A stretch of DNA of 64,000 nucleotides from a virus. The notes below the pieces were generated by a model. It saw nothing but the letters and a program-made list of their open reading frames with translations. It was not told where the DNA came from and did not search any database. Made by a program: the position numbers and the translations under genes. Positions 1 through 64,000 of the stretch are shown here, piece by piece (within the stretch, counting starts at the first letter, position 1; each line of letters starts with the position of its first letter). Where the stretch lies: the IMG/VR virus record IMGVR_UViG_3300031485_000046, one strand, 5' to 3'.

Positions 1-1001
1 AGTGTTTTGACAGAAGGACTGTACTCTAGCCAAACAGCACCTCGTATTCTATCACAATTCCTACATGGTTTATACTCTGGATAATCTTGTTTTGCTTCCA
101 TCAGCATATCAAAGGTAATCTTCTTTTGTTCCATATCCGGATCAAACAAACGAATACCATATTGTTCTCTTGCTGATAGTTCACAATCATCCGTTTGGTT
201 ATACCAACAATCTACGCAAGGTATTTGTCGTTCTCCGCAATATCGCTCCCTATCACTTCTCTTCGCAAGATATACAGCCATCCTTCTTAACTGTTGTTTT
301 TCCGTCATATCGCCTGCTTGAAAAAAAGCTACGTTATTCCCGTTCATCATCGCCCGCATAGCGAATTCAAGGAGCCAAAATGTTTTTCCCCTCTTTTCCG
401 GGCCTGTAATCGCTATGAAAGCGCCTCTAGTAAGTTGGTCGTTCCAGAACTGTCCTAATGCTTTAGGAAATCGTATCAATGATTCGCTTTGTTCTGTGAA
501 GGCTTGCTTTATCAGCATAGGATCAGCAAATGGATCTATAACATGCGAAGATTCATCATCTCCTGACGGGACAAAAGACAAGGCTTCTTTTTCTGCTGAA
601 ACAATATCTCCTTCCTCCACATAATTCATTATGGATTCAGCGTATTGTTTCAACCGTTGGGTGCTGAAATACTGCTTAGTCTGGTCAATAAGATAATCAG
701 AATTGAAATTACCAGCATCCTCGTATTCTTCGTTCAAAGATTCTAGGATTTCGCTGATATACTCAATATCATCTTTCTGCATACCTTTCTTTATCTTCTC
801 CGTGAATATGCCTTCAATATCACGGAACGGAGCTTTATTATATTTCTTGAAGTAATCCACACACCAACTGGATAATAATTTAGCCGTAGATGCTTCCATG
901 TAATGGATTGACCATATCGGAGCGATAGCACGAATAAAATCATCGGACACGATTAAGCCAATAAGGATTTTTCGTTCTATGAATTTATCTGGCTTTTCCA
1001 T
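1..1001 (-). CDS. DnaB/gp4-family replicative DNA helicase, partial (C-terminus beyond window start)
   Basis: Minus-strand frame open from ATG 1001..999 to the window edge (own translation and stop scan; absent from ORF track because unterminated). Walker A 'AITGPEKRGKT' near 381..413 and DnaB-like 'FFQAGDMT'. SD AGGAGGG upstream; directly downstream of DnaC-like loader. Confidence 0.6.
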   Translation of the reverse strand, partial: MEKPDKFIERKILIGLIVSDDFIRAIAPIWSIHYMEASTAKLLSSWCVDYFKKYNKAPFRDIEGIFTEKIKKGMQKDDIEYISEILESLNEEYEDAGNFNSDYLIDQTKQYFSTQRLKQYAESIMNYVEEGDIVSAEKEALSFVPSGDDESSHVIDPFADPMLIKQAFTEQSESLIRFPKALGQFWNDQLTRGAFIAITGPEKRGKTFWLLEFAMRAMMNGNNVAFFQAGDMTEKQQLRRMAVYLAKRSDRERYCGERQIPCVDCWYNQTDDCELSAREQYGIRLFDPDMEQKKITFDMLMEAKQDYPEYKPCRNCDRIRGAVWLEYSPSVKT

Positions 1002-1011
1002 TTAGGCCCTC

Positions 1012-1662
1012 CTACTCGTTATTGTAATGGTACTTTATGATTTGTGAGCACATCCGTCCAATTCTAGATGGTATCCTAGCATCATCCATCATTTCAGACA
1101 ATCCTTCAATGGACACGTTGCTAGTAAATATGGTTGGGCGCAAATATTCATATCGGGTATTTATCAACTTGTATATTTTCTCATAATTAGCTGGATTGAA
1201 TATTCCCTTTTCCACTCCAAAATCATCTAATACTAATAATGGAATTTGAGATGCAACCTCTATGGGAGTGGCTAAAGCCCAGTCACGGTGATTGTGCTTA
1301 CTTTCTTTGTCCAGCAAATCTGCCATAGAAGTGAAAATAAAATTCCTAGATGTATTCTGGATATATGCTCTTTTCATTATTTCCACATATATGAACATGG
1401 CTAGTACAGTTTTGCCTGACCTGGGTTGATTATGCCATATGTATATCCCGCTACCTTCAGTAGCTGTCATGGCATCCGCAATCTTACTAACCTTTTGCTT
1501 GATAGATTTGGATGAATACGTTTCCAATTCTTTGAGCATTCTAGGAGTAAAATGCCCTCGCAAATGCATTTCAATAGGATGATTGTCCCATACATTTTCC
1601 CTTGCACAAAACTCGCATACTGTAAACTTATATTCTCTTCCGCATTTGTTGCACATACTCAT
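1012..1662 (-). CDS. DnaC/IstB-like AAA+ helicase loader
   Basis: 216 aa; N-terminal CxxC..CxxC zinc ribbon; Walker A 'QPRSGKT', Walker B 'LLVLDDFG', sensor-1 'FTSN', Arg-finger region 'RIPSRIGR'. Confidence 0.7.
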   Translation of the reverse strand: MSMCNKCGREYKFTVCEFCARENVWDNHPIEMHLRGHFTPRMLKELETYSSKSIKQKVSKIADAMTATEGSGIYIWHNQPRSGKTVLAMFIYVEIMKRAYIQNTSRNFIFTSMADLLDKESKHNHRDWALATPIEVASQIPLLVLDDFGVEKGIFNPANYEKIYKLINTRYEYLRPTIFTSNVSIEGLSEMMDDARIPSRIGRMCSQIIKYHYNNE

Positions 1663-1682
1663 AGGTATCCCTCCTTACAGGA

Positions 1683-3098
1683 TTATTCTGACTGAATCAC
1701 ATTACCCAACGCATCATAAAACACTATCTTTTCATCCACATGGAGTTTATTCTTTCCATTATGTCTTCGTATCCTGCTACGGAAATCTTCTATCATCCGA
1801 TATTTTTTTACGAATTCTTCCATATCTCGTACTACGGGCATATAATCCATAGTTTTGTTATGAATATGCCATGACAGCAAAGTAGATAAATTGGCGGGCG
1901 GAACCTCCTCAGACATACTGAATCGGTACAAAGAATTTGCCCATTTCAGTATTGGCGGATTCTTGGTTTTCAATGATTCTGCTAATTCTCTAGCCATTTC
2001 GACGAACGCCGGAGGCGTATTGTCGAGGGCTAATGAATAATAAAACCAGCTGAAAGCTGTTTTAGTACCTTCTTTATCTCTGGATGCAAACTCATTCCAA
2101 AGTAGGTTTGGAAGAGATACTTTTCCGGTTTCTTTAGATTTATTCCTACTTGTAACTGCTGTAAGCAGGAGATTCTTAATCTCTTCCGTTGTCCATTGTT
2201 TTCTCAGGTAAACCTGGTCGATCTTAAAGGTTTGGAAGAACTCTCGTAATTCTTTTCTTGGTTGATTGTTCTTCATGCTGACTATCGGTATTCCCTGCAA
2301 CAATGCTGAAAGCATCTTGCAGGCGGATTGTATCGTTTTACTCTTTGGATCAAGGTTATGCTTTGTCACATTTGGAAGAGTATTCCAATAAGAAATTATT
2401 TCTGAATTAATATCAGATAAAACACTGGCGGACACGCATGTGTCCGATAAAGTTTTTATTCTTGTATCTTCTTTAGAAGATACAGGAAGAATAACTTTAG
2501 TTATTCTTTTGTATTTGTTTATATGTTTATTAGGTTTATATTGTGCCTCGGTGTTAGGCGTAATGTTAGCATTGATGTTAGGAGTAATGCTGTGAGTGTC
2601 ATTTTCGATACTCTGGGCGAAAGCTGTTCGTACAACTGAATCGGTACGTTCATTGACCTTTTCTACGGGTTCTGTAGAAGGTGTAAATAGTTCTATCAGC
2701 TTCAACGGGTTTATTTTGTACCATTCTTTTGCAGGTAAACCTCTGAATTCCGATTGCATTACACCTTTTTGAATAAGGATCTTTTTTGCGTATATCACAA
2801 ATTGTCCAGAAAGGTGCCCTTTTTCATACAGGTCCTTCTTGGTATAGTAAAACCATCCTTTATGATTAGGGTACTTCTGCATGTTATACATACACATTTC
2901 AATATACATGGATACAAGTCCAGCAAACATCCATCCGTACTTTTTGACCAATTCTTTGTTAACGGTATAATAGCTGATTTTACATACCAGGCGATTCATT
3001 ATTTCGCATTCCTGTTCGTAAGTCAATTCTTTACATTTACCATATTTCTTTTGTAAAGATTCAATGGTTATTTTTTTATCTTTTTTTATTTTTTCCAT
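1683..3098 (-). CDS. hypothetical protein; possible replication initiation/organiser protein (start uncertain: 3098, 3122 or 3173)
   Basis: Long ORF (track 1683..3173) upstream of loader/helicase pair; no catalytic motif recognised; role inferred from gene order only. Confidence 0.45.
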   Translation of the reverse strand: MEKIKKDKKITIESLQKKYGKCKELTYEQECEIMNRLVCKISYYTVNKELVKKYGWMFAGLVSMYIEMCMYNMQKYPNHKGWFYYTKKDLYEKGHLSGQFVIYAKKILIQKGVMQSEFRGLPAKEWYKINPLKLIELFTPSTEPVEKVNERTDSVVRTAFAQSIENDTHSITPNINANITPNTEAQYKPNKHINKYKRITKVILPVSSKEDTRIKTLSDTCVSASVLSDINSEIISYWNTLPNVTKHNLDPKSKTIQSACKMLSALLQGIPIVSMKNNQPRKELREFFQTFKIDQVYLRKQWTTEEIKNLLLTAVTSRNKSKETGKVSLPNLLWNEFASRDKEGTKTAFSWFYYSLALDNTPPAFVEMARELAESLKTKNPPILKWANSLYRFSMSEEVPPANLSTLLSWHIHNKTMDYMPVVRDMEEFVKKYRMIEDFRSRIRRHNGKNKLHVDEKIVFYDALGNVIQSE

Positions 3099-3607
3099 GG
3101 CAATACATCTCTCGCTTTCCATGCACAATAATACAACATACTTGTACAAGATGCCGCAGGAATATAATACCATGTAACAGATTTTTTGAATCGTTTTTCC
3201 TTTTCAATCTTGATAAAGTTAATGGATTGTAGAAATTTAATAACCTCCCGTATCTTTTTAAGCGGGAATAGCGTTCTCTCTTGCATTTTTCGTAAAGGGT
3301 ACGTAAACCAGATATTTCCTTGTTTATCTTCATGGTACTTATCTATCTCATCTAATTTTCGTTCTGCTGGATATAAATAGTAATGATCATACCCGGAATT
3401 TCCGTATGTGTCTTCCGCTATTTGTTTGGCTTCTATCATTAGTGAAATGATTACTGCCGTTTCAGTACCCATTATTTTAAGGATATTTGAGTCAATCATA
3501 ATCCTATCCATCCCACATAGATTCCATGCTACTTTTTCACGAATATCGGAAGTTATTTCCTTTCCATATACTTTCATAAATGTTTCCATATTCGGTAAAC
3601 TTTCCAT
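3086..3607 (-). CDS. hypothetical protein
   Basis: 173 aa ORF with strong SD (GGAAGGAGG) before ATG at 3607; first gene of minus-strand replication cluster. Confidence 0.6.
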   Translation of the reverse strand: MESLPNMETFMKVYGKEITSDIREKVAWNLCGMDRIMIDSNILKIMGTETAVIISLMIEAKQIAEDTYGNSGYDHYYLYPAERKLDEIDKYHEDKQGNIWFTYPLRKMQERTLFPLKKIREVIKFLQSINFIKIEKEKRFKKSVTWYYIPAASCTSMLYYCAWKARDVLPWKK

Positions 3608-3647
3608 TTATGTACCTCCTTCCGAAAAACCTTCAGGCCCTCCATTG

Positions 3648-3688
3648 TTAAAAAAGAGCGGAGGTTTTCAAAATTTGGCAACCTCCGC
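3648..3688 (-). terminator. putative rho-independent terminator (minus strand)
   Basis: 9-bp stem GCGGAGGTT/AACCTCCGC (3658..3666 / 3680..3688) with 13-nt loop, followed on minus strand by T-run; loop is long so moderate support. Confidence 0.4.
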
Positions 3689-4081
3689 CCTTCCCACGCC
3701 CCTAATTCGTGTTTTTGTTTTTTGGAACAATGATGGTGAAACTTTTGCTTTATTTACTCGAAACCTTTGTTGCAAGAATGACTGTTTCTGCTTGTCAGGA
3801 AATGAAAATCGTCATCATTTTCACATCCAAACTAGGATGATTACAATTATAAAATAGAATGCTGTTGTGCCGCACCTAGATCGGCCTAAGATTTTTGGTG
3901 AGTACATTCTATTTTATTTTTGTAAAATCCAAGCAGGCGTGTTCACTCTTTTGGAGCAAAACTACAGCCTCCTTTCATGTGTTTCAAGATATGGAGCTAA
4001 TCTCGCTTCGTGCGAGAATGCATATTATCATACAATAGAAATTTGTCCTAGTAAAGTTGTCGAAATATTGATAGCAACGGC

Positions 4082-4150
4082 AGAGAAACGTATAGCGCCT
4101 TGCGTTGCATACGCATGGCGGAGAAACGGTCGGCGGAGAAACGGAGAAAC
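4082..4150. repeat. iteron cluster GGCGGAGAAAC (2 full copies at 4117..4127 and 4132..4142 plus partial GAGAAAC copies)
   Basis: Direct 11-mer repeats spaced 15 nt in the 3608..4319 intergenic region beside replication genes; same 11-mer recurs at 16411..16449. Confidence 0.6.
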
Positions 4151-4319
4151 TCCGCTCCTAAATCTCTGCATGGATCTCCGGAGTGCCTTCTGGATTCCTG
4201 AAAACGGTAATACTGCTTACCTCAGAAGTTATACCTGTTCCAGAATCGTATACCTTTAAGCGGTGCTGGAACAAAGGTATTGCCAAATTGAGAAGCCTTA
4301 CCGCGTCTTCTAATTCCAT

Positions 4320-4574
4320 TTACTGTTCCACCTTTGTCATAATTGTGGTACCGCCCATTTCTACAAACAGGATTGTATATTTACCTTCTGTTTTTTTGGC
4401 ATACTTGTCGAAAAAGGCCATAAACGTAACAAATTCCATACATATTGTCCGTACTACCGTAGGAACGCCTTCTGGAGTAGTTGCCCATTCCACATTAATG
4501 CTGATAATACCGTCTGGTAACTGGATTCTATCTGTTTTAGTTATCAATTTATAAATCTTAATCCTTTCGTCCAT
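4320..4574 (-). CDS. hypothetical protein
   Basis: 84 aa ORF, no recognisable motifs. Confidence 0.45.
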   Translation of the reverse strand: MDERIKIYKLITKTDRIQLPDGIISINVEWATTPEGVPTVVRTICMEFVTFMAFFDKYAKKTEGKYTILFVEMGGTTIMTKVEQ

Positions 4575-4859
4575 TTTTATACCTTCTCCTTTCTATTATG
4601 AAAAATAGACTGATAACCACACCTATTACTTCCACGGATTTCATGTTTCCTTGGTTGGTACGCTATAGCCTTTACTTTCAAGCTATAGTTTCATGTCTTT
4701 TTTGCTACCTAGTGATCCTGAGCGATTCTAGAGCCAAGGTTATACTTCTCGTTTACATCTATCCGATATATAATACACAGGTAATTCTTTTCCTTCAGAT
4801 GATGGAAAGAAAAAAAGTAGAATATATTAATCAGCTATATTTTTCACAAACGAATATGG

Positions 4860-4889
4860 GTAAAAAGAAGGCAAGGTACTGCCTTCTTC
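4860..4889 (-). terminator. rho-independent terminator after primase gene
   Basis: 8-bp stem AGAAGGCA/TGCCTTCT (4866..4873 / 4880..4887), 6-nt loop, T-run on minus strand, immediately 3' of primase stop (4890..4892). Confidence 0.55.
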
Positions 4890-5798
4890 CTAAATCCAAC
4901 CTAGCAATTCTTTCTTCAAGGCATCCGCGTCAGTTTGTGCCATATCACCGGGGTCACCTTGTATTTTTATAGAATAGGCATCCACGCCTCTAAGTATAAG
5001 TTCCGCAGTCAATTTTTCCGATTGTTTTATTGCCTGCGGATCATCATCGAATACCACAAATACTTTCTTGAACCTTTTGCTTATTTCCCTTACCTGATAT
5101 TTAGTGTATTTTATCCCAAAAGTAGCAATAGCACCGTACCCAAATCTCCATGCGTCTGTGACACCCTCCACACAAATGCAAGCATCATAATCCTTAATTG
5201 GTATCGCTTGGTAAAATACGTGCTTGTGTTTTACTATCTCTCGTTGTTCTGGACACGTTATATAGCGGAGGGAATGCTTGGCAGTAATATCCCTCGTCTG
5301 AAAAGACACAATACGATTTTCCCAATAGATGGGAATAACTAATCTGTGGGAGAATGATATTCCATCCATAAGACTGATAGGACCTGTGCCTTGTACATCC
5401 CATATCTTTTCGATTACCTCTGGATTAAACTTTCTTTTGGTAAGGTATCTTTTATGACGATCGTTCATTGGTGCAGTAGAAGGAGGCAGTCTGAATTTTT
5501 TCTGACCGACTCTTACTGTTACAGTAGATTTTACATGACTCTTACCTCCGTATTTCCTTGCTATTTCCTTTGCTTCTTTCTCTGATACGTGTATAAGTAG
5601 TGCTAGAGCTTTATGGGTCGCTTTCCAACCGCATCTCCAACAGACATAAAAATCATCCGCCATATTGTATCCTAAATGCATTCCTGGATTACCAATGCAA
5701 AAAGGGCAGGTCGTATTGACCCACCCTTCCCGACAATGTTTATGCCCTTCCGTAGCAAATGGTACGTTAAAATCCTTGTACAATTGGATTATATTCAC
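4890..5798 (-). CDS. DNA primase (zinc ribbon + TOPRIM)
   Basis: 302 aa; Cys4 zinc ribbon 'CPFC...CWRCG'; TOPRIM motifs 'EGVTDAW' and 'VVFDDDPQ', 'GDPGD'. Confidence 0.75.
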   Translation of the reverse strand: MNIIQLYKDFNVPFATEGHKHCREGWVNTTCPFCIGNPGMHLGYNMADDFYVCWRCGWKATHKALALLIHVSEKEAKEIARKYGGKSHVKSTVTVRVGQKKFRLPPSTAPMNDRHKRYLTKRKFNPEVIEKIWDVQGTGPISLMDGISFSHRLVIPIYWENRIVSFQTRDITAKHSLRYITCPEQREIVKHKHVFYQAIPIKDYDACICVEGVTDAWRFGYGAIATFGIKYTKYQVREISKRFKKVFVVFDDDPQAIKQSEKLTAELILRGVDAYSIKIQGDPGDMAQTDADALKKELLGWI

Positions 5799-6360
5799 GG
5801 CAATCCTCCTGCATTAGGGCTTTCAGTTCGTTTATCGTATCCCAAATTCTTTCGTGTGTCCAACCTTTCTCTCTGAGGATGTGGCGCAATTTCCCACGAA
5901 CTGCTCTACCGCTCATGCTACCATATTCTTCTTGTGCCTCTATAATCATATCATATACGATTTTGGCAGAAGGACTCATACGATCCATCTTTTCTTCCCA
6001 TTCTTCTTTAGCATCTACCGATTCAGGTGATGGTATAGTATATTCCATTTCTTCATCGAAAAAAGTACATGGAACCTTTTTCTGATGATACAGGTAATTG
6101 TTCAGTTTGGATTTTACGCACAAGGCAATCCAATTTATCAATGGTACGTTTTTATCCGCTTTGTATGTATTCAAGGCAACTGTATAGCCAACTGTAGCCT
6201 CAGAAAAAAGTTCCTCAAAATCTACTCCAGAGGTTTTATTGTACGACCAAGCTAATTTCCTTAGAAAGTTCTGGTACTTTTTATAGGTAGCGGTATCAGT
6301 CACAATATATTCCTCCTTTAGGATTTTCTGCTGTACTTGTGATGGTGTGGGCAGTAACAA
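5767..6360 (-). CDS. putative sigma-70-family-like transcription factor
   Basis: 197 aa; segment 'FLRKLAWSY..FEELFSEATVGYTVALNTYKADKNVPLINWIALCVKSKL' resembles sigma region 2; weak, motif-level only. Confidence 0.4.
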   Translation of the reverse strand: MLLPTPSQVQQKILKEEYIVTDTATYKKYQNFLRKLAWSYNKTSGVDFEELFSEATVGYTVALNTYKADKNVPLINWIALCVKSKLNNYLYHQKKVPCTFFDEEMEYTIPSPESVDAKEEWEEKMDRMSPSAKIVYDMIIEAQEEYGSMSGRAVRGKLRHILREKGWTHERIWDTINELKALMQEDCREYNPIVQGF

Positions 6361-6536
6361 CGCCTATCAGAACGTAACACCAACCAATCCGCTTTTTTAG
6401 CACGGAAGACGCATTCTTCAAACGTATCACCAACAAATATCGCCTTGCGTTTATACTTGTGGGAAGAGCAATATCTACAATCACATACCATTTCCATGTA
6501 GACTCTATCTCCCCACGTCACTCCCACAATAATCAT
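6318..6536 (-). CDS. small Cys/His-rich hypothetical protein
   Basis: 72 aa ORF between SNF2 helicase and sigma-like gene; CDC..C and CYCPHHH clusters; may be spurious. Confidence 0.3.
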   Translation of the reverse strand: MIIVGVTWGDRVYMEMVCDCRYCSSHKYKRKAIFVGDTFEECVFRAKKADWLVLRSDRRCYCPHHHKYSRKS

Positions 6537-6541
6537 AATAC

Positions 6542-8569
6542 CTACTCCGCATAGGAATTCAGCATCGCGGTAAGCATAGAGCCTTCAGGAACATCTTCCC
6601 CATCCAGTACCGCAGTAATCACCTTTCTCTTTTCATCTATCATTTCTGCCAACCTTTCTTCAATTGTGCCTCTGGGAAGAAGATACCAAATGTTGACAGC
6701 ATTTTTTTGTCCAATACGATTGCACCTGTCCTCCGCCTGATCTAGGAGCCCAGGTGTCCAAGGCAGTTCAAGGAAAGCTACGTTGTGGGAAGCGGTAAGT
6801 GTGATACCTACTCCAGCCGCCTTAATATTACCTACGAACAATCTTACGGAAGGGTCATTCTGAAATCTATCCACTATCTCTGCTCGTTTTTGGGCAGATA
6901 CAGACCCGTCTATTTTTACCGCAATCCCTGTATTGAATTCATCCATAATGGCTGATATGATTTCCTTGTGGACAGCAAACACTACAAGTTTATGGGAAGT
7001 ATCGTTCAGGAAATCTTTAATCCATTCAATCGCACCCTTTAATGCACCCTTAGCCGCCATAAACCTAAGAGCAGAAATCTGGGCAAGTGCTTCCGCATTA
7101 GAAGCCTTAGCCGCTGCCAACGCACCTTTATTTTCAGTAACCCAACCAATAAAATCTCTTTCTACCTTTCGATATTCCTTCTCATTAGACAAGGCTACAG
7201 GGATGACTGCTCTCTGCTTAGGTGGCAATTCTGTCAGGACTTCTTCTTTCCTTCTACGGATCATAACTCCCTGAAGTTTTTCGTACAATTCTTCGAGATT
7301 AGAAGCACCATTGTAATCCCAACCGAATCCATTGTGCTTGGCATCGCAGTACCGATTGGCAAAGTGCATGAAATTAGGAAAGAGATTAGGTTCTACCATG
7401 CGGATAGCATTGTATATCTCCTTAGGCCGATTGATTACGGGTGTTCCTGACATAGGAATAATATGAGGGATCCTTTTTGCCAATGCTTTCACGGCTTTGG
7501 TTCGGATAGTAGCATTGTTCATTATTGCCTGACATTCATCCAGTACCAGCACCTTAGGACTAAGGCTTGCAAGGTATTCTTGCCATCCTGCCACTATATC
7601 ATAATTAAGGATGATTATGTCAGGGTTATCAAGTTGGTATGCCTTTTTTCCTTCAAGTACAACTGCCTTTCTATCATCAGAAAGGCATCCTTTCACTTCT
7701 TTCAGCCAATTATATTTTACCACTGCTGGTGAAATGACAATAGTAGGCTTCAGTTCAGGATGGGCATGAATGTAGGCAAGGGCTTGAATAGTTTTGCCTA
7801 GTCCCATATCATCTCCAATTATTGCTTTACCATTCCGATGTTCCAAAAAAGCTACTCCCTGTGCTTGGAAAGGGTACAGCTTTTTCTTCAAACCTTCTAT
7901 ATTCGCTTCCTTCATATCATGGACAGATTTCTCTATCCTTGATATGATGTTCACCAGCCCTTCATCAATAGAGAAACCCCATTCTTTTACCTGTTTGATA
8001 GAGGCAGGCGAAGCAGAAGCAACCCAATACTTTTCGGTTTCCTTGCTGACAAATGACCTGTTAGGAAGCGATTTTACCTTCCCAAGCAGATCACCTGTAG
8101 GCTCGAAGGTTAGTTTCATCATATCGCCAGCGACTAATGTGGCGATACTTTTCTGAGGTTCCCGATTACCATCGTAGGATTTGTGAGTAGAAGGCACCTG
8201 AACAGTTCCCGCGTCCTCGTAGGCTATGAGAACAGATTTAGGGAACCAAGAATCAACAACCTTGCTTCTCGTAACACCTTTTGCCATCTCGATCTGTTCT
8301 GGCGTAAGGGATTCAAGAACAAGGTCACGCAAGCCCCAGTCCTTAAGACACTCAGGACCAATGCCAATGAGTTTAGAACCGGGATGGGTAAGTGCTCTTC
8401 CACATTTGGAACAACGAACTTCTGGATCAATCTCACCGTACCCGTATAGGTAAACTGCTCTTGCAGTTTCCCTAAGGATTGCGGCTTTGAAGTATATTGG
8501 TACACCTTTCTCTCTTGCTACTATGGGTCTGGTTCGATAGAACTTTGCAGGCAGCTCCATGAATGTCAT
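6542..8569 (-). CDS. SNF2-family DEAD-like helicase/ATPase with N-terminal zinc ribbon
   Basis: 675 aa; motif I 'DDMGLGKT', motif II 'VLVLDECQ', helicase C motif 'DQAEDRCNRIGQ'; N-terminal 'CSKCG...C' ribbon. Confidence 0.85.
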   Translation of the reverse strand: MTFMELPAKFYRTRPIVAREKGVPIYFKAAILRETARAVYLYGYGEIDPEVRCSKCGRALTHPGSKLIGIGPECLKDWGLRDLVLESLTPEQIEMAKGVTRSKVVDSWFPKSVLIAYEDAGTVQVPSTHKSYDGNREPQKSIATLVAGDMMKLTFEPTGDLLGKVKSLPNRSFVSKETEKYWVASASPASIKQVKEWGFSIDEGLVNIISRIEKSVHDMKEANIEGLKKKLYPFQAQGVAFLEHRNGKAIIGDDMGLGKTIQALAYIHAHPELKPTIVISPAVVKYNWLKEVKGCLSDDRKAVVLEGKKAYQLDNPDIIILNYDIVAGWQEYLASLSPKVLVLDECQAIMNNATIRTKAVKALAKRIPHIIPMSGTPVINRPKEIYNAIRMVEPNLFPNFMHFANRYCDAKHNGFGWDYNGASNLEELYEKLQGVMIRRRKEEVLTELPPKQRAVIPVALSNEKEYRKVERDFIGWVTENKGALAAAKASNAEALAQISALRFMAAKGALKGAIEWIKDFLNDTSHKLVVFAVHKEIISAIMDEFNTGIAVKIDGSVSAQKRAEIVDRFQNDPSVRLFVGNIKAAGVGITLTASHNVAFLELPWTPGLLDQAEDRCNRIGQKNAVNIWYLLPRGTIEERLAEMIDEKRKVITAVLDGEDVPEGSMLTAMLNSYAE

Positions 8570-8592
8570 GGTTTAATGCCCTCCTTTGGATT

Positions 8593-8904
8593 TTAGATGA
8601 GTTTCTGGTTCCTATTTAGCATTCCCTTCAGTTCATACTCCTTTTTTAACTTGTGGTAATACAAGTGCCAATCTGGAAGGGGATTCATGTGCAATTTCCC
8701 ATCCCCCGATTCTGAAATGAACCATACTGCAAATCCTAACTTTCCTGAATACCGAACGAGGAACTGGTCCCCGTTCTCGTTCATCCGCACCGCGTAACTC
8801 CAGCGGATGGTTTCTCCGCGGGCCTTCATATTCCGCATGGAAAAATGCTGATCGCCTTGTGATATAAAGGCCCTACGAAGTTCGTTTACCGTATACTTTT
8901 TCAC
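8593..8904 (-). CDS. hypothetical protein
   Basis: 103 aa ORF in tightly packed minus-strand operon. Confidence 0.5.
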   Translation of the reverse strand: MKKYTVNELRRAFISQGDQHFSMRNMKARGETIRWSYAVRMNENGDQFLVRYSGKLGFAVWFISESGDGKLHMNPLPDWHLYYHKLKKEYELKGMLNRNQKLI

Positions 8905-9246
8905 CTACATACCCTCCTTTATTCCGTATCTTTTTACTACCTCAAGTCTGCCACAAGGTATACCCCCTATTTCAAATTCTACATAATCCTCTTCCTTTAC
9001 CATAAATGTGATATTGGACAATCTTACGGTAGGTTTCAACAGGTATTTCTTTATAACCTTTTTAAGTAGTTTATCCGTAGTCCATGTTTCCTCGTCCATT
9101 GTTAAAGGGGAATCGTGTTTCCATTGATCATTGACTTCATATCCCTCTTTTTTGTTGCCCCATACATCATACAGCCATATCTGAACATCCATATACTTTT
9201 GTTCCATCTTTAGTCCCCCCTTCATATTGATAAGGTACAAGAGCAA
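8905..9246 (-). CDS. hypothetical protein
   Basis: 113 aa ORF; true start may be the internal Met near 9207. Confidence 0.5.
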   Translation of the reverse strand: MLLYLINMKGGLKMEQKYMDVQIWLYDVWGNKKEGYEVNDQWKHDSPLTMDEETWTTDKLLKKVIKKYLLKPTVRLSNITFMVKEEDYVEFEIGGIPCGRLEVVKRYGIKEGM

Positions 9247-9300
9247 GGTATGATACTATTTTATTTCATAGTGTAATAATATCATACCTTTTTTGTTATG

Positions 9301-10068
9301 TCAAACGCCAGTTGTGTCTGGCTTCATTATTTCATCAGCAATATACATACCATTTCTGGAAAACACTTCGCCTAATTTCACAAGCCCTTCAATAATTTCC
9401 TTTTCATCCGTTAGCTCCTCGTAAAAATCCCTAAGTTTTAGAAAGGTATACCTAGAAAGCATTTTTATATAATGAGTTAGCCGTTCCTCTAGCAAGGAAA
9501 TATTTCTCTGAATAGTATCCATTACCTCATCAGATACAGGTACAAGAATCCCCTCACCAATATCCGTTGAAGGAAATAGGGTGTTTTCATGGCAGTATAT
9601 ATTAGTGGAGCCGGAAATATAAATATCTAACTTTCCTAGATATTCAACCTTAGTATATTCCACATTAGGGAAGGGGTGTTCTACATACGAAAGTATCCTA
9701 TAAACCAAATCTGGATATGTTTGTTCAAGATGGTGCCAGAATGATCCAAACCCTCGAAAGGTACGGCAATCTTTCTCTACCGTTTTTTCAAACCATTCTT
9801 CATGCCAGCTACCAACTGCTTGAGGAATATCTGTATCCTTGAGGACACAAGTAATTCTAGCACCATCATTCTTACAAGGATACGTAAAATCAGAATGTTC
9901 AAAGCCAATAAATGTTATCCCTTGCAATTTAAGAAACAACCGTACCTCTGCATAAAAATGCTCGTCCCATTCCTCGGGAAGCTCTACCTTATATTCCGCA
10001 AGTGCCTTTCTCTGGATATTGGCGTCCAATTCATTATATCCGTACACTCGTATTTTCCTGATTTTCAT
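9301..10068 (-). CDS. hypothetical protein
   Basis: 255 aa ORF, no recognised motifs. Confidence 0.55.
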   Translation of the reverse strand: MKIRKIRVYGYNELDANIQRKALAEYKVELPEEWDEHFYAEVRLFLKLQGITFIGFEHSDFTYPCKNDGARITCVLKDTDIPQAVGSWHEEWFEKTVEKDCRTFRGFGSFWHHLEQTYPDLVYRILSYVEHPFPNVEYTKVEYLGKLDIYISGSTNIYCHENTLFPSTDIGEGILVPVSDEVMDTIQRNISLLEERLTHYIKMLSRYTFLKLRDFYEELTDEKEIIEGLVKLGEVFSRNGMYIADEIMKPDTTGV

Positions 10069-10231
10069 ATCCTACACCCTCCTATTCTGATATGGTGTAG
10101 GTTAATATTTTCTTTACCTGCATGTTCTTTTTCCTCCTTTGCTTTCTGGATAGCCTTTATAACCTCGTCAATGTCCTTATACAGGTATACCACATTATTT
10201 ATGGTTATTTTGTGTATCATACCTTTTCCTC

Positions 10232-10534
10232 CTATCCTTTGCAAAAAGAGTAAAATACCTTAGCGCATTCTCCATCCTTACTAAGGTGGATAAGGTTTGC
10301 CGTAAACATCGAAGAACAGGCAACGGCGTGTATTTCCATTCCGCATAGTGCCGATTCTTCCTTGAACCCATTTGGGCTTGTGGTAAATTCATCAAGCCAG
10401 ATTCTCTGATTCCTGTATCTAACATAGGGAGAAGATACATCCATATTACCATGCTCTTTGTTTACCGCATATTTGATTTCCTGCCAATGGTTACTGCCGA
10501 AGATCACCATTTTAGCATTTTCCCAATGTTTCAT
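10232..10534 (-). CDS. hypothetical protein
   Basis: 100 aa ORF whose start overlaps upstream stop (ATGA), typical operon coupling. Confidence 0.5.
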   Translation of the reverse strand: MKHWENAKMVIFGSNHWQEIKYAVNKEHGNMDVSSPYVRYRNQRIWLDEFTTSPNGFKEESALCGMEIHAVACSSMFTANLIHLSKDGECAKVFYSFCKG

Positions 10535-10824
10535 ACCTGCACCATCCTTTCTAGGATAGAAAACTCCTTCTCCAATACCTTTAGGGCCGTGTAAATATGG
10601 TCATCATTGTAATCCTTACTGTAAAACAAACTGGATATAGCAAAATCATTTTTCCTGTTTACAAAACCAAATATATCGAATAGTATTCTTCTCCTAAAAT
10701 CTTTGTAGTCACCCCGTTCCTTTATCCATTTGGCATACCCAATGGCTTCTTCTTCTGGCGTAGTAGCAAGAAATTTAGCCATTTCCTCTTTCAGGTACTG
10801 GTAGTCTTCAGGCGTGATTTTCAT
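10531..10824 (-). CDS. hypothetical protein
   Basis: 97 aa ORF, operon context. Confidence 0.55.
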   Translation of the reverse strand: MKITPEDYQYLKEEMAKFLATTPEEEAIGYAKWIKERGDYKDFRRRILFDIFGFVNRKNDFAISSLFYSKDYNDDHIYTALKVLEKEFSILERMVQV

Positions 10825-11076
10825 TTACCTTTCCTCCTGAGGATTATACGTATGATCGAAAATGGTGCAATGGTCCGCATTGTAAACCCTTATCCTAAGA
10901 GTCCCATCTTCCTGAGGAATGCAAGATATACGAAGTATCTTATTTGGCTCACCATTTTCCTTTACGAAAAGATCCGTGGCCATTTCCCCTGTTTTACTTC
11001 TGGGACCACCTGCAAGCAAAGTTTCCCTACCTTCAATTTCTGACCTGATCCAAAAATTTCTGATAGTCATACCCAA
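10825..11076 (-). CDS. hypothetical protein
   Basis: 83 aa ORF, operon context. Confidence 0.5.
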   Translation of the reverse strand: MGMTIRNFWIRSEIEGRETLLAGGPRSKTGEMATDLFVKENGEPNKILRISCIPQEDGTLRIRVYNADHCTIFDHTYNPQEER

Positions 11077-11471
11077 AGCTCTCCTTCGTCATTATCCACC
11101 TTGAGGTTTCCGTCTTCTTCAAGAATCCATTTCACGGGATGGTATTGAGGATTGATGTCCTTCATCATTACCATCCTTGTATCAGTAATCATGGCAACAT
11201 ATCCGCTTACTAGCTTCTGTCCTTTGGCGTTGCATAGGAAGAGTGTAGTGTTTCCTGCCGATCCTACGCCTAGTCCGAGGTAAATTGCGTCCTCATTTTC
11301 GTTGAATCCAACGAAAATGGGTGTAGGGGAGTGTGTGACTCCCCCCTCCGTGTCTACTTCTGGCTTCTGCAAACGGGTGACCTGAATATCATCACCCTCT
11401 GCCGTAATGCGGTACCGGTTTCCATCTATATTTACTATTTTCTTTGCCATTTTAGTTATCCTCCTCTTCAA
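11067..11471 (-). CDS. hypothetical protein
   Basis: 134 aa ORF, overlapping neighbours by 10-20 nt. Confidence 0.55.
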   Translation of the reverse strand: MKRRITKMAKKIVNIDGNRYRITAEGDDIQVTRLQKPEVDTEGGVTHSPTPIFVGFNENEDAIYLGLGVGSAGNTTLFLCNAKGQKLVSGYVAMITDTRMVMMKDINPQYHPVKWILEEDGNLKVDNDEGELWV

Positions 11472-11844
11472 AGTTTACCAACTCAGGCAGATACTTCCTG
11501 AGTGCGGGCAGACTGTAGAAAAACCTTGACGGTTTTCCTGTACCTGTTCTTGCCCTGAGGCATCCACCGCCTTCAGGGTAGAGGCTCATGGAGATCATGC
11601 GCCCGTTGGTGAAAGTGCCCTTCCAGGTAAGAGTTACCCTTCCAAAAATGTCTTCCTTAACTTCGATGTCAGGGTTGGGTTCCTCCCCTCTGACCTTTTC
11701 AAGTACCTCTACCCCTATTGAAAGGGGCCCGTAGGTGGTGATTTCTTTGCTGGGAGTGCCCCAGCAGTGGAGCATCCACCTGGCAAACTCGTGATATACC
11801 CTTTCTGCCTCCCTCGGGTCTTTTATGGTACGCCTTTCATCCAT
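11452..11844 (-). CDS. hypothetical protein
   Basis: 130 aa ORF, operon context. Confidence 0.55.
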   Translation of the reverse strand: MDERRTIKDPREAERVYHEFARWMLHCWGTPSKEITTYGPLSIGVEVLEKVRGEEPNPDIEVKEDIFGRVTLTWKGTFTNGRMISMSLYPEGGGCLRARTGTGKPSRFFYSLPALRKYLPELVNFEEEDN

Positions 11845-11845
11845 G

Positions 11846-12100
11846 TTAGTTATCCTCCTTTGCGGCTTTTCTGAAAACCGCCTTCAGCAGCTCGTGTCCT
11901 TCTTTTGAGATGCCTTTAATGTACTCTACCTTACCGCCGGGCTTCCTGGTATTTCTAGGGGCATCATGTATAATGAAGAGCCCTGCCCTTCCGTACATTA
12001 GCCTAGTTTCTTTGCGCGGATCATCCTCGCTTCTTTTCGAGGCGAGGATGATTTCAACTACCTGTTCGAGATGGTTTCTTACTGTCCTCATGGTACACAT
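11846..12100 (-). CDS. hypothetical protein (first gene of minus-strand early operon)
   Basis: 84 aa ORF adjacent to divergent promoter region 12101..12347. Confidence 0.5.
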   Translation of the reverse strand: MCTMRTVRNHLEQVVEIILASKRSEDDPRKETRLMYGRAGLFIIHDAPRNTRKPGGKVEYIKGISKEGHELLKAVFRKAAKEDN

Positions 12101-12238
12101 TCCTCCTTTGGTTTTCTGTACTAAGGATTAGGTTGTCAAGGGTCACGGGTTTGTGCTCACTTCGCTGTCTGATGCTATTCTCTCATACCATATTTGATAT
12201 GTCAAATGTCCAGTTTGTCAAACAATAGAGTCTTTTTA

Positions 12239-12267
12239 TTGACAGGATACGGTTAAGGATATATACT
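12239..12267 (+). promoter_or_regulatory. sigma70-like promoter TTGACA-N17-TATACT upstream of terminase genes
   Basis: TTGACA 12239..12244, 17-nt spacer, TATACT 12262..12267; SD GAAAGGAG and ATG 12348 downstream. Confidence 0.6.
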
Positions 12268-12347
12268 ATTTCAATCTACCTGTAATATTTTCATCTCGAA
12301 AAAATGTATATAATAGAAGCCAATTTTGAAAGGAGTGTTTCATACAC

Positions 12348-12914
12348 ATGGCATATCGAAAATCAGGGAGACCTTTAGCAGTAGCAGAACCGTGGAATGA
12401 ATCAATCCCAGAAAGGGCGTATGATCTTTGCCTTCTAGGATTGCGTGATGCCGATTTAGCCACGGCATTCGGAGTTTCTATATATACCATTGATAAATGG
12501 AAACAGACTCATCCAGAGTTTAGAGAAGCACTATCCAGAGGTAAAGAACAAGCTGACGCTAAAGTGGCAGACGCACTTTACCATAAGGCAGTAGGCTATG
12601 CCCATAAAGCTGTGGACATCAGAATAGTTGACGGCGAGGTAGTGAAAATACCATACACTAAAATCTATCCACCAGATACTACTGCCTGCATATTCTGGTT
12701 GAAGAATAGGCAAAGACAGTACTGGACGGATACCAAGCAAAATGTTCATACTGGTACAGTGGGTGTGGAACATACTATGAGACGTCAACTTGACCTTTCT
12801 GATTTCTCCAAAGAAGAACTTGCCCTAGCAGAAAAACTAGCCTCTAGGATGCTTCAGGAGGGTACTCAGGATGCAGAGTTTACAGAAGAGGGGGAGAATG
12901 ACGGGGATGAGTAA
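12348..12914 (+). CDS. terS: terminase small subunit
   Basis: 188 aa directly upstream of and overlapping large terminase; HTH-like N-terminus 'LATAFGVSIYTIDKW' and 'IFWLKNRQRQYW' segment typical of small terminases. Confidence 0.65.
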   Translation: MAYRKSGRPLAVAEPWNESIPERAYDLCLLGLRDADLATAFGVSIYTIDKWKQTHPEFREALSRGKEQADAKVADALYHKAVGYAHKAVDIRIVDGEVVKIPYTKIYPPDTTACIFWLKNRQRQYWTDTKQNVHTGTVGVEHTMRRQLDLSDFSKEELALAEKLASRMLQEGTQDAEFTEEGENDGDE

Positions 12915-14466
12915 ATATGAACGTAAGGACGCCTTAAAACGCCAAAGAGAAAACATCATCCCAAAATCAGATAGGTTCCAAGCATTACTTTTGAACCCAT
13001 TGCAGATAAAAGCAGAAAAATGCCGTAGGTCCCTATTTGAATTTATGAAAGAATTCTGGCCAGAAGTATCCACAAGTGACCCTACATGGAATTGGCATCT
13101 AGAATACCTAGCTAACGAACTGGAAAGGATGATGTATAGAGTAGCAAACAGACAACCAAAAGAATACGACCTCATAATAAACATAAGCCCCGGTACCACA
13201 AAGTCTACCCTATGTTCCATAATGCTGAATGCATGGGTGTGGGCTAAATGGCCTTGGCTCCGATTCATCAACGCATCCTATTCTGGAGCCCTATCTCTGG
13301 AACATTCAGAATTGTGTCGTGACCTTATACGGTCAGAACGATACAAAAGGTTATTCCCGTATTTGGAAATAAAGCAAGACAAGGATACCAAAACTAACTT
13401 TAAAATTTTATATGATGAAGAGCGTCTGGATTCCATAACAGGCGAAGCATCTACACTAAAAAAGAGTGGTGGTAACAGATACTCCACCTCCGTAGGCGGC
13501 ACCTTGACTGGATTCCATGCTGATGTACTGTTAGTAGACGATCCATTGGATCCGCAAAGAGCTGTATCCGACGTGGAAGTCCTTAAAGCCAACACATGGA
13601 TAGATCAGACACTATCTACCAGAAAGGTAGATAAAGCGGTAACACCAACCATAATCATAATGCAAAGGCTCCATCAGAATGACCCTACGGGTTATCTGCT
13701 ATCCAAGAAGAATAAAAAGATAAAGCATATCTGCCTACCAGGTGAAATACGGAATTACAGGAAAAATTTGAAACCTAAAGCCCTAGCCAAGTATTATAAG
13801 GATGATCTGTTCGACCCTATAAGAATGCCATGGAAAGTCCTTGACGACCTAAGAGTAGACCTTGGTGAATTCGGGTATGCTTCCCAGATCGGCCAATCCG
13901 CAGTATCAGACAAGGGCAACTTATTCAAGGTAGAACACTTTCAAATCATCCATAGTATGGTACCAGACCCAGACATAGTAAGATCCATACGATACTGGGA
14001 CAAAGCCGGTACAGCTGGAGCTGGAGCATACACGGTGGGGGTACGAATGCTTGCATTGAATAATGGAAAATTCCTTATCACGGATGTTAAAAGAGGGCGG
14101 TGGTCCACAGAACAACGGGAAGCCATCATCAGACAGACTGCAGAAGCCGACGGTACAGACACAATAATCTGGCATGAACAAGAACCAGGTTCAGGCGGAA
14201 AAGAATCCGCAGAAGGCACTATAAGAAACCTAGCTGGATACACCACGTATGCAGATAGGGTAACTAGAAACAAGGAAATGAGAGCGGATCCATATTCAGT
14301 CCAAGTAAATAATGGTAACGTACTGTTACTATATGCTCCGTGGAACCAAGACTTCATAGAAGAGCACAGATACTTCCCAAATTCAACATATAAGGATCAG
14401 GTAGACGCAGCCTCAGGAGCGTTCTCTAAGGCAGTACGGAAAAAGATAGCCGGTGCGATAGGATAA
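12907..14466 (+). CDS. terL: terminase large subunit
   Basis: ~520 aa; ATPase P-loop-like 'NISPGTTKST', acidic 'LLVDDPLD', C-terminal nuclease-like region; SD AGGGGGAG before ATG 12907 (track ORF starts 12871). Confidence 0.8.
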   Translation: MSKYERKDALKRQRENIIPKSDRFQALLLNPLQIKAEKCRRSLFEFMKEFWPEVSTSDPTWNWHLEYLANELERMMYRVANRQPKEYDLIINISPGTTKSTLCSIMLNAWVWAKWPWLRFINASYSGALSLEHSELCRDLIRSERYKRLFPYLEIKQDKDTKTNFKILYDEERLDSITGEASTLKKSGGNRYSTSVGGTLTGFHADVLLVDDPLDPQRAVSDVEVLKANTWIDQTLSTRKVDKAVTPTIIIMQRLHQNDPTGYLLSKKNKKIKHICLPGEIRNYRKNLKPKALAKYYKDDLFDPIRMPWKVLDDLRVDLGEFGYASQIGQSAVSDKGNLFKVEHFQIIHSMVPDPDIVRSIRYWDKAGTAGAGAYTVGVRMLALNNGKFLITDVKRGRWSTEQREAIIRQTAEADGTDTIIWHEQEPGSGGKESAEGTIRNLAGYTTYADRVTRNKEMRADPYSVQVNNGNVLLLYAPWNQDFIEEHRYFPNSTYKDQVDAASGAFSKAVRKKIAGAIG

Positions 14467-14522
14467 ACATATAAAGGTAACCAAACAGATAACCCGTTTA
14501 GCCGTAGGCTATAGGGATAAAT

Positions 14523-14568
14523 AATGATACAGATAGATATGGATTCACCTATCTGTATCATTTTTTTA
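14523..14568 (+). terminator. rho-independent terminator downstream of terL
   Basis: Perfect 11-14 bp stem GATACAGATAG/CTATCTGTATC (14526..14536 / 14549..14559), 12-nt loop, TTTTTTT run 14561..14567. Confidence 0.75.
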
Positions 14569-15078
14569 TGGTAAAATACTCATACCGTAAGGTAAGCTAT
14601 GATATAGTAAAAATTGGGTAGTTTGGTAGTTATAGAGGTAGTCAGATAGAATAGGAAAAAAACTATCCATAAAAATAACATAGATAGGTAGACTAATATG
14701 GTATAATCTATAGAAACCTATATATCAATACAATCCATACTTTTACTATCCAAATAAGCTAATAATCCAATATAATCCAGATAATCCTAAACAGGTACAT
14801 ATAGTCAATTATAATAAGATACAGAAGAGGCAATCCCAAATCATACTAAGATGGTATACCAATATATCTGATACACCATATAACCTATCTCATGTAACCA
14901 TACGAATATGCATATGGATAAACAGTAAGAACGACATAATACAAATATACACCAATTCAATCAAGCTAATAGGAACATACGCAATAAGCTAATATCCGAT
15001 AAGCCTAAACAGGTACATAGTCAATATCAATATCTAGTCAATAGTAAACTAACATGCGAGCCTCCCTAAGGTAGGTCC

Positions 15079-15104
15079 CATAAATTGGTACCATAAATTG
15101 GTAC
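15079..15104. repeat. tandem 13-bp repeat CATAAATTGGTAC x2 (contains GGTACC palindrome)
   Basis: Two adjacent identical 13-mers read directly. Confidence 0.6.
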
Positions 15105-15439
15105 CATATCCTGGTTTACCAGCATGTGGTAACCTTACCTCCATCCTTACCATCACCTATACCACCATTCATCTGGATCTAATCTGCCTATACCCATATT
15201 TAATCTATGGTATTTAATAAATGGACACCATATTTCATAAATGGATAGCCAAAACCATACAAGCCATATCCTATTCCGTATTCCAATCCAATATATAGAT
15301 ACCTATACCTCCACTTCACCATGTACTGGGAAACCCAGTAATTGGTATAAAAAAATGGGACCTAAGTGTGGTAACCTAGATTTATCTATGTATGATCGTT
15401 TATATAGTGAAACCGAGATTTATACCTATTATTTTGTCC

Positions 15440-15900
15440 TCCACTATACCAATACGGTGGTATGCTGGATTGTAATCAGGAAATTCAAATACGGAGTAGA
15501 CCTCGATGTTTTACTATGTATATATAGAACGTATCTTTATAACAGTACCTACCAACTATCCACTACGGTGGTGTGTTGGATTGTACTTATAAATATGTGG
15601 AAAATAGAAAATGGGAGGTATTTCGATGTTTTACTATGTAGAACCGACGGTCTGTTTTTGTCAGGAATCTTCCAACTATCCACTACGGTGGTATATTGGG
15701 AGATACTTACCGAAACGTGTATGATATGAAATGGGAGGTATTTCGATGTTTTACTATGCATATATAGAGATATTGATTGGTTCCCATTTACCCTATATCT
15801 TACCCAGTATCCACTACGGTGGTATGTTGGGTAGTATTAATCCGTAGTATGGGTAGGTACTGTCTAGATTGTTTATCTATATATAGAGAATGAATAAGGT
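15440..15900. repeat. ~110-130 bp tandem repeat array, 4 units, each with blocks 'CGATGTTTTACTATG' and 'TATCCACTACGGTGGT'
   Basis: Block A at 15504, 15624, 15744; block B at 15451, 15560, 15680, 15811; track ORFs 15241..15729(+) and 15549..15761(-) merely translate the repeats. Confidence 0.75.
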
Positions 15901-16410
15901 GTGTCCATTCCCAAAATACCTCAGGCCCTCCATTATCTAGAATTTTCCCCAATTATAAAAATTTGTCAACCTCTGGCAGCTAAATGGAGTATAAGTATCC
16001 TACGGATACATGTATAAAAATGAAATCTTGGACACGTATCCAACGGATTATTTTATAAAAATGGGATTGGATTATTTTTATTTATACAGGTTCAATTTGA
16101 GAAAATGCACCTGTTTGAGTTTTCGATGGGTAATTGGTATAACAATAGTTGGATTATATAAAAACGGTATGGGATAATACCAGACCCGTTTTGAAGGCAT
16201 AAATTGCATAAATCAGTTCCGTTTATTTTTTTATTTCCTATGGATGGTACCGAATATTTCGAGGAGAAAAGGAATCCATAAAAATCATACGAGGTTTTTC
16301 ATGCTACCTAATCCAAAATACGTGGCGAATTTTCGGCTCCGTAATCGTTTTTCTAGAGGTGAGCGGTGAATTCATACCGGTAGAAAATGAGCGCCTTCTA
16401 GCGCACCGCT

Positions 16411-16449
16411 GGCGGAGAAACTCATTGGCGGAGAAACTGGCGGAGAAAA
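16411..16449. repeat. iteron cluster GGCGGAGAAA(C) x3
   Basis: Copies at 16411..16421, 16427..16437, 16439..16449; same 11-mer as at 4117..4142. Confidence 0.65.
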
Positions 16450-16457
16450 TGGATGGA

Positions 16458-16548
16458 TTTTTCTGTTTTTCTGTTTTTCTGATTGTTGTACATCGTTTCT
16501 ACATTCTACATTCTACATTCTACATTCTACATTCTACATTCTGCATTT
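16458..16548. repeat. microsatellite-like tandem repeats: TTTTTCTG x3 then TACATTC x6-7
   Basis: 8-mer repeats about 16458..16482; heptamer array 16500..16541 with a degenerate seventh unit to 16548. Confidence 0.7.
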
Positions 16549-17060
16549 CAGAAGAATGCATGTGGTACTTTATAAGATGCATGTATGCAATGTCATATGC
16601 ATCCTTAATTGTCTCCTGATTACTATACAATTATACACTATTCCTATTCCTGTTTCAATCGTAACAGATATTTTACTATTATATAATAATCTATAGTATT
16701 GTGTCATATTGTAGAATATTCTTATATTCATGAATATCAGACAAGCATAATGCAGAATGCATATTATACAATGCATTATTCAGCTATATTTTTCACAAGC
16801 ATTTTTTAGTAGTACAATGCATAATGCAGAATGCATCATGCATTATTCAATGAAACATTTCACAAGTGTTCATACAGTGCATACAATACATTCTGCATCA
16901 TGCATCATGCATTATTCAGCTATATTTTTCACAAGCATTTTTTAGTAGTACAATACATTCTGCAATATGCATTGTATAGCATGTATTATTCAATGAAACA
17001 TTTCACAAGTGTTACTGTATCCGAAGAGTATACAATGCATTTTTCAATGAAATATTTCAC
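16540..17060. repeat. ATGCAT-dense region with ~126-140 bp direct repeats (units contain 'TCAGCTATATTTTTCACAAGC' and 'TTCAATGAAACATTTCACAAG')
   Basis: About a dozen ATGCAT hexamers in ~500 bp; 19-mer TCAGCTATATTTTTCACAA at 16780 and 16906 (also 4831); track ORFs here are repeat translations. Confidence 0.65.
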
Positions 17061-17191
17061 AAGCGATACTGTGATCGAATTGTATCTGAATGACTATACA
17101 ATTCACTATTATTTTATAAAACTCTATAGTATTGCAGAATACAGTAGAATTCAGTAGAATTATATTAAGTGTATAGTCTTTTCATGCATAG

Positions 17192-17219
17192 TTGACATTC
17201 TATCGTAGAGTGCTATACT
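17192..17219 (+). promoter_or_regulatory. sigma70-like promoter TTGACA-N16-TATACT
   Basis: TTGACA 17192..17197, TATACT 17214..17219, ~120 nt upstream of small gene start 17337. Confidence 0.55.
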
Positions 17220-17336
17220 GTACTCGTAGCAAGCGAGCGAGCAAGTTCTTTGACAACTGAAGAAGCAAGCTCATAACAGAGTAACACTTCTTCAGAACAT
17301 ACGCGCACAACGTTGCGCAGAAAGAGAGTGTGTAGC

Positions 17337-17675
17337 ATGACAACGAGCAGCAAGAAGAACGTAAACAGTAAGAAAGCTGAAATAGTCGAACAGAAAGCAG
17401 TTGAAGTAAAGAAAGAAGAAGTAAGAGAAGCAAAGAAGATTAGCAATACTCAGAAGTGTGCTGATATGATCATGCAACTTGCGAAAGACGCTAAGTATAC
17501 TCGCAGTGAAATTTGTAATGCTGTTTCAGATGCACTAACAGCATTAAGCATAGTCACAGTAAAGACTATGCTTTCAGACTTGCAGAACAGCAAGTATGCA
17601 AGACGTTATAGCACTCATACTATCGCAGTAAACAAAGAAACAAAGATTGTAACAGTAGCAAGTGAGATAAAATGA
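17337..17675 (+). CDS. hypothetical small protein
   Basis: ATG 17337 with SD AAAGAGAG 8 nt upstream (track ORF starts at TTG 17313); 112 aa, Lys/Glu-rich N-terminus. Confidence 0.5.
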   Translation: MTTSSKKNVNSKKAEIVEQKAVEVKKEEVREAKKISNTQKCADMIMQLAKDAKYTRSEICNAVSDALTALSIVTVKTMLSDLQNSKYARRYSTHTIAVNKETKIVTVASEIK

Positions 17676-17884
17676 AGTATCAGCATGTTGAACGTTCGCA
17701 AGCTCTCGCAGTAAGTGACGTTGAAACTTTGCAGAATATTGCAAAAAGACGTCTGATCGATTTGAAACAGCTTGCAAGAGAAGCAGACTCTTTACTTGTC
17801 TTTTCAGTAATAAGAAATACATGTATTCAAATCGATCGAAGCATCGATGATGCACTTGAAAACGCAAGAAAATTACTGAAGTAG
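17672..17884 (+). CDS. hypothetical small protein
   Basis: 70 aa; ATGA start/stop overlap with preceding gene; followed by strong terminator. Confidence 0.5.
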   Translation: MKYQHVERSQALAVSDVETLQNIAKRRLIDLKQLAREADSLLVFSVIRNTCIQIDRSIDDALENARKLLK

Positions 17885-17889
17885 TACAA

Positions 17890-17940
17890 AAAAAGATAGT
17901 CAAGTATCTACAATTCGATACTTGACTATCTTTTTATCTC
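17890..17940. terminator. strong (bidirectional-capable) rho-independent terminator
   Basis: Perfect 15-bp stem AGATAGTCAAGTATC/GATACTTGACTATCT (17894..17908 / 17917..17931), 8-nt loop, flanking A-run and T-run. Confidence 0.8.
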
Positions 17941-17960
17941 ATTTGAAAGAGAGTGATACT

Positions 17961-18284
17961 ATGTTAGATAATCAGTATGAATTACATCAAAAGATACAAA
18001 AAATAGAACACAAGCATATCAGATTACATGCAAGCAATTGTATGTACAAATTGATGAATATTCAATTGTTACTTGAAGAACAGATTAATCTACTCATTTC
18101 TGATATTGTAGCAAATGATGCTTCTGTTAGTGAAATATTGCTAACAGAACGTCAAAGTACATTTGATAATGAACTTTTTGCGATAACGACAAAAGAAGAT
18201 AGAAAAGCAATAGCAATACTGCATAATACTATAATCGATAGTATGAATGCAGTAAGAAAGACAATCATCTATACAGACGAATAA
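17961..18284 (+). CDS. hypothetical small protein
   Basis: ATG 17961 with SD GAAAGAGAG 7 nt upstream; track start (TTG 17922) lies inside the terminator stem so was moved. Confidence 0.5.
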   Translation: MLDNQYELHQKIQKIEHKHIRLHASNCMYKLMNIQLLLEEQINLLISDIVANDASVSEILLTERQSTFDNELFAITTKEDRKAIAILHNTIIDSMNAVRKTIIYTDE

Positions 18285-18323
18285 AATTACACAATAGAGC
18301 ATAATTGATAGCAATTGAATAGA

Positions 18324-18361
18324 AAAGAGTAGTCAATACTAGACTACTCTTTTCTTTTTTA
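18324..18361 (+). terminator. rho-independent terminator
   Basis: 11-bp stem AAAGAGTAGTC/GACTACTCTTT (18324..18334 / 18342..18352), 7-nt loop, T-run to 18360. Confidence 0.7.
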
Positions 18362-18745
18362 TTCATGCATACAATGCATGATGCATCCTGCACTATGCAT
18401 AGTATAAGCGTTCATAGTAGCATTTGATAACATAACACTACACTATTTATTACAATTAGACAATATACTACAATATGATAGTGTAGTGTGTATTGTCTAT
18501 TCTATACACTACAATATAGACAAGTATACACTACAATATAGACAAGTATAGAATAGAGTATAATAATCTATAGTATGCTACACTATATAGCAATATAATA
18601 TAATAATATATAATTGTATAGTAAAGCAGATACAATTCAATACAATGACTGCGCTAGTATACAATGCATGATGCATGATGCATCGTACACAATGCATAAT
18701 GTAAAATCGATTTTACACGTTGCAGAATGCATGCTGGCTCCTGGC

Positions 18746-18902
18746 CCCCTCTAAAATTGTGACAAATTTTTCTGGATATTAAAATGGGTAATCCATTATT
18801 TTCTAAAGCATATTCATTATTTATTCTACGTATCTTTCACACACCCCTCGTAAAATTGCTACTGATTTTTCCCAATACTAAAGTGGGTAATCCATTATTT
18901 TC
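18746..18902. repeat. two ~58-bp direct repeats sharing 'AAAATTG..TTTTTC..TAAA.TGGGTAATCCATTATTTTC'
   Basis: Copies at 18746..18803 and 18844..18902; inverted partial copy 'TAATGGATTA..ACCCA' near 18961; partial copy near 19110. Confidence 0.6.
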
Positions 18903-19426
18903 GATATATCTATTCTGTATGACTGTATAGATAGTATAAGATGCAGTATCCAATTTTAACTAATGGATTAATATACCCAATTTACTCATACTATACGTAT
19001 CTTCATGGATCCGTTTTCTTTCGTCTTTATTTTTACCATACCCCGTCATTCTGTATGAATTTATCCAAAAATAACCGCATAAATATTTTGTAAAAATTTA
19101 TATGGGAGTTAAAATGGGTTGATTAGATCAGTAGAGAGGTTAGATCACACTAGGGAGTTAGATACGATGCATCCTAGCCCGGATCCTGATAGGCTAGGAT
19201 GCATATAGAAACTATGTTTGTCGTAATATATCTTGAAAACGCATCAGATTCGTTTCATACTGTGCGATTTCCTTGCTTATGGAAGCTGTTCGTTCTGTTT
19301 CAGACGTTGTTTCTATCGTCTAGAGTGAAAAAGATCGAATACCGTGCAAGGATTTAACGTGTCATGCCATCCCATTCGGTTGTTCCCTCCGTCCTTGCGA
19401 CTTTCCTATAAGGGATGGAAACCGGG

Positions 19427-19645
19427 TCATTTCGCCCGCTCCTCCCAGAACCGTCTGCGTCGCTCCTCCCTGTGACGCTTGATATTCTCCCGCACCCTCT
19501 GCGTGCGGGGCGGGAACGTGTTCAGATGGGTCAGCACCGGCTCCACGCTGACAGCTCTGCCGAATTCCCTCTCCCATTCCTGGGCGTAGATTTCCTCGTA
19601 GGATAACATTTCGCGAAATCTGAGCCCCGTGCATCGTCCGCTCAT
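19427..19645 (-). CDS. small basic hypothetical protein inside a GC-rich islet
   Basis: 72 aa ORF starting 1 nt after kdsB stop; local GC visibly about 60% versus ~40% surroundings; no recognised motif. Confidence 0.3.
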   Translation of the reverse strand: MSGRCTGLRFREMLSYEEIYAQEWEREFGRAVSVEPVLTHLNTFPPRTQRVRENIKRHREERRRRFWEERAK

Positions 19646-20436
19646 TCCTTACCCTCCTTTTTTTCTATAATTTCATCATATTCATTTTCTTTACCAGAGT
19701 TTATTATACAACGAACAGCTTCCAAATCAGCAGGAGTATCTACACTAGGTCCAACTTTTTTTGCTCTTGTTATTTCTACTTTAATGGAAAAATCATGTTC
19801 TAATATTCTGAGCTGTTCCAGTGATTCTGCTGATGCCAAAGGTGTTTGTGGCATTTTGGCATAATAATGGATTAAGAAACGTCTAGTAAATCCATAAATT
19901 CCTATATGTCGGTAGATGGGATATACTTCTTCCGGATCTCTAATAAAAGGGATAGGAGACCTACTGAAATATAAAGCATCTCCATTTATTCTGAATGCCA
20001 CTTTTACTACCGATGGATCATTGATAGTAGCGGTATCTGTAATAAGGGCACATATCGTAGCAGATTCCGTAGCCCTATTTTCAGTTTTATAAAATAATGA
20101 TATTACTTCATCAATCATACAAGGATTAAGTAATGGTTCATCCCCTTGTATGTTTATCACTATATTATTATTAGAGAATTTTTTAGCTATTTCCACAACT
20201 CTACTAGTTCCGTTTGTATGATTTGGAGAAGTTAGCATAGCTTCTCCACCGAAATTATTTACAGCCTGCACGATTCTTTCATCGTCAGTAGCTACAATCA
20301 ACCGGTCAAGTAAAGTAGATCGTGAGGCTCGCTCGTACACTCTCTGGATCATTGTTTTTCCGCATATATCAGCTAGAGGTTTACCGGGGAGCCTTGTAGA
20401 ATTGTATCTAGCGGGGATAACTCCTAAAGTTATCAT
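19642..20436 (-). CDS. kdsB: 3-deoxy-manno-octulosonate cytidylyltransferase (CMP-Kdo synthetase)
   Basis: 264 aa; near-collinear with KdsB hallmark segments 'VIPARYNSTRLPGKPL', 'VATDDERI', 'QGDEPL', 'ALYFSRSPIP', 'HIGIYGF', 'EQLRILE', 'VDTPADLE' (compared from memory with E. coli KdsB). Confidence 0.85.
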   Translation of the reverse strand: MITLGVIPARYNSTRLPGKPLADICGKTMIQRVYERASRSTLLDRLIVATDDERIVQAVNNFGGEAMLTSPNHTNGTSRVVEIAKKFSNNNIVINIQGDEPLLNPCMIDEVISLFYKTENRATESATICALITDTATINDPSVVKVAFRINGDALYFSRSPIPFIRDPEEVYPIYRHIGIYGFTRRFLIHYYAKMPQTPLASAESLEQLRILEHDFSIKVEITRAKKVGPSVDTPADLEAVRCIINSGKENEYDEIIEKKEGKE

Positions 20437-20455
20437 TATTTATCACTTCCATTCA

Positions 20456-20602
20456 TTATTTAAGATTATGTGGTACTTTTTTGTCAAGTTCCAGTAATTT
20501 TGCATTAACTTTTTCTAGTTCAGCCATGAGAAATATTACCATATCGCATCTATCAGGTAGTATTTTTTCTTTACCTGTTACTTTCCTCCATAATTCTACC
20601 AT
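20456..20602 (-). CDS. small protein (48 aa), paralog of C-terminal domain of 21367..21669 product
   Basis: Own translation: MVELWRKVTGKEKILPDRCDMVIFLMAELEK... aligns with '...AVRLWRKTTGKDFIMPDRCDLVVYLMEELDK' (about 20/38 identical); below the ORF-track size cutoff. Confidence 0.4.
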   Translation of the reverse strand: MVELWRKVTGKEKILPDRCDMVIFLMAELEKVNAKLLELDKKVPHNLK

Positions 20603-20658
20603 CGGGATTTGTCCAAAGTTTCTTGTTATTGTCGTATTTCTATCCAGTTCTATAATAC

Positions 20659-21195
20659 TTATTCAGAAAGGTTGTCATGTTCACTTGCATTTTCCTCCTT
20701 TGTTGGAAGTGGTACCGGTAACTTTTCTTTTATGCAATTCATAAGGATTGTATATTTCCTTTCTTGCATCATTTCTAATGCTTTTACCATCGTTTTTCCC
20801 CAACCATTACATGAATATTTTCCTAAGTCTTTAATGTAGGCAACGTATCCTTTCATTCCGTTTAGTTCTGTAGTCATTGGCTGAATTGTAATGGAATACG
20901 GAATTTTCATCAATTCATCTATAGTGGGATCCTCGTTTCTGTTTATATTTTGTGAAATTACCGACATATTTATCATGTCAAACCTATTAGACATACGGTC
21001 AGGTACGTTAATCGTAGCACCACATCCGGAGCATCGCAAAATTAAGGAATCTAATTCTGCAATCATTTTATATGGATTTGGATACGCATACTGTATTTGG
21101 TCAAGAGTGTCAATTGGTTTAGCGCAAAGTGGGCAAATTATTTGTCTACCGTCACAAAACAATACATAACGCCCTTGTCCTATAGAAAGACTCAT
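20659..21195 (-). CDS. hypothetical protein with N-terminal zinc ribbon and HicB-like C-terminal region
   Basis: 178 aa; CxxC..CxxC; C-terminal 'YSITIQP..GYVAYIKDLGKYSCNGWGKTMVKALEMM' resembles HicB/UPF0150 pattern (weak). Confidence 0.5.
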   Translation of the reverse strand: MSLSIGQGRYVLFCDGRQIICPLCAKPIDTLDQIQYAYPNPYKMIAELDSLILRCSGCGATINVPDRMSNRFDMINMSVISQNINRNEDPTIDELMKIPYSITIQPMTTELNGMKGYVAYIKDLGKYSCNGWGKTMVKALEMMQERKYTILMNCIKEKLPVPLPTKEENASEHDNLSE

Positions 21196-21389
21196 TCTTC
21201 CATCTCCTTTTTAAGCAAAGCCTTCTGCATTTTCCCCAAAGCCGCAAACAACGTATCTTTACAACCCGTATAGATATACAGACTGCCCACAACTTTACCA
21301 TCAACGAGTACAGTATATGTAGGAGATTTGATTGGCCCATGGTTCTCTTCGAGTATTATCACTATTTCATTCCCCCTTTTCCATTTCAC
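21192..21389 (-). CDS. hypothetical small protein
   Basis: 65 aa ORF overlapping neighbours by 4 and 23 nt. Confidence 0.4.
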   Translation of the reverse strand: MKWKRGNEIVIILEENHGPIKSPTYTVLVDGKVVGSLYIYTGCKDTLFAALGKMQKALLKKEMEE

Positions 21390-21669
21390 GTATTCTACGT
21401 TTAGCTTTATCCAATTCCTCCATCAGATATACTACTAAATCACATCTGTCTGGCATGATAAAATCTTTCCCTGTTGTTTTTCGCCATAGTCTTACCGCTC
21501 TCATATCCGCTTTCCATACAATATCGAACACATTCTGGAGTTGTTTAGCGTCTTCTTTCAAGGAATCCACGAGCATTTTCATATTTTCTAACCGTTTTTT
21601 CAAGGAATCTCTCTCTTTAACCAGCTTTTCTAGTTCTTGCATGAGCAATTTTCGATCACTTTCCATCAA
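21367..21669 (-). CDS. hypothetical coiled-coil protein with C-terminal 'PDRCD' domain
   Basis: 100 aa; first gene of minus-strand operon divergent from portal gene. Confidence 0.5.
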   Translation of the reverse strand: MMESDRKLLMQELEKLVKERDSLKKRLENMKMLVDSLKEDAKQLQNVFDIVWKADMRAVRLWRKTTGKDFIMPDRCDLVVYLMEELDKAKRRIREMEKGE

Positions 21670-21796
21670 TGTCCCTCCTTATAAATTTGCGCTTCACTAT
21701 ATTATACAACACCATTTTTGCTCATTTATACATAGTTTTCCATGAAAATTGTGTTTAATTTGCAATTATAGTATACTGTATAGTTTTCTGTCATAG

Positions 21797-21825
21797 TAGA
21801 CAAAATTGAATTATGGGTATATAAT
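21797..21825 (+). promoter_or_regulatory. sigma70-like promoter TAGACA-N17-TATAAT for the late operon
   Basis: TAGACA 21797..21802, 17-nt spacer, TATAAT 21820..21825; SD AAGGAGG and portal start at 21848. Confidence 0.55.
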
Positions 21826-21847
21826 GTATTTATAATACGGTAAGGAG

Positions 21848-23308
21848 GTGAGTAGGATAGAAAATATCAGTACCAACGAATTGGTTGGGCAATTACAGCG
21901 GATTACAGCTATGGCTGAACTGGCTACAAGAATGAATGTCGGTGCTAGGATGGGAATGCAGTATGACGGCCAACGGGATATTGCAAAAGCTCTTGGCTAC
22001 CCACAAACAATACGGTACAACGACCTCCTTGCCGCATATACCCGTCAGGATATGGCGAAAGCCATTATAGATCGTCCCGTAAAATCTACTTGGCGTGGAG
22101 ATTTCAAGCTAGTAGAAACCCACAGGGACGATGATACGCAACTCGAAACAGCTTGGTCTACATTATATAGGAAATTGCACATAAAACAGAATTTCCTTAG
22201 AGTGGACAAGCTAGCCTGCCTCGGTAATTATGCTCTTCTTTTTCTTGGTTTCAATGATGTGAATAGTCCTGAAGAATTGATACGACCTGTTTCTGCTGGA
22301 GTAGGACGTGAATTGCTGTATTTGAAACCGTTTGGACAGAATGTCATTCAGATCAAAGATTGGGAAGATGATACAAGTTCACCTGAATATGGAATGCCGC
22401 TTATTTATGAAGTAGACATTGGAGAAGCATCATCTAAAAAGAGCCGAACTGTCAGCATCCATCGGTCAAGGATTGTTCATGTAGCTTTCGACCTACTTGA
22501 ATCAGAGTATGAAGGTGCTCCTGTTCTAGAAGTTGTTTTTAACCGTCTGAAAGACCTTGAAAAGCTAGTAGGCGGTTCTGCTGAAATGTTCTGGAGAGGT
22601 GCTAGACCTGGATATGCAGGTAAAATTGATCCAGAATACATGCTGACGAAAGATACGGAAGAGGGATTGAAACGCCAGCTGGATGAGTTTGAAAATAATC
22701 TGCGAAGGATACTCATGCTTGAAGGTGTTACACTCGATAGCCTTGAGCCGCAGGTAGTTGACCCGTCTATGCACGTTGATATCCAGATTCAGATGATTTC
22801 TGCTATTACTGGTATTCCTAAGAGAATTCTTACAGGAAGTGAGCGAGGTGATCTTGCTTCTACGCAAGACAAAGATAACTGGCTCGACCTTATCCAAATG
22901 CGACGGGAAGAATATGCTGAACCTAAGATCATTCGAGCAACCATTGACCGTTGTATTGAATTTGGTGTGCTTCCTAAGCCTGAAAAGGAAACATACAAAA
23001 TAAAATGGCAGGATCTTTATGCACCGTCTGTTAAGGATCAAGCGGACATTGGGCAGATACGTTCGCTTGCCTTGAAACATTATACGTACAATCCTGAAGC
23101 AGAGCAGTTTATCCCGTTTGAAGCGTTCCTTACATTCTTCCTTGGTTTGGAAGATGAGGAAGTGGAGTATATCAAAAAGCTCCAGCAAACAAGTGAAAGG
23201 ATATTGACGCCTGAATTAAAGGAACTTGCGAATGAAAATGCACCAACACGGAGAGAACGCCCTCCGCGGAGAGGAATACCTCGAGAGGATGAAGAACTAG
23301 AAAAGTGA
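21848..23308 (+). CDS. portal protein (DUF1073-like)
   Basis: 486 aa first gene of late operon, followed by head-morphogenesis and capsid genes; acidic C-terminus; family assignment from remembered patterns and gene order. Confidence 0.65.
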   Translation: MSRIENISTNELVGQLQRITAMAELATRMNVGARMGMQYDGQRDIAKALGYPQTIRYNDLLAAYTRQDMAKAIIDRPVKSTWRGDFKLVETHRDDDTQLETAWSTLYRKLHIKQNFLRVDKLACLGNYALLFLGFNDVNSPEELIRPVSAGVGRELLYLKPFGQNVIQIKDWEDDTSSPEYGMPLIYEVDIGEASSKKSRTVSIHRSRIVHVAFDLLESEYEGAPVLEVVFNRLKDLEKLVGGSAEMFWRGARPGYAGKIDPEYMLTKDTEEGLKRQLDEFENNLRRILMLEGVTLDSLEPQVVDPSMHVDIQIQMISAITGIPKRILTGSERGDLASTQDKDNWLDLIQMRREEYAEPKIIRATIDRCIEFGVLPKPEKETYKIKWQDLYAPSVKDQADIGQIRSLALKHYTYNPEAEQFIPFEAFLTFFLGLEDEEVEYIKKLQQTSERILTPELKELANENAPTRRERPPRRGIPREDEELEK

Positions 23309-23448
23309 GCAGGCTATTGGGGCAGACTAGGGAAATAACTACACTTACTTATAATGGGCAGGTTTATTTGCCCTAGTCTGCTTCTCCTGCTCCAGCTATT
23401 CTTCATTCTCCTGATAATATAGATTGCAAAGGAGGTGGTGATTAAACA

Positions 23449-24873
23449 ATGACAACCGCAGTAATCAGTATGTATCAGGTGCAGGCAAATAATTATGAAA
23501 TTCGTATGGAAACGTACATGGGAAGAAAGCATTTGATCGTTCCTGTAGTGATGATGGTAGAAGGTGTGCATTGTGGTAGTGCTGGCCCGTTGTTTCATTC
23601 AATAGAAGAGCTTGGTAAGTACCCTGATTCTTGGAATGGAATCCCTGTTTCTATTCAGCATCCCGAGCAAGATGGGCAGTATATTTCCGCAAACAGTCCT
23701 GAAGTTCTTGAACGGCAGACTGTTGGGCAGGTTTTCAATACGTTTGTTGATGGAAATAAGCTAAAAGCAGAGTGCTGGATTGACATTGAACGTATTACCA
23801 CTATTAGTCCAGAAGCATACGCATATCTCCAGAATAAACGACCTCTGGAAGTGAGTATTGGTGTGTTTTCAGATGATATTCCACAAGAAGGCGATTGGAA
23901 CGGAGAACATTATATAGCTGTTGCCACCAATCATCGTCCTGATCATCTTGCTCTTCTTCCTGGTGGCAGAGGTGCGTGTTCCTGGGCAGATGGAGCAGGT
24001 ATCAGAGCCAATTCTATGAAGAAAGGAGGAGAGCCGGTGGATATTACTGCAACGATAAAGGATCTTGTGTGTAAAGGATATGGAGTTCTATCGTATCAGA
24101 GTAATGAAGGTTTTCGTTCCATTATGTCGCAGATACAGGATGTGCTCAATGGGTACGATACGGGTCTAAAACTGCATTATCTGTCGGAAGTATACGAGGA
24201 TTTTTTCGTATATGAGGTGAATTCTCGTATCAATCCAGAAACCTACATTACATCCGTAAAGTATTACAAACGTCCGTATTCTGTTAATGAAGATGGAAAA
24301 GTTACGCTGGGAGATGTAGCTACGGAAGTGATGCGCAAAATTGTGTATGATGAGGTTAAAACTAATTCCAAGTATCGAAGAAAGGATGATGTGAAAGTGG
24401 ACAAAGCAAAAATGGATATTCTGGTCCAGAGCGGAGTGTTTTCCGAAGCTGACCAGGAGTGGCTTACGGGACTCGATGCCGAGCGCCTTGATAAGCTGGT
24501 TACTGCTTGCACTAAGAAAGTGGAAACTCCGCAGGCGAATGAGGCGAAAGTGGATATTCCCACAGTCATTCAGGCACTGGCTGAACAGTTTAAGACTCCT
24601 GAGCAGTACATCCAGCTGATGCCGGAAGAAATGCGTGATCAGATGGAATCGGGACTGAAACTGCACAGGGAACAGCGTCAGGCAGTCATTGACAAGATCA
24701 AGGCGTTCAATGTATTTTCGGAAGAAGAGCTTCAGAAAAAATCTATGGATGAACTGAACAAGATTTCTAAGCTGATTCCTGCGCCTAGGGATTATTCGCT
24801 TGCCGGAGCCAAATCTGTCAATACGAATACGGAAACTGAGGAAGTTCTGCTTCCTCTCGGGCTGAAAGCCTAA
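23449..24873 (+). CDS. head morphogenesis protein (putative prohead protease/scaffold, DUF2213-like)
   Basis: 474 aa between portal and capsid genes; SD AAAGGAGG; coiled-coil-rich C-terminal half consistent with scaffold function. Confidence 0.55.
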   Translation: MTTAVISMYQVQANNYEIRMETYMGRKHLIVPVVMMVEGVHCGSAGPLFHSIEELGKYPDSWNGIPVSIQHPEQDGQYISANSPEVLERQTVGQVFNTFVDGNKLKAECWIDIERITTISPEAYAYLQNKRPLEVSIGVFSDDIPQEGDWNGEHYIAVATNHRPDHLALLPGGRGACSWADGAGIRANSMKKGGEPVDITATIKDLVCKGYGVLSYQSNEGFRSIMSQIQDVLNGYDTGLKLHYLSEVYEDFFVYEVNSRINPETYITSVKYYKRPYSVNEDGKVTLGDVATEVMRKIVYDEVKTNSKYRRKDDVKVDKAKMDILVQSGVFSEADQEWLTGLDAERLDKLVTACTKKVETPQANEAKVDIPTVIQALAEQFKTPEQYIQLMPEEMRDQMESGLKLHREQRQAVIDKIKAFNVFSEEELQKKSMDELNKISKLIPAPRDYSLAGAKSVNTNTETEEVLLPLGLKA

Positions 24874-24894
24874 TAAAAAGGAGGGTAAAAGAAT

Positions 24895-25386
24895 ATGGCG
24901 TACAATACCATCAAAGTTAAGAAGTATTCGGATGTTATTGAGGAGAAAGTTGCCAGTGCGGCAATCACTCCGGGTATGCTTCTCATCATTGAAAGTGCAG
25001 GTACTGTGAAAGCGCACGATCAGGCGGATAAGGACGCATTTCCTATTTTCGCACTTGAGGACGAACTTCAGGGCAAAGGGATTGATGATGCGTATGCAGC
25101 GAATGACCCTGTCCAGTGCTGGATTCCCTATCGCGGAGATATTGTGAATGCTATTCTCGCTGACGGACAGAAGGTTGTTATTGGGGATCCTCTTACCAGT
25201 GATGGCTACGGTCGCCTGAAGAAGCATGTTACCGACGTTGGTGCGTCTGCGGCTGAACTTGTTTCCGTGTACCCGCTACAGATTGTTGGGTATGCCGCCG
25301 AAGCTCTTGACCTGTCTGGTTCTAGCGGAGCCGAAGTTTCAGGCCCTCTCGGCTATCACAAGCGCCTGCTCGTCAGGATTGCGTAA
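24895..25386 (+). CDS. hypothetical head structural/decoration protein
   Basis: 163 aa immediately upstream of major capsid gene; SD AAGGAGGG. Confidence 0.55.
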   Translation: MAYNTIKVKKYSDVIEEKVASAAITPGMLLIIESAGTVKAHDQADKDAFPIFALEDELQGKGIDDAYAANDPVQCWIPYRGDIVNAILADGQKVVIGDPLTSDGYGRLKKHVTDVGASAAELVSVYPLQIVGYAAEALDLSGSSGAEVSGPLGYHKRLLVRIA

Positions 25387-25413
25387 TCACAAACATAAGG
25401 AGGAGTGCTGAAT

Positions 25414-26535
25414 ATGGAACCCAATGTCTATATGGATTTTCTTGCTAACGGAGCGGCTCAGGGAGAAGTTGCCCAGAACCTTCAGGTGAATGGTCGGCTT
25501 GATCCTGCTATGCTTCGTCCGTATATTGGAAGGGATGGAGCATCCTACATCACCGTCTGCAAACACGGTGCTGATCCCAAGGATCCTAAGAGTTATCAGT
25601 CTATCCGCGTGAATTCTGGTGCAACTCTTCGCAGAGAAGAGTGGCAGTATCTGGACGAGGCTGTTCTCAATGTTTCTCGGTATCGTCTTGGCGGTATTGC
25701 TGACCTTGAGGCAAACGGACTTGTTTACAACCTCAACAATGCTATGGGAACCACCGTTCTTGAGTACCATGATGTATCTGACGCTTTCGAGGCAGAACTT
25801 ACGATGGATGGGGTTACTAGGAGCAAGGGAGACCGTGTGAATTTCGGTGCAAAGTACCTGCCCATTCCTATCATTCATGTGGACTACGAGATTAATGCTC
25901 GTGTTCTTGCCGCTTCTCGTAGCCTTGGTAATGCGCTCGATACGACTCAGGCAGAAGTTGCCGCTCGTAAGGTTATGGAGAAGCTAGAGAAAATGATGTT
26001 CACCAGCGAAACTTACTCGTTTGGTGGGGGAACAATCTATTCTCTTGTCAATCATCCTCATCGTAATCCTGTTACTCTCACGGTGAATTGGGATGATAGT
26101 ACGTCTACTTCTTCTGGTGATCCTGTCATTACAGGTGCAAAGATCATTCAGGATGTTCTTGCTATGAAGCAGGCAAGCATTGATGCTTACCACTATGGTC
26201 CCTGGATGCTATACATTCCGACCGCATACGAAACAGTCCTTGACTCGGATTATGATACCGTTACGCCTGGCACTACGATTCGGGAGAGGATTATGAAGAT
26301 CGAAGGTATCAAAGGTATCAAGGTTATTGATGTACTCGCTTCCAATAACGTGCTCCTTGTGCAGATGACCCCCGATGTGGTTCGCCTTGTGAAGGGCATG
26401 GCTATTCAGAACGTGGAATGGCAGACTGAGGGACGCTTCATCAATAAGTACAAAGTTATGACGATCCAGGTTCCTCAGGTTCGTTCTGACTACAACCAGA
26501 AGAGCGGCATCGTTCATCTCGCTCCTGCACCCTAA
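25414..26535 (+). CDS. major capsid protein (DUF2184-like)
   Basis: ATG 25414 with SD AAGGAGGA 9 nt upstream (track begins GTG 25405); ~373 aa; position after portal/scaffold. Confidence 0.7.
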   Translation: MEPNVYMDFLANGAAQGEVAQNLQVNGRLDPAMLRPYIGRDGASYITVCKHGADPKDPKSYQSIRVNSGATLRREEWQYLDEAVLNVSRYRLGGIADLEANGLVYNLNNAMGTTVLEYHDVSDAFEAELTMDGVTRSKGDRVNFGAKYLPIPIIHVDYEINARVLAASRSLGNALDTTQAEVAARKVMEKLEKMMFTSETYSFGGGTIYSLVNHPHRNPVTLTVNWDDSTSTSSGDPVITGAKIIQDVLAMKQASIDAYHYGPWMLYIPTAYETVLDSDYDTVTPGTTIRERIMKIEGIKGIKVIDVLASNNVLLVQMTPDVVRLVKGMAIQNVEWQTEGRFINKYKVMTIQVPQVRSDYNQKSGIVHLAPAP

Positions 26536-26582
26536 AGGTTAATATCAGGCTAATCACGCCTATATAAAGGAGGCATGTAAAA

Positions 26583-27011
26583 ATGGTTGAAAGTAAGGCA
26601 GTAAAGAAAAAGGTAGTAAAGAAAAAGGTTGTTGAAAAGAAAGAACCTGAAATTACTACTTCCAAAACTGAGGTGATTACTCCTCAGATTGTTGTTACCC
26701 CTCCGGGAATGTGTACATGGAGGAAAAAGGAAGGTGCTACATTCAGGCTTGGTAATGGTAAGAAAGTAAAGCCGAATGAAGTATTCAAGGCGTATCCTCG
26801 TGAAATTCCGCCTGCATTTCGTGACCTGTTTGAATTGCTTGAAGGTGATGAGAATGCTGTGGAACGAGTGATTACCGCTCCTTCTAAGTTTGCTATTGGT
26901 GAACGTGAAGACGGTATGTTTGATGTAGTTGATCCTGATGGTAAGTGTATCAATGATGTTCCGCTCGGTAAAGAGGATGCCGAAAAACTGCTTATAGCAC
27001 TCTCTACTTGA
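26583..27011 (+). CDS. hypothetical protein with Lys-rich N-terminus
   Basis: 142 aa; SD AAAGGAGG; 'KKKVVKKKVVEKK' tract; lies between capsid gene and transferase cassette. Confidence 0.55.
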   Translation: MVESKAVKKKVVKKKVVEKKEPEITTSKTEVITPQIVVTPPGMCTWRKKEGATFRLGNGKKVKPNEVFKAYPREIPPAFRDLFELLEGDENAVERVITAPSKFAIGEREDGMFDVVDPDGKCINDVPLGKEDAEKLLIALST

Positions 27012-27015
27012 TACA

Positions 27016-27729
27016 ATGCGGGCGTGGAATACTCCGAGGATATGGGATAAAGGTGAATGTTGGATAATAGGAGGAGGACCTTCTATTATGCGACAGTTCC
27101 ATATTCCTGAGAATGTGATTGAGGCGGTTAGAGAAAAAAGATTACCGCTTTCTGCATATTCTCCGTACATGGAAAGCATTCATTCTAAGCATATCATCGG
27201 AGTAAACATGGCATTCCAGCTAGGAAATTGGGTTGATTTTTGTTTCTTCGGAGACGATGGTTGGTTTCGGGACCATAGAAAAGAATTAGCCCAATTTACT
27301 GGTGTAAGGGTATCTTGCGCACCTATGTTCAGTAAAAATACGTACCATGCAGATAATGGGGAACGTATTAAGTACCTAGCGCAGGATCCTAAAAAATCAC
27401 ACGGTATTAGTGAAGTACCTTACACCGTATGTTGGAATGCAAATAGCGGAGCGGCGGCAATCAGCCTAGCTTCTCATCTAGGTGCTAAAAAGATTGTTCT
27501 GTTAGGATTCGATATGCAGTTAGATCCTAATGGAAATAGTCATTGGCACAAAGAGTATCAAATGAATCCAGCAAAACGATCCGTGTTTCCTCGACACCTT
27601 AGAGGGTTTCCAATTATCGCCGCGGATGCTAAACGGATGGGCATCGAAATACTAAATGCCTCACCTGAAAGCGTAATAGACGATTTTCCTAAAATGACAG
27701 TGGAGGCGATATTGAATGGTTCTCCATAA
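27016..27729 (+). CDS. CstII/Maf-like (GT42/DUF115-type) ulosonic-acid transferase-like protein
   Basis: 237 aa; 'IIGGGPS' N-terminus and 'NSGAAAISLASHLGAKKIVLLGFD' core resemble CstII 'IIAGNGPS' and 'SGVYMCAVAIALGYKEIYLSGIDF' (recalled, not searched). Confidence 0.55.
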   Translation: MRAWNTPRIWDKGECWIIGGGPSIMRQFHIPENVIEAVREKRLPLSAYSPYMESIHSKHIIGVNMAFQLGNWVDFCFFGDDGWFRDHRKELAQFTGVRVSCAPMFSKNTYHADNGERIKYLAQDPKKSHGISEVPYTVCWNANSGAAAISLASHLGAKKIVLLGFDMQLDPNGNSHWHKEYQMNPAKRSVFPRHLRGFPIIAADAKRMGIEILNASPESVIDDFPKMTVEAILNGSP

Positions 27730-28330
27730 AAACAATATCGCGGTTATAGGACACGGTCCTAGCACTCGTGGAAGGAAACTAGGCAGTTTCATTAACCTTT
27801 GTGATACGGTCATTCGCATGATCGAATGTGATTGGCAGGATGCAGAAGATTACGGTAGTAAATATACGATCGGTGTATATGCTACGGGAGGATCTGACGA
27901 TTTTACAAAGGTGATTGAACGAAAGCCTTCTCTTTGCTGGTGGGTGTACGTTGCGGCTGGAACCCGTCCTTCTACGGCGATGAATGATGATACAGTAGAT
28001 GCTCCAGGTGTTGCGGGTCGTCCGATACGGTGGTTACGAAGAACCGTATGGGATTGGATCGGTGATAATAAAAAGTTCTCTAGAGGTACTGCTGCCGCGA
28101 TTGCGTCTATGGCGATCCTAAAACCCACTACAGTTCATTTAGTTGGGTTTGATGATGTTGCAAGGGGTGGAATGCTGAAAGGAGCATATCATCCTCCTGA
28201 GTTGCAACAGTACCTCAAAGAACAAGGAAAGACACTTGCCAGAAGTGAAACAGACCATGATTGGAATAATGAAGGCACCGTACTCCAACGTGCCGCAGAC
28301 TATTACGGAGTTGAGGTGAATTTTCTATGA
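27716..28330 (+). CDS. CstII/Maf-like transferase-like protein (paralog of 27016..27729)
   Basis: 204 aa; 'IAVIGHGPS' and 'SRGTAAAIASMAILKPTTVHLVGFD' mirror the upstream paralog. Confidence 0.55.
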   Translation: MVLHKNNIAVIGHGPSTRGRKLGSFINLCDTVIRMIECDWQDAEDYGSKYTIGVYATGGSDDFTKVIERKPSLCWWVYVAAGTRPSTAMNDDTVDAPGVAGRPIRWLRRTVWDWIGDNKKFSRGTAAAIASMAILKPTTVHLVGFDDVARGGMLKGAYHPPELQQYLKEQGKTLARSETDHDWNNEGTVLQRAADYYGVEVNFL

Positions 28331-29565
28331 AGACAATATCAGAGGAATATATTCGCCTTAATTCTGAGGTACACAACCAGCGGAGAGGGTACGGTAATTC
28401 AGCCAATCGGTTTGCTAAGGACATTGGGCTTGTTTTGCATCAGTTCCACACAATGTCTTTTCTGGATTATGGATGCGGAAAAGAATCTTTGATCCGTTGT
28501 ATTACGAAGGACTATCCGTATCTTGCCCAGAGAGCAAAGTATGGAGCATACGATCCAGCTATACCGCACCGGTCCGTTAAGCCGGAAGAGCAGTATGATA
28601 TGGTTATTTCTACAGATGTTCTTGAACACATTGAACCTGAATATCTGTCAGCCGTGCTGGAAGAGATCAAAGGATATGCTAAAAAAGGCGTCTATCTGAA
28701 TATCTGTATGCGACCGTCAGGAGATATTCTACCTGATGGTCGAAATGCCCATCTGATCGTTAAAGATGCCCCGTGGTGGCGTGAAACACTATCCAAAGCG
28801 TTTGAAGGATGGGCACTGGAAGAACGGGATGTACTTGACTCTTGGCGCAATTATACAGTAGTATTGACACCACCTAAGATTCAAAAGCCATTAAATATCG
28901 TCTGTTTCTACTGGAAAGGTACGAGTAATCGGTACCCAGGATGGGACGATGTGGATTTGGCAAAGATTTATGTCAACAATCTGTATAATGGCGTCCGTCG
29001 AAATTTGAACAAGGATTACAAGTTCATCTTGTTTTCCAATGATATTGAAGATGGGCTGGATCCACATGTAGAGATACGAAAGTTCCAGCCTATCTCGTGG
29101 ACAGGGTGCAATCCTAAGTTGTATGTGCATAGCCCAGATGCAGGATTAGAGGGAAGGGTGCTTACGTTTGATATGGATACTATCATCGTAGGAGACCTTA
29201 CTAATTTTGCAGAATACGATGGGGCTTTCACTACACGGATGGAACCTGACCGAAGAAGAGTAACAGCAGGAGACCTGCTAGGATTTGAAGCAGGTGAAAC
29301 GTACCAGTTATGGGAGAATTATAAGAATATCTCCAAGTATGCTGAAAAGTATCAAGGAGATGAAAGGGAGATCTACAAACTTCTTTGGAAACATTTGCTG
29401 TACTGGCAAGAAGAAATACCCGGGCAGTTGGTTTCTTATAAAGGTGATGTTCGTCCTAATCAGAACAGACTGCCTAGAAATGCAAGAATTGTAAGTGCGC
29501 ACGGTAAGCCTCGTCCGCATGAGATCAATGCGGAATGGATTAAATCGTGTTGGTGGGGAAAATGA
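28327..29565 (+). CDS. class I SAM-dependent methyltransferase fused to a DxD-containing transferase-like domain
   Basis: 412 aa; MTase motif I 'FLDYGCGKES', motif II 'DMVISTDVLEHIEPE'; C-terminal 'LTFDMDTIIVGD' DxD-like region. Confidence 0.55.
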   Translation: MKTISEEYIRLNSEVHNQRRGYGNSANRFAKDIGLVLHQFHTMSFLDYGCGKESLIRCITKDYPYLAQRAKYGAYDPAIPHRSVKPEEQYDMVISTDVLEHIEPEYLSAVLEEIKGYAKKGVYLNICMRPSGDILPDGRNAHLIVKDAPWWRETLSKAFEGWALEERDVLDSWRNYTVVLTPPKIQKPLNIVCFYWKGTSNRYPGWDDVDLAKIYVNNLYNGVRRNLNKDYKFILFSNDIEDGLDPHVEIRKFQPISWTGCNPKLYVHSPDAGLEGRVLTFDMDTIIVGDLTNFAEYDGAFTTRMEPDRRRVTAGDLLGFEAGETYQLWENYKNISKYAEKYQGDEREIYKLLWKHLLYWQEEIPGQLVSYKGDVRPNQNRLPRNARIVSAHGKPRPHEINAEWIKSCWWGK

Positions 29566-30278
29566 AACCGTATGTAGAATCTCCCATTATCATAACAGGT
29601 TGTCCACGAAGCGGAACTAGCATCATTTCTGGGATGTTAGAAATATGTGGTGCATTTGCAGGAACTATTCCACAGCCTACGAAACACGAAACAAGAGGCA
29701 TGGGAGAGAATCGGGTTATATATGAGGATGTTGTTAAACCGTATATTCAGAGTTTGCAAGCGGATCCATCTGGACAATGGCCATTGATGGATTCTGAAAA
29801 ACTGATGATTCCTATCGACTGGGAATCAATGATTTCAGACGCCTTGCACAAGGATGGCTATATGGGAGGCAAATGGCTATATAAGAGTAATACTGCGGCT
29901 CTTATGTGGAAAGTGTGGTCCTACGCCTATCCTAGCGCCAAATGGGTCCTAGTACGCAGGCGTACAGGTGACATAGTTTCTTCATGTTTGCAGACCTCGT
30001 ATATGAAAGCATTCAAAAATCCTGCATATCGTAAGGAAATTGGAGCGGAAACAGAATCAGAAGCATGGATCCATTGGGTACATAAGTATGAAGAAGCCTT
30101 TGTAGGGATGTTGACTGCGGGAGTTAATTGTAAGGTTGTCTGGCCGGAAAGATTCGTAAGAAACGATTATCAACAGTTGTATGAAGTAATTGAATGGGTA
30201 GGGCTTGAATGGAAATCTTCTGTAGCAGATTATCTAGACCCAAAGCTATGGAAGAATGAACGGAAGGAGGAGTGCTGA
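29562..30278 (+). CDS. sulfotransferase (PAPS-dependent type)
   Basis: ATG 29562 overlapping upstream stop (ATGA); 5'-PSB-like 'IIITGCPRSGTS' and 3'-PB-like 'VRRRTGDIVSS'. Confidence 0.6.
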   Translation: MKPYVESPIIITGCPRSGTSIISGMLEICGAFAGTIPQPTKHETRGMGENRVIYEDVVKPYIQSLQADPSGQWPLMDSEKLMIPIDWESMISDALHKDGYMGGKWLYKSNTAALMWKVWSYAYPSAKWVLVRRRTGDIVSSCLQTSYMKAFKNPAYRKEIGAETESEAWIHWVHKYEEAFVGMLTAGVNCKVVWPERFVRNDYQQLYEVIEWVGLEWKSSVADYLDPKLWKNERKEEC

Positions 30279-30646
30279 TGGCTAGAGTAACTCCAGCGGA
30301 AGTAAAATTGATCCTTCCTGATTCTGAACTGACAGATCCTACGATCACTGCGTTTATCACCAGTGCGAATAATCTGGTAAATGCAGTGCTTACGGATTAC
30401 TTGACGGAGCCGTTGCTTACCGAAGTAGAAAAATGGCTGACCGCGCACATGATTGCTTCTACAGTTGAGAGAATGGCAACTAGGGAAGGTGCCGGCGGTG
30501 CAGAAATTTACTACACGGGTAAGTACGGACAGAATCTAACATCCACACCATACGGCCAGATGGTGCTGTCGTTAGATCCATCAGGAAGAATGGCGGCTCT
30601 CGGTGGCAAGACTGTCACCATGATTGCCATTAAGAATTTTGATTGA
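30278..30646 (+). CDS. putative head-tail connector/adaptor protein
   Basis: ATG 30278 with SD GGAAGGAGG 6 nt upstream; ~122 aa; first of four small genes preceding major tail gene. Confidence 0.5.
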   Translation: MARVTPAEVKLILPDSELTDPTITAFITSANNLVNAVLTDYLTEPLLTEVEKWLTAHMIASTVERMATREGAGGAEIYYTGKYGQNLTSTPYGQMVLSLDPSGRMAALGGKTVTMIAIKNFD

Positions 30647-31029
30647 TGGTTAGCGGGCTTATCAAGTTCATAAAAAAAGTGTGTGTTCAGCCTGCCGTTT
30701 ATTGGGGTGCTCCGAAGCCCGATGGATTTGGCGGAATGACATACGGCACTCCCGTAGAAATAAAATGTAGGTGGACAGATAAAGTGCAGGTAATAAAGTG
30801 GCAAAGTGCATACGTACCGACAAGTAATGAATTTATTTCTTATGCGGAAATACTGTTGTATTATGATGTGGAGCTTCAAGGTGTGTTATGGCTTGGTTCT
30901 CTTACATCCTTGTCTACCACACAAAAAGCCGCTCCACTTACAATACCTGGCGCACGGGAAATAAAGACATTGGAACGGGTTCCTTTGTTCAGATCGTCTA
31001 CGGAATTCGTAAAGAAGGTGTATCTGTAA
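30643..31029 (+). CDS. putative head-tail joining protein
   Basis: 128 aa, overlapping stop/start with neighbours. Confidence 0.5.
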   Translation: MMVSGLIKFIKKVCVQPAVYWGAPKPDGFGGMTYGTPVEIKCRWTDKVQVIKWQSAYVPTSNEFISYAEILLYYDVELQGVLWLGSLTSLSTTQKAAPLTIPGAREIKTLERVPLFRSSTEFVKKVYL

Positions 31030-31523
31030 TGGCATACGCGGTATGGAATGGTTTGCCAAAAGTGATTCAAAATCTAAATGCACAGATAATGAAAATTCAG
31101 GGACGAACACTACTTGGATTGATACGTGGTGCATCAATTATCAAAGATACGATGGATTCTATGCCTCCTGTTATACCTGTTGATACAGGAAATATGCGCC
31201 ATAGTTGGTTTGTTGTCACGAACAATGGTGGTGTTCGAGCTGGAAAGAATCCTAGTTTTCTGCCGGGTCCGCATAATGATCGAGATGTTGCAAAGCTAAA
31301 GAGTGACCACGCTAAGGCGATTTCAGTATCCGCTTCTATGATTAAAGGCAAAGAACCGGCGGTAGCATTAGGTTTTTCTGCCTATTATACGATGTGGGTA
31401 CATGAAAACGTAGGCGCACATTTTACAAAACCGGGTTCTGGTGCTAAGTTTTTTGAAGCAGGAATAAAAAATAGTACCAAACGAGTATTGATGGTGATAC
31501 AATCGGAGGCGAAAATACGATGA
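31029..31523 (+). CDS. putative neck/tail completion protein
   Basis: ATG 31029 overlapping upstream TAA (track ORF 30888..31523 uses an upstream in-frame start); ~164 aa. Confidence 0.5.
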   Translation: MAYAVWNGLPKVIQNLNAQIMKIQGRTLLGLIRGASIIKDTMDSMPPVIPVDTGNMRHSWFVVTNNGGVRAGKNPSFLPGPHNDRDVAKLKSDHAKAISVSASMIKGKEPAVALGFSAYYTMWVHENVGAHFTKPGSGAKFFEAGIKNSTKRVLMVIQSEAKIR

Positions 31524-31957
31524 ATGCTCCTTCTATTGATATAAAGGATATTTTAGCGTATATTCCTCCTTCCGAATCATCTAGTGGATACGATCCTGTT
31601 AATGAGTTTGGATTAACATTCGGATCAAATTTATTTGTAGGACGAGAGCCTGCACAACCAGACGAAACAGTTACAATTTTCGACGTTGTAGGATGGGAGC
31701 CTCAGCTTACCTTTAACAAAGAAGAGATATATGAGTACCCGGCTGTTCAAGTAAGAGTTCGTTCCAGATCGTATGTCACTGGTTGGAATCTTCTTGAACA
31801 GATTGTACGGAGGTTGCACGGAATTGCTCAGGAAACATGGAATGGGACATTGTATAGTGTAGTGCGGTGTTCCAGAGCACCGATGCTCTTGGATTGGGAT
31901 GAAAATGCAAGAGTGCGGTTAATTGCTAGTTTTGAAATTCAAAGGAGGAGTGCTTAA
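31520..31957 (+). CDS. putative tail terminator/completion protein
   Basis: 145 aa, immediately upstream of major tail gene. Confidence 0.5.
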   Translation: MNAPSIDIKDILAYIPPSESSSGYDPVNEFGLTFGSNLFVGREPAQPDETVTIFDVVGWEPQLTFNKEEIYEYPAVQVRVRSRSYVTGWNLLEQIVRRLHGIAQETWNGTLYSVVRCSRAPMLLDWDENARVRLIASFEIQRRSA

Positions 31958-31958
31958 T

Positions 31959-32393
31959 ATGGCAATTGCTGGTGTTGGAACAGTATTCAACCGTTGGGAC
32001 CCTACAGCGGGATCGTCGGGCGGATGGAAAAGAATTGCGGAGATTAACAATATCACTGGCCCGGGTATGTCGAGGGATACGATTGATACATCCACCCTTG
32101 ATACTGAGGGCGGATATCGGACATTCATCACAGGATTCAGAAATGCAGGCACCATGACCCTTGCGATGAATTTTACTCAGGCAACCTATCTTCAGATGAA
32201 GGCAGATTTTGAGAGTAATGATCCTGTTTCTTATCAGGTCATTCTTCCGGATGATGAAGAAACTGTGATCGAATTCGATGGACTTGTTACTGAAATTCCG
32301 TTGACGATTCCTACGGATGACAAGATTACTGCGGATGTTACGATTCAGATCAGCGGCCCTGTTGATGTATTCAAGGGCAGTAGTGGAATGTAA
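31959..32393 (+). CDS. major tail protein
   Basis: ATG 31959 with SD AAAGGAGGAG (track begins 31923); ~144 aa; precedes chaperone/frameshift/tape-measure trio. Confidence 0.6.
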   Translation: MAIAGVGTVFNRWDPTAGSSGGWKRIAEINNITGPGMSRDTIDTSTLDTEGGYRTFITGFRNAGTMTLAMNFTQATYLQMKADFESNDPVSYQVILPDDEETVIEFDGLVTEIPLTIPTDDKITADVTIQISGPVDVFKGSSGM

Positions 32394-32412
32394 TTAAGAG
32401 AGGAGCCTAATC

Positions 32413-32835
32413 ATGGCATTTTTGAACAGGGAAGAACTTCTGAAAAAAGCACCGTTTAGGGTGGAACGAGTAGATTTTCCTAATGGGGATTTTGTGTTCG
32501 TTCGCCAAATGTCTTCTAAGATGAAAGATCAGCTAGAAAATTCGGTTCTTAGGCGTAGTATTGACAAGAACGGACAGGTACAGTTTGAACAGGATCTTTC
32601 AGGATTCAATGCAAAAGTAGCGGCACTTTCTCTTTGTGATGAAGAAGGTAATCTGCTTCTTTCTTTGAAGGATGCAGACCTGCTTGCAGAGAACAAACCC
32701 GCAGAAATGATTGATACCATTTCTCTTAAAGCAGGTGAACTGAACGGCATTTCTGTCAATGCGAAAGAGGAAGCAGTAAAAAACTCCGAGAGCGGCACAC
32801 CCGAAGATTCCTCTTCAGGTTGTGTCGAGAATTAG
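32413..32835 (+). CDS. tail assembly chaperone (gpG-like, zero-frame product)
   Basis: 140 aa, acidic; SD AGAGAGGAG; contains A_AAA_AAC slippery heptamer near 3' end; precedes tape measure. Confidence 0.7.
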   Translation: MAFLNREELLKKAPFRVERVDFPNGDFVFVRQMSSKMKDQLENSVLRRSIDKNGQVQFEQDLSGFNAKVAALSLCDEEGNLLLSLKDADLLAENKPAEMIDTISLKAGELNGISVNAKEEAVKNSESGTPEDSSSGCVEN

Positions 32836-33185
32836 GATACACACACCCTAACGATCTGCTGGAATGCCTCTCACTTGAGGAACTCCAAGAATGGGAGGCA
32901 TTCGATTCCTTAGAGCCTGTGGGAAGATTAGAAGAACGAATGGAATATATGTTTGGGATGGTTTGCGCAGTTATCACAAACAATATTGCCGCCATATTCG
33001 GTAAGAAGGGTTCTAATCAGACTACAGTAACTCCAGCAGATTTCATGCCTAAATGGGGTGTGTTCCCTGAAGAAGTAAAAAAGGAAAAACAGATACAATC
33101 TGTTGAGGAAATGAAACAAATACTGCTTTCTATGGCTAAAGTACAGAATACCAAACATCCTAGAGAAAGGAGGCGAAGAAAATAA
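32413..33185 (+). CDS. tail assembly chaperone frameshift fusion product (gpGT-like)
   Basis: Joins 32413..32781 (frame 1) to 32784..33185 (frame 0) via -1 slip; both frames verified open. Confidence 0.6.
32778..32784 (+). other. -1 programmed ribosomal frameshift slippery heptamer A_AAA_AAC
   Basis: Zero-frame codons GTA AAA AAC (V K N) verified against ORF translation; -1 frame open from 32784 through track ORF 32820..33185, ending 1 nt before the tape-measure ATG. Confidence 0.7.
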
Positions 33186-35819
33186 ATGGCGATAGGTGGT
33201 ACTGCTAGTCTTGGAACACTTGTTACCACACTTGGTGTTAATTCAAAACCACTGTTGACTGCGGAAAAGCAGGTAGCCACATTTGCTAATAGAACGAATA
33301 CGTTGATGGCGTCTGTCCGTAGGACAATGATGACCGTATTCGCTACTGTTGGTGTGGGCCGTCTTGCTAAAGGATTTCTTGATGCCGCCGTATCTGTGGA
33401 AAATTACAAAGTATCTTTGAACGCCGTTATCAAGGACGCACAAAAAACGGAAGCTGTATTCCAAGACCTTTTCAAATGGGCGTCCATCAATCCTATTGAT
33501 ACGGATGATGCTATTAAATCATTTGTTCGTCTGAAAACAGCTGGTGTGGAAAATACAAAAGCCGCTGTTGTCGCCGCGGCAGATGCGGCAACAGTTATGC
33601 AGAAACCTGTTGAATACGTAGCAAATGCGATGGTTTCTACGAATAATAAGATGCTTCGGCAGATAGGTGTACAGCTTGACCGTACAGGTAAAACAGCTAT
33701 TATCCGAAGTGGTAAAGTACGAATTGAAGTTGAAAAAGATATAGACAAGATCCGTCAAGGCATTATCGAGGTTCTTCAAAAGAATTTCGGTGGTGCGATG
33801 GATGCTTTCAAAAATACCTGGAGAGGTTCTCTGAATACCATGAAAGGTCTTTGGTGGACTTTCATGGCGGAAGTTATGGGAACAAACAATTCAGGAGGTC
33901 CTTATGAAACATTGGTCAAAGGGATAAACAGGGTTCGGGATGCTTGGATAGAATGGAGAGAAACTACGGATTATACAGAATTTGTAGCAAATACCCAAGC
34001 AGTATTTTCAGCCATGATTGATGGGATGATAAAGGGTATTGAGATGTTAGTAAAAGGGTTTAAGTGGTTGCTTGATAATCTAGAGATGGTAAAAACAGCG
34101 ATTATTGTACTTGCAAGTGCGAGAGTGATGGGGCTTCTTATCCGTTCCTTTGCTCTCCTTCGTACTGAATTAATTGCAGGAAGTGCAGCCACTTCGTTAT
34201 TTATGAAGGCGATATATGCGCTCAGGCTTGCATTTCTTGAACTACGCACGGCAAATACAATTTTAGGAGGGCTAAAAGGGGCACTTGCCGCTTTGGGGCT
34301 AGGGCCGGGTGGTTTGTTAATCGGAGCAATCGGTGGTTTGGTACTCCTTGCGGAAAATTTGAAACCTCCGTTCCAAGTTGCGTATGATGAGATTCGCAGA
34401 TTCAAGCAGGAATTACGCACCATCCCTGTAGACAAGATTAAGGAGATTGTTGATCTTAGTTATTCCATGGGTGGGTTTGGGATGGGGGGAAATTATAAAG
34501 CCTCCATAGCGCAAGCAGTACAAAATGAAACAGGTAGAACATTGGCTGAAATAAAAACACAAGCTGGTAAAATGAAAGCTATGTGGAATTACATGAAGCA
34601 AAAAGGGTATGGGGATAAGATATATGTAGAGCCAGAAACAACAGATCAACCTAGTATGGGCGGCGGTGAATCTAAGTATAAAAAACTCATCCAGCAAATG
34701 AAGGATGAGGCAAAATATCTTGGTGCAAACGTACAAGCCTTTCTTCCTATACTGGATCAATGGGCATCTAAGATGAAACCTCTTTCTGAGGATTGGAAGC
34801 TGATTAAAGATTATGCTGTGGAAATAAGAACAGGAATGGCTAAAGAAGCTGGGAAAGAAGCCGCTGATACAATGAAACGGCTGGAAGAGCAAATAAAATT
34901 GCAAAAGGAAGCGAGAGAAGCGGCGGAACAAGGAGTAGAAAAGTTCTGGAGCACCGCGGCTAATGGATTTTCGCAAGGACTTATTAAAGGTCAAGAGTAT
35001 TTCCAGATGCTCACAAATGAATTTGAAAAATTGAAAGAAGCGGTAAATGCAGAAGCCGGTGGGTTTTTGAATATGGAAGATATATTCAATTGGACTGAAC
35101 CGATGTGGACTATATTTTCTGAATTGCAGAGTGTGGGAGGACATCTTGCTAATCTTGACCTTACTAGGCTCAACGAGCAGTTGGAAAAAGGGGTTCTTTC
35201 TCAAAAAGAGTGGAATGCGGCCGTACAGGAATTACTCGACAAATACTCCGCGCTTCCTTCTGTCGTGGAACAAGTAAACAACGCTCAGCAAAACACAAAG
35301 AAGACCTCCGACGAGTTCGGAATAAGCGCAAAACTCTGGGCGAACGACCTCTCACAAGGACTTGCACAAGCCATTGTCAACGCCGAAGACCTGGGTGACG
35401 CGCTGCGGAATATTGCCAAGTCCATAGCAGGGAGTTTTTTACAAAAGCTCATCGGTGGATGGATCGGCGGTTTATTCGCCGACGGCGCGGCCTTTCAAGG
35501 CGGGAGCGTCATCCCGTTCGCAAAAGGTGGTATCGTGGGCCGCCCGACAATCTTCCCTATGGCTCGCGGCATGGGCTTGATGGGGGAAGCTGGCCCGGAG
35601 GCGGTCATGCCGTTGACACGGACAGCAGGGGGCGAGCTTGGCGTTAAGGCAGAGGGTAACGGCAGCGGCGAGATGAATATCACCATGAATATCAACGCCG
35701 TTGATAGCCGCTCCTTCGTGGAGATGATGCGGTCGAACAGGGCGAGCGTTGAAAGCATCGTTGTGGAAAATATTATGAAAAACGGGGCTGTTAGGAGTGC
35801 TATGAGGGGGATGGCGTAA
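33186..35819 (+). CDS. tail tape measure protein
   Basis: 877 aa, alpha-helical/Gly-rich; lambda gpH-like C-terminus 'GGSVIPFAKGGIVGRPTIFPMARGMGLMGEAGPEAVMPLTR'; composition shifts AT-rich to GC-rich near 35200. Confidence 0.85.
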   Translation: MAIGGTASLGTLVTTLGVNSKPLLTAEKQVATFANRTNTLMASVRRTMMTVFATVGVGRLAKGFLDAAVSVENYKVSLNAVIKDAQKTEAVFQDLFKWASINPIDTDDAIKSFVRLKTAGVENTKAAVVAAADAATVMQKPVEYVANAMVSTNNKMLRQIGVQLDRTGKTAIIRSGKVRIEVEKDIDKIRQGIIEVLQKNFGGAMDAFKNTWRGSLNTMKGLWWTFMAEVMGTNNSGGPYETLVKGINRVRDAWIEWRETTDYTEFVANTQAVFSAMIDGMIKGIEMLVKGFKWLLDNLEMVKTAIIVLASARVMGLLIRSFALLRTELIAGSAATSLFMKAIYALRLAFLELRTANTILGGLKGALAALGLGPGGLLIGAIGGLVLLAENLKPPFQVAYDEIRRFKQELRTIPVDKIKEIVDLSYSMGGFGMGGNYKASIAQAVQNETGRTLAEIKTQAGKMKAMWNYMKQKGYGDKIYVEPETTDQPSMGGGESKYKKLIQQMKDEAKYLGANVQAFLPILDQWASKMKPLSEDWKLIKDYAVEIRTGMAKEAGKEAADTMKRLEEQIKLQKEAREAAEQGVEKFWSTAANGFSQGLIKGQEYFQMLTNEFEKLKEAVNAEAGGFLNMEDIFNWTEPMWTIFSELQSVGGHLANLDLTRLNEQLEKGVLSQKEWNAAVQELLDKYSALPSVVEQVNNAQQNTKKTSDEFGISAKLWANDLSQGLAQAIVNAEDLGDALRNIAKSIAGSFLQKLIGGWIGGLFADGAAFQGGSVIPFAKGGIVGRPTIFPMARGMGLMGEAGPEAVMPLTRTAGGELGVKAEGNGSGEMNITMNINAVDSRSFVEMMRSNRASVESIVVENIMKNGAVRSAMRGMA

Positions 35820-36151
35820 TGGCAGAGACATTTTCCTATTCGCCTCTCTATGCGTATCAAAGAGGATTAAATCATAATGTCCTGATAACGGAGTTTGAAT
35901 CAGGAAAAGAGCAACGTAAGTATTTAGGAGTTCGTGCTAGGACGTGGACACTCGGATTCCGAGCCGACGTTGCTACCATCCAGGGAATCGAGGATTTCTA
36001 CAATGCCCGTGGTGGTAATTACGAGGCGTTCAACTGGACACCTCCGGGAGGAAGCGCCATTTCCGTCCGGTTTGAGGAAGGGAGCCTGTCGGTCAGTTAT
36101 TACGGCTCTCAGTACGGCGAATGTGAAGTCACATTGAGGGAGATATTATGA
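35819..36151 (+). CDS. minor tail protein, lambda gpM-like
   Basis: 110 aa; 'FYNARGGNYEAFNWTPP' matches lambda M 'FLEEHGGWKSFLWTPP' pattern (from memory). Confidence 0.65.
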   Translation: MAETFSYSPLYAYQRGLNHNVLITEFESGKEQRKYLGVRARTWTLGFRADVATIQGIEDFYNARGGNYEAFNWTPPGGSAISVRFEEGSLSVSYYGSQYGECEVTLREIL

Positions 36152-36690
36152 GCAGGGCAGGAGCGGCATATATAGCAGAATCGGCGAATGACGAACTGAA
36201 GCCTATCCTGCTGGTGCGTGCGCTGGATATTCCACAGGTGCTCAATCCTTCGGTCAAGGTCAGTCTGTATTTGACCAATGCGCAAACGGACATATCCTTT
36301 TTTGACGAGAATGATAACACCCAATTGTACACTGCATGCGCCCTGTCCTATGACCAGGTGCAGGCGTCCACGGATAATGAGATCGGCACGGTAAACGTGC
36401 GGCTGGACAACGTATCAGGGACGTTTACCAGCCTTGCGAAGGACTACCTTTTACGCGGCGTGAGAATGCATCTGCTGGAGGCGTTCCAGGATACGTTATT
36501 GTCTCCTGCCGGGGCGCGGTGGATATTCCAGGGACATCTCGAAAAAGCGATTATAGGGATGTCAGCCATCGAGGTGATGGTCAAGGCGGATTTTTCTCTT
36601 TCGACGCGGGTTCCTCGCAGGCTCTACTGGGTGAAGGACTTCCCGCATCTCCCGTCTGCGAAAGACCCGCGGACGCTGGCGCTGAAATGA
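36148..36690 (+). CDS. minor tail protein, lambda gpL-like
   Basis: 180 aa between M-like and K-like genes; assignment mainly by synteny. Confidence 0.5.
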   Translation: MSRAGAAYIAESANDELKPILLVRALDIPQVLNPSVKVSLYLTNAQTDISFFDENDNTQLYTACALSYDQVQASTDNEIGTVNVRLDNVSGTFTSLAKDYLLRGVRMHLLEAFQDTLLSPAGARWIFQGHLEKAIIGMSAIEVMVKADFSLSTRVPRRLYWVKDFPHLPSAKDPRTLALK

Positions 36691-37073
36691 TCGGTATTCC
36701 GTGGAAGACGAAAGGGCGGGACCGGGACGGGATTGACTGCGTCGGTCTAGCCCTTCTCGCGCAAAAGGAGCTGTACGGGCGGGAGTATGACTTCCCATTT
36801 GACTACGACCCGGAGACGGGGGATGAGCGCGTTTTGCTCGACTGGCTGGAAGACATAGCTGATGAAGTGGACATACCGCAGAATGGAGACCTGGTGATTT
36901 ATCGGATGCCGGGAATTGACGGGATTGTAAAACATCACATCGGTACGGTCGTTGGCGAGGCATTGTTGCACATTTATCCGGGGAAGAGTTCTCGGAAGGT
37001 GAAAATCAGGATGAAACGGATCTACAAAATCTACCGGGCGAAGGAGGTGGAGACATGCCGGGAGCGGCAATAG
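36687..37073 (+). CDS. tail assembly protein with NlpC/P60 peptidase domain (lambda gpK-like)
   Basis: Start at ATG 36687 (ATGA overlap; track ORF begins upstream at 36519); Cys-His-His triad context 'DCVGL', 'KHHIGTV', 'LLHIYPG'. Confidence 0.65.
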   Translation: MIGIPWKTKGRDRDGIDCVGLALLAQKELYGREYDFPFDYDPETGDERVLLDWLEDIADEVDIPQNGDLVIYRMPGIDGIVKHHIGTVVGEALLHIYPGKSSRKVKIRMKRIYKIYRAKEVETCRERQ

Positions 37074-40000
37074 GGGCGCTGTTAGGATTTGCCTTGTCAG
37101 GAACTGGGCTTGGGATAGGACTTGCAGGATTCCTTGGCGTTTCAGCCGGTACCCTCTGGATGGTTGGGGCCTCCCTCGGTTCGTTGTTCGACGGACCGGA
37201 TATCGACCTTGGAGGTTCGACGCCTAATTACACATTCGGACAGCTGTCGAATACGAAGAGCCAAATGCTCCCCATCCCCATCGTATACGGGCGGTGCAGG
37301 GTCGGCGGGAATGTGTTCATGCAGACGTTTTACGACGATACCTTGCAGAAAATGGATATGCTGGTCGGTGTTTCCGAAGGGCCAATCCAGTCCATAAAAT
37401 CCATTTACGCCAGCGACACGGAACTGACGGATGTAAACGGTGATATTACCCACGAATTGGAAGAGGTGACGCTGAACGTCCACCTCGGTGAACCAGGCCA
37501 GGTTGCTGACAGCCGAGACCCCAGCGGGAGCACATATGCGAATGTGGCTTATGTGGGGCTGACGCTGAAGGCGCAGGACGGGCTATCAGGCAACCCTACC
37601 ATATCGTCCATAGTGGAAGGGCGGAAGATATGGACGCCTGCTGGTACGATGTTTTCAAGGAACCCAGCGTGGATCGTCTATGACTTCCTGACCAATACCC
37701 GCTACGGCGTCGGCATTCCAACAGACCTGATCGACCTCGACTCATTCATGGCGTCCGCCGACTATTGTGACGCTCTGGTTGAGGGTGAACCTCGTTTCAC
37801 ACTGGATTATATCATCGACACTCAGCGACCGGCGGTGGACCATCTGCAATCCATGCTGGCTTGTTTTAGAGGGTATTTCCTCGCCCGGGACAAGATCGAA
37901 TTGCACGTGGAGCAGGCCGGGAGTGTGTACAAGGCCCTTGGGCCGGATAATTTCGTGAAGGACAGCTTCACCTGGTGGCAGAAGAGCGGCGACGATTCAC
38001 CGAACAGAATCACCCTGGAGTGGATCGACCCGGACAACCATTACGAGCAGTCCTCGGCTGTGTTTGAGTATCAGGAGGATATGCAGGCTCGTGGTGTTTT
38101 TGAAAAATCATTCTCCGTGCTCGGAGTAACCCGCTCGTCCCAGGTAGGTCGGTTGGGTAATTACCTGATGGAAACAGCAAAGCGGGTACAGAATTTCTGC
38201 TCGTTCCAGGTGGGACTCCAAGATGCCGACATCGAGGCAGGGGAAATCATATCCCTGACATATCCCGATTTTACGGGGTGGGATTCGAAACCCTTCCGGG
38301 TTGTGGCGGTGCAGGACCACGGTGATTCGGGTTTAGTTACAATCACCTGTGCGGAATATGATGCGACGGTATACGGTGATGATGCGCTGCCTGTGCAGAC
38401 ACCCATAGTAGACCCGACGCCCGTTACCTATGACGATGTGTACTCCCTCGCTCTTGAGGATATGGGGCATATCGCCGATGACGGGACATGGTTCCCGGTA
38501 ATTCGTGCTACGTGGCAGAACCCGTCCGACTACACGCCCGCTGCACTTAACATCCGCTGGCGATATAGCGGCGATACGGTATGGAACCTGCATCTGAACA
38601 CGTCCCGGCTGACCACGCAGACCAACATTACCGGGCTGACTACCGGAGAGGATCTGGAAGTTTGGGTTAATTGCGTTAAGCCAAATAATGGCAGGGAGAC
38701 AACCGGGGCGACGGCAACGCTGTCCGTAGGACGGGATGTTACCCCTCCGGCGGCCCCAACTTCCCTTACTGCAACGGGATGGTTTGGAAGCATTAATCTG
38801 GAATGGGTGAATCCTGCTGACAGGGACCTTAGTCATATCGAGGTATGGGAAAATGCCATTGATAACAGGGCAACCGCAGTAAAAATTGCCGAGACAAAAG
38901 GGACATCATACCAGCGGTATGTAGGGTCGTTCATTACTCGTTACTACTGGGTGCGGGCGGTTGATTTCTCAGGCAACGTGGGCGCATGGAACGCTACGGC
39001 AGGCACGGCTGGCAACTCTGACCAGAAGAACCATCAGGATTTTGTAGATTTGGTGCTACAGGAAAATCCGTATCTCGCAGAAGTACAGACAGACCTCAAC
39101 TCAGCGATAGTTTTAGGCGACACAAACATTAAGACAATTGACCTGCCTGGCTATGAGCAGAGGATAGCCAACCGCATTGATGAGGTCAACGATGACATAA
39201 TGACGCAGGTCAACACGTATGCTGACGGAACTATCGATGCGATGCTTGACGCTTCCGAAGCAATAAGTGCAGTAAGAGATGCGGGGATTATTACCGATCC
39301 TGTTACGGGATTGACAAGCATTTTCGCCCTTGATGCATACAAGACAGCAAATGACGCAAGAGTATCAAACGTTGAGATTGACCTTGATGCAGTCGAATCC
39401 ACTCTTACATCTAAGGTCACTCTGGCACAGGTGGACGAGCGGATCGCAGGGGCTGTCTTCGGCGATGCAGGGGAATTGCTCCTGTCCGGCGTGGATGCAC
39501 GGGTGTCGCTGGTAGAGGAGACCCTTGACGGTGTTGAGGCCGAACTTCTCGAAAAGGCAACATACGTGGAGGTGAACGAACTCGGCGGGCGAATCGGCAC
39601 AGCAGAGTCAAGGTTAGACGGTCATGATGCGGAGATTGCCATGCTTGCCACGTCACAGGAACTTGACGAGGTAGAGAGCCGTGTGACAACGGCAGAGCTT
39701 AATATCGATGCCCTTGAAGGATCAATTGTCAATAAGGTTGCCAGCACGGTAACGATTACACAAGACCAAGAGGAGCTAATAGCACAGGGCCTGGTTGATG
39801 CGATGCTAAACGACCGTGAGGCACAGACCGATGCTAAGGCAAAAACGCAGAGTGCATTAGCAATAGCGGAGTCTGAACTGTACGCCCATGTCAATGATGA
39901 GATGGAAGCAGAGGCGGGGCAGAGATTGTTGTTGGCGGCGAAAGTTGACAATAATCAAGCGACTATCCAGAGTGAGTCTGTCGCACGAGCAAATGCTGAT

Positions 40001-40525
40001 TCCGCCATAGCCTCTAATGTATCAACATTGTCAACCACCGTAGGGAACAACACATCAGCGATACAGACAATTGACAGTTCAGTAGACGGGATTCAATCAA
40101 AACACGCCGTTAAAATCGATACAAACGGATATGTCACAGGCTATGAACTTATCGGCACAGGCGCATCAAGCTCCATGGTGTTCCACGTTGATAATTTCCT
40201 AGTCGGCAAGCCGGGTACAACCAACAAATATCCGTTTGTAATCGGCACGGTAGACGGTGTATCGCGGGTTTCTATGGACTCGGCGTTTATACAGGATGCG
40301 GCAATCGAGAATGTGAAGATTGCAAATGCAACAATAACAAGGTTAAAAATTGAAGGACACACTCTGACTGAGGTCGCATCGTATTACGTTGCAGCAGCGA
40401 AGGATATGTTAGAGGACGCAACGTGGACTTACTACACGGATATCGACCAAATAACAATTACAACAGAAGCGGGTTATCCAGCACCGATAACGTGGACGGC
40501 AGTGCTCAATACAGGAGCAGGGTGA
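37055..40525 (+). CDS. host specificity/central tail fibre protein, lambda gpJ-like
   Basis: 1156 aa; 'NPAWIVYDFLTNTRYGVGIP' matches lambda J 'NMAWCLWDMLTHPRYGMG' region; coiled C-terminal region; SD AGGAGGTGGAG. Confidence 0.8.
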   Translation: MPGAAIGALLGFALSGTGLGIGLAGFLGVSAGTLWMVGASLGSLFDGPDIDLGGSTPNYTFGQLSNTKSQMLPIPIVYGRCRVGGNVFMQTFYDDTLQKMDMLVGVSEGPIQSIKSIYASDTELTDVNGDITHELEEVTLNVHLGEPGQVADSRDPSGSTYANVAYVGLTLKAQDGLSGNPTISSIVEGRKIWTPAGTMFSRNPAWIVYDFLTNTRYGVGIPTDLIDLDSFMASADYCDALVEGEPRFTLDYIIDTQRPAVDHLQSMLACFRGYFLARDKIELHVEQAGSVYKALGPDNFVKDSFTWWQKSGDDSPNRITLEWIDPDNHYEQSSAVFEYQEDMQARGVFEKSFSVLGVTRSSQVGRLGNYLMETAKRVQNFCSFQVGLQDADIEAGEIISLTYPDFTGWDSKPFRVVAVQDHGDSGLVTITCAEYDATVYGDDALPVQTPIVDPTPVTYDDVYSLALEDMGHIADDGTWFPVIRATWQNPSDYTPAALNIRWRYSGDTVWNLHLNTSRLTTQTNITGLTTGEDLEVWVNCVKPNNGRETTGATATLSVGRDVTPPAAPTSLTATGWFGSINLEWVNPADRDLSHIEVWENAIDNRATAVKIAETKGTSYQRYVGSFITRYYWVRAVDFSGNVGAWNATAGTAGNSDQKNHQDFVDLVLQENPYLAEVQTDLNSAIVLGDTNIKTIDLPGYEQRIANRIDEVNDDIMTQVNTYADGTIDAMLDASEAISAVRDAGIITDPVTGLTSIFALDAYKTANDARVSNVEIDLDAVESTLTSKVTLAQVDERIAGAVFGDAGELLLSGVDARVSLVEETLDGVEAELLEKATYVEVNELGGRIGTAESRLDGHDAEIAMLATSQELDEVESRVTTAELNIDALEGSIVNKVASTVTITQDQEELIAQGLVDAMLNDREAQTDAKAKTQSALAIAESELYAHVNDEMEAEAGQRLLLAAKVDNNQATIQSESVARANADSAIASNVSTLSTTVGNNTSAIQTIDSSVDGIQSKHAVKIDTNGYVTGYELIGTGASSSMVFHVDNFLVGKPGTTNKYPFVIGTVDGVSRVSMDSAFIQDAAIENVKIANATITRLKIEGHTLTEVASYYVAAAKDMLEDATWTYYTDIDQITITTEAGYPAPITWTAVLNTGAG

Positions 40526-40742
40526 AACGTTACTTTCGGGGCAAGGTTGCTCCGTAACGGTGTAGTAATCAACACAAGGGACGCTTTTTATTACTCTTTA
40601 TATCAAGGGATGTCTCCGGTTGTTTTTAGTTTTGTTGATACAGGGGCATCGACAGGATCAACTACTTATAAGATACAGGTTAAGCGGGTTCGGTCTCTGG
40701 ACTGTCATGTTTCGGCATCGGAGAGGACGATGGTGGTTCATT

Positions 40743-41102
40743 ATGCCTACAGATAGGGGAACATGGTTTACGTATTATTCTCAAAACGGGGAGATTTACG
40801 GGAGCTATTCAAATACACGCGAGAACATGCTGATTGACCTAGCTGACAAGTCATACATCGAAGCACCCGACAATGACATTGACATCAGCAATAAATATGT
40901 AGACAACGGAGAAGTTAAAATCAGACCTAACATGAACCTTGCCATTATTGGAGGGGTAATCACGGGCATACCGCAGGGCGCAACGGTCACACTGGGCGAG
41001 CAGTCTTTTACTGTCGATGATGGGGAAGCTGACATCGAGGGATATACAGGGATAGTTAAAATAACATGCTGGCCCTATCTTGATGCGGAGGTGACGCTAT
41101 GA
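40743..41102 (+). CDS. hypothetical tail-associated protein (start uncertain)
   Basis: Track ORF 40620..41102; internal ATG at 40743 preferred because upstream part is low-complexity; weak RBS. Confidence 0.35.
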   Translation: MPTDRGTWFTYYSQNGEIYGSYSNTRENMLIDLADKSYIEAPDNDIDISNKYVDNGEVKIRPNMNLAIIGGVITGIPQGATVTLGEQSFTVDDGEADIEGYTGIVKITCWPYLDAEVTL

Positions 41103-41293
41103 AAATAAACTACAAGCCGACCTCTGCGGAGGTGCGGAAAAAACGCAAAGAGGACTATCTGCAACGCTTCCCGGTTGAACGGCAGTTGGAAGCCCTCACG
41201 GAAGCGGCATCGGGCAGACCGGAAAAACTGAATGAACTCATGCAGGGCCTCGCTGAAATACGCAGGGCCTTGCCATTTGCGAAGGAGGAATGA
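41099..41293 (+). CDS. hypothetical small protein
   Basis: 64 aa, overlapping start/stop with neighbours in tail-fibre region. Confidence 0.45.
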   Translation: MKINYKPTSAEVRKKRKEDYLQRFPVERQLEALTEAASGRPEKLNELMQGLAEIRRALPFAKEE

Positions 41294-42699
41294 ATTTGAG
41301 CTGGTATAGAACAGGTACCGTAGCCGTAACAAACGGAAGTAAGACAGTCACAGGAGTAGGTACGTTGTGGACAACGGCAGTCAATGCTGGTGACGCTTTC
41401 GCCCTTGTTGACGCAAATCTAAACCCGACTGATGCATGGTATGAGGTGGAGTCCGTCACGAACAATACGACTCTGGTGCTGAAGCAGAGTTACGCCGGGA
41501 CAACCGGGAGCAATAATCAATATTGTGTATTTAACATGGTCGGCAACATGACCACGCCGTCATTTGCTCAGAGGTTGGCTACGTTCTTCGCATCCTTCCA
41601 GAGTTTGATCGACAAGCCGACGACCACACCTACGGCATCCAGCATCCCGGTTGCGGACTCCGGCGGGAAAATCGCCGACGGATGGGTTCCTGACACTATA
41701 GCACGTCTCGCCTCACCAGCACTCACTGGCTCCCCCACAGCCCCCACGCAGTCAGCGAGCGATGATAGCACGAAGATTGCCACGACTGCGTTTGTGAAGG
41801 ATCAGGTGGCATCGGAGACTGTTGCCGGAATGGTTGAACTCGCCACGTCAGCAGAGGTTTTAGCAGGGGAGGATACAGAAAGGGCGGTAACACCTGCGGG
41901 CTTAAAAGCGGGATTAGAAGCATCTTACGCTATCTTTGACTCTGACCGCATTTATGATGGCGTGAACCTCGAAACCAAGTTTGCCGCTGAGATAGCGGGA
42001 TATACAGATGTTTGGGCATGGATAAAGGCACGTATTGCAGCAGGAGATTACAGTGGTCTGCATGTCGGTGATTACGTCCAGTTTACGGTAGGGTCTGATA
42101 CGGTTCAAGCTCAGATTGCAGGAATGGATACGTATTATAGGACTGGAGACTCCCCACTCGGTCACCACATTGATTTTATCTCTAGGGATTGCCTGACGGC
42201 AACATATCAATGGAATACAACAGGCAACAACAACGGCAACTCATCTAATCCATCTCCGTGGATGGTGTCTGCACTCAAAGCAAGCCTTGACGGACTTGTA
42301 ACAAGCCTCCCAGCGGGGTTGCAGTCTGTTGTGGTTACAAAACGAGCATTTATTGAAACACGATATACAAGTGGGTCAACGTTGATTGACTCGACATCGT
42401 GGGCTTGGAACAACATGGGCAAGTTGTGGGTTCCGTCTGAGTTCGAGGTTTTTGGCACTATAGTTTGGGGGACACGTGGATACAGTAATAACGGCGGGGT
42501 GCAGTATCCTATTTTTGGGAACTCATGGAAAAACAGGATGAAAGGCGCAGGGCATAACGGGGAGCGCACCGTCTGGTGGTTGTCTTCCGTCTATAGTGGC
42601 AATTCTGAGTCATGTTGCAATGTCGGCAACGGCGGGATTATCGGCCGCAGTAACGCATCCGACGCTTATAGGGTGCCGCTCTGCTTCCGAATATCGTAG
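41290..42699 (+). CDS. tail fibre protein (side fibre/receptor-binding)
   Basis: 469 aa; contains phage tail-fibre repeat-like segment 'SPALTGSPTAPTQSASDDSTKIATTAFV'; Gly/Asn/Ser-rich C-terminus. Confidence 0.7.
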   Translation: MNLSWYRTGTVAVTNGSKTVTGVGTLWTTAVNAGDAFALVDANLNPTDAWYEVESVTNNTTLVLKQSYAGTTGSNNQYCVFNMVGNMTTPSFAQRLATFFASFQSLIDKPTTTPTASSIPVADSGGKIADGWVPDTIARLASPALTGSPTAPTQSASDDSTKIATTAFVKDQVASETVAGMVELATSAEVLAGEDTERAVTPAGLKAGLEASYAIFDSDRIYDGVNLETKFAAEIAGYTDVWAWIKARIAAGDYSGLHVGDYVQFTVGSDTVQAQIAGMDTYYRTGDSPLGHHIDFISRDCLTATYQWNTTGNNNGNSSNPSPWMVSALKASLDGLVTSLPAGLQSVVVTKRAFIETRYTSGSTLIDSTSWAWNNMGKLWVPSEFEVFGTIVWGTRGYSNNGGVQYPIFGNSWKNRMKGAGHNGERTVWWLSSVYSGNSESCCNVGNGGIIGRSNASDAYRVPLCFRIS

Positions 42700-42702
42700 G
42701 AG

Positions 42703-43230
42703 GTGATGGATATGAACGACATGGAGTACAACAATGCTGTACAGATACTGCGACAAACGGATTATGTCGCGCTGAAGCTCGCAGAGGGCGCAGACCCTCT
42801 CGAATATGCCGAGGTCTTAAAACTCCGTCAATCGTGCCGAGATAAAATTAACGATTGGAACGGAGAAGATTTCATCGCACCGACATTTGAGGATTTGAGA
42901 AACAGAAAATATCGGGAAATCTCACAGGCCCACAAGGAGCATGTGGCAGGAAGCATCATGACATCCCTCGGCTTCCCCATGCAGTTCGACATGAAGGACA
43001 ATCTCATGGTGGAAGGAACCATAAAACTGGCACAGGCAAGCGGAGCAACTACAATTTACCTGACTGACGCAGAGGATGTCACTCATTACGACATCCCTCT
43101 TGCAGACGCACAGGCCGTGTTGCTTGAGATGAGTACTGCATTTGCACAGGCTCATGCTAAAAAACAGACGCTTCGGGAGCGGACAGCAGAAGCACAGACC
43201 CAGAGCGATCTGGACAAGATAAGCTGGTAG
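42703..43230 (+). CDS. putative tail fibre assembly protein
   Basis: 175 aa immediately downstream of tail fibre gene; assignment by position. Confidence 0.45.
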   Translation: MMDMNDMEYNNAVQILRQTDYVALKLAEGADPLEYAEVLKLRQSCRDKINDWNGEDFIAPTFEDLRNRKYREISQAHKEHVAGSIMTSLGFPMQFDMKDNLMVEGTIKLAQASGATTIYLTDAEDVTHYDIPLADAQAVLLEMSTAFAQAHAKKQTLRERTAEAQTQSDLDKISW

Positions 43231-43333
43231 GAGGGGGATCGTGTGGTAGTGATTCAGTGTCAGGATTTCTGGCCGATTGTTCTTGGCGGTGCGATCATCT
43301 TTATATTGGTGATGATGCTAAGGAGGTGAAAAA

Positions 43334-43720
43334 ATGGGAAATCTTTCCAAAAACTTTTCTAGTTCAGAATTTGAATGTCCACATTGTCATCAATCTCCAA
43401 TGGATCCGTTGCTGATTTCTATATTGCAGATAATTAGAAACTATGTGAAATTGCCTATTGTTGTAAATTCAGGGTATCGTTGCCCTGAACATAACAAAAG
43501 GGTGGGAGGTGTTGCCAACTCCCAACATATCTTTGGTAAAGCGGCGGATATTTATGTTGAAGGCTGGTCAAATAAACAGTTGTTAGATGTAATCCGCGCC
43601 CTGACTGTAGCGAAAAAGATTTATGTAGGGTATGCGTACATTATAAAAAACTCGAATCGTGCCGTACATATTGATGTTCGTATACCCGAATCCAATACAG
43701 TCAGGGGGTGGATGAAATAG
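43334..43720 (+). CDS. endolysin, peptidase M15 family (zinc D-Ala-D-Ala carboxypeptidase-like)
   Basis: 128 aa; 'SGYRCPEHNKRVGG', 'SQHIFGKAAD', 'VHIDV' zinc-ligand pattern; SD AAGGAGGTG. Confidence 0.75.
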   Translation: MGNLSKNFSSSEFECPHCHQSPMDPLLISILQIIRNYVKLPIVVNSGYRCPEHNKRVGGVANSQHIFGKAADIYVEGWSNKQLLDVIRALTVAKKIYVGYAYIIKNSNRAVHIDVRIPESNTVRGWMK

Positions 43721-44097
43721 AGTCCCAGAACATAGAACTTCGTGAACTTCGGGACGATATAAAAGAGATCAAGGATACGATGAAAGAACTGGCAAAGGTA
43801 GCAAGTACCCAAGCCCTTCAAAATCAACGCCTTGACATGGTAGAAAGGGATATGTCCAATATTAAAGATGATTTGCTTTCAATCCATCGAGAACTTGTTA
43901 TTATTGATAAACGATGCCTTGAACGATCACCTGTTATAGAGTTTGGGAAAAAACGAATGGATAGTCCGGATAAGTATATGTCTAATGATACGTGGTGGAC
44001 AATGTTTATCGGTAGTGCAGTTCGGAATGGGGTATGGATCGTTTTAACGGGTTTGATTGTTCCGTTGATTCTTTATTTAACGGGGGTGAAAAAATGA
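43708..44097 (+). CDS. lysis-associated membrane protein (holin/spanin candidate)
   Basis: 129 aa, coiled N-terminal region and single C-terminal hydrophobic segment 'VWIVLTGLIVPLILYL'. Confidence 0.45.
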   Translation: MDEIESQNIELRELRDDIKEIKDTMKELAKVASTQALQNQRLDMVERDMSNIKDDLLSIHRELVIIDKRCLERSPVIEFGKKRMDSPDKYMSNDTWWTMFIGSAVRNGVWIVLTGLIVPLILYLTGVKK

Positions 44098-44633
44098 ATC
44101 TCCTGGAAGTGGTACCTGCACTTGATTCAATTATTGGTAAGATCATTCAAGATCCAAATCAAGCAGGGAATCTAAAACTGGAACTAGAAAAATTGGATGT
44201 TCAAAAAGATATTGAACGGTATAAAGTACAGCAGAGTTGGTTGAGCAATAAATCCGTATACGTTGCGGGAGCAATCCCTACAATCCTATGGCTTCTGTCA
44301 GTAGTGGTAGCATTCAACCACATCATCGCTCCACTACTTATAGGAATGGGCATGAATATTCCTGTTCTGGAACTACCTTCGTATTATACTGATCTTGCTG
44401 GTACGATTGTTCTTGGTTTGTTTGCGAAGAAGGCGTGGGATGGTAGCACTATTGAGAAGTTAGGTAAAAAACCTAAAGAAGAAAAGGCTGTAGAAGTAAA
44501 GGTAGTAGAAAAAGTAAAAGTTCCTGTTGTGGACGAATCTGGAGAAGAGCCTGTTTCTGAAATACCGAAAGATGATCCAGACTATTACAATAAGCGGTAT
44601 GAGGAACTTATCAAGAAATTTAACAAGACATAA
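44094..44633 (+). CDS. holin-like membrane protein
   Basis: ATG 44094 overlapping upstream stop; two hydrophobic segments then charged Lys/Glu-rich tail; track ORF 44034..44633. Confidence 0.45.
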   Translation: MNLLEVVPALDSIIGKIIQDPNQAGNLKLELEKLDVQKDIERYKVQQSWLSNKSVYVAGAIPTILWLLSVVVAFNHIIAPLLIGMGMNIPVLELPSYYTDLAGTIVLGLFAKKAWDGSTIEKLGKKPKEEKAVEVKVVEKVKVPVVDESGEEPVSEIPKDDPDYYNKRYEELIKKFNKT

Positions 44634-44640
44634 AGTTAAA

Positions 44641-44681
44641 ACAAAAAGGGAGGGTCAAACTTCGACCACTCCCTTTTTTTG
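44641..44681. terminator. bidirectional rho-independent terminator between convergent late and DNA-metabolism operons
   Basis: Stem GGGAGGGTC/GACCACTCCC (44648..44656 / 44664..44673, one bulge), 7-nt loop, A-run 44642..44647 and T-run 44674..44680. Confidence 0.7.
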
Positions 44682-44682
44682 T

Positions 44683-45363
44683 TTATTCTGCTACAAGAAT
44701 TTCTGCAAGAGATTCATCTAGTTTATATACCGCGTCCCATAACGCATTACAAAAATCATTGAATTCCTTCATAGCGGGAGGGTTCCCTCTAAGTTTGTAA
44801 ATATGTCGCCATTCTCGCATATTACCTGTAACAAGCATTTTTGTTGGAGTACATTCAGGCAATAGGTATTTAGCTGTATCATTCCCGTGCTTTTCTTGAA
44901 TCTTTTTTACAAGCTGGGTTCCTTTATACAACCAATCCAATACTTCTGCATCTTGTTCAATAGCTTCAGGAAGTATGAACCCAATAGGATTCTTAATGAT
45001 GGATTTAAGTGACCATCGTGTGCTTTGTACGGAAAAGGAAAGCAACCTATGCCGTGCAAATTGCTGAAGAAGAGCCCTAGAGATGTTAGAAACTTCCACG
45101 ACGAGGACAATGTGTTCTATCACACTTTCATGACCGTCTTTGATTCGTTTAAGGACATACTGTTTTGCTGTTTCCGTATCATACCCATCTTCTTTCCAGA
45201 ATACAATTAGGTCTTCATACTCATCAGTTATTGCAGGAAAAGCCTCTTGATTCACACAAATCTTAGATCCATGTAAAGCGTTTTGCAAAACAGTGGCATC
45301 TAACACTTTTACAGTCACAGGAAACTCTCTCATAAAATCATCACTCCTCTTACGTAAATACAT
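44683..45363 (-). CDS. thyX: FAD-dependent thymidylate synthase
   Basis: 226 aa; ThyX signature 'RHRLLSFSVQSTRW' (RHRxxSxxxxSxR). Confidence 0.85.
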   Translation of the reverse strand: MYLRKRSDDFMREFPVTVKVLDATVLQNALHGSKICVNQEAFPAITDEYEDLIVFWKEDGYDTETAKQYVLKRIKDGHESVIEHIVLVVEVSNISRALLQQFARHRLLSFSVQSTRWSLKSIIKNPIGFILPEAIEQDAEVLDWLYKGTQLVKKIQEKHGNDTAKYLLPECTPTKMLVTGNMREWRHIYKLRGNPPAMKEFNDFCNALWDAVYKLDESLAEILVAE

Positions 45364-45501
45364 ACGTATCCTTGGCGAATCCTTGCGTCAGGATCGCATT
45401 CTTTTAGAAAAGAGATATAGAATCATGTCTAAACTGTTTTTTATTGCAGGAAAGCGTATTATCCGTCAGAATGACGTGTGCCCATCCTGCGATGTTAAAT
45501 C

Positions 45502-46017
45502 CTAATAAGCACCCGACGTAAAACAGGAAGAAGCTATGCATATCAAATCTCCTATTGTTCCAGAGTTTTCTATAATATGGTCAAAACAGAATCCATCTAA
45601 TTCCGTTTCTGACGGATGATTCTTCTGTTCTTCTGTAAGACCATTATCATAGTTAGGACGTTCGATACGAACCGTAATCACTTTGTATCCATTCTTTTTT
45701 CCCCATTGTCGCATAATCTGGATCTCATTCAAATACCGGCAGTCTGTTATTGCTATTTGATTTGGATAACTGTTAGTCTCCAGCATGCGACAGACAAGAT
45801 TCACCCAAGTATCTCGATTATATTCCCTTACGGTAGAAGCAAGATCCTGTAGAAATTTACGACCTCGTTCATCTTTGTGCCCATTCCAACCCAACTTGAT
45901 AGCAAAATCCTTAAGCCGACCAGCAAAGGAATATTTATTGTACCCATCTAATCCTAACGCAAATGTATCTTTACCGGCTCTAGCTTTACCAGATATAAGA
46001 ATGATCGTTTTATTCAT
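45502..46017 (-). CDS. deoxynucleoside monophosphate kinase-like P-loop kinase
   Basis: 171 aa; P-loop 'ISGKARAGKDT'; size and context with thyX/dut. Confidence 0.55.
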   Translation of the reverse strand: MNKTIILISGKARAGKDTFALGLDGYNKYSFAGRLKDFAIKLGWNGHKDERGRKFLQDLASTVREYNRDTWVNLVCRMLETNSYPNQIAITDCRYLNEIQIMRQWGKKNGYKVITVRIERPNYDNGLTEEQKNHPSETELDGFCFDHIIENSGTIGDLICIASSCFTSGAY

Positions 46018-46252
46018 CCGAAGTATTACCTTTTTCTACAGAAGGTAAGGGTTCATTTGTTTGTGCTGGACTAAAACATTTAGCCAATGTGGGTAGTCCA
46101 TCTTCTTCTGCTACTTGCCGCATAATTTCCCGCAATTTCTGAGGCATGATTCTTGCCATGCTGATTACCTCACTTTCGTCAATAACATAGGAATATATAC
46201 TTTTACTTTTCTTCTTCCCCACCGTAGTGCCTCTTGCCGAGTATGGAAACAA
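46010..46252 (-). CDS. hypothetical small protein (likely starts at internal Met near 46159)
   Basis: Track ORF overlaps 3D-domain gene by 88 nt; internal start avoids the overlap. Confidence 0.3.
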   Translation of the reverse strand: MFPYSARGTTVGKKKSKSIYSYVIDESEVISMARIMPQKLREIMRQVAEEDGLPTLAKCFSPAQTNEPLPSVEKGNTSDE

Positions 46253-46581
46253 ATATCTATCTTGTTTCCAGTTATTCTTTTTCCTCTATCATCTACCCTG
46301 CGCCATCCAATGCCTTGCAAATGTACCCATGTACCAAATGGAATATATTTTGGTGCGGCAATTGTAACATCAGGTGTCGTTCGATTCCCGCTTGCTGTTA
46401 CTGTAGGATCTCCAGAATAACACATACCTTTAATTGCTTTAGGATCTAATGGAGCGTATCCTGTGGCAACCATTTCAATTGTCTTAGATAAAGGATACGA
46501 AAAAACGGGATGTACTGAAAGTAACATCCCGAAACCAAACATCATACTACCGAGAAGGAGGATCTTCTTTATCGACATCAT
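46165..46581 (-). CDS. secreted 3D-domain protein (MltA/RlpA-like fold)
   Basis: 138 aa; N-terminal signal-peptide-like hydrophobic segment; conserved Asp-containing 'ATGYAP', 'DPTVTASG', 'RVDDRG' pattern typical of 3D domains. Confidence 0.55.
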   Translation of the reverse strand: MMSIKKILLLGSMMFGFGMLLSVHPVFSYPLSKTIEMVATGYAPLDPKAIKGMCYSGDPTVTASGNRTTPDVTIAAPKYIPFGTWVHLQGIGWRRVDDRGKRITGNKIDICFHTRQEALRWGRRKVKVYIPMLLTKVR

Positions 46582-46708
46582 TCCAAAACTGGGTCATTTT
46601 CTTACCTACCCAAATGTACATTACGATAAGAGCAATAATGTACAATCCGATAAGTGTGCCGATAACCGTCAACAACCAAAATATCCACATAGGTAGATAT
46701 ATTGTCAT
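46547..46708 (-). CDS. small membrane protein
   Basis: Internal ATG at 46708 just after dut stop gives 53 aa with one transmembrane segment; track ORF 46547..46741. Confidence 0.35.
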   Translation of the reverse strand: MTIYLPMWIFWLLTVIGTLIGLYIIALIVMYIWVGKKMTQFWNDVDKEDPPSR

Positions 46709-46709
46709 A

Positions 46710-47180
46710 TCAGACACCTGTACTTCCAAAACCACCCGCACCTCTATCAGTATCCGTGAGGGAATTTACATACTCATTAAGCGCATGAACTACTGGAACC
46801 ACAACAGCTTGGGCGATTCTGTCACCATGCTCAATAATAATGTCTGGATCAGTTATCCACCCCGCATGTTCAATCAATACCTTTATTTCACCGCGGTAAT
46901 CAGAATCAATAGTGCCTGGGGCGTTTGGAATCCTTAGTTTTGTAGTAAATGACAGTCCTGATCTTGGGCGTATTTGCATTTCACAGCCTTCAGGTATTTC
47001 TACTGCAAGTCCTGTGGGAATAGCTTTAATCTGCCCAGGTTTTACCGTTATATTCCCGTCAGGGTACAGGAAAGGATCTGCTAGACATGCTTTTAGATCC
47101 ATCCCGCTTGCTCCTACAGACATATACTTAGGTGAAGTAGCTGCAGGGTCAAGCAGTTTCCACTTCAGGATAACAGTCAT
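46710..47180 (-). CDS. dut: dUTP diphosphatase
   Basis: 156 aa; dUTPase motifs 'GASGMDL', 'GTIDSDYRGEI', 'RIAQ'. Confidence 0.9.
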   Translation of the reverse strand: MTVILKWKLLDPAATSPKYMSVGASGMDLKACLADPFLYPDGNITVKPGQIKAIPTGLAVEIPEGCEMQIRPRSGLSFTTKLRIPNAPGTIDSDYRGEIKVLIEHAGWITDPDIIIEHGDRIAQAVVVPVVHALNEYVNSLTDTDRGAGGFGSTGV

Positions 47181-47191
47181 TATACTCCTCC

Positions 47192-47842
47192 TTATCTAAT
47201 CTGGAATGTTTTTGTAAATCCGTTTCTACTTTTGCACCATCCTACTAGCCAATAACAAAATGGTGTATCACTCAATGCGATCAATATTTTAACAACCCAC
47301 TGGCTCATTATCATGGAAAATAAAACAGGCATGGGCATAATTCCATAAAATGCAATAACGATAAAGATTACCGTATCGAAAAACTGGCTAGATATGGTAC
47401 CTACGTTATTTCTAAGCCACAAATGTTTTCCATGTGTTAAATCCTTTAGCTTATGAAATACCCATACATCATTCAGCTGGCTGACAAGATAAGCAGTCAA
47501 TGAAGCTCCAGTAATCCTACCAACTCTTCCAAAGAGTTCTGTAAAGAATTCCTGCCTCTCATAGAAAGGAGCGGCGGGAAGCATAACAGCGATAAACCCT
47601 AGTGACATAGCAAGCAGACTACAAAAGAATCCTGCCCATACAACCCTTGTAACTACTTTCTTACCCCATACCTCTCCAATCACATCAGTCATAAGAAAAG
47701 TAATTGGGTATGCGATAACACCTGCTGGTAGAATGAAATCCCCAAACATAAACAGTTTTGTTGCCAATACGTTTGCAGTTACCAACGATGTCACAAATAC
47801 TGCAACCAGTGTGATGAATGTTCTTGGAATCTTGAGTTCCAT
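47192..47842 (-). CDS. yhhQ: queuosine-precursor transporter, YhhQ/DUF165 family
   Basis: 216 aa polytopic membrane protein; segments 'MTDVIGEVWG', 'ASLTAYLVSQLNDVWVFHKLKD', 'SQFFDTVIFIVIAF' align with E. coli YhhQ (from memory). Confidence 0.7.
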   Translation of the reverse strand: MELKIPRTFITLVAVFVTSLVTANVLATKLFMFGDFILPAGVIAYPITFLMTDVIGEVWGKKVVTRVVWAGFFCSLLAMSLGFIAVMLPAAPFYERQEFFTELFGRVGRITGASLTAYLVSQLNDVWVFHKLKDLTHGKHLWLRNNVGTISSQFFDTVIFIVIAFYGIMPMPVLFSMIMSQWVVKILIALSDTPFCYWLVGWCKSRNGFTKTFQIR

Positions 47843-47857
47843 GCTGATACTCCTCCC

Positions 47858-48466
47858 TTAGATTACGGTACTTCGTCTTTTTCTGTTCTGTATCTGAAAT
47901 ACTTTATCCGCCGATTCAATCAAAGCATCAGAATGGGTAATCATGATAATTTGTAATCCGAGTTTGTCTGATACCTGTTTTAGCATCTCACTTGCTTTAG
48001 GTAGCAATCCTTCAGAAAGATTCTTGAATGGTTCATCCAGTAACAGCACATTCCGAGTTTTTGGCCGTTGCATAGACCATGATGCAACCCTAAGCGCAAA
48101 ACTAGCTACATCTACTGCACCACCTCCAGACGCTGATAAAGGATCTATCACCTGCTTTCCTCGTTGAAACATCAGATCACATTCAGTCTTACCTCTCCTT
48201 TGCACAAATTCTACCAACATACTGTATGGATCATCAAATACAGAATCAAGTGCCATCGAAACCGTATCTGCTATATGGTACTGCAACGATTGTTGTGTTT
48301 TCAATCCTACTTCCTTTACTACCGCTATCGCTTGTTCGTGCTTTCTTATTTCTCGGTGTGTTTCTGCTAATCCTTGTTTGGCAGTTTCTAATGACTGTTC
48401 AAGCTGTTCTTTCTGCCCTTTCAATCGTTCAAGCTGGATTCGCAATTGCCTTATCTCATTTTTCAT
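47858..48466 (-). CDS. Rad50/SbcC-like ATPase, C-terminal half (signature, Walker B, H-loop)
   Basis: 202 aa; coiled-coil N-terminus; 'LSASGGG' signature-like, Walker B 'VLLLDEP', H-loop 'ITHSD'. Confidence 0.7.
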   Translation of the reverse strand: MKNEIRQLRIQLERLKGQKEQLEQSLETAKQGLAETHREIRKHEQAIAVVKEVGLKTQQSLQYHIADTVSMALDSVFDDPYSMLVEFVQRRGKTECDLMFQRGKQVIDPLSASGGGAVDVASFALRVASWSMQRPKTRNVLLLDEPFKNLSEGLLPKASEMLKQVSDKLGLQIIMITHSDALIESADKVFQIQNRKRRSTVI

Positions 48467-48734
48467 TGTCTGAATATGATTGCGCTATTTCTTCAAGAAG
48501 CGAATCCAGTTTAGAGGAAACAGTATCCAAATTACTCTGGATTTTTGCAAGAGTTTTTTCCGCTTCTTCTAAATCCTTACAACCCCATTTTTCCGCTAGT
48601 TCTTTCAACATATAGTCTTTCTTGCCTTTTAATTCAGCTATTTTTGCTTTACCGTCTTCAATCTTCTTCTTTAGTACAAATAGTTCCTTTTCTGTCAGTT
48701 TAGAGGAGCGAATTGCCATCTTTATCACATCCAT
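48456..48734 (-). CDS. coiled-coil protein, probable part of split Rad50 C-terminal half
   Basis: 92 aa heptad-rich ORF overlapping the downstream ATPase ORF by 11 nt in a different frame. Confidence 0.45.
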   Translation of the reverse strand: MDVIKMAIRSSKLTEKELFVLKKKIEDGKAKIAELKGKKDYMLKELAEKWGCKDLEEAEKTLAKIQSNLDTVSSKLDSLLEEIAQSYSDNEK

Positions 48735-49023
48735 TCATATAGTTTTGGTACCGCCTACAATGGTCCTTTTTAACACAAGTATGGAAGCATATTTGAGCCG
48801 CAACCATACATTCTCTTGCAGTACACCACAAGAATTCTGTTTCATGCAAAGCAGCCAATTCCTCGAATCGTTTCATTCTGTTTCTGCTCAATACTTTAGG
48901 TTTTTCCCCGAATACCCACTGTCGAATCATAGGAGGATTAATTGTGCCGTTTACGGGAACTTCAACAATTCCTTTAGGTTTTTTTAGGAATTTACGAGTT
49001 TTCTTCTTAGCATACTTTTTCAT
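48700..49023 (-). CDS. hypothetical basic Cys-rich protein
   Basis: 107 aa; Lys-rich N-terminus and scattered Cys/His. Confidence 0.45.
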   Translation of the reverse strand: MKKYAKKKTRKFLKKPKGIVEVPVNGTINPPMIRQWVFGEKPKVLSRNRMKRFEELAALHETEFLWCTARECMVAAQICFHTCVKKDHCRRYQNYMNGCDKDGNSLL

Positions 49024-49922
49024 AGCACTTCACCATCCATCGCTTTATGGATAAGTGATATAACTGATTTTCTTAGTTTATTGGTTGAAAGAAATTCCCT
49101 TAGATTGTCTTCGAATGACAATGACACATTCCAGTCCTCCTTCAGGCGTGATATAAATGCTTCCATCCGCATATCTCTTTCTGCCTTTACCTCAAGATGT
49201 TCCTTTGTAATCACATCTGTCTTTATTGGTAGATATTCTGCGGTTACACTATTTGTTTCAGCAAACCATAAATATACCCTAGGTTTGTGTTCCGCCTGAT
49301 CCGCAGTTTGTCTTGTGATAGATCCAGGATTTACTAGCAATCTATCTTTATATTTTACCACAAAAGGTGTATGGTTGTCACCTGTCAATATTAATTTATA
49401 CTTAGAAAATTTTCTAAGTATTTGCTCCGCAGTAGGATCTGTACATCCTAGCCATGGTTTATTGCCTGTATATGTAAACTTGTGCCATACAGCAACATTT
49501 TCAAATGCACTACCTGCTAGTAGTTCTGAAATAGCCTCATTGGGTTTTTCTTCCCCCCAATGCCCATTTCTTAAAACTGTAATGTTATGTGCTGTACTTA
49601 AAGTATACATCCCAGACCGTTGTGCAAGTTCCATATTATGTTGTGGCAAATCGTGATTCCCGTATACCGTTAAAAAAGCAGGACCATTTTTGAATTCAGA
49701 AAACTGGTTGAAAAATGATATTGATGCAGAGAGTAAATAGGGTGATGTTTTCCATGTATGGAATAAATCTCCAGCATGGATAACAGGGCAACCATACTTT
49801 CTTTGCAATTCCATAATATAGTTCGCTTTTATCCATTGGGATTCCCAAAAATTATCAGTACGGCAGATTGGTTGTGTGTCTCTCAAATGCCAATCTGCCG
49901 TAAGAATTGCCGTAGGTTTCAT
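49020..49922 (-). CDS. sbcD: Mre11/SbcD-like nuclease (calcineurin-like phosphoesterase)
   Basis: 300 aa; metallophosphatase motifs 'DWHL', 'GDLFH', 'GNHD', 'GDNH'. Confidence 0.8.
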   Translation of the reverse strand: MKPTAILTADWHLRDTQPICRTDNFWESQWIKANYIMELQRKYGCPVIHAGDLFHTWKTSPYLLSASISFFNQFSEFKNGPAFLTVYGNHDLPQHNMELAQRSGMYTLSTAHNITVLRNGHWGEEKPNEAISELLAGSAFENVAVWHKFTYTGNKPWLGCTDPTAEQILRKFSKYKLILTGDNHTPFVVKYKDRLLVNPGSITRQTADQAEHKPRVYLWFAETNSVTAEYLPIKTDVITKEHLEVKAERDMRMEAFISRLKEDWNVSLSFEDNLREFLSTNKLRKSVISLIHKAMDGEVL

Positions 49923-50971
49923 TTCTTACCTCCTTTTTTACTGCCGCATAAAGGACAAGTATCTGGAAATAGCGCATCAAACTTTTCCTGAAGTTTATTA
50001 GTTTCTTGCACTATATTATACATATCCTCGTCATTTTCCTTTATGTTTGTGAAAAGAAGGTATACATCTTTTTTATTATCGTAAAGTGTTCTTAGGTTTT
50101 GAAACAATTCAATAGCATTGTCTACTTGCGTTTCCTTAATAGGAAATGCTTCAAGTTTTTTTAATGCTTGTGATACTGCTTTTATTTCTGAAACAATGTC
50201 TGAAGCTCGAAGGAAAGTGTGTTCCAGTTGCGTTTTTTCTTCACGCAAAGTAAAATACTCCGTTACTTTTTTATCTATAGCAAAAAGAGGTTCAAATTCT
50301 TCCATTTGTAAATCAACCTCTTCTATGACATCAATAATCCTACTCAATTCCATCAGGTCTTTGTCAAGTTTCTCTATCCTATTTTGAAGTTTCTCCGCAC
50401 GGATAATTTTCTTTTCCATTTCAGAAATATGATTAAACTTAATAAGGGAATTTTCATATTCCTCTATTTTGCTTTCGTATACCCGTACATCCTGATTTAA
50501 TTGCCTTTGCCACGATGCAAGTGTTTTCATTGTAGCATCAATAATGTCTAGGTGTGCGATCCTATTAAAATGAGCCGCTACCTCACCTGCACTAGAATCA
50601 AGTAAAAAGGGTCGGTCAAACTGCTGTTGCAGATTTACCTCGTCAATATTAAGGATTCGCACAACATCATCGGGAACATCTGTTTTGATAGCAGTCAGCT
50701 TGCTACCGTTTATTGTGTACCCATGTCCGCTATCATGTTTCCAACGGGTAATCTCGTTATCAGGTACTTGAATAGTAACAGAAGTATCTCCGCCCCAGTC
50801 AGAACGAAAAGCATCTCCTAAGGGTCTATTCCAAATAACCCATCGTAATGCTCTTAGGATAGCAGTCTTGCCAGAGTCTGAGGGGCCAATGATAGCATTG
50901 ACCCCTGCTTCAAACTCGAATTGGCTTTTCGTATGTGACTGGAAATTTCTTAGCTCCACTCGCTCAATCAT
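49919..50971 (-). CDS. Rad50/SbcC-like ATPase, N-terminal half (Walker A, coiled coil, CxxC zinc hook)
   Basis: 350 aa; Walker A 'GPSDSGKT'; long coiled coil; ends with 'CPLCGSKK' hook-like CxxC. Confidence 0.75.
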   Translation of the reverse strand: MIERVELRNFQSHTKSQFEFEAGVNAIIGPSDSGKTAILRALRWVIWNRPLGDAFRSDWGGDTSVTIQVPDNEITRWKHDSGHGYTINGSKLTAIKTDVPDDVVRILNIDEVNLQQQFDRPFLLDSSAGEVAAHFNRIAHLDIIDATMKTLASWQRQLNQDVRVYESKIEEYENSLIKFNHISEMEKKIIRAEKLQNRIEKLDKDLMELSRIIDVIEEVDLQMEEFEPLFAIDKKVTEYFTLREEKTQLEHTFLRASDIVSEIKAVSQALKKLEAFPIKETQVDNAIELFQNLRTLYDNKKDVYLLFTNIKENDEDMYNIVQETNKLQEKFDALFPDTCPLCGSKKGGKK

Positions 50972-50973
50972 AA

Positions 50974-51342
50974 TTATTTACCTTTGTTTTTCTGCAAAAG
51001 CTGAAAGAATACTTTTGCATCCATAATTACGATAGGATCTTTTCGACTTTTTTTCGCAAACAGCAACCATTCTGTTCCTGGAATGGTATTGGTTTGCGCT
51101 TGCTCTATCCAAGATGGGATAGACCAATTTTCCTGTGCTTTACACTCAACAGAGTATGGAAATTCTTTCAGCACTTTTGCTTCCATGCGAACATCTACGC
51201 CATTCTGCCCCATACCTCTAGATTCGATAGGGCAATCGTGGCCCCATTCATACCCAGTTAGATTCGATATTTGTTCACAAACCCATTTCTGTAGCCTGCG
51301 ACCTTTATCCTTAGCAGATGCAACAGATATCCGTTTTTTCAT
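50974..51342 (-). CDS. putative PD-(D/E)xK nuclease (possible Holliday junction resolvase)
   Basis: 122 aa; 'GVDVRM...VECKAQE' resembles D...ExK; located beside RecA-like gene. Confidence 0.4.
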   Translation of the reverse strand: MKKRISVASAKDKGRRLQKWVCEQISNLTGYEWGHDCPIESRGMGQNGVDVRMEAKVLKEFPYSVECKAQENWSIPSWIEQAQTNTIPGTEWLLFAKKSRKDPIVIMDAKVFFQLLQKNKGK

Positions 51343-52403
51343 ACCAATACCCTGCGTTTCCTATTGGAATCGAATTGTGATTCAACTTCTTCCCATAAAT
51401 CAATTACAGCATCTTCCAATTTCTTTTCAAGCCCGTCTTCTTCAATCATCCGAATAGATTCTTCTAATGATTTGCCTAGTTTCGTATCTCCAAGCGCATA
51501 AACAGTATTACCGCTCATCTTCTTCAGGTATTGCAGATTCTCTCGAATATTATCAATACCATAATCAAAGATTATAGTTAAAGGAGCAGAACGATACGGC
51601 TTCCATACAGAATTCTTGTATACTTCCACTTCTGTAGTTACGCCAATTACTCGTTCCACTTCCTTTTTGTTGATAGTTTTTACAACCTTTATCTTTTTAG
51701 GACTACTGAATTTCAGTCGAGTGGATGCATAAAATCCAATTGCAAATCCACCTGCGGCAGAAGTTTTTTCAGCATAAGGAGAAGAATCTCCTGAACTCCT
51801 TACCTGATTAGAACAGACCACAAGAAACTTCTTTTCCGTAATGACACGGCAGGTTTTTCGTAGCTGTTCCGAAAACTCCTTTGCCCTTCTCATTCCCATT
51901 TTGTCGCCTTCTTTTCCCTCTAATTCAAGGTTGGTAGAAAGAGCGGCTAGAGAATCCACAAATACTCCGTGCAAATTTCCTTCAGGTTCTGGTGCCCATT
52001 TACGAATAGGTTCAAACACTTCAGGTACAGTATCAGGGTGGTCTATCTCCATTTCCTCTACATCAAGATCGAACATCGTAGCAAATTGCCTATTCAACCT
52101 TGCTTCGGGATCACGAAAGAAAATAGAACCACCCTGCCTTTGTATTGCACCTGCTATCTGACATAACACAACTGTCTTACCACTGCCTGATGGGCCAAAT
52201 GCTTCTACGAGCACTCCACCCGGCAACCCACCACCTCTTACCCTTCCACCTGATATAGCAAGGTCAAGCAACGTAGAACCCGTAGATACTTTGTGCGTAA
52301 AATCACCATCATACTCCTTTTTCTTTGCAGGTGGTTCACTCATTCTTTGCTTTATCTGGGTAGTTAATTTACTTGGCGTCAGCTTTTTCTTTCTTACCAC
52401 CAT
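51339..52403 (-). CDS. RecA/UvsX-family recombinase
   Basis: 354 aa; 'VSTGSTLLDLAISGG..GGLPGGVLVEAFGPSGSGKT' matches RecA N-terminal/Walker A region. Confidence 0.75.
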   Translation of the reverse strand: MVVRKKKLTPSKLTTQIKQRMSEPPAKKKEYDGDFTHKVSTGSTLLDLAISGGRVRGGGLPGGVLVEAFGPSGSGKTVVLCQIAGAIQRQGGSIFFRDPEARLNRQFATMFDLDVEEMEIDHPDTVPEVFEPIRKWAPEPEGNLHGVFVDSLAALSTNLELEGKEGDKMGMRRAKEFSEQLRKTCRVITEKKFLVVCSNQVRSSGDSSPYAEKTSAAGGFAIGFYASTRLKFSSPKKIKVVKTINKKEVERVIGVTTEVEVYKNSVWKPYRSAPLTIIFDYGIDNIRENLQYLKKMSGNTVYALGDTKLGKSLEESIRMIEEDGLEKKLEDAVIDLWEEVESQFDSNRKRRVLV

Positions 52404-52779
52404 TCTCTATCTCCTCCATGCGTTTGATGATAGCTTCAATCTGGTCTACTGTAAGTTTCTTTTTATTCAGTAGACCACTGGCAGTAATCTTATACCGATC
52501 CATTGGTATATTATCAGCCTTAAGGAGTAAGAGCCGTTTTGCAATATCATTCACCATTGTAGGCGTTGAAGGAGCTTCCTTGCTTAGTTCCTTCTCCACT
52601 AAATCACATATAACATGTGATCTGGACAGACCTTTGTACACCGTATATAGGCTAAACTTGTCGGCAAGGGCAGGGGGAAGATACCCCCCTGCCATCTTGT
52701 TCCGATCAAGAAGAGCCTTAGGCTTTTTTTCTACAGGAGCAATCACTTCAGCCTTTTTCTTCTTAATCGTCTTCGCCAT
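52369..52779 (-). CDS. hypothetical Lys-rich protein
   Basis: 136 aa, basic termini. Confidence 0.5.
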   Translation of the reverse strand: MAKTIKKKKAEVIAPVEKKPKALLDRNKMAGGYLPPALADKFSLYTVYKGLSRSHVICDLVEKELSKEAPSTPTMVNDIAKRLLLLKADNIPMDRYKITASGLLNKKKLTVDQIEAIIKRMEEIENGGKKEKADAK

Positions 52780-52781
52780 AA

Positions 52782-54056
52782 TTAATCCTCCTTAGCATCC
52801 ATACAATCGTCCCATTTCGCACAATCATCACATTCATCATATTCTTCACAATCTTTTCCGAATACATGACCGTGCGGACACTTGTTCTTTCCAGCTTTCT
52901 TATTTACCTTTTCTTCTTTCTTTCCCTTTTTAGCAGGTTCTTCTTTCAGTTTCTTTCTACCAGTACCATCACAGGGATTGCATACGCCCCCTCTAGAATT
53001 CTTACCAGTACCCTTGCAAGCCACACATTTTTCCTTTTCCGGAATATCTTCCTCTTCTTCCTCTTCTTCTACTTCATCATCATCTTCATCATCGTCCGTA
53101 TCCTCTTCATCCTCCTCTTCTTCATCTTCGTCATCCGTATCTTCATCCTCATCTTCGTCAGAGATGTCGTCCTCGTCCTCGTCATCCTCGTCAGAAGAAT
53201 CATCAGCATCGTCTTCATCCTCTTCGTCAGGATCAGCCTCTTTCTTTTTCTTGGATTTCATCATACTACGGACAGAAGTTCCATCTTCTTCTTCGTCATC
53301 CTCAGTTTCATACTCAAAGAATTTAGCTTCCAGCTCATTATACGTAAGCACCTGAAGAATCTCATCCAGATTAGGAACATCTTTCAGATCCTTTTCCTTA
53401 TATGGCTTTTCACGTTCTTCAAAATCAATTCTGGAGGTAGCGGCGTACTTATTCTTACCAAACTGTTCCTCGCTGAAACGAATCTTGAGAGTAAGCCCTT
53501 CATCAGGATCAGGGAATACAGCATTCGTATCATCTTCTTCAAGTTCCTCATTCAGCTTATCCTGAAAAAGATACTGCGAAATATCCCAAATATGAGGTTT
53601 CTTTTCGTGATCCTTTGAATTCAGAGGCACCACTACGTACAAGTTCCGAAGAGAAGGCTTGAGTGCCTTCAGTTCATCGTCTTCCGCATCTCCATCTTTC
53701 ACTCGCTTAGCTCGATGTTCGCAGATAGGACATTTCTTACCGAAAGTTGTGAGGCAGACAAAGGTTTCCTTATTTGCCCCTATTCCGCGATGTACTTTAT
53801 ACGGCTTCTTATACCACTGCTCTCCAACAGTAGCAATACCAAGATCCACATTCTTATCCATATGCTTTGGGTCTGTAACAGTATATGGAAGAATGTCGAG
53901 TGATACTCTAGAACCCGGCTCTTCTTTGAATACTCGAATATTTTTAGGCAGATTCAGATATCCGTATTTAGAACCTTGTGCTTTCTGCTGTTTCACATTA
54001 CCAGCAACTGCCGCCCTGAATTTGCTGTTACTGCCCTTTTTTCCAAGTTTAGCCAT
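52782..54056 (-). CDS. putative gp32-like ssDNA-binding protein with long poly-acidic tract and C-terminal DnaJ-type CxxCxGxG zinc finger
   Basis: 424 aa; His/Cys spacing 'VHRG..FVCLTTFGKKCPICE' resembles T4 gp32 zinc site; ~100-residue D/E tract; 'CVACKGTG','CNPCDGTG'. Confidence 0.45.
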   Translation of the reverse strand: MAKLGKKGSNSKFRAAVAGNVKQQKAQGSKYGYLNLPKNIRVFKEEPGSRVSLDILPYTVTDPKHMDKNVDLGIATVGEQWYKKPYKVHRGIGANKETFVCLTTFGKKCPICEHRAKRVKDGDAEDDELKALKPSLRNLYVVVPLNSKDHEKKPHIWDISQYLFQDKLNEELEEDDTNAVFPDPDEGLTLKIRFSEEQFGKNKYAATSRIDFEEREKPYKEKDLKDVPNLDEILQVLTYNELEAKFFEYETEDDEEEDGTSVRSMMKSKKKKEADPDEEDEDDADDSSDEDDEDEDDISDEDEDEDTDDEDEEEEDEEDTDDDEDDDEVEEEEEEEDIPEKEKCVACKGTGKNSRGGVCNPCDGTGRKKLKEEPAKKGKKEEKVNKKAGKNKCPHGHVFGKDCEEYDECDDCAKWDDCMDAKED

Positions 54057-54058
54057 AT

Positions 54059-54211
54059 TTACTTTTCCTCCTTATGATTTATAATGTGAATTGGCCCTTC
54101 ACAATCAGGATCCACACATTCTTTACAACCGATAGTTCGTCTTGCCTGCGTAATATGCTCACAATGCACACAACCCTCTTCAGGGTAGTTTCTGCACTGG
54201 AACCAAGGCAT
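54059..54211 (-). CDS. small zinc-ribbon protein (50 aa)
   Basis: Own translation MPWFQCRNYPEEGCVHCEHITQARRTIGCKECVDPDCEGPIHIINHKEEK; strong SD GAGGAGG 7 nt upstream; below track cutoff. Confidence 0.4.
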   Translation of the reverse strand: MPWFQCRNYPEEGCVHCEHITQARRTIGCKECVDPDCEGPIHIINHKEEK

Positions 54212-54375
54212 GTTTTATTCCTCCTCTTCTTCTTCGTTCTCTCCTGCTTTCTTTTTAAGAAAATCATCAAATGCATTTAGCCATGCAGTCATTTGAAGCC
54301 TGCTGAAAAGATATACAAAGAATGGTATGATAAATGCACAAAGGACGCTGATAATAAGGATTTGGGTAAATGACA

Positions 54376-54870
54376 CTATGATTTCCTCGCTTTCTTTTTC
54401 TTCACCATAGAAGCGGCAACGGTTTCATTCACTTTCTCATTTTTCCGCGTCCTCTCTTCTGAAAGATTTCTAGGAATAGACGGCCCTGCAAAATACTGCA
54501 TACCATGTAGCTTGATTAACCCATCAAGTGTATCTTTTCTGGAAGCGATCGCATCGAATGCTGATTTAGCCATACCGTACCTATACTGTGCTTCGATTAC
54601 TTCCTCCGCGGCTTTCTTGTAAGAATCTTGAAGGATGATTGTATCTGCTACAAGATTCTCGGTTATCTTGCCCAAACCAAATGCATCAGGATCTGCTCGT
54701 ATCTCTTTACTCAACTCAGCCTTAACAGCGTCAAACTGTTCCTTCATATAGTCAAGTTCCTTCCTAGCTTCACTTACTACATCTCCGTATTTCTTCATCA
54801 GGATCGGCTGTTCAAGCAATTCTACATCAAGGGCAGTTTCGTCAATGTTTACATCAAGATTGTACTCCAT
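54376..54870 (-). CDS. hypothetical protein
   Basis: 164 aa, coiled/acidic. Confidence 0.55.
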   Translation of the reverse strand: MEYNLDVNIDETALDVELLEQPILMKKYGDVVSEARKELDYMKEQFDAVKAELSKEIRADPDAFGLGKITENLVADTIILQDSYKKAAEEVIEAQYRYGMAKSAFDAIASRKDTLDGLIKLHGMQYFAGPSIPRNLSEERTRKNEKVNETVAASMVKKKKARKS

Positions 54871-54941
54871 TATAATTCTCCTTTCTTAATTTATTTTCGT
54901 TGCTACACTATATAATACAACCTGCTTTTATCCTATTTAGA

Positions 54942-55856
54942 TCAATTTTCTCCGCAAACAATAGAAAAACATGCAAACGTAAGTCCTGGAAATCCCGTAT
55001 TGTAGAACGGTTCTATGAACTGTTCCATAACTAGCCCTGCTTGCATGTTCTCTCCCTTAAGGAGAATCGTGTTGCAGTAGCTAAGAACCAGCCTGCGAAT
55101 TGACTCAGGATCTTGGTCTTTCAACTTAGTAAGAATTCCTGCCACTTTCTTCCAAGGTGCTTTTTGCATAAGAACACGGCATAATTCAATAGCATCTGAT
55201 TGTACCTCAGCCGCTCTCTTTGCAACTTCTATCCGCATTTCAGCGGGCACACCAAGCACCTGATCCAATATCTGCAACGCATTTCTTGGATGACCCTGAC
55301 TATCCATAATAATCTGTTCATACACTTCTTTAGTCAATTTATGTCCTTCTGTTTTTACAACAGAACGAAGCAAGGTCATCATTTCTGAATCTGTTAACTG
55401 TTTCACCTGATACTGTGAACATCTTCCTTTTATCGTAGCAATCAATTTCTGTGGATCTGTCGTAGCCAATATATAGTAAACATGTGGTGGTGTATCTTCC
55501 AACGCTTTTAGTAGTGCGGACTGGGCATCATTGGTTAGTCGATGAACTTCATCCAGTAACCACACTCTACATTTACCTGATAAAGGTTTATACTGCGATT
55601 GCCTGCGTATTTCCCTTACAGTTTCAATGCCTCGAAAATCAGCACTATCCACTTCCTTAAAATCATCTTCTGAACAACCAAGTTCCGTAGCGATGATTCT
55701 ACCAAGGGTAGTCTTACCACAACCGGTAGGGCCGTGCAGAAGATATGCATGAGGATGATCTTCTTTAGCCAGATCCGATTTGAGTGCCGCTACCACTTCT
55801 ACGTTGCCAACAACCTCGTCAAAAGTAGCTGGACGATATTTATGATAAAGGGACAT
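54942..55856 (-). CDS. clamp loader ATPase (DNA polymerase III gamma/tau / RFC-like)
   Basis: 304 aa; 'YRP..F.EVVGN', Walker A 'GPTGCGKTT', Walker B 'VWLLDEVH', sensor 'TT', 'GRC' box. Confidence 0.8.
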   Translation of the reverse strand: MSLYHKYRPATFDEVVGNVEVVAALKSDLAKEDHPHAYLLHGPTGCGKTTLGRIIATELGCSEDDFKEVDSADFRGIETVREIRRQSQYKPLSGKCRVWLLDEVHRLTNDAQSALLKALEDTPPHVYYILATTDPQKLIATIKGRCSQYQVKQLTDSEMMTLLRSVVKTEGHKLTKEVYEQIIMDSQGHPRNALQILDQVLGVPAEMRIEVAKRAAEVQSDAIELCRVLMQKAPWKKVAGILTKLKDQDPESIRRLVLSYCNTILLKGENMQAGLVMEQFIEPFYNTGFPGLTFACFSIVCGEN

Positions 55857-55861
55857 AGTAA

Positions 55862-56068
55862 TTACTCCCTAAACGGAATACACATTTGTCCTTTTGCAGG
55901 TGCACCAGATAGAGATACATTCGTACACATTCCGAGTACCTGTTTCATATCATCCACAGCACATTCCTCGATCATTCCCACAATTTCTCCATCACGAATT
56001 CTAACCAGAAGATAATTGAACCCAATCTCGCTGAACTTACTAGGATACGCCACTATTGTGAATTTCAT
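55862..56068 (-). CDS. hypothetical small protein
   Basis: 68 aa between polymerase and clamp loader. Confidence 0.45.
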   Translation of the reverse strand: MKFTIVAYPSKFSEIGFNYLLVRIRDGEIVGMIEECAVDDMKQVLGMCTNVSLSGAPAKGQMCIPFRE

Positions 56069-56250
56069 AATTTACCCTCCTTCTCAATGCATTCAGTACA
56101 CCTGACAGGTTTTCTGTTATGGCAGAACAACCTGATCCCATACATCAGACAACCGTAGCATGTGTCCATATAATCATACGTAGTTGTGTCAAGGTACTCA
56201 CATGATTCACAATACTTGTTCTTAGGCTTTGCTACTTTTATAATTGCCAA
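56065..56250 (-). CDS. small Cys-rich zinc-finger protein
   Basis: 61 aa; 'CESCEY...CYGC...C..C' Cys pattern. Confidence 0.45.
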   Translation of the reverse strand: MAIIKVAKPKNKYCESCEYLDTTTYDYMDTCYGCLMYGIRLFCHNRKPVRCTECIEKEGKL

Positions 56251-56262
56251 TCCTACCCCTCC

Positions 56263-58080
56263 TTATTTGAAATGGTAATCTCCCTTCTCATTCCAAGAAC
56301 AATCAACAGGACACACTTCTGCTTCTACTTCCAAGGGTACATTTATCCAGCTCCAGTGCTTAGGTAAATCTTCACAAGTAATCCTATGAACAGTAGACGC
56401 AACCATATCTAATTCGTCAGGATGCACATCCAACACCATTGCGTCATGTATCTGTCCGATCAATCTGGATTTCCAGTTCTGTTCTCTGGATATCTTGTCA
56501 ACCTGAATGAACGACCATAACAGACAATGAAATGCACTTCCCTGAATAGGAATATTTATGCATTCATTCCTACGCATGATACCAGAACATCTGAATCCTG
56601 TGTACATGCTCACATACCCGTTTTTTTGATACCCTTCCCACCACTTGTCTTTCCAACGATTATACACTTTGAATCGCCTATTCCAAAAATCATCTTCAAT
56701 TTTCTTGATATGGTCCGTAAACTTATCGAAGGAATCTAGCTTGTTTGCAATCAAGTGGTCGGAAATATGACCTCCGTCATGCTCAATGCCTTCACCTTTC
56801 TTCCATTTGCCTTTAGATAATCCGCACCATTTACAAGCAATATTTTCGGCGCAGTTTACATAATAGTCACCATAGAACTGCGGAAATACAAATCCGTTCT
56901 TTGCCGCTTGCCTCATCATTTTATGCGATGGTATACTCTTGTCTAACTTATCAAGTACAAATATCTGACAAGCCATATCACCGTGCATATCCGATGAAGG
57001 ATCTTCAATGTACTTTCTCATAACAGGGTCATGATGGTAACACTCGCTGATTCTTACTTCCACTCCTGAATAGTCTATTTCAAGTAGCTGGTGACCTGGC
57101 TTAGGAAATATCGCTTTGCGAGTAATCTCCATAGCCTCTTTATCTCGCTTGGGAATATTTTGGAAGTTTATCCGCTCCGATGAATTATGTACGCATATTT
57201 GGTTCACGATAAAATTATGATATTTTTCCACTTCAATATCGTACACATCTACCGGCTCATCAAGGTACTCTATTGTGTGGTCTGTATGATTAGACAATAC
57301 CTTATTAGAAAGACGTGTATCTGATAACGCCCTCGCTTGCACGTATGTTCCATCTATTAGACGGATTTTGTGCTCAGGTGTCACATCTAAGTATCCTTTC
57401 CCACCTCCACCGTTTATAGAGTAATGGATTCGCACAACTTTCTTATGTCCTGTTTTGCCAGCCCATATAACTTTTTGAATAGAAGGGCGGAGTTTATCGT
57501 CAAAACAATACACATAATCACCCTTCTTTACATTTTCAATAGGGGTCCCTTCTGGTTGTGCTTCAAAATCTTTCATTACCAATACTTTAGATCCTTTAGC
57601 TACACAAGAGCGAAATGTCTTTACTGTATGCAAATTAAAGAAAGGATGCAAGTATCCGCCTACTTGTTCTCTTATGAAAGCATCCAGATACGTATCTCGC
57701 ACCTTTTTCAATTTGCGCATTTCCAAAATCCACTTTATCTCAGGAATATCAATCTGGGAAAGTGCTTCATCGTCTGTTGCACCCTTGCCAGATGGTGTCA
57801 ACTTTGCAGGGGTGATTTTCCTAACATTGTACAAAAGGTGTGCTAACTGCCAATTAGAATCAGGGTTAGCCTTAGCACCATACACCTTCGTCCAATGCAT
57901 ATAGAATTTAGTATCCCTGAGTTTTCTATCCAATCGTGCTATTTTTTTGTCAAGGTACTCTTTTTTCTTTAAGCAGTAATCAACATCAATCCGCATTCCT
58001 TCTTGTTCTGCCCTCGCAAAAGCAAGGATGCCATCTTGCAATAGCTGATATGCTTCAGGAAGATTAGGTGTCAGTTGCAT
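56263..58080 (-). CDS. polA: family A DNA polymerase, polymerase-domain subunit (intein-containing)
   Basis: Motif A 'LLEIDYSGVEVR', motif B 'RQAAKNGFVFPQFYG', motif C 'QIHDAMVLD'; SD AAGGAGGG 8 nt before ATG 58080 (track start 58107). Confidence 0.85.
   Translation of the reverse strand: MQLTPNLPEAYQLLQDGILAFARAEQEGMRIDVDYCLKKKEYLDKKIARLDRKLRDTKFYMHWTKVYGAKANPDSNWQLAHLLYNVRKITPAKLTPSGKGATDDEALSQIDIPEIKWILEMRKLKKVRDTYLDAFIREQVGGYLHPFFNLHTVKTFRSCVAKGSKVLVMKDFEAQPEGTPIENVKKGDYVYCFDDKLRPSIQKVIWAGKTGHKKVVRIHYSINGGGGKGYLDVTPEHKIRLIDGTYVQARALSDTRLSNKVLSNHTDHTIEYLDEPVDVYDIEVEKYHNFIVNQICVHNSSERINFQNIPKRDKEAMEITRKAIFPKPGHQLLEIDYSGVEVRISECYHHDPVMRKYIEDPSSDMHGDMACQIFVLDKLDKSIPSHKMMRQAAKNGFVFPQFYGDYYVNCAENIACKWCGLSKGKWKKGEGIEHDGGHISDHLIANKLDSFDKFTDHIKKIEDDFWNRRFKVYNRWKDKWWEGYQKNGYVSMYTGFRCSGIMRRNECINIPIQGSAFHCLLWSFIQVDKISREQNWKSRLIGQIHDAMVLDVHPDELDMVASTVHRITCEDLPKHWSWINVPLEVEAEVCPVDCSWNEKGDYHFK
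57184..57606 (-). other. mini-intein (141 aa, Hint domain only) in the 'TxRxSS' motif of the polymerase
   Basis: Residues C168..N308 of track ORF: block A 'CVAKGSKVLV', block B 'TPEH', block F 'VYDIEVEKYHNFIVN', block G 'CVHN' followed by Ser; flanks join to 'TFRS|SSERINFQNIP' like Pol I 'TGRLSSTDPNLQNIP'. Confidence 0.8.
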
Positions 58081-59342
58081 CCTATGTACCCTCCTTGCTG
58101 AATCCATCGCATTTGTTTAGATGCTAACCGGTAAGTGAACAAACTATCCATACCACAGTATATCAATAGTTTATTCCAAATATCAGATCCTACAGGAACA
58201 TCAAGCAATTTGTTCATGGAATTGCTATCTTTATCATCCGCCCCTTTAAGATATGGAGCGACCTCATCATCATACCCTGCTACACCAAAATTGATATAGG
58301 TTTGTATCTTCAATCCTGTGATGTCTGGTCTGTTATCAAGAATGTGTGTAGCCAACATAGTATCCCATATCCAGTTTTTTACTTCATACCCCAGAATATT
58401 TTGTGTCCATGTGTGTTCAAACTTCAGATTTTGGGCAATCTTTCCTATCTTGTCTGATTGCAAAATTTCCTTAAGCAGTCTATTTCCTTTCTTACTTTTA
58501 GGCATCCCAAAAACTATTGCATCTTCAGGATTACTACACATGGACATGCAGATGATTTTGTGCTTGCTTGTATCATGCGGTTTAAGGCCCGTCGTTTCAT
58601 AATCAATAGCAATAGAAAACGGAAACTTTCTAGAAAGAAACTCTTCAAAAATTCCTACTAGCTCACTTTCTGATTTTACTATCTTGATAGCCGTCATTTC
58701 ATCTGGATATGTTTGCATAGACATGTCCACTGTATTTAATGCCCTGTCAAGGTCCTGTTTCCATACTGTTCGATATTCCTGTGCATCTTGTTTTTCTACA
58801 AACTCTGGATGAAATATCGGGCAGATCCACGTATTGTATTTCCTATCTGGAATAGTAAATCCTCTCCATTTATTCATTCCACCTAAATTCTTTGTCCAGA
58901 TAGAACCTATCACGGAGTTTAATGCTAGTTCACCTACAAGAATTATCACTTTAGGTTTATACTGCTCAATAGTAGATAGCACTCTTCGTCGGCAACATTG
59001 AACTTCTTTTGTCCACGGATTGGTGGTTTCCTTGGACCCTGAAGCATAGCAAGACAAAGCAAAGAGATTCAGACAGTCTTTGAACAAATCAACGCCTCTA
59101 CGTTCAAATTCTCGCCTAAGCGTTGTTCCAAATCTGTCTTGCCACGGTTTGCCTACTCGATCATCTCTACTGCTTGGCATATCACCAATGACCATTATTT
59201 TCTTTTCAAATTCCCCGAATGGTGCCATTCTAGGAGACGAAATATCTTTATACAACCCACAAGAAGCGCAAGAGAAAGCCTTATTACCACTAGGCCTAGT
59301 TTTAGATTTAGTTTCTTCTACTGAAAAGAATCCACTAGCCAT
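58071..59342 (-). CDS. DNA polymerase N-terminal subunit: UDG-like (family 4-type) domain + 3'-5' exonuclease domain
   Basis: 423 aa; 'CASCGL' and 'FHPEF' UDG-family-4-like elements with degenerate motif A ('GDMPS'); Exo I 'IAIDYETTGL', Exo II 'NLKFEH', Exo III 'YCGMDSLFTY'. Confidence 0.75.
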   Translation of the reverse strand: MASGFFSVEETKSKTRPSGNKAFSCASCGLYKDISSPRMAPFGEFEKKIMVIGDMPSSRDDRVGKPWQDRFGTTLRREFERRGVDLFKDCLNLFALSCYASGSKETTNPWTKEVQCCRRRVLSTIEQYKPKVIILVGELALNSVIGSIWTKNLGGMNKWRGFTIPDRKYNTWICPIFHPEFVEKQDAQEYRTVWKQDLDRALNTVDMSMQTYPDEMTAIKIVKSESELVGIFEEFLSRKFPFSIAIDYETTGLKPHDTSKHKIICMSMCSNPEDAIVFGMPKSKKGNRLLKEILQSDKIGKIAQNLKFEHTWTQNILGYEVKNWIWDTMLATHILDNRPDITGLKIQTYINFGVAGYDDEVAPYLKGADDKDSNSMNKLLDVPVGSDIWNKLLIYCGMDSLFTYRLASKQMRWIQQGGYIGCN

Positions 59343-59346
59343 CTTA

Positions 59347-60354
59347 CTAACCTTTCATTTCTAGAACGCCAACATACTCCCAATTATCTCCTATGAACTT
59401 GATAGCGTTTTCACCAAGAATGCATTTTTTAAGCATTTTACTTACATCCTTAAGAAGTTCAGGACGAATAGTAAATTTCTTTTCCTCACCTTTATATTTC
59501 AGATTCATCTCTTCTTCAAACCAGCCAACTTCAGACTGACCACGAATAATCATGCGTTTGGGCTTGATAGTTATTGTTACAGCATTACTTTCTGCTTCAC
59601 TGGAAAAGATAGACGCACGGTCTAACACCTCTTCAATAGCTCTAGGCAATTCAAAATCCGCACCCTGCACATCCATATATTTCGACACATCTGGAAATGT
59701 ATCTCCGAAGAAAGTTCGGCAAGAATACTCCGTACCTTTCTCAGTCTTGAAATGAATCCACCCGTGCCCTTCTGCAATATGTGTGGGTACACATCCATTC
59801 AATCTCTTTATAGTGCTTGCTGGCAAAAGAAACGTAGACACAGGCATCTTTTCAGTTAACTTGTACACCATTATTCTATAACTGTCAGACGCTTCAACGG
59901 AACCTTTTTCTGTCACATTTACACAAGTAATGATCGGACGGCTCATATCATTGGAACAAGCAAAGGAAACAAATTTAAGCGCCTTCATAAGACCTTCAGG
60001 TACTTTCTTCCATTTGCTTTTCTCACCAATCGCTTCTAGAGGCATCCGTATCTTTTCTTGAAGAGTAAGTCCTGCTTTAGCTTTACCTGCTTTCATGCGA
60101 ACCTCAGAACCATTTGCCTCTATTTCTACATCATTGGTTTTCATTTTGCACAGCACCTGATAAAACTCGTCAGCCTTGATAGCACCCTCAAGCCCATCTA
60201 ATCCTTCCACAGGATGGGACACACTTATTTCGTCATTGAATGTCATTACTTTCCCATCCTTAAAAGCAAAGCAGGTAGACTGTTCAATGTGCTCCTTAGA
60301 CGCAAGACCGGGCTTCACTATTTCAAGAGCTTCCAGAATATCTTCCCTATTCAT
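59347..60354 (-). CDS. DNA sliding clamp (DnaN/beta-like)
   Basis: 335 aa; 'SRPIITCVNVTEKGSVEASDSYRIMVYKL' resembles DnaN domain-2 'RYYLNGM..VATDGHRLAV'; adjacent to polymerase. Confidence 0.6.
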   Translation of the reverse strand: MNREDILEALEIVKPGLASKEHIEQSTCFAFKDGKVMTFNDEISVSHPVEGLDGLEGAIKADEFYQVLCKMKTNDVEIEANGSEVRMKAGKAKAGLTLQEKIRMPLEAIGEKSKWKKVPEGLMKALKFVSFACSNDMSRPIITCVNVTEKGSVEASDSYRIMVYKLTEKMPVSTFLLPASTIKRLNGCVPTHIAEGHGWIHFKTEKGTEYSCRTFFGDTFPDVSKYMDVQGADFELPRAIEEVLDRASIFSSEAESNAVTITIKPKRMIIRGQSEVGWFEEEMNLKYKGEEKKFTIRPELLKDVSKMLKKCILGENAIKFIGDNWEYVGVLEMKG

Positions 60355-60941
60355 ATTATATCCACCCCTTTTGCCCTATTTCGTTTTACCTGCCGATGTA
60401 TAAGAAATGCAAACTGTTTATACATGTTAATAAAATTATACCCAACATGCTTTAGTTTGCCTTTCTGTATTTCCCACGGAGTGCATATCCTATCTGCTTT
60501 CTCCCATCGCATGTCAAGTACATATTTATCAAAAGGAATAAAATCGTATCGTTCCGCCCAATAAGAAGACATAAGCCCATTATTCAGAACAAGTACACAA
60601 AAATGGATGTCGTATTTACTGCATTTATTATACAATTCCTCACAACTATGCATTGTCTTGGGCAGATGCAGTCTAGGGTAATTACGAAGCTGGGAGTAAG
60701 ACTGCCTTATCCAGAATTTTACTGGAATTGTTGTCTGTTCATTTTTTAGTCCTACATCCACAATTAAACCAATCCCTGAGAACATGTTTTGCGTCTTACC
60801 GGGTAATTCACACCGCAACGGACTCATAGGCATATTAACTAATTTTTCAACATACCTGAGAACCATGCCGTTGTACTTATTTATATCTTCCTGCGGATTT
60901 CTTCCCTTAGTGTCTGATTCTACCTTGAACATCGGTTCCAT
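60351..60941 (-). CDS. hypothetical protein (between clamp and DpdA-like gene)
   Basis: 196 aa; no QueD/QueE/FolE signature recognised. Confidence 0.55.
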   Translation of the reverse strand: MEPMFKVESDTKGRNPQEDINKYNGMVLRYVEKLVNMPMSPLRCELPGKTQNMFSGIGLIVDVGLKNEQTTIPVKFWIRQSYSQLRNYPRLHLPKTMHSCEELYNKCSKYDIHFCVLVLNNGLMSSYWAERYDFIPFDKYVLDMRWEKADRICTPWEIQKGKLKHVGYNFINMYKQFAFLIHRQVKRNRAKGVDII

Positions 60942-60956
60942 ATTATGTTTCCCTCC

Positions 60957-61928
60957 TTATATAGTGAATAATCCTTTGCTTACTTGGAATTGAACTCCTT
61001 TGCGATATTCATTCACCCATTGCTCTAATCCTAGAATGTATCGGATGTTAATTTCACAACGAACATCAAAGGATTGAATCTCATCATACGTGTACCCATC
61101 ATCTTCAATCTGTTTTAATTTCCGAGGTGTAAGTACACCCATTCCTTTACTAGACCGTTGCTTCGATACACAAAACACCATCGGTTGCTTTGAATAATCA
61201 GGATTCTTGAATCCACCGATAGGGTACATGATAGAACCCCACGCGGCAACTATTCTCCAAGTAGCGGCATCAGCACTAGTAAAAGGTAGCGTTTTCAGCA
61301 CGGGCAACATCCATACTGCAAATCCGTGTGTTTTAACACGGATTCTATTTATATGGATGTAAGAAAATACTGACCGCATCCAAGATAGCCTAGATTGGAC
61401 ACTCATATCGTTTGCAGGTGACACTCCGATATAGTCAGTAAGTTCTACCATTTTGTGCAACCATTCCCAATCTTCTCCTTGATGGAAGACATGAATAGGA
61501 GTGATCCCTGCATCTTTCATCCTAAGAAGATTTTCGTATCCTTTCGCGGCCGCTGTATTGATAATTTTCTTATTCTCCGCAGTCTTCACTCGATTGAGAT
61601 GTGTAGAAGTACCAGGAGAACCGGGGATCACATCGAGGTTGACTACCCTCAACTTTTTATTATCATCCGCCGCTATTTGGATTGCCTCTTTAGCATAACT
61701 AATGTAGGCGTCAATGGGAATAGAATGACCTTTAGCCCATGCTGAAAACGCACCTGAATCAAGAATGATGTTTCCATTTAATGTAGGAACTTGTCTGCAC
61801 CATTCTTTAAGCTGTTTTGGATAGAGATAAGAAACCAGTCTGTTCGTAATCCGCCTGTTGAGTTCCTTACCGCGTTCTTCCTTAGGATTAAAAACAGGAC
61901 CGGCAAAATACAAACGGACTGGCTTCAT
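60957..61928 (-). CDS. dpdA: DpdA-like tRNA-guanine-transglycosylase-family DNA 7-deazaguanine transglycosylase
   Basis: 323 aa; 'ILDSGAFSAW' resembles TGT 'DSGGFQ' catalytic motif; adjacent to queF and queC. Confidence 0.65.
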   Translation of the reverse strand: MKPVRLYFAGPVFNPKEERGKELNRRITNRLVSYLYPKQLKEWCRQVPTLNGNIILDSGAFSAWAKGHSIPIDAYISYAKEAIQIAADDNKKLRVVNLDVIPGSPGTSTHLNRVKTAENKKIINTAAAKGYENLLRMKDAGITPIHVFHQGEDWEWLHKMVELTDYIGVSPANDMSVQSRLSWMRSVFSYIHINRIRVKTHGFAVWMLPVLKTLPFTSADAATWRIVAAWGSIMYPIGGFKNPDYSKQPMVFCVSKQRSSKGMGVLTPRKLKQIEDDGYTYDEIQSFDVRCEINIRYILGLEQWVNEYRKGVQFQVSKGLFTI

Positions 61929-61930
61929 TT

Positions 61931-62374
61931 TCAGTTACCTGTTCCGTCGTACTCGGCAATCACCGAAATATCAGTACCACCTCTGCGATTGAAATTAGCC
62001 TCTATTCGCATGTGGTACGGTTTGCAAGCGTTCGACAGATCGTCCAGTATTTTGTTTGTAACAGACTCCATAAACGCTCCGTGCTGACGATATGCTCCCA
62101 TGTATATCTTGAGTGCTTTCGTTTCCAAACAAAAATCCTTTGGAAAGTATCGAATCGTGATAGTGCCAAAATCAGGATTTCCTGTACGCGGACACAGACT
62201 GGAAAATTCCGTGAATACGAACTCCGTGGCGTATTGCCTGTCTTTGCACGGATTATCAAATACTTCAAGAAGAGCTGGATCTGGATTATTGTACCTGTCG
62301 TACGGTACGACTGTTCCGAGGTTTTTCAGATGGTCTACATTCACTTTTCTATCCATTGTTTGCACCCTCCTCAT
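61931..62374 (-). CDS. queF: NADPH-dependent 7-cyano-7-deazaguanine reductase (unimodular QueF)
   Basis: ~145 aa; catalytic-Cys region 'FSSLCPRTGNPDFGTITIRY' and QueF motif-like 'ETKALKIY'. Confidence 0.8.
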   Translation of the reverse strand: MRRVQTMDRKVNVDHLKNLGTVVPYDRYNNPDPALLEVFDNPCKDRQYATEFVFTEFSSLCPRTGNPDFGTITIRYFPKDFCLETKALKIYMGAYRQHGAFMESVTNKILDDLSNACKPYHMRIEANFNRRGGTDISVIAEYDGTGN

Positions 62375-63044
62375 AGAATACTGGGTCGATCAGATTGTTT
62401 TCTGCAAAGGCCTCAAGGCGTTCATAACAACTTCCACATTTTCCGCAAGGATTCGGTTGGTTCTTGTAACAAGTTCTTGTAAGGTGATATGGTGCGTTAT
62501 TTGCAATACCATACTGCACTATCTGACTTTTAGACATGTGAAGGAACGGTGCAAGTATATTCACATTTCTATCCGTACCAAGATAAATCGCTGTATCCAT
62601 TGCTTTATGAAATTCTGGGCGACAATCAGGGTAAATAGCATGATCGCCTCTATGAATTCCTATAGCAATATTCTCTATACCTTTTGACCACGCCATACCG
62701 GCTAGGATCGACAGGAACACTAGATTACGAGCAGGTACCACCGTCTGACTCATATTCGATGATTCATAGTGTCCTTCCGGTATTTCTCCACCGCTTAGAA
62801 GCAGACTAGATTCCATTCCAGTAAATGCTCCGGACAGGTCTACAACTTCGTAGGTCAATTCGCAAGGAACGGCAGACACATAATATTTCAATACTGCGTC
62901 TGCCGCTCTTCGTTCGTACACATTGTGTTTGCTACCGTACTGGAAATTTACACAATGGATTTTCTTGAATTCCTTGCGAATAAGCCAAGCAAGAACTGTT
63001 GCAGAATCCAGTCCTCCTGAGAAAGAAAGGACTGCGGAACGCAT
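62349..63044 (-). CDS. queC: 7-cyano-7-deazaguanine synthase
   Basis: Start at ATG 63044 (track ORF 62349..63188 carries an implausible Arg/Lys-rich extension); PP-loop 'SFSGGLDS'; zinc site 'CYKNQPNPCGKCGSC'. Confidence 0.85.
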   Translation of the reverse strand: MRSAVLSFSGGLDSATVLAWLIRKEFKKIHCVNFQYGSKHNVYERRAADAVLKYYVSAVPCELTYEVVDLSGAFTGMESSLLLSGGEIPEGHYESSNMSQTVVPARNLVFLSILAGMAWSKGIENIAIGIHRGDHAIYPDCRPEFHKAMDTAIYLGTDRNVNILAPFLHMSKSQIVQYGIANNAPYHLTRTCYKNQPNPCGKCGSCYERLEAFAENNLIDPVFYEEGANNG

Positions 63045-63045
63045 C

Positions 63046-63963
63046 TTACTTCTTCTTTCCAGCCTTCTTGCCAGCTTTCGCTTCCTTAGCCGGAGCGGTC
63101 TTTGCAGGCGCTTCCTTCTTTGCAGAAGCTTTCTTTTCCGCCATTTCTGCCTTCGCCTCCTTCTTTTTAGAAGATTTACTACCACCATCGTGCTTCACGA
63201 TTTCCTTAGTGATCTTACTGCCTTTCTCACACTTGATATCCGTGAACTTCACGATGTTGCCATCTTCCTTGTCAATGTAGATAAGCACAGGGAAGCGGCA
63301 ATATTTAGGATTAGTCCCATCAGAAAGAATTGTAGAAAGAGCGGCGATGGTTGCGTCGGGGAACTGCTTTGCCGCAAGTTCGATCAGATCCTTTTTGCTG
63401 TACCGACCCTCATTGATAAGGTCGATAAAAAATTCGATCCTTTTGGCAGTCTTATTGCCACCAAATATCTCATCCTTCGTTTTCGTGGGCTTATCAGATT
63501 TTGCAGGCTTTTCTGCCTTCGGAGCCTTAGCAGGCTTTTCTTCCTTGGCTTTACTCTTGCCCTTCTTAGGAATAGGAAGTACCTCTATTTCGTCTTCCTC
63601 TTCTTCCTCTACATCGTCACCGTCTTCGACATCTTCGTCCTCATCGCTTTCGTCCCCATCTTCCCCTTCCTCGTTGACCCCTTCATCGTCTTCGTCTTCA
63701 TCGTCAGCTTCTTCGTCCCCTTCGACTTCTTCCTCATCCGCATCCTCCTCGTCGGCATCCTCTTCCTCTTCATCAGCATACTTAGCCTGAATCTGTGCAA
63801 GAATATCCATCGTTTCCTCGGAAAGTCCATCCTCTTCGCTTACAGCTTCAGAAGCCTCAAGCAGTTCAGCTTCCAGTTCGTCAGTACCGAGCTTTACATC
63901 AATGGGAGGCTCGATAATAGTATTAATCTCCTTAGCCGCCTTAACCAGTTCACTTTTCTTCAT
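63046..63963 (-). CDS. hypothetical protein with ~70-residue poly-acidic tract and Lys/Ala-rich histone-H1-like C-terminus
   Basis: 305 aa; D/E run about 63560..63780; C-terminal 'KKEAKAEMAEKKASAKKEAPAKTAPAKEAKAGKKAGKKK'. Confidence 0.6.
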   Translation of the reverse strand: MKKSELVKAAKEINTIIEPPIDVKLGTDELEAELLEASEAVSEEDGLSEETMDILAQIQAKYADEEEEDADEEDADEEEVEGDEEADDEDEDDEGVNEEGEDGDESDEDEDVEDGDDVEEEEEDEIEVLPIPKKGKSKAKEEKPAKAPKAEKPAKSDKPTKTKDEIFGGNKTAKRIEFFIDLINEGRYSKKDLIELAAKQFPDATIAALSTILSDGTNPKYCRFPVLIYIDKEDGNIVKFTDIKCEKGSKITKEIVKHDGGSKSSKKKEAKAEMAEKKASAKKEAPAKTAPAKEAKAGKKAGKKK

Positions 63964-64000
63964 AATCTTTGTTCCCTCCTAAATAGATTTTTGTGGATCG

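Follow-up and report, generated by a model that had tools for sequence, protein, structure and literature searches.

The viral DNA analysed here (IMGVR_UViG_3300031485_000046; 64,000 nucleotides, the whole of which we call the window) comes from an uncultured phage and carries a family A DNA polymerase in split form, with two genes that overlap on the minus strand, one for a UDG-like/3'-5' exonuclease subunit and one for the polymerase subunit. We consider it likely that the replicative polymerase of this phage is made as two polypeptides from these two genes, reassembles non-covalently, and acts together with a clamp and a clamp loader. The comparative sequence evidence confirms the split as real, a variant of a known arrangement and not an error. 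The features on which the argument draws are as follows.

59347..60354, minus strand: beta-clamp-like processivity factor gene, immediately upstream (PHROG 947 'DNA polymerase processivity factor', E 3.8e-37; weak Pfam match to DNA_pol3_beta_3)
58071..59342, minus strand: UDG-like/3'-5' exonuclease subunit gene, 423 aa, from ATG 59340..59342 to TGA 58071..58073
58770..59222, minus strand: family-4 UDG-like domain, aa 41-191 (Pfam UDG, E 1.9e-13)
58116..58685, minus strand: DnaQ-like 3'-5' exonuclease domain, aa 220-409 (Pfam DNA_pol_A_exo1, E 1.9e-12)
58089..58096, minus strand: Shine-Dalgarno (SD) sequence AAGGAGGG of the polymerase gene, inside the last codons of the upstream gene (QQGG), 8 nt before the ATG
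58071..58080, minus strand: 10-nt overlap ATGCAACTGA holding the polymerase ATG 58078..58080 and the exonuclease TGA 58071..58073, with the polymerase in the -1 frame
56263..58080, minus strand: polymerase subunit precursor gene, 605 aa from ATG 58080 and 464 aa without the intein, stop at 56263..56265
57184..57606, minus strand: mini-intein, 141 aa, aa 159-299 counted from ATG 58080 (Pfam Intein_splicing, 36.4 bits against a cut-off of 35.8)
54942..55856, minus strand: clamp-loader AAA+ gene, downstream (Pfam DNA_pol3_delta2, E 1.1e-24; PHROG 5846 'clamp loader', E 1.1e-69)

The upstream ORF has the hallmarks of a PolA-type DnaQ-like 3'-5' exonuclease, namely the DxE of Exo I, the NxxxD-type Asp of Exo II and the YxxxD of Exo III. 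Its DNA_pol_A_exo1 match scores 47.8 bits against a cut-off of 23.6, and the motif residues are conserved: D247 and E249 of Exo I in all 151 aligned homologues, D327 of Exo II in 128 of 151, and Y395 and D399 of Exo III in 144 of 144. In Foldseek comparisons the modeled exonuclease domain matches the Klenow exonuclease domain (1d8y and 1kfs). The AlphaFold2 model of the whole subunit is compact (pLDDT 85, pTM 0.83) apart from a disordered C-terminal tail at residues 419-423, and over both domains its best Foldseek match is the UDG-PolA of phage phiLo (9qhs). The PDB sequence search likewise returned a 9qhs match that spans both the UDG and the exo domains.

For the UDG-like domain, the PDB sequence matches are to family-4 UDG and UdgX (E about 2e-10), and Foldseek gives a TM of about 0.7 to 1l9g, 1vk2 and 6ail. 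Four Cys residues typical of a family-4 [4Fe-4S] cluster, C25, C28, C98 and C117, lie within and just ahead of the domain and are kept in 142-150 of 151 homologues; the domain is probably Fe-S-binding. In active UDGs, motif A supplies the Glu of GE(A/G)PG and motif B the His of HPS, residues that set SPO1/SP15-like enzymes apart from N4-like ones. In the window motif A reads GDMPS, not GEAPG, and motif B reads FHPE. Thus Asp replaces the catalytic Glu while the His is retained, and the nearest relatives carry Ser or Asp at the His position. Because the catalytic Glu is Asp here and the Glu and His pair is found in only 68 of 151 homologues (45%), a glycosylase function is doubtful. Both elements that the initial annotation had read in this ORF, the UDG-like domain and Exo I-III, are borne out by the Pfam matches and the conserved motif residues.

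The downstream ORF has both the score and the motifs of a family A polymerase, for which the reference forms are DYSxxE (motif A), RxxxKxxxFxxxYG (motif B) and HDE (motif C). Its DNA_pol_A match has an E-value of 6.6e-38 and scores 131 bits against a cut-off of 34.3, and the sequence contains DYSGVEVRI, RQAAKNGFVFPQFYG and QIHDA. D195 of motif A, R249, K253, Y262 and G263 of motif B, and H404 and D405 of motif C are invariant in 18 homologues; motif C reads HDA instead of HDE throughout the family. The Klenow alignment of this polymerase begins at extein residue 20, reaching chain residue 213, and places the N-terminus at about Klenow residue 517, which is the exo/pol domain boundary. The two halves match consecutive stretches of a single polymerase profile, phrog_17, at 479-830 (exo) and 976-1237 (pol).

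Database searches, with clusters at 90% identity, returned 906 homologues of the exo half at E<=1e-5 and 3584 of the pol half at E<=1e-10, which puts both ORFs far above chance. Among the best 120 of the 906 exo-half matches, nearly all are stand-alone proteins of 400-430 aa, the size outliers being three truncated fragments (273-401 aa) and one intein-containing protein. The best 120 of the 3584 pol-half matches are likewise stand-alone, at about 455-495 aa, except for three intein-containing proteins (605-617 aa) and one 289-aa fragment. These stand-alone halves, a UDG-exo protein of 400-430 aa and a polymerase protein of ~460 aa, are each conserved over hundreds of metagenomic relatives and uphold the initial reading of two overlapping ORFs rather than a fused PolA.

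Within the polymerase gene lies a mini-intein that the initial annotation had not described. It sits between TFRS and SSERINFQNIP, lacks an endonuclease domain, and gives a weak Pfam match to PT-HINT. A class-1 intein is recognized by an N-terminal Cys or Ser, a block B TxxH, a C-terminal HN, a Cys, Ser or Thr at +1 and a HINT fold; here Cys1, a block B TPEH, a terminal VHN and Ser+1 are all present, and the splicing residues are conserved in five homologous inteins. Alleles at 98-99% identity in L006, L008 and P0269 precisely lack the insertion, and the 464-aa extein is colinear with these three and with the Klenow motif TGRLSSxxPNLQNIP. Of 30 nucleotide differences from L006, 11 fall within -13..+9 of the insertion point, all synonymous. 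Class-1 mini-inteins in replication proteins share the location in a highly conserved functional motif, the presence/absence polymorphism and the co-conversion-like flanks; the element in the window differs in having no homing-endonuclease domain. A literature search for an intein at this PolA site found nothing specific. Judging from its intact splicing residues, the precursor would have to excise this 141-aa intein from a conserved DNA-binding motif to become active. With the intein, a conserved PolA motif holds a mobile element that is polymorphic among alleles.

The geometry at the junction is that of coupled overlapping cistrons, in which a start lies a few nucleotides from a stop and the SD sequence lies inside the upstream ORF. 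The polymerase ATG is placed 7 nt ahead of the upstream TGA, and the polymerase frame is open only from 58116, past a TAA at 58117..58119. An alternative in-frame ATG at 58107, the start given by ORF calling, has no SD sequence. Position 58080 is where the homologues at 51-98% identity start, which identifies it as the polymerase start, and the closer ones read MQ(L/I)TPNLPEAY. The TGA at 58071..58073, the ATG at 58080 in another frame and the SD sequence in the last upstream codons are thus all found where they had been annotated. Five independent contigs at 76-98% identity share the same 10-nt overlap with AAGGAGG, and CAAGGAGG is kept in L001 and L006-L009 despite variable neighboring bases; ATGA or TGATG-type overlaps are present in other relatives. 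For comparison, an AGGAG/GGAGG SD precedes 30 of the 59 long ORFs of the window. A strong SD belonging to the polymerase cistron itself, together with a start codon this close to the end of the first cistron, would let ribosomes either initiate directly or re-initiate. The geometry suggests translational coupling of the two cistrons, in which re-initiation after the first would yield roughly equimolar subunits.

We also looked for RNA structure at this junction. The fold of the 120-nt junction RNA is no better than that of shuffled sequences (z -0.56). A local hairpin that pairs the SD sequence with AAUCUUCCU is found in the window and in L006, with a paired probability of 0.87 against a median of 0.45 in 31 control genes. 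The hairpin is absent in L001 and L009 (0.25), and we rejected it as a conserved means of coupling. Since it is not kept in these two relatives and the fold has a z of -0.56, coupling mediated by structure is unsupported. Nor is coupling required across the family, because the two genes of some relatives lie kilobases apart.

A survey of 83 loci gave 69 distinct junctions, which comprise 2 fusions, 20 overlaps of 1-25 nt (10 of them of 4 nt and 5 of 10 nt), 23 gaps of 0-60 nt and 24 larger gaps. Some of the larger gaps hold genes, among them a GIY-YIG/NUMOD3 homing endonuclease, a radical-SAM protein and an SNF2-like helicase, and in L016 the polymerase gene is >4 kb from the exo gene. The relative frame is -1 at 34, +1 at 21 and 0 at 12 of 67 junctions. 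Among 150 representatives of clusters at 50% identity, 111 are exo-only, 6 are exo-only with inteins and 33 (22%) are fused, with an exo-pol link of only 5-8 residues; fused relatives of the window's protein are found only at 45% identity or less. In the comparison with related polymerases that had been proposed as a check, the split state is the commoner, and fused relatives, which the initial annotation did not mention, also exist. On these sequences, the split is the majority state in this polymerase family, and the exo/pol boundary changes readily in evolution. When the fused and split states are mapped on a crude NJ tree, they need 22 parsimony changes; shuffled labels need 28.9 on average and 22 at the least. 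This weak clustering may point to repeated change between the states, which we take as an indication only because the tree is crude.

Two other explanations would make the split either an artifact or incomplete; of their variants, the initial annotation had named an indel and a programmed frameshift. The first is that a sequencing or assembly indel, or a recent pseudogenizing mutation, interrupts a normally fused gene. Metagenome assemblies do contain such errors: the polymerase of L002 lies in several small ORFs, most likely through assembly indels, and an apparent second polymerase split in L003 is a scaffold gap, an N-run within the gene. The window's junction, however, is identical in the independent assemblies L006 and L008 and in P0001 (101 member sequences), which excludes an indel or assembly error. 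The same two-gene architecture recurs in L001, L007 and L009 at 76-89% identity, the 120 closest homologues of each half are essentially all stand-alone, and the catalytic residues are intact in both halves, so we assign this explanation a negligible probability. A megablast of 55000..61000 against 50,697 phage records gave no match.

The second is a programmed -1 frameshift or stop-codon bypass in the overlap, giving a fused UDG-exo-pol protein alone or beside the separate products. Internal SD sequences stimulate frameshifting in dnaX and prfB, and here the polymerase is in the -1 frame with an internal SD-like AAGGAGGG in the overlap; -1 is also the commonest relation among relatives (34 of 67). 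Yet no slippery X_XXY_YYZ is found among the in-phase heptamers of the 16 possible codons between TAA 58117-19 and TGA 58071-73, and the frame relation is not conserved, with +1 (21) and same-frame (12) junctions, gaps and intervening genes among the relatives. We regard a programmed frameshift as excluded on these two grounds. The RNA structure after the site is also not significant, the polymerase start codon is conserved, and its N-terminus is conserved in closer relatives. Taken together, this explanation is very improbable.

A more serious alternative, which we nonetheless judge unlikely, is that no stable complex forms. The polymerase would then replicate alone with the clamp, and the UDG-exo protein would act in trans as a repair or editing nuclease or as a sensor of uracil or modified bases. 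In many relatives the two genes are 150 nt to >4 kb apart with unrelated genes between them, and because of this wide separation tight co-expression is not required. Moreover, the two domains of the exo model form a self-contained fold, and its Foldseek superposition on the fused phiLo enzyme is globally poor (rmsd 17 A, TMq 0.32). Against this, 83 of 85 loci carry the exo gene ahead of the pol gene on the same strand, and at most loci the two adjoin or overlap. Direct fusions with a link of only 5-8 residues, which make up 22% of the representatives, argue that the modules work side by side. PolAs are also reported to need the exo domain structurally, and for the split PolAs of S-SBP1-like cyanophages a preserved exo-pol complex was predicted and a frameshift mechanism dismissed (PMC10201439).

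We therefore favor a two-subunit polymerase. The first polypeptide, of 423 aa, would be a rigid module that combines a family-4 UDG-like domain with an active-looking 3'-5' proofreading exonuclease, and the second would contain only the polymerase, with thumb, palm and fingers. The cut between them coincides exactly with the boundary that separates the exo and pol domains in canonical Pol I. After splicing, the mature proteins would associate non-covalently and rebuild the UDG-exo-pol architecture of the fused UDG-PolAs. The partners of the resulting enzyme would be the beta-like clamp and the clamp loader that the phage itself encodes on either side; the beta-clamp-like gene is syntenic in L001, L003, L004 and L016. 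A bolder version of this proposal, which we hold only tentatively and think is probably not correct as a whole, is that this large uncultured clade has a replicase of several subunits in the style of Pol III, with a family A enzyme at its core. In such a replicase the proofreading subunit, with its Fe-S UDG-like sensor, would be encoded apart from the polymerase subunit and be exchangeable or separately regulated alongside clamp and clamp loader, a disordered but conserved N-terminal G-F-F peptide of the exo subunit would serve as clamp tether as in epsilon, and repeated exo/pol fusion and fission would be an adaptive switch rather than neutral drift.

In E. coli Pol III, alpha and epsilon are separate polymerase and proofreading polypeptides that act with a clamp and clamp loader, and their complex has been demonstrated. 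Archaeal PolD (DP1/DP2) and the PolB of phiKZ-like phages resemble Pol III and the window's enzyme in having a separate polymerase and 3'-5' exonuclease, a clamp and a clamp loader. However, these enzymes belong to the unrelated families C, D and B, and the complex of the window's subunits is an inferred one. The phiKZ-like PolB has its exonuclease as a separate ORF (Kazlauskas & Venclovas 2011, PMC3201878).

Within family A, fission into exo and pol genes is known from the PolAs of S-SBP1-like (T7-like) cyanophages (Czernecki et al. 2023, NAR, PMC10201439). There too, separate adjacent exo and pol genes are cut at the domain boundary. Those enzymes, however, belong to the T7-like cluster 5 lineage and have no UDG domain, whereas the exo subunit in the window additionally bears the UDG-like/Fe-S domain. 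Their split is a recent one in a small subset of fused enzymes, whereas in the window's clade, which is very large and uncultured, it is the majority state (111 of 150 representatives), with variable junctions and genes sometimes kilobases apart. The nearest isolates, which are not T7-like, and the UDG domain argue against placing the window's polymerase in the T7-like PolA cluster, the thioredoxin-binding-domain lineage. Those isolates, with polymerases at about 26% identity, are Vibrio SSP002-like siphophages, Proteus phage Stubb and SPO1-like phages; for the exo half the closest matches are the SPO1-like, Clostridium CP3-like and Edwardsiella ZHS polymerases, at 23-26% identity.

The closer likeness is to the UDG-PolAs (N4-like cluster 17, SPO1-like, and SP15-like YerA41/phiLo 9qhs), which share the order of family-4 UDG, 3'-5' exo and pol; in the N4-like members the UDG catalytic residues are partly replaced as well. 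Identity to the window's enzyme is low, at 16-26%, and all described UDG-PolAs are single polypeptides, whereas the window's chain is cut after the exo domain. The SP15-like enzymes also have inserts and a C-terminal domain, both of which are missing here, and the window's phage carries 7-deazaguanine genes rather than thymidine hypermodification genes. Literature searches for split UDG-PolAs and PolA inteins turned up nothing beyond the T7-like split, UDG-PolAs in fused form and split phage polymerases of other kinds. The split reported here is of the UDG-PolA type, which has been described so far only as fusions.

The split polymerase and its intein leave current concepts unchanged. Their significance lies in how widespread the arrangement is: exo/pol fission was reported in 2023 as a first, only for a small T7-like cyanophage group (PMC10201439), whereas most members of the very large metagenomic family described here are split. 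At 90% identity this family comprises >900 clusters for the exo half (E<=1e-5) and >3500 for the pol half (E<=1e-10). Annotation pipelines label the upstream gene 'uracil-DNA glycosylase', and such phages would be scored as lacking proofreading. The distance that sometimes separates the two genes indicates that a PolA proofreading module can function as a true subunit, and the natural fused and split pairs make it possible to study communication among the exo, UDG and pol modules.

The two halves of this family A polymerase are encoded by separate genes, and the split is real. The initial annotation had described two overlapping ORFs with their domains, the TGA, the ATG at 58080 and the SD, and ORF, Pfam and junction-sequence analysis bears out every detail. 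The features of the locus are as follows:

58071..59342, minus strand: exo ORF, 423 aa
aa 41-191 of the exo ORF, minus strand: UDG-superfamily domain (Pfam)
aa 220-409 of the exo ORF, minus strand: PolA-type 3'-5' exonuclease domain (Pfam)
56263..58107, minus strand: polymerase ORF counted from its first ATG, 614 aa, with DNA_pol_A (131 bits) and an intein splicing domain (Pfam)
58089..58096, minus strand: SD AAGGAGGG, then an 8-nt spacer, then the polymerase ATG
58078..58080, minus strand: polymerase start ATG (sequence)
58071..58073, minus strand: exo stop TGA (sequence)
57184..57606, minus strand: mini-intein, 141 aa, between TFRS and SSERINFQNIP

The junction reads ...CAG CAA GGA GGG TAC ATA GGA TGC AAC TGA in the exo frame and ATG CAA CTG ACA ... 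in the -1 frame, that of the polymerase; the genes have 10 nt in common. The SD lies at an optimal distance from the start, and AGGAG/GGAGG SDs are used by 30 of the 59 long ORFs of this genome. ATG 58107, in the same frame, has no SD. Relatives down to 51% identity start at the equivalent of 58080, and the closer ones share the N-terminus MQ(L/I)TPNLPEAY.

Two alternatives had been raised in the initial annotation, an assembly indel and a programmed frameshift. The stand-alone UDG-exo protein is conserved, with 906 clusters at E<=1e-5, and the best 120 of these (97% to 44% identity) are nearly all 400-430 aa, the exceptions being three truncated fragments (273-401 aa) and one 738-aa intein-bearing protein. 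The stand-alone polymerase is likewise conserved (3584 matches at E<=1e-10); its best 120 matches are about 455-495 aa, apart from three with an intein (605-617 aa) and one 289-aa fragment. The junction itself recurs in independent samples, with the same SD/ATG/stop surroundings in the related contigs L006 and L008 (98% identical), while CAAGGAGG, the spacing and the 10-nt overlap persist in L007, L001 and L009 (89-76% identical) as neighbouring bases vary. An indel error is incompatible with such stand-alone homologues, with independent identical junctions and with the varied junctions of relatives, and we reject it.

The frameshift fares no better. The polymerase frame is blocked upstream by TAA 58117..58119, and therefore any frame-fusing shift is confined to 16 codons; none of the in-phase heptamers between this TAA and the exo stop fits X_XXY_YYZ. 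When 83 related loci were reduced to 69 distinct junctions, only 2 were fused ORFs; 20 had overlaps of 1-25 nt (ten of the ATGA-type, 4 nt, and five of 10 nt), 23 had gaps of 0-60 nt, and larger gaps measured 150-400 nt in 12 and >400 nt in another 12. Relative to the exo frame, the polymerase frame was -1 in 34, +1 in 21 and identical in 12, and the larger gaps contain genes for a radical-SAM enzyme (L045), an SNF2-like helicase (L055) and unknown proteins. A conserved programmed frameshift is incompatible with this variety of frames, gaps and intervening genes. The conserved stand-alone halves and a junction pattern typical of separate genes thus support the preference for two polypeptides over a fused PolA.

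Several loci show further rearrangements. In L076, a free-standing GIY-YIG/NUMOD3 homing endonuclease gene (1648..2439) lies exactly between the exo and polymerase genes, and insertions of this kind could lead to gene fission or drive the genes apart. L016 (5212..7772) has a FEN-like 5'-3' exonuclease and an IS110-like ORF after its exo gene, and its polymerase gene lies >4 kb off. Two public contigs contain artefacts: the polymerase gene of L002 (5266..6662) is broken into small ORFs, probably through indel errors, and that of L003 is interrupted by an N-run scaffold gap (6290..6330).

Both halves match a single polymerase profile, phrog_17, consecutively (positions 479-830 and 976-1237). Residue 20 of the polymerase extein aligns with Klenow-fragment chain residue 213, so that residue 1 of the polymerase falls near Pol I residue 517, the exo/pol domain boundary of the Klenow structure. 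Comparison with related phage polymerases found most of them split, but fused forms occur too: of the best 150 representatives clustered at 50%, 111 have the exo half alone, 6 have it alone but with inteins, and 33 are UDG-exo-pol fusions, which measure about 840-940 aa, or more where they bear inteins. In the fused L014 and L063, a linker of only 5-8 residues runs from the last helix of the exo module (LA.KQM) to the first of the polymerase. Split forms carry short additional tails instead of this linker. AlphaFold2 modelling of the exo subunit (pLDDT 85, pTM 0.83) gives a long C-terminal helix (387-415) and, after it, a disordered tail. Fused forms are scattered on a neighbor-joining tree of the exo module (22 parsimony changes versus a mean of 28.9 with shuffled labels), a crude tree too rough for counting fusion or fission events. 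Mechanistically, repeated change would need little: one inserted or deleted base at an overlap of 4 or 10 nt joins or parts the frames.

The initial annotation missed the intein. It sits in the motif corresponding to Klenow TGRLSSxxPNLQNIP, scores above the Pfam Intein_splicing threshold and has no endonuclease domain within its 141 aa; Cys1, TPEH, VHN and Ser+1 are kept in five homologous inteins. It is precisely absent from the 98-99%-identical alleles L006, L008 and P0269. The window exteins differ from L006 at 30 nucleotides, 11 of them within -13..+9 of the insertion point, all synonymous, some of them AGT-to-TCN switches between serine codons. One version of this stretch is common to intein-containing alleles and the other to intein-free alleles. 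Such clustering is the expected signature of homing with co-conversion of flanks, by which the intein appears to have been gained. The same site holds larger inteins in some fused relatives, and in other relatives the UDG-exo protein is interrupted by inteins at two more positions, after about aa 103-108 and about aa 305, which makes the family an intein hotspot. Intein-bearing homologues include P0127, P0182, P0167, P0174, P0179, P0202 and P0052, and P0158, P0160, P0176 and P0230. An 89%-identical intein-containing polymerase, P0273, is labelled 'MAG: DNA polymerase [Candidatus Paceibacterota bacterium]' at NCBI; the record is either a phage contig placed in a CPR MAG by binning or a clue to the host.

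The exonuclease residues are near-universal (D247 and E249 in 151/151 homologues, Y395 and D399 in 144/144), from which proofreading by the exo subunit would be expected. In the polymerase, motifs A, B and C are intact, with HDA as motif C throughout the family. In fold, the UDG-like domain matches family-4 UDGs and UdgX. Four Cys bind a [4Fe-4S] cluster in family-4 UDGs, and the four Cys here are almost invariant (142-150 of 151 homologues). Only 68 of 151 homologues retain both catalytic residues, Glu of motif A and His of motif B; in the window these are Asp and His, and the His is missing from its nearest relatives. From these residues we infer a conserved role that would be structural or sensing rather than that of a glycosylase, as likewise proposed for N4-like UDG-PolAs (PMC10201439). 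The best match across both domains is phiLo UDG-PolA (PDB 9qhs), although global superposition of the model is poor (rmsd 17 A) and does not fix the relative domain orientation. An N-terminal G-F-F motif (aa 4-6; 59325..59333, minus strand) is conserved in split and fused homologues (F5 in 107/151, F6 in 116/151); it lies in a low-confidence, probably disordered tail of the model and, speculatively, could be a clamp-binding peptide.

The neighboring genes, all on the minus strand, are as follows:

59347..60354, minus strand: beta-clamp-like processivity factor, flanking the split polymerase
54942..55856, minus strand: clamp-loader AAA+ gene, flanking the split polymerase
62349..63188, minus strand: QueC, 7-deazaguanine DNA-modification module
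61931..62374, minus strand: QueF, same module
60957..61928, minus strand: DpdA/TGT-like protein (PHROG 887, no Pfam match)
52782..54056, minus strand: 424-aa protein with CxxC pairs and a very long Asp/Glu-rich tract (no Pfam match)

The clamp and clamp-loader arrangement is syntenic in relatives. The 7-deazaguanine module (60957..63188, minus strand) lies directly upstream of the replication genes, and its gene content suggests preQ1-type modified DNA in the phage. The 424-aa protein, which may be SSB-like, adjoins a RecA/UvsX-like gene (51339..52403) and a weak UvsY-like ORF (54376..54870).

The two genes each have their own stop and start signals. Ribosomes would start on the polymerase cistron either directly or, through termination-reinitiation, at the 10-nt overlap, and the two subunits would be made in near-equimolar amounts. 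An SD-masking hairpin predicted in the window was dropped as a coupling device, as it is not conserved in relatives. The subunits would re-associate as a heterodimer across the canonical exo-pol interface, and the UDG-like domain would add a second contact; fused UDG-PolAs show this geometry, and it has been predicted for split T7-like PolAs (PMC10201439). The flanking beta-like clamp and clamp loader are the probable partners. Since the polymerase gene is both intein-bearing and split from its exo half, activity here would require protein splicing as well as subunit assembly.

Fission of exo and pol genes in S-SBP1-like T7-like cyanophages was described as the first PolA case (Czernecki et al. 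2023, PMC10201439); the window polymerase would work alike, yet it falls outside that lineage. In domain content it resembles the UDG-PolAs of N4-like, SPO1-like and SP15-like phages, but those are described as single chains (Czernecki et al. 2023, PMC10201439; Missoury et al. 2025). Other split phage polymerases are known from cyanophage MAGs and from MEP401-type phages, which are cut inside the pol domain, and phiKZ-like PolB has its exo as a separate ORF. Our literature search found no description of a split UDG-PolA. The split is thus ordinary in principle; what is notable is its breadth and the carriage of the UDG-like domain on the proofreading subunit.

Follow-up and report, generated by a model that had tools for sequence, protein, structure and literature searches.

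[quoted passage not shown] This question is raised by a virus whose DNA we analyzed over a stretch of 64,000 nucleotides (IMG/VR record IMGVR_UViG_3300031485_000046, hereafter called the window). The exonuclease subunit of its PolA-type DNA polymerase, which we call UDG-exo, begins with a domain that resembles family-4 UDGs. The original prediction, made from the DNA letters, described a degenerate UDG-like domain at positions 58700-59342, at the N terminus of this subunit. Matches of the protein to Pfam UDG and PF01612 bore out that location, and the proposed limits were essentially right, the domain ending near residue 212 (Table 1).

Table 1. Features of the UDG-exo locus and its surroundings in the window.
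Feature	Position	Strand	Details or basis
UDG-exo subunit ORF	58071..59342	-	423 aa
Family-4-fold UDG-like domain, aa 1-212 of UDG-exo	58707..59342	-	Pfam UDG, AlphaFold2, Foldseek
CASCGL, aa 25-30, with C25 and C28 (first two of four Cys aligned with Fe-S ligands)	59253..59270	-	Invariant in alignment A1
Motif A GDMPS, aa 53-57, replacing canonical GE(A/G)PG	59172..59186	-	Alignment
Strand beta2 and Cys motif NLFALSCYA, aa 92-100, replacing NINAxNCRP	59043..59069	-	Alignment
C98, third of four Cys aligned with Fe-S ligands	59049..59051	-	Alignment to family-4 UDGs
C117, fourth of four Cys aligned with Fe-S ligands	58992..58994	-	Alignment to family-4 UDGs
Motif B FHPEF, aa 177-181	58800..58814	-	H178 = T. 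thermophilus UDGa H155, leaving-uracilate stabilizer
3'-5' exonuclease domain, PolA-type, aa 213-423 (end includes stop)	58071..58706	-	PF01612, E = 1.9e-12
PolA polymerase subunit (thumb, palm, fingers)	56263..58080	-	PF00476, E = 6.6e-38
Mini-intein in polymerase subunit, 141 aa	57184..57606	-	PF14890, TIGR01443
Sliding clamp, Pol III beta-like, immediately upstream of UDG-exo	59347..60354	-	phrog_947, E = 3.8e-37
Clamp-loader ATPase, downstream of polymerase subunit	54942..55856	-	PF13177, E = 1.1e-24
dUTPase	46710..47180		
Clade-specific 196-aa gene, beside DpdA in clade loci	60351..60941		

The first point to settle was whether the domain is a UDG at all. A Pfam profile search matched residues 41 to 191 to PF03167 (UDG) with an E value of 1.9e-13 (51.1 bits; cut-off, 24.3). 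The window protein also matched the family-4 profile TIGR00758 (E = 5.9e-14, 52.1 bits), below its curated cut-off of 125.3 bits. Relatives with a canonical active site score below that cut-off too, at 84 to 97 bits, and the relatives that are 59 to 97% identical to the window protein, hereafter the window clade, score 33 to 52 bits. A phmmer search of the PDB with the window protein found UdgX and the T. maritima UDG at E values of about 2e-10, and a profile of the family retrieved the T. maritima structure 1l9g at 4.5e-24. Residues 1 to 212 were modeled by AlphaFold2 with a pLDDT of 85. In Foldseek, this model matched UdgX and the family-4 UDGs of T. maritima, T. thermophilus and S. tokodaii (E values of about 1e-13, TM scores of 0.7 to 0.8), with the T. 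maritima enzyme aligned to the full length of the domain (179 to 182 columns, TM 0.8). The UDG-fold similarity that had been proposed was thus found by profile and by structure, and the combination of a significant PF03167 match with a UDG fold places the domain in the UDG superfamily. Residues 1 to 212 form a true family-4-type UDG fold, with a similarity far beyond chance.

The arrangement of the motifs agrees with this assignment. As predicted, the CASCGL and FHPEF elements lie in family-4-like spacing: C28 and D54 are separated by 26 residues and D54 and H178 by 124, close to the 23 and 114 residues of T. thermophilus UDGa (numbering of PMC5387724). Residues C25, C28, C98 and C117 align with Cys residues of the T. 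maritima (1l9g) and T. thermophilus (1ui0) UDGs, and nearly every full-length homolog and IMG/VR locus, whether canonical or of the window clade, has all four. The complete four-Cys set of a family-4 [4Fe-4S] cluster is therefore present, as putative ligands.

In contrast to these conserved features, the uracil pocket is not that of a family-4 UDG. We mapped it by alignment onto residues E41, G42, E47, F54, N80, N89 and H155 of T. thermophilus UDGa. The GDMPS sequence noted in the original prediction does occupy the position of the catalytic motif, with D54 at the position of E41 and M55 at that of G42. In strand beta2, F94 takes the place of the uracil-reading Asn (N80), and Y99 that of the Arg in the CRP sequence. 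The motif-3 Asn (N89, in NRxP) is replaced by T107; the window protein reads TT-NP there, and the next Arg is deleted. The motif A doublet, the uracil-reading Asn and the motif-3 Asn that characterize family 4 are thus all missing. The window protein retains H178, the acidic residue D54, D60, and the stacking aromatic residue W67. In T. thermophilus UDGa, activity is reduced approximately 2500-fold by H155S, 900-fold by E41Q, 90-fold by G42D and 40-fold by N80A (PMC5387724). With D54, W67 and H178 kept, some residual activity of the window protein is possible. The domain is not a UdgX either: the KRRIH loop with the cross-linking residue His109 is absent, the loop being shortened and carrying Thr at the H109 position, and the UdgX profile TIGR03914 gave 38.9 bits (cut-off, 189.95).

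The comparison with relatives showed that these changes are a property of the clade. The UDG-exo architecture was common to relatives found in public protein and IMG/VR searches, most of which have the canonical GEAPG sequence, the Asn and the motif-B His. Motif A is GEAPG in 83 of 105 canonical relatives and its Glu is present in 100 of them, whereas no member of the window clade (0/15) has the Glu; it is replaced by Asp or Gly, and the following Gly/Ala by Met. The uracil-reading Asn is found in 104/105 canonical relatives and 0/15 clade members, which have Phe (nine), Tyr (three) or His (three) instead. The motif-B His is present in 99/105 canonical relatives but in only 7/16 clade members. 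The nine others, which have Ser (six) or Asp (three), are 59 to 81% identical to the window protein. By these counts, the catalytic His appears to have been released from constraint in the window clade. From the pocket changes (E41 to D54, G42 to M55, N80 to F94 and N89 to T107) and the loss of the His in the clade, we can reasonably infer that uracil excision is lost or strongly reduced. The original prediction of a degenerate, UDG-like domain is supported, and degeneration extends beyond motif A to both Asn positions and, in the clade, to the motif-B His.

Further analyses of the alignment pointed in the same direction. Conservation of the pocket columns exceeds the average in the canonical relatives (P = 0.003), but in the window clade it does not (P = 0.22). 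When the clade was compared with the rest, all eight conserved-but-different sites and nine of the ten relaxed sites were located in the UDG domain, near motif A, motif B and strand beta2. The most variable positions in the clade are 94, 99 and 178, which include the sites of the base-reading Asn and the catalytic His. Motif A itself has a new clade-conserved form, IMVIGxMPSxRDD, with M50, V51, M55, S57, D60 and D69. This conservation exceeds what pure drift would leave and could reflect a new interaction. Independent losses of catalytic residues have also occurred outside the clade, in some 15 of 69 unique loci, with the Cys residues and the domain always kept, and Edwardsiella phage ZHS also shows such a loss (GSAPS, Tyr for His). 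Inactivation in the window lineage appears to be recent and clade specific, within an otherwise canonical family.

The domain nevertheless does not appear to have been left to decay. Relative to a 97%-identical homolog, dN/dS is 0.148 for the UDG domain and 0.104 for the exonuclease domain, and more than 15 independent clade sequences contain no frameshift or truncation. Mean pairwise identities of the UDG and exonuclease domains are 0.685 and 0.705 in the window clade and 0.61 and 0.49 in the canonical relatives. Purifying selection on the UDG domain is maintained.

We also determined how the domain is connected to the polymerase. The exonuclease domain of UDG-exo has intact DEDDy residues (D247, E249, D327, Y395 and D399), all invariant in alignment A1. 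The polymerase is a separate downstream gene, translationally coupled to UDG-exo. It probably begins with the ATG at 58078..58080 (M10 of the listed ORF), after an AAGGAGG SD sequence. The UDG-exo stop codon lies at 58071..58073, and the two genes, which are read in different frames, overlap by 10 nt, as they also do in relative L002. The mini-intein extends from Cys168 to His-Asn308, is followed by Ser, and is inserted before the conserved sequence ERINFQNIP. The L002 polymerase has 464 residues and no intein. The replicase of the window thus comprises about 887 residues in two chains, 423 and, after intein removal, 464. Both ORFs are collinear with the fused 876-aa proteins of relatives L015 and L063, and the order UDG, 3'-5' exonuclease, polymerase is kept, but not in one polypeptide. 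The split form is the majority in the family, fusion being found in 2 of 78 unique loci. Neither a programmed frameshift nor an assembly error accounts for the split, given the lengths of the homologs (mostly about 400 to 430 aa among about 900 found), the varied exo/pol junctions of relatives (10-nt overlap, 4-nt overlap, in-frame stop, inserted ORFs) and the polymerase gene's own SD sequence.

The fold, the Fe-S Cys residues and selection have been kept while the pocket has been lost, which makes it most likely, at a probability of roughly 0.6, that this is a pseudo-glycosylase domain retained for a non-catalytic role, structural or template guiding, in a split UDG-PolA. The ancestor would have been an active family-4 uracil-DNA glycosylase, whose uracil pocket would have been dismantled in the window lineage by the replacements of Glu with Asp, Gly/Ala with Met, Asn with Phe and the motif-3 Asn with Thr, the His becoming unconstrained in the clade. 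The domain might then be packed between exonuclease and polymerase, perhaps helping the two polypeptides to assemble, or it might guide the single-stranded template. These candidate roles are suggested by analogy. In canonical relatives, such a domain is positioned on the 5' template strand in front of the polymerase site, where it removes uracil from the template, as experiments on the phiLo and YerA41 polymerases have demonstrated; the cryo-EM structure of the phiLo enzyme shows the UDG domain touching the 5' template (bioRxiv 10.1101/2025.03.26.645540). The UDG domain of N4-like PolA is inactive, and a role as a structural module or in processivity has been suggested for it, sandwiched as it is by the exonuclease and polymerase domains (PMC10201439; PMC3201878). 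The phage studied here has its own clamp and clamp loader, and therefore a processivity role for its UDG domain is unneeded.

We considered whether the altered pocket has instead acquired a new specificity. The domain could serve as a non-catalytic reader or sensor at a flipped position of the template (uracil, an abasic site or a derivative of 7-deazaguanine), or it could be a glycosylase that acts on a different lesion; in either case it would feed back on DNA synthesis or proofreading. Such a function would fit the new motif A, the more hydrophobic and aromatic pocket (M55, F/Y/H94, W67) and the presence of DpdA and of the 196-aa gene in all clade members that have upstream sequence. The window does contain the 7-deazaguanine genes and the dUTPase to which the original prediction had appealed: it encodes QueC, a QueF-like protein, a DpdA-like transglycosylase and a YhhQ-type transporter, in addition to ThyX and the dUTPase. 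However, when 80 IMG/VR loci and six others were scored for UDG motif state and flanking DpdA/Que genes, such genes were found beside UDG-exo in 22/35 canonical and 10/17 degenerate loci (Fisher P = 1.0; 10 kb upstream, uncorrected for kinship), and degenerate domains occur without DpdA nearby in L036, L055, L067 and L080. Because DpdA accompanies canonical and degenerate forms equally, the proposal of a modified-base reader tied to 7-deazaguanine DNA is unsupported, and we rejected this link as an explanation of the degeneration. A literature search on DpdA together with UDG and polymerase returned nothing relevant. That the would-be pocket sites 94, 99 and 178, including those of the catalytic His and base-reading Asn, vary most in the clade counts against a new glycosylase specificity, and a glycosylase function is improbable when no leaving-group residue is constrained. 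We therefore regard a new specificity as unlikely.

The domain might also still work as a UDG that, as in phiLo and YerA41, clears uracil from the template before the polymerase reaches it, here by means of D54 and H178 in a slightly altered pocket. The retained H178, D54, D60 and W67 and the intact, selected fold are consistent with this, and so is the gene content: the phage controls dUTP through dUTPase and ThyX, and UDG-exo is the only UDG gene in the window, a six-frame scan of the 64 kb with a family-4 HMM and the signature motifs having found no second one. The same scan ruled out a UDG replacement in trans within the window. Against a working UDG, the Asn that reads N3/O4 of uracil has become Phe, Gly/Ala42 has become Met, and N89 has become Thr with the next Arg deleted. 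Moreover, Glu, Asn and His are unconstrained in the clade, in which 9/16 members carry Ser or Asp at a position where the H155S change costs about 2500-fold (PMC5387724), and the extra conservation of the pocket columns is gone. Retained excision is thus quite unlikely. A further idea, which we consider a long shot, is that the remodeled motif A and the aromatic residue in place of the Asn form a non-catalytic "read-ahead" pocket, which would sense a flipped base and modulate switching between the polymerase and exonuclease subunits; such a pocket would be, in a bacteriophage PolA, the counterpart of the one with which archaeal family B polymerases sense uracil. Finally, the loss of catalytic residues and the fall, from canonical relatives to the clade, in conservation of the UDG domain relative to the exonuclease domain could suggest a functionless remnant heading for deletion, but this is very improbable given the dN/dS of 0.15, the uninterrupted reading frames, the four Cys residues kept throughout, and the persistence of the domain in every recurrent degenerate lineage and in N4-like polymerases (PMC10201439).

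We compared the split pseudo-glycosylase replicase with known systems. N4-like PolA (cluster #17 of Czernecki et al. 2023, PMC10201439) likewise has an N-terminal family-4 UDG fold with unconserved catalytic residues. However, it is a single polypeptide of 800 to 900 residues whose UDG domain lacks a helix and a beta-hairpin (PMC10201439), whereas the window replicase is split and about 180 of its residues align with the T. maritima UDG. No N4-like phage was among 62 tblastn hits at E ≤ 1e-5, and the window protein appears to belong to a separate sequence lineage and not to N4-like PolA.

[quoted passage not shown] These enzymes, from phages with hypermodified thymidine, have an active UDG; they are larger (1142 to 1306 aa) and carry inserts 1 and 2 plus a C-terminal domain (bioRxiv 10.1101/2025.03.26.645540). 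In contrast, the window replicase consists of 423 and 464 residues, lacks the catalytic Glu and Asn, and belongs to a phage that encodes ThyX and dUTPase instead of a pathway for hydroxymethyl-dU. Its sequence match to 9qhs is weak (E = 1.8e-5), and it is not SP15-like. The phiLo enzyme was the best Foldseek match of the full-length UDG-exo model (E = 4e-14), yet with a TM score of 0.32 over 446 columns and an rmsd of 17 Å, so that the orientation in the model does not superpose rigidly on phiLo.

The highest-coverage matches among cultured phages are the UDG-PolAs of SPO1, SP-10 and other Herelleviridae, with 22 to 24% identity over 91 to 98% of UDG-exo. SPO1-like enzymes are the historical source of the name "phage SPO1 DNA polymerase-related protein" for family-4 UDGs. 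They are fused polypeptides, very distant from the window protein, from phages in which T is replaced by 5-hmU, and in SP-10 a dUMP hydroxymethylase gene adjoins the polymerase gene. Their UDG catalytic residues are reported to be conserved (PMC10201439), and it is on that report that the SPO1-like state given here rests, as a MAFFT alignment with the SP-10 N terminus was too poor for motif reading.

The best cultured match, and the closest cultured relative at the protein level, is the polymerase of Edwardsiella phage vB_EpM_ZHS (OM621816, ZHS_59; 26% identity, E = 2e-18). This phage shares with the window the synteny of FolE, a DpdA-like transglycosylase, clamp, UDG-PolA and clamp loader, and the canonical Glu and His are missing from its UDG domain as well (GSAPS, ILYPNF). 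It differs in that its polymerase is a fused 876-aa polypeptide and a distant relative; we found no biochemical characterization of it in the literature. Adjacent separate exonuclease and polymerase genes have likewise arisen by fission in T7-like cyanophages (S-SBP1-like, cluster #5; Czernecki et al. 2023, PMC10201439). Those enzymes belong to another PolA subfamily and their exonuclease subunits have no UDG domain (PMC10201439), and thus only the principle of the architecture is shared. Stand-alone family-4 UDGs (T. maritima TM0511, T. thermophilus UDGa) and UdgX have the same fold, four-Cys motif and motif order as the window domain, which differs from them by its replaced motif A doublet, base-reading Asn and motif-3 Asn and by the absence of the UdgX H109.

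UDG-PolA fusions, inactive UDG domains and exo/pol gene fission are each known, and their combination here is modestly new. Exo/pol fission, reported previously only in T7-like cyanophage PolAs, now extends to UDG-PolAs. [quoted passage not shown] This pattern sets catalysis, as a dispensable function, apart from a structural role that is conserved, and it offers matched active and inactive pairs for work on template handling or subunit assembly. For annotation, such genes should not carry the name "uracil-DNA glycosylase family 4," as they do in some sources.

The surroundings of the gene are those of a replication module in a phage far from cultured ones. In a Megablast search, a 24-kb portion of the window matched none of 50,697 phage records. 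The 196-aa neighbor has no match in Pfam, PHROG or the PDB and no profile similarity to UDG. The module of clamp, UDG-exo, polymerase and clamp loader keeps its gene order in the related loci that were recovered, as it does in Edwardsiella phage ZHS.

Profile and structure searches both gave clear similarity to the uracil-DNA glycosylase (UDG) fold for the N-terminal part of the polymerase exonuclease subunit, hereafter UDG-exo. Besides the Pfam domains listed in the table, its top NCBIfam matches were family-4 UDG models (TIGR00758, E=5.9e-14; Arch_udg, E=6e-13), both scoring far under the curated cut-offs. A PDB sequence search returned UdgX and the family-4 UDGs of T. maritima and T. thermophilus at E values of 1e-7 to 1e-10, as well as 9qhs, the UDG-PolA of phage phiLo. 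An AlphaFold2 model of residues 1 to 212 (pLDDT 85, pTM 0.82) matched the structures of the same three enzymes in Foldseek (E~1e-13, TM 0.7-0.8). These matches confirm the original prediction of a family-4-like UDG domain at about 58700-59342, and its CASCGL, GDMPS and FHPEF elements were all found, at residues 25-30, 53-57 and 177-181.

Features of the replication module and dUTPase gene (coordinates in nucleotides of the window unless marked aa)
Feature	Position	Strand	Evidence or remarks
UDG-exo ORF	58071..59342	-	423 aa
UDG domain	~58707..59342	-	Pfam, PDB search, AlphaFold2 and Foldseek
UDG-superfamily domain	aa 41-191 of UDG-exo		Pfam E=1.9e-13, 51 bits, cut-off 24.3
PolA-type 3'-5' exonuclease domain	aa 220-409 of UDG-exo		Pfam E=1.9e-12
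Family A polymerase part	56263..58107 (listed ORF)	-	PF00476 E=6.6e-38
Mini-intein in polymerase subunit	57184..57606	-	141 aa; Cys ... His-Asn, then Ser
Sliding clamp, upstream of UDG-exo	59347..60354
Clamp loader, downstream of polymerase	54942..55856
dUTPase	46710..47180

The domain had been described as degenerate, which proved correct and understated. Aligning the family profile with solved family-4 UDGs (E=4.5e-24) mapped its columns to E41, G42, E47, F54, N80, N89 and H155 of T. thermophilus UDGa; the window protein has D54, M55, D60, W67, F94, T107 and H178 at these pocket positions. We compared 105 canonical relatives, 44-52% identical to the window protein, with its own clade of 15-16 sequences (59-97% identical). 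Motif A reads GEAPG in 83 of the 105 canonical relatives, and Glu41 is present in 100 of them but never in the clade, which has Asp (11) or Gly (4). Likewise, Asn80 is found in 104/105 canonical relatives and is replaced throughout the clade by Phe (9), Tyr (3) or His (3), while position 155, His in 99/105, is His (7), Ser (6) or Asp (3) in the clade. The clade also carries Met or Phe instead of Gly/Ala at position 42, and CYA, CHA and similar sequences instead of the CRP motif. Scores against TIGR00758 are accordingly lower in the clade (33-52 bits) than in canonical relatives (84-97 bits). In T. thermophilus UDGa, the single substitutions H155S, E41Q, G42D and N80A reduce activity ~2500-, ~900-, ~90- and ~40-fold, respectively (PMC5387724). 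The window protein keeps the His but lacks both Glu and Asn. Residual uracil excision is an unlikely function for the domain.

The divergence is concentrated in the UDG domain. In canonical relatives, conservation at the pocket columns significantly exceeds the mean of the domain (P=0.003), an excess that is not significant in the clade (P=0.22). Eight sites are conserved in both the clade and the rest but with different residues, and every one is in the UDG domain; of the ten conserved in the rest and variable in the clade, nine are also there, and the tenth, site 392, is in the exonuclease domain. The diverging UDG-domain sites cluster around motif A, strand beta2 and motif B. Essentially all full-length sequences examined retain the four Cys residues that correspond in the alignment to the Fe-S ligands of family-4 UDGs. 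A comparison of the window with a 97%-identical relative gave 17 synonymous and 10 nonsynonymous differences in the UDG domain and a dN/dS of 0.148 (exonuclease domain, 0.104), and the within-clade conservation of the UDG domain (0.685) almost equals that of the exonuclease domain (0.705). Together with the confidently predicted fold, these features show that selection still maintains the UDG domain as a protein domain, but no longer for uracil recognition.

Catalytic loss in the window's family is clade-specific and recurrent. At least one of the Glu, Asn and His residues is lost in ~15 of the 69 unique loci outside the clade (e.g., L036, L048, L055, L067, L076/L078, L080 and L085); an apparent loss at locus L043 was an alignment artifact caused by an intein. 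That locus (IMGVR_UViG_3300036761_001362) encodes the canonical relative P0052, in which a large intein with an endonuclease-like insert lies exactly within UDG motif A, between GEAPG and SEEDRRGKQW. Inteins usually target sites critical to function, and this insertion fits motif A mattering where it is canonical. The nearest cultured relative, Edwardsiella phage vB_EpM_ZHS (OM621816 36354-45454), has the degenerate UDG motifs GSAPS and ILYPNF, with Tyr in place of the motif-B His. A gene order running from FolE through DpdA, the clamp and the polymerase to the clamp loader is shared, and the ZHS polymerase is a fused 876-residue protein. As an isolated 71-kb phage, ZHS is a possible culturable model for the role of an inactive UDG domain.

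Public protein collections yielded 906 homologs (E<=1e-5). Of these, 120 were listed, and almost all of them have 400-430 residues with UDG and exonuclease domains; contigs of four show UDG-exo in the same setting, with a clamp gene, a separate polymerase gene and a clamp-loader gene. IMG/VR added 532 confirmed loci, and 80 of them were retained. No nucleotide-level match was found for the 24 kb of the window compared with 50,697 phage records.

The split form predominates in this family, and only 2 of 78 unique loci (L015 and L063) encode a fused 876-residue protein. Residues 18-424 of the L015 protein align with residues 4-416 of UDG-exo, and residues 416-873 with residues 7-477 of the intein-free window polymerase; this collinearity indicates gene fission at the exo/pol junction. 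The junctions vary from one relative to another, which speaks against both frameshifting signals and assembly errors. The rare fused forms should help to date and orient the fission. AAGGAGG lies 7 nt upstream of the ATG at 58078..58080, the likely polymerase start, and the ORF as listed, starting at 58107, is probably nine codons too long. The UDG-exo stop and this start overlap by 10 nt (58071..58080, ATGCAACTGA), which, with the AAGGAGG, suggests translational coupling of the two subunits. The mini-intein sits directly ahead of the conserved ERINFQNIP motif; the polymerase of a 77%-identical relative (L002) is intein-free and has 464 residues.

A UDG domain fused to a phage family A polymerase has long been noted in SPO1, with a proposed role in processivity (PMC3201878). 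Czernecki et al. 2023 (PMC10201439) defined N4-like PolAs, whose UDG domain is inactive and lies between those for exonuclease and polymerase, and reported fission of exo/pol genes in T7-like cyanophages alone. SPO1-like and ZHS polymerases are 22-26% identical to the window's family, and the sequence search found no N4-like match to UDG-exo; judged by sequence, the family appears to be a lineage separate from all three. In phiLo and YerA41, cryo-EM and assays showed that the UDG domain removes uracil from the template at a distance of ~five nucleotides in front of the polymerase site (Missoury et al. 2025, bioRxiv 10.1101/2025.03.26.645540). The full-length UDG-exo model matched phiLo best, with both domains covered (E=4e-14), but superposed poorly on it as a rigid body (TM 0.32), and we therefore do not claim the same domain arrangement. 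Our preferred reading, with a probability of roughly 0.6, is that the domain serves as a non-catalytic structural or template-guiding part of a split UDG-PolA.

A new reader function, proposed originally in connection with 7-deazaguanine and dUTPase, is equally improbable as residual excision. Both gene sets are present: the window encodes dUTPase, ThyX, a dNMP kinase and a YhhQ-type transporter, along with QueC, a QueF-like protein and a DpdA-like transglycosylase (phrog_887, E=1e-41). Where at least 4.5 kb of sequence upstream was available, a DpdA homolog accompanied 22/35 canonical and 10/17 degenerate loci (Fisher P=1.0); for degenerate loci outside the clade the figure is 5/12, compared with the same 22/35 canonical loci (P=0.31). 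Canonical UDG domains thus routinely coexist with the deazaguanine module and degenerate ones also occur without it, leaving the link between degeneration and 7-deazaguanine unsupported. The window contains no second UDG.

The module itself (DpdA-like, QueF-like, QueC and YhhQ/Vut_1 transporter genes) occupies 44683..47842 and 60957..63188 (-). No FolE, QueD or QueE homologs of the kind in related loci L003 and L004 were detected in the window, suggesting dependence on host or imported precursors. In the 77%-identical relative (L001/L002), no QueF-like gene was detected. The first ~48 residues of the QueC ORF (62349..63188, -) are Arg/Lys-rich and overlap the preceding gene, and the true start is probably near M49. 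That preceding ORF (63046..63963, -) encodes a 305-residue protein with a long Asp/Glu-rich tract, a Lys/Ala-rich tail and no family match. A 196-residue ORF (60351..60941, -) lies between the DpdA-like and clamp genes. Its product is not UDG-like and matched nothing in Pfam, PHROG or the PDB; apart from one weak match in L043, the ORF is confined to the clade with degenerate UDG domains (window, L001, L002 and L005-L008).

Farther downstream of the clamp loader are UvsY-like, SSB-like, RecA, PDDEXK and SbcCD genes. The SbcC-like ATPase is in two ORFs within 47858..50971 (-), an N-terminal AAA_23 part (49919..50971) and a C-terminal SMC_N part (47858..48466), separated by an SbcD-like phosphoesterase gene (49020..49922) and two small ORFs. 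In the early or replication region, a DnaG-type primase gene (4890..5798) adjoins those of a sigma-70 region-2-like protein (5767..6360, -) and an SNF2-family helicase with an N-terminal DUF6011 (6542..8569, -). The window also has terminase, portal and capsid genes. Within the structural block, on the opposite strand, lies a CMP-sugar cytidylyltransferase gene (PF02348, E=1.5e-56; 19642..20436, -), possibly an auxiliary gene for surface-sugar metabolism.

Follow-up and report, generated by a model that had tools for sequence, protein, structure and literature searches.

Does this phage replace part of the guanine in its own DNA, and from where would it draw the base that is inserted? Modification of DNA with 7-deazaguanines is an established anti-restriction strategy of phages, and a candidate locus is found in the IMG/VR virus record IMGVR_UViG_3300031485_000046. 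The window, that is, the whole stretch of 64,000 nt that was analysed and from whose start positions are numbered, is nearly the entire genome of an uncultured phage, because a public contig bridges both of its ends across a gap of 611 bp and gives a genome of 64,611 bp (~64.6 kb). The locus probably encodes a trimmed phage 7-deazaguanine DNA-modification system with dPreQ1 as its most likely product, the DNA chemistry being predicted from sequence. The first-pass annotation had listed a QueC, a unimodular QueF, a DpdA-like transglycosylase and a remote YhhQ-family transporter. All four open reading frames are present on the minus strand, queC at 62349..63044, queF at 61931..62356, dpdA at 60957..61928 and yhhQ at 47192..47842, and their assignments held on closer analysis.

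The gene arrangement shows that the module is embedded in a replication operon, in which its genes stand with those of a sliding clamp, an exonuclease and a DNA polymerase. A 305-aa acidic and lysine-rich ORF (63046..63963, minus strand) lies directly upstream of queC, and a 196-aa ORF (60351..60941, minus strand) lies between dpdA and the sliding-clamp (DNA polymerase III beta-like) gene (59347..60354, minus strand). The clamp was identified by a faint DNA_pol3_beta_2 match on the orthologue at locus L006, and the clamp of Seuratvirus matches it at 2.6e-10. The order dpdA-clamp-polymerase is common to Iggy and Seuratvirus. When the 6 kb region was compared with GenBank phages by megablast, no match was obtained, and therefore the phage has no close cultured relative. 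The matches in genome collections are phage contigs that were wrongly placed in MAGs of unrelated phyla, and one relative sits on a 2.4 Mb NCBI contig.

By sequence comparison, the QueC, QueF and YhhQ products match their families with scores far beyond chance. The queC product (231 aa), a predicted 7-cyano-7-deazaguanine (preQ0) synthase that would convert CDG to preQ0, matches Pfam QueC at 1.1e-55 and TIGR00364 with 170.1 bits (cutoff 150.3), and aligns over its full length to the solved QueC 2PG3 (2e-27). Canonical QueC proteins (PF06508 cluster 1) have an SGGxDS loop, a Zn motif C(x)8CxxCxxC, the further motifs YxQxHxxE, VPxRN and YPDC, and the essential residues Y35, R99, Y131 and Y189 (PMC13329287). 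The PP-loop SGGLDS and zinc site noted at first are indeed present, the latter with its four Zn cysteines, together with VVPARN, IYPDC and PF(x)4K, and the four experimentally essential Y/R/Y/Y residues are all kept, as in canonical QueC. Two deviations, YGSKHNVYE (Q to S, with the Glu moved by one) and a C(x)7C spacing, are common to relatives with complete pathways. Neofunctionalisation tied to pathway loss was considered for the YxQxHxxE deviation and rejected, since full-pathway relatives carry the same variant. The mechanically called queC ORF extends to 63188; the 47 residues that this adds come from the lysine-rich tail of the upstream gene, translated out of frame. The true start is the ATG at 63044, 1 nt past the upstream stop, in agreement with the L001 gene call and with the gene end implied by the earlier annotation. 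The dN/dS of queC is 0.12-0.20.

The queF product (141 aa), a predicted unimodular NADPH-dependent reductase of preQ0 to preQ1, matches TIGR03139 with 143 bits (cutoff 86.9), Pfam QueF at 4.5e-29 and B. subtilis QueF 4F8B at 1.1e-23 over 113 aa. The features that define the family are Cys55, Asp62, Glu97 and an NADPH motif including Glu78, in a single T-fold of <200 aa for the unimodular type (PMC5372742). In B. subtilis numbering, the equivalents of Cys55, Asp62, Glu97 and the Glu78 motif are all present, which agrees with the initial assignment, and the segments aligned to 4F8B are SLCPRTGNPDF, ETKALKIY and FME. The queF start overlaps the queC stop by 8 nt, with an alternative upstream ATG at 62374 (141-147 aa), and its dN/dS is 0.077. 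His96 is replaced by Met. The suggestion that this replacement marks an inactive QueF was rejected, as His96 is not family-defining and the validated QueF of phiSM has Gln there. The phiSM QueF complements an E. coli delta-queF strain, and complementation has shown that the phiSM and VH7D QueF proteins reduce free preQ0 to preQ1 (PMC10516641).

The dpdA product (323 aa) is a predicted DpdA1-like DNA-guanine transglycosylase that would exchange G for preQ1 in dsDNA. Its AF2 model (pLDDT 92.7) has the (beta/alpha)8 barrel of the TGT superfamily, and its best structural match is the bacterial DpdA 7UI4. In an alignment of 53 homologues, D57, D99, H146, H149 and D220 are invariant and F61 (D57-x3-F61) is near-invariant (>=90%). 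In the DpdA of S. Montevideo, Asp95/Phe99, Asp130, His181 and Asp256 are essential or conserved (PMC10164549). As mapped by motif spacing and by alignment to phage DpdA1 proteins, D57/F61, D99, H149 and D220 match this set. The motifs DSGAFS, LDxIP, FHxGE and SxD align with the DpdA proteins of Dp-1, phiSM, Iggy and Seuratvirus, and homology was detected to phiSM DpdA1 (3.4e-29), Dp-1 (7.6e-27), Iggy (1e-20) and Seuratvirus (1.7e-19) in a comparison confined to DpdA1 proteins. Of these phages, phiSM and Dp-1 contain dPreQ1 and Iggy contains dPreQ0 (PMC6884629, PMC10516641, PMC10484667). The PF01702 and NCBIfam TGT models gave no match to the protein at E values up to 0.01, no Zn site (CxCxxC...H) is present, and the 53 aligned sequences hold no invariant Cys. 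Searches of the PDB sequences, including 7UI4, with phmmer and with a profile (hmmsearch) gave chance matches only. The protein is thus better described as DpdA-like, as was first proposed, than as a tRNA TGT, given the missing PF01702 match and Zn site, 7UI4 as top structure and the homology to phage DpdA1. Its placement in the replication operon supports the prediction that it exchanges guanine in DNA rather than in tRNA. A ParB/DpdB homologue was not found in the genome. The DpdA clade comprises at least 755 metagenomic proteins and is recognised by no Pfam or NCBIfam model; the dN/dS of dpdA is 0.065-0.095.

The yhhQ product (216 aa) reaches 164 bits against TIGR00697, far over the equivalog cutoff of 50.95, and 1.7e-53 against Pfam Vut_1, which fits the YhhQ/DUF165 family named at first. 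It is a queuosine-precursor transporter by these scores, a membrane protein of the multi-pass type, with a predicted specificity for preQ0/preQ1. The gene lies 13 kb away from the que and dpdA genes and adjoins those of a dUTPase, a dNMP kinase and ThyX; in other viral contigs and in Seuratvirus, YhhQ adjoins dpdA. None of nine long full-pathway contigs is found among the best 80 of 158 YhhQ matches, and as those contigs may be incomplete, this is suggestive of a gain of YhhQ that tracks pathway loss.

The early steps of the pathway are missing. FolE, QueD and QueE had been described as lacking from the window, with a search of the remaining genome proposed. The extended search finds no FolE, QueD, QueE, QueT, DpdM or DpdN anywhere in the 64,611 bp, by Pfam scans of window ORFs of at least 45 aa and precomputed gene calls. 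No match in the genome was obtained by tblastn with the FolE, QueD and QueE proteins of Dp-1, phiSM, Iggy and Seuratvirus or with the DpdM of phiSM, and no ORF belongs to the Pfam families of DpdM (DUF3109, CxxxCxxCC), DpdN (PF00551 formyltransferase) or DpdL (QueD paralogue). The phage would therefore depend on CDG or preQ0 of the host or on import, as the first-pass annotation had supposed, and DpdA-only phages offer a precedent for a host-supplied precursor (PMC6884629, PMC8306585). In a census of 78 loci, relatives at 44-54% DpdA identity mostly carry QueD-QueE-QueC-FolE-(DpdM)-QueF-DpdA-clamp, and DpdM is present in the relatives L036, L039, L041, L042, L045 and L056. The QueF-DpdA pair thus normally works within a full dPreQ1 pathway. 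Among the relatives, a reduction series leads from the full pathway to QueC-FolE-QueF, then to QueC-QueF and finally to QueF only; a sister lineage keeps QueF and DpdA with QueC gone, and QueF-DpdA adjacency is conserved clade-wide, even where QueC is lost. Judging from this gene content, the lineage of the phage has lost the early genes and the sister branch has lost QueC too. Purifying selection acts on the genes that remain (dN/dS 0.07-0.2). Neither the reduction of the cluster nor the conserved flanking ORFs figured in the first-pass annotation.

The 196-aa ORF appeared in the lineage that lost the early pathway. It is translationally coupled to both dpdA and the clamp gene, with AAGGAGG ahead of its ATG and a stop that overlaps the clamp start. 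Pfam, NCBIfam and PHROGs gave no match, even with relaxed thresholds; there are only 11 homologues, none below 59% identity, and the ORF occurs only where DpdA identity is at least 71%. Its AF2 model has a pLDDT of 41.5 and its dN/dS is 0.04-0.06. The ORF is confined to the reduced-pathway lineage and is a putative member of the module; from its position between dpdA and the clamp, it could alter the modification product. The 305-aa ORF has a core of ~80 aa (aa ~165-245) conserved at 34-67% identity in 12 relatives, and its counterpart in full-pathway relatives sits between queE and queC. The sole family hint is a sub-threshold match to the Cac1_C winged-helix (E 0.002; 18.6 bits, cutoff 24.3), and the protein is possibly DNA-binding. 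A relation to the K/A-rich gp55 of phiSM was rejected, the similarity being of low complexity only.

From these data, the following route is proposed. CDG would be drawn from the queuosine pathway of the host, and/or free preQ0/preQ1 would be imported through the phage YhhQ. The phage QueC, with its intact catalytic residues, would convert CDG to preQ0, and QueF with NADPH would reduce free preQ0 to preQ1, as its conserved residues and the published complementation by phage QueF proteins suggest. The DpdA1-like enzyme would then swap a fraction of the guanines for preQ1 in phage dsDNA after replication, presumably by the double displacement of the TGT/DpdA superfamily, with D57 as acid/base and D220 as nucleophile. 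Translational coupling and the shared operon suggest that modification is co-expressed with replication. By analogy with other phages, dPreQ1 may protect from host restriction enzymes. Presence, identity and density of the modification are all predicted from sequence. The DpdA1 of phiSM, the nearest homologue that has been characterised, showed no activity in E. coli when expressed on its own, and the sole DpdA directly shown to insert preQ1 is a DpdA2 (PMC10516641). The actual precursor is uncertain, because QueC is not strictly needed if preQ0/preQ1 is imported or host-made, and is lost in the sister lineage. It is conceivable, at long odds, that modification is fuelled by preQ0/preQ1 salvaged from the environment or microbiome rather than by de novo synthesis in the host, and that the 196-aa ORFan or the His96-to-Met QueF yields an undescribed 7-deazaguanine derivative.

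The choice of dPreQ1 was at first made from queF, and it agrees by analogy with phage QueF proteins that reduce free preQ0 and with a QueF-co-encoded DpdA that inserts preQ1 (PMC10516641). It has to be weighed against insertion of mainly preQ0 or a preQ0/preQ1 mix, which would make dPreQ0 (or dADG derived from it) dominant and leave QueF a minor role or one in host tRNA queuosine. All DpdA proteins characterised before 2023 inserted preQ0, the DpdA2 of VH7D inserts it, less efficiently, when preQ1 is lacking, Queuovirinae DpdA1 proteins with the same operon backbone make dPreQ0 or dG+, and the QueF here carries the His96-to-Met change. Such an outcome is nevertheless rather unlikely, as queF is tightly coupled to dpdA and strongly constrained (dN/dS 0.077), the adjacency of the two persists clade-wide even without QueC, the two nearest DpdA1 proteins that have been characterised belong to dPreQ1 phages and have in common an insertion absent in Iggy and Seuratvirus, and the QueF-encoding phages measured so far have dPreQ1 or a derivative and not dPreQ0 (PMC6884629, PMC10516641). 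Further tailoring of dPreQ1 by an unrecognised enzyme, either the 196-aa ORF or a 412-aa SAM-methyltransferase (28327-29565), is unlikely. The existence of mdPreQ1 and fdPreQ1 shows that other phages tailor dPreQ1, some relatives in the clade carry DpdM between FolE and QueF, and the 196-aa ORF is conserved, constrained, coupled to dpdA and a newcomer in the lineage that lost the early pathway. Against this, the genome has no homologue of DpdM (DUF3109) or DpdN (formyltransferase), searches with the 196-aa ORF revealed neither a family nor a cofactor motif nor a confident fold, and the methyltransferase stands in a separate four-gene insertion of the structural block, beside a sulfotransferase, which points to a different target.

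Action on RNA or on host metabolism, in place of phage DNA, would mean that QueC, QueF and YhhQ boost preQ1 for queuosine in host tRNA while the TGT-like protein modifies tRNA. Phages with preQ0 genes and no DpdA were proposed to boost host Q, and PHROG and many GenBank records name DpdA homologues 'queuine tRNA-ribosyltransferase'. The protein, however, matches neither the tRNA TGT models of Pfam and NCBIfam nor, at sequence level, any solved TGT, and it lacks the Zn site and the tRNA-binding extension. A DNA enzyme is its best structural match, deletion of a homologous DpdA abolishes DNA modification (CAjan, PMC6884629), dpdA has a conserved position immediately upstream of the genes for clamp and polymerase, and no tRNA genes were found in the genome, so that a role in tRNA is very improbable. 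Least probable is a Cap9/Cap10-type pair in which QueC and the TGT-like protein conjugate a deazaguanine to protein (type IV CBASS or Qat), perhaps as counter-defence. Matches to canonical QueC are far stronger, span the full length (2e-27) and exceed the TIGR00364 equivalog cutoff, bacterial DpdA and TGT rank above Cap10, and no Pfam sweep found the partners CD-NTase, QatA, QatB or QatD. Systems of this type offer no role for QueF and YhhQ, and the sister lineage keeps QueF and DpdA without QueC. The prediction of a DNA modification, probably dPreQ1, is accordingly preferred.

Several known systems resemble this one in part. The Streptococcus phage Dp-1 cluster (QueF-QueC-QueD-QueE-FolE-QueT-DpdA) shares unimodular QueF (41% identity), QueC (35%), DpdA1 (28%) and an encoded precursor transporter, and Dp-1 DNA has dPreQ1 at ~1.7% of G. 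It differs in its complete GTP-to-preQ0 pathway, in the use of QueT in place of YhhQ, and in the position of the cluster at the genome end, not fused to a clamp-polymerase operon. The closest characterised DpdA (35% identity) is that of Cellulophaga phage phiSM, which has dPreQ1 and mdPreQ1 with DpdA1 and DpdM. As here, its unimodular QueF, a proven preQ0 reductase, lacks His96 and its cluster adjoins a DNA pol III beta gene, whereas FolE, QueD, QueE, DpdM and the ParB-like protein beside its DpdA are absent from this genome. The Queuovirinae (Seuratvirus/CAjan/9g, Iggyvirus) are likewise ~60 kb siphovirus-type phages with que genes, DpdA, a small ORF, a sliding clamp and a DNA polymerase, and Seuratvirus also encodes YhhQ. 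Their DpdA identity is only 24-26%, however, and they have no QueF, the full FolE/QueD/QueE/QueC set, and dPreQ0 or dG+ as product. The DpdA-only Salmonella phage 7-11 and Pantoea phage MED16 similarly need a host-made or imported 7-deazaguanine precursor, but they carry zero biosynthetic enzymes and have dADG, whereas the last two enzymes and a transporter are kept here. In the bacterial Dpd system (DpdA/DpdB/DpdC; 7UI4), DpdA is a protein of 413 aa that contains a structural Zn site as well as specific insertions and depends on the ParB-like ATPase DpdB. The 323-aa protein here, in contrast, lacks a conserved Cys cluster, neither DpdB nor DpdC accompanies it, and its sequence similarity to the bacterial protein is undetectable even by profile. 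Type IV CBASS Cap9/Cap10 is also a pair of QueC-family and TGT-family enzymes, but it is part of a bacterial defence operon and has a CD-NTase protein as its target; no CD-NTase is present here, and the matches are stronger to canonical QueC and DpdA.

Overall, the locus probably represents a reduced form of a known anti-restriction system, the DNA modification itself being predicted. A nearly complete genome holds a minimal toolkit, made up of the final two steps of biosynthesis, a transporter and an insertase, which predicts that modification, and hence restriction evasion, hinges on the early queuosine pathway of the host or on external preQ0/preQ1. Because the Pfam and NCBIfam models miss the DpdA clade, counts of these modification systems in viromes are too low. 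DNA from phages of this kind may withstand restriction digestion, and its nanopore signal at G may be aberrant. The reduction series provides a natural experiment on the outsourcing of precursor supply by phages.

The four genes that the first-pass annotation had assigned to the module were all found on the minus strand where it had placed them. queC (62349-63044) matched Pfam QueC at 1.1e-55 and the NCBIfam equivalog TIGR00364 at 170 bits (cutoff 150), queF (61931-62356, or 62374 with an upstream ATG) matched TIGR03139 at 143 bits (cutoff 87), and the distant yhhQ (47192-47842) matched TIGR00697 at 164 bits (cutoff 51). The longest mechanical ORF of queC reaches 63188, and its 47 additional, basic residues are the upstream gene's lysine-rich tail read in an alternative frame; the true ATG is at 63044, one base past that gene's stop. 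QueC aligned over its full length to solved QueC structures and retains the SGGxDS loop and zinc cysteines already recognized in the first-pass annotation, together with VPxRN, YPDC, PF(x)4K and the residues Y35, R99, Y131, and Y189, which are essential in E. coli QueC (PMC13329287). It departs from the canonical logo in a YGSKHxxxE motif and C(x)7C spacing; because complete-pathway relatives have the same variant, it is a lineage trait and no sign of new function. For QueF, the alignment to the B. subtilis enzyme (4F8B) covers 113 residues, and all four features that define the family are there, namely Cys55, Asp62, Glu97, and an NADPH motif that includes Glu78 (PMC5372742). The His96 position is Met, as in most of the clade. 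[quoted passage not shown]

The transglycosylase ORF (dpdA, 60957-61928, minus strand) matched PHROG 887 at 1e-41 and no model of Pfam or NCBIfam. By tblastn it matched 172 GenBank phage records, every one below 32% identity, including Dp-1, Iggy ("DpdA"), and Seuratvirus ("7-deazaguanosine inserting enzyme"). Among 5.8 billion proteins searched, 755 were homologues at E ≤1e-5, essentially all of them unannotated, of metagenomic origin and lacking a Pfam domain. An alignment of 53 sequences showed D57-S-G-A, D99, H146, H149, E152, H201-G-F, S218, and D220 to be invariant and F61 nearly so (≥90%), with no invariant Cys. In bacterial DpdA, Asp95 acts as acid/base with Phe99, Asp130 and His181 recognize the base and Asp256 is the nucleophile, and the D95A and D256A mutants are inactive (PMC10164549). 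Judged from the alignment, D57-x3-F61, D99, H149, and D220 appear to reproduce this active-site pattern. The AlphaFold2 model was confident (pLDDT 92.7, pTM 0.90), and Foldseek against the PDB returned non-specific matches. All motifs align with the DpdA of Dp-1, phiSM, Iggy, and Seuratvirus. The nearest DpdA1 proteins are those of phiSM (35%, 107 bits) and Dp-1 (28%, 102 bits), both dPreQ1 phages, and the three share an insertion after LDxIPG that is missing from dPreQ0-type enzymes. Identity with bacterial DpdA was rejected, as the protein has no Zn site, no DpdB partner and no profile-level similarity.

In SRR34859213, a Logan contig that matches the window at 100% identity bridges positions 1 and 64000 through a 611-bp gap that falls within a DnaB-like gene and the adjoining spacer. 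Because one contig links both ends, the window is nearly the whole genome, which is ~64.6 kb, circular or permuted, and of which only these 611 bp are missing. Pfam scans of window ORFs of at least 45 aa and precomputed calls on the bridging contig gave no GTP cyclohydrolase I, PTPS/QueD, radical-SAM QueE, DUF3109 (DpdM), or formyltransferase (DpdN). In the 64,611-bp genome, tblastn found no match for FolE, QueD, and QueE of Dp-1, phiSM, Iggy, or Seuratvirus, for QueT of Dp-1 or for DpdM of phiSM. The absence of FolE, QueD, and QueE, noted in the first-pass annotation, was thus borne out in the window by Pfam scans and tblastn and extends to the whole genome; the phage is therefore unable to make 7-carboxy-7-deazaguanine (CDG) from GTP.

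The phage is of siphovirus type, with genes for a portal, lambda-like tail tube, tape measure, and tail tip; its replication blocks lie on the minus strand, and no tRNA genes were found in the window. On that strand a 305-aa ORF (63046-63963) stops 1 nt ahead of queC, the end of queC runs 8 nt into queF, and a 2-nt spacer separates queF from dpdA. Behind dpdA come AAGGAGG and a 196-aa ORF (60351-60941), the stop of which overlaps the sliding-clamp start; a UDG-exonuclease fusion and an intein-containing PolA are next. From these junctions and the gene order it follows that the module is part of a replication operon. In the 305-aa protein, a conserved core of ~80 aa is accompanied by Lys/Ala-rich tails and a long stretch of Asp/Glu; the protein's sole family hint is a sub-threshold match to the Cac1 C-terminal winged helix. 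The 196-aa ORFan is confined to the lineage with the reduced pathway and evolves under strong purifying selection; it has only 11 homologues, with no family match and no confident fold. In the 423-aa fusion (58071-59342, minus strand), a domain of the uracil-DNA-glycosylase family is linked to a 3'-5' exonuclease domain (DNA_pol_A_exo1); the fusion gene is separate from the polymerase gene yet overlaps it, and is kept in relatives. The family-A polymerase PolA (56263-58107, minus strand) holds a 142-aa mini-intein at 57181-57606 (Cys...His-Asn|Ser), with Pfam Intein_splicing between DNA_pol_A segments.

Elsewhere, yhhQ adjoins a nucleotide-metabolism block (44683-47180, minus strand) of ThyX, dNMP kinase, a 3D-domain protein, and dUTPase, and a sigma-70 region-2 protein is encoded at 5767-6360 (minus strand). 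An AT-rich stretch (14400-19400, GC ~0.35) with few coding sequences and several tandem repeat arrays (15503-15768, 120 bp x2.2; 16497-16547, 7 bp x7.3; 16771-16972, 67 bp x3; 18503-18562, 22 bp x2.7) may be an origin or regulatory region. A four-gene insertion at 27016-30278 (plus strand) separates the capsid-like gene from the head-tail connector genes and encodes a weak MptE/Maf-like ORF, an unknown ORF, a 412-aa SAM-methyltransferase-domain protein, and a sulfotransferase. Together with a strong cytidylyltransferase match at 19642-20436 (minus strand; CTP_transf_3, 1.5e-56), it may make up a gene set for glycan or virion-protein modification.

A census of 78 loci that surround DpdA relatives, drawn from collections of genomes and viruses and typed by local tblastn, ties the module to full pathways. 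At 44-54% DpdA identity the prevalent order is QueD-QueE-(305-aa ORF homologue)-QueC-FolE-(DpdM)-QueF-DpdA-clamp, which by gene content would be a complete dPreQ1 or mdPreQ1 pathway, likewise adjoining a clamp gene. Many divergent relatives have a homologue of the 305-aa ORF within their que cluster, where queE and queC flank it. The eight loci of the window lineage (DpdA ≥71%) have the order 305-aa ORF-QueC-QueF-DpdA-196-aa ORF-clamp, and a sister branch (loci L003-L005) has QueF-DpdA only. The gene set of the window has thus arisen by reduction of a full pathway. What it retains is not in decay: dN/dS against 96-99%-identical relatives was 0.065-0.095 for DpdA, 0.077 for QueF, and 0.12-0.20 for QueC. 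YhhQ is common in viral contigs (158 relatives) and adjoins dpdA in other phages and Seuratvirus. Among the best 80 of the 158 matches, none of nine long full-pathway contigs of the same clade was present, and YhhQ identity fell from 77% to ≤52% on leaving the window lineage. That YhhQ accompanies pathway reduction is suggestive, not conclusive.

Several loci of the census differ in detail. DpdM homologues lie directly upstream of QueF in L036, L039, L041, L042, L045, and L056; the gene before DpdM, where present, is FolE, or in L045 and L056 QueC, and mdPreQ1 is predicted for these relatives. L055 and L060 have a phiSM-like ParB-like gene after DpdA. In the near-identical relative L022 (IMGVR_UViG_3300028241_000475), QueC and DpdA are 98-99% identical to those of the window and QueF just 74%, which suggests mosaic replacement or a queF-internal frameshift. 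L003 (NCBI GCA_900198705.1, contig FZPS01000013.1) is a 71%-related phage region within 2.4 Mb, with QueF and DpdA, without QueC, and with a 463-aa PolA without intein. It may be in a prophage-like state or an assembly chimera; Pfam scans of the window gave no integrase-family match (in one scan, among the best 25 of 28 families).

In the best-supported mechanism, CDG would come from the host, and/or preQ0 or preQ1 would be imported by YhhQ; QueC would yield preQ0 and QueF preQ1, and once the phage DNA is replicated, DpdA would swap some of the G in the duplex for preQ1, protecting the DNA against restriction. The true substrate, how densely and at which motif the DNA is modified, and where the precursor comes from are inferred here. 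Phage QueFs have been reported to work on the free base, QueF-associated DpdA to insert preQ1, as shown for VH7D DpdA2, and the DNA of Dp-1 and phiSM to contain dPreQ1 (PMC6884629; PMC10516641). DpdA enzymes can be promiscuous and a product dominated by dPreQ0 is possible, but such a product is disfavoured by the conservation of QueF-DpdA coupling and by the closeness to DpdA1 proteins from dPreQ1 phages. It is also possible that an unrecognized enzyme tailors the product further; the 196-aa ORF, conserved, dpdA-coupled, and without a family match, would be a candidate. Known tailoring enzymes are absent. A role directed at tRNA is unlikely: identity with tRNA TGT was rejected as no TGT family model (Pfam, NCBIfam) matched, and the DpdA-like call of the first-pass annotation over a tRNA-acting TGT agrees with the closeness to phage DpdA1. 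Deazaguanylation of protein, as by the QueC-like and TGT-like pair Cap9/Cap10 of type IV CBASS, is also an unlikely role for these genes. A salvage-fuelled modification and/or a new derivative seems improbable.

The system of the window phage is predicted to work like the dPreQ1 systems of Dp-1 and phiSM, and it has the replication-operon backbone in common with Queuovirinae. It differs in that FolE, QueD, and QueE are missing with QueC, QueF, and a transporter retained, and in having a lineage-specific ORFan. The DpdA-only phages 7-11 and MED16 provide a precedent for a host-supplied precursor. Overall, the parts and the mechanism are all of known kinds, and the gene complement is intermediate between the groups published as "full pathway" and "DpdA only".
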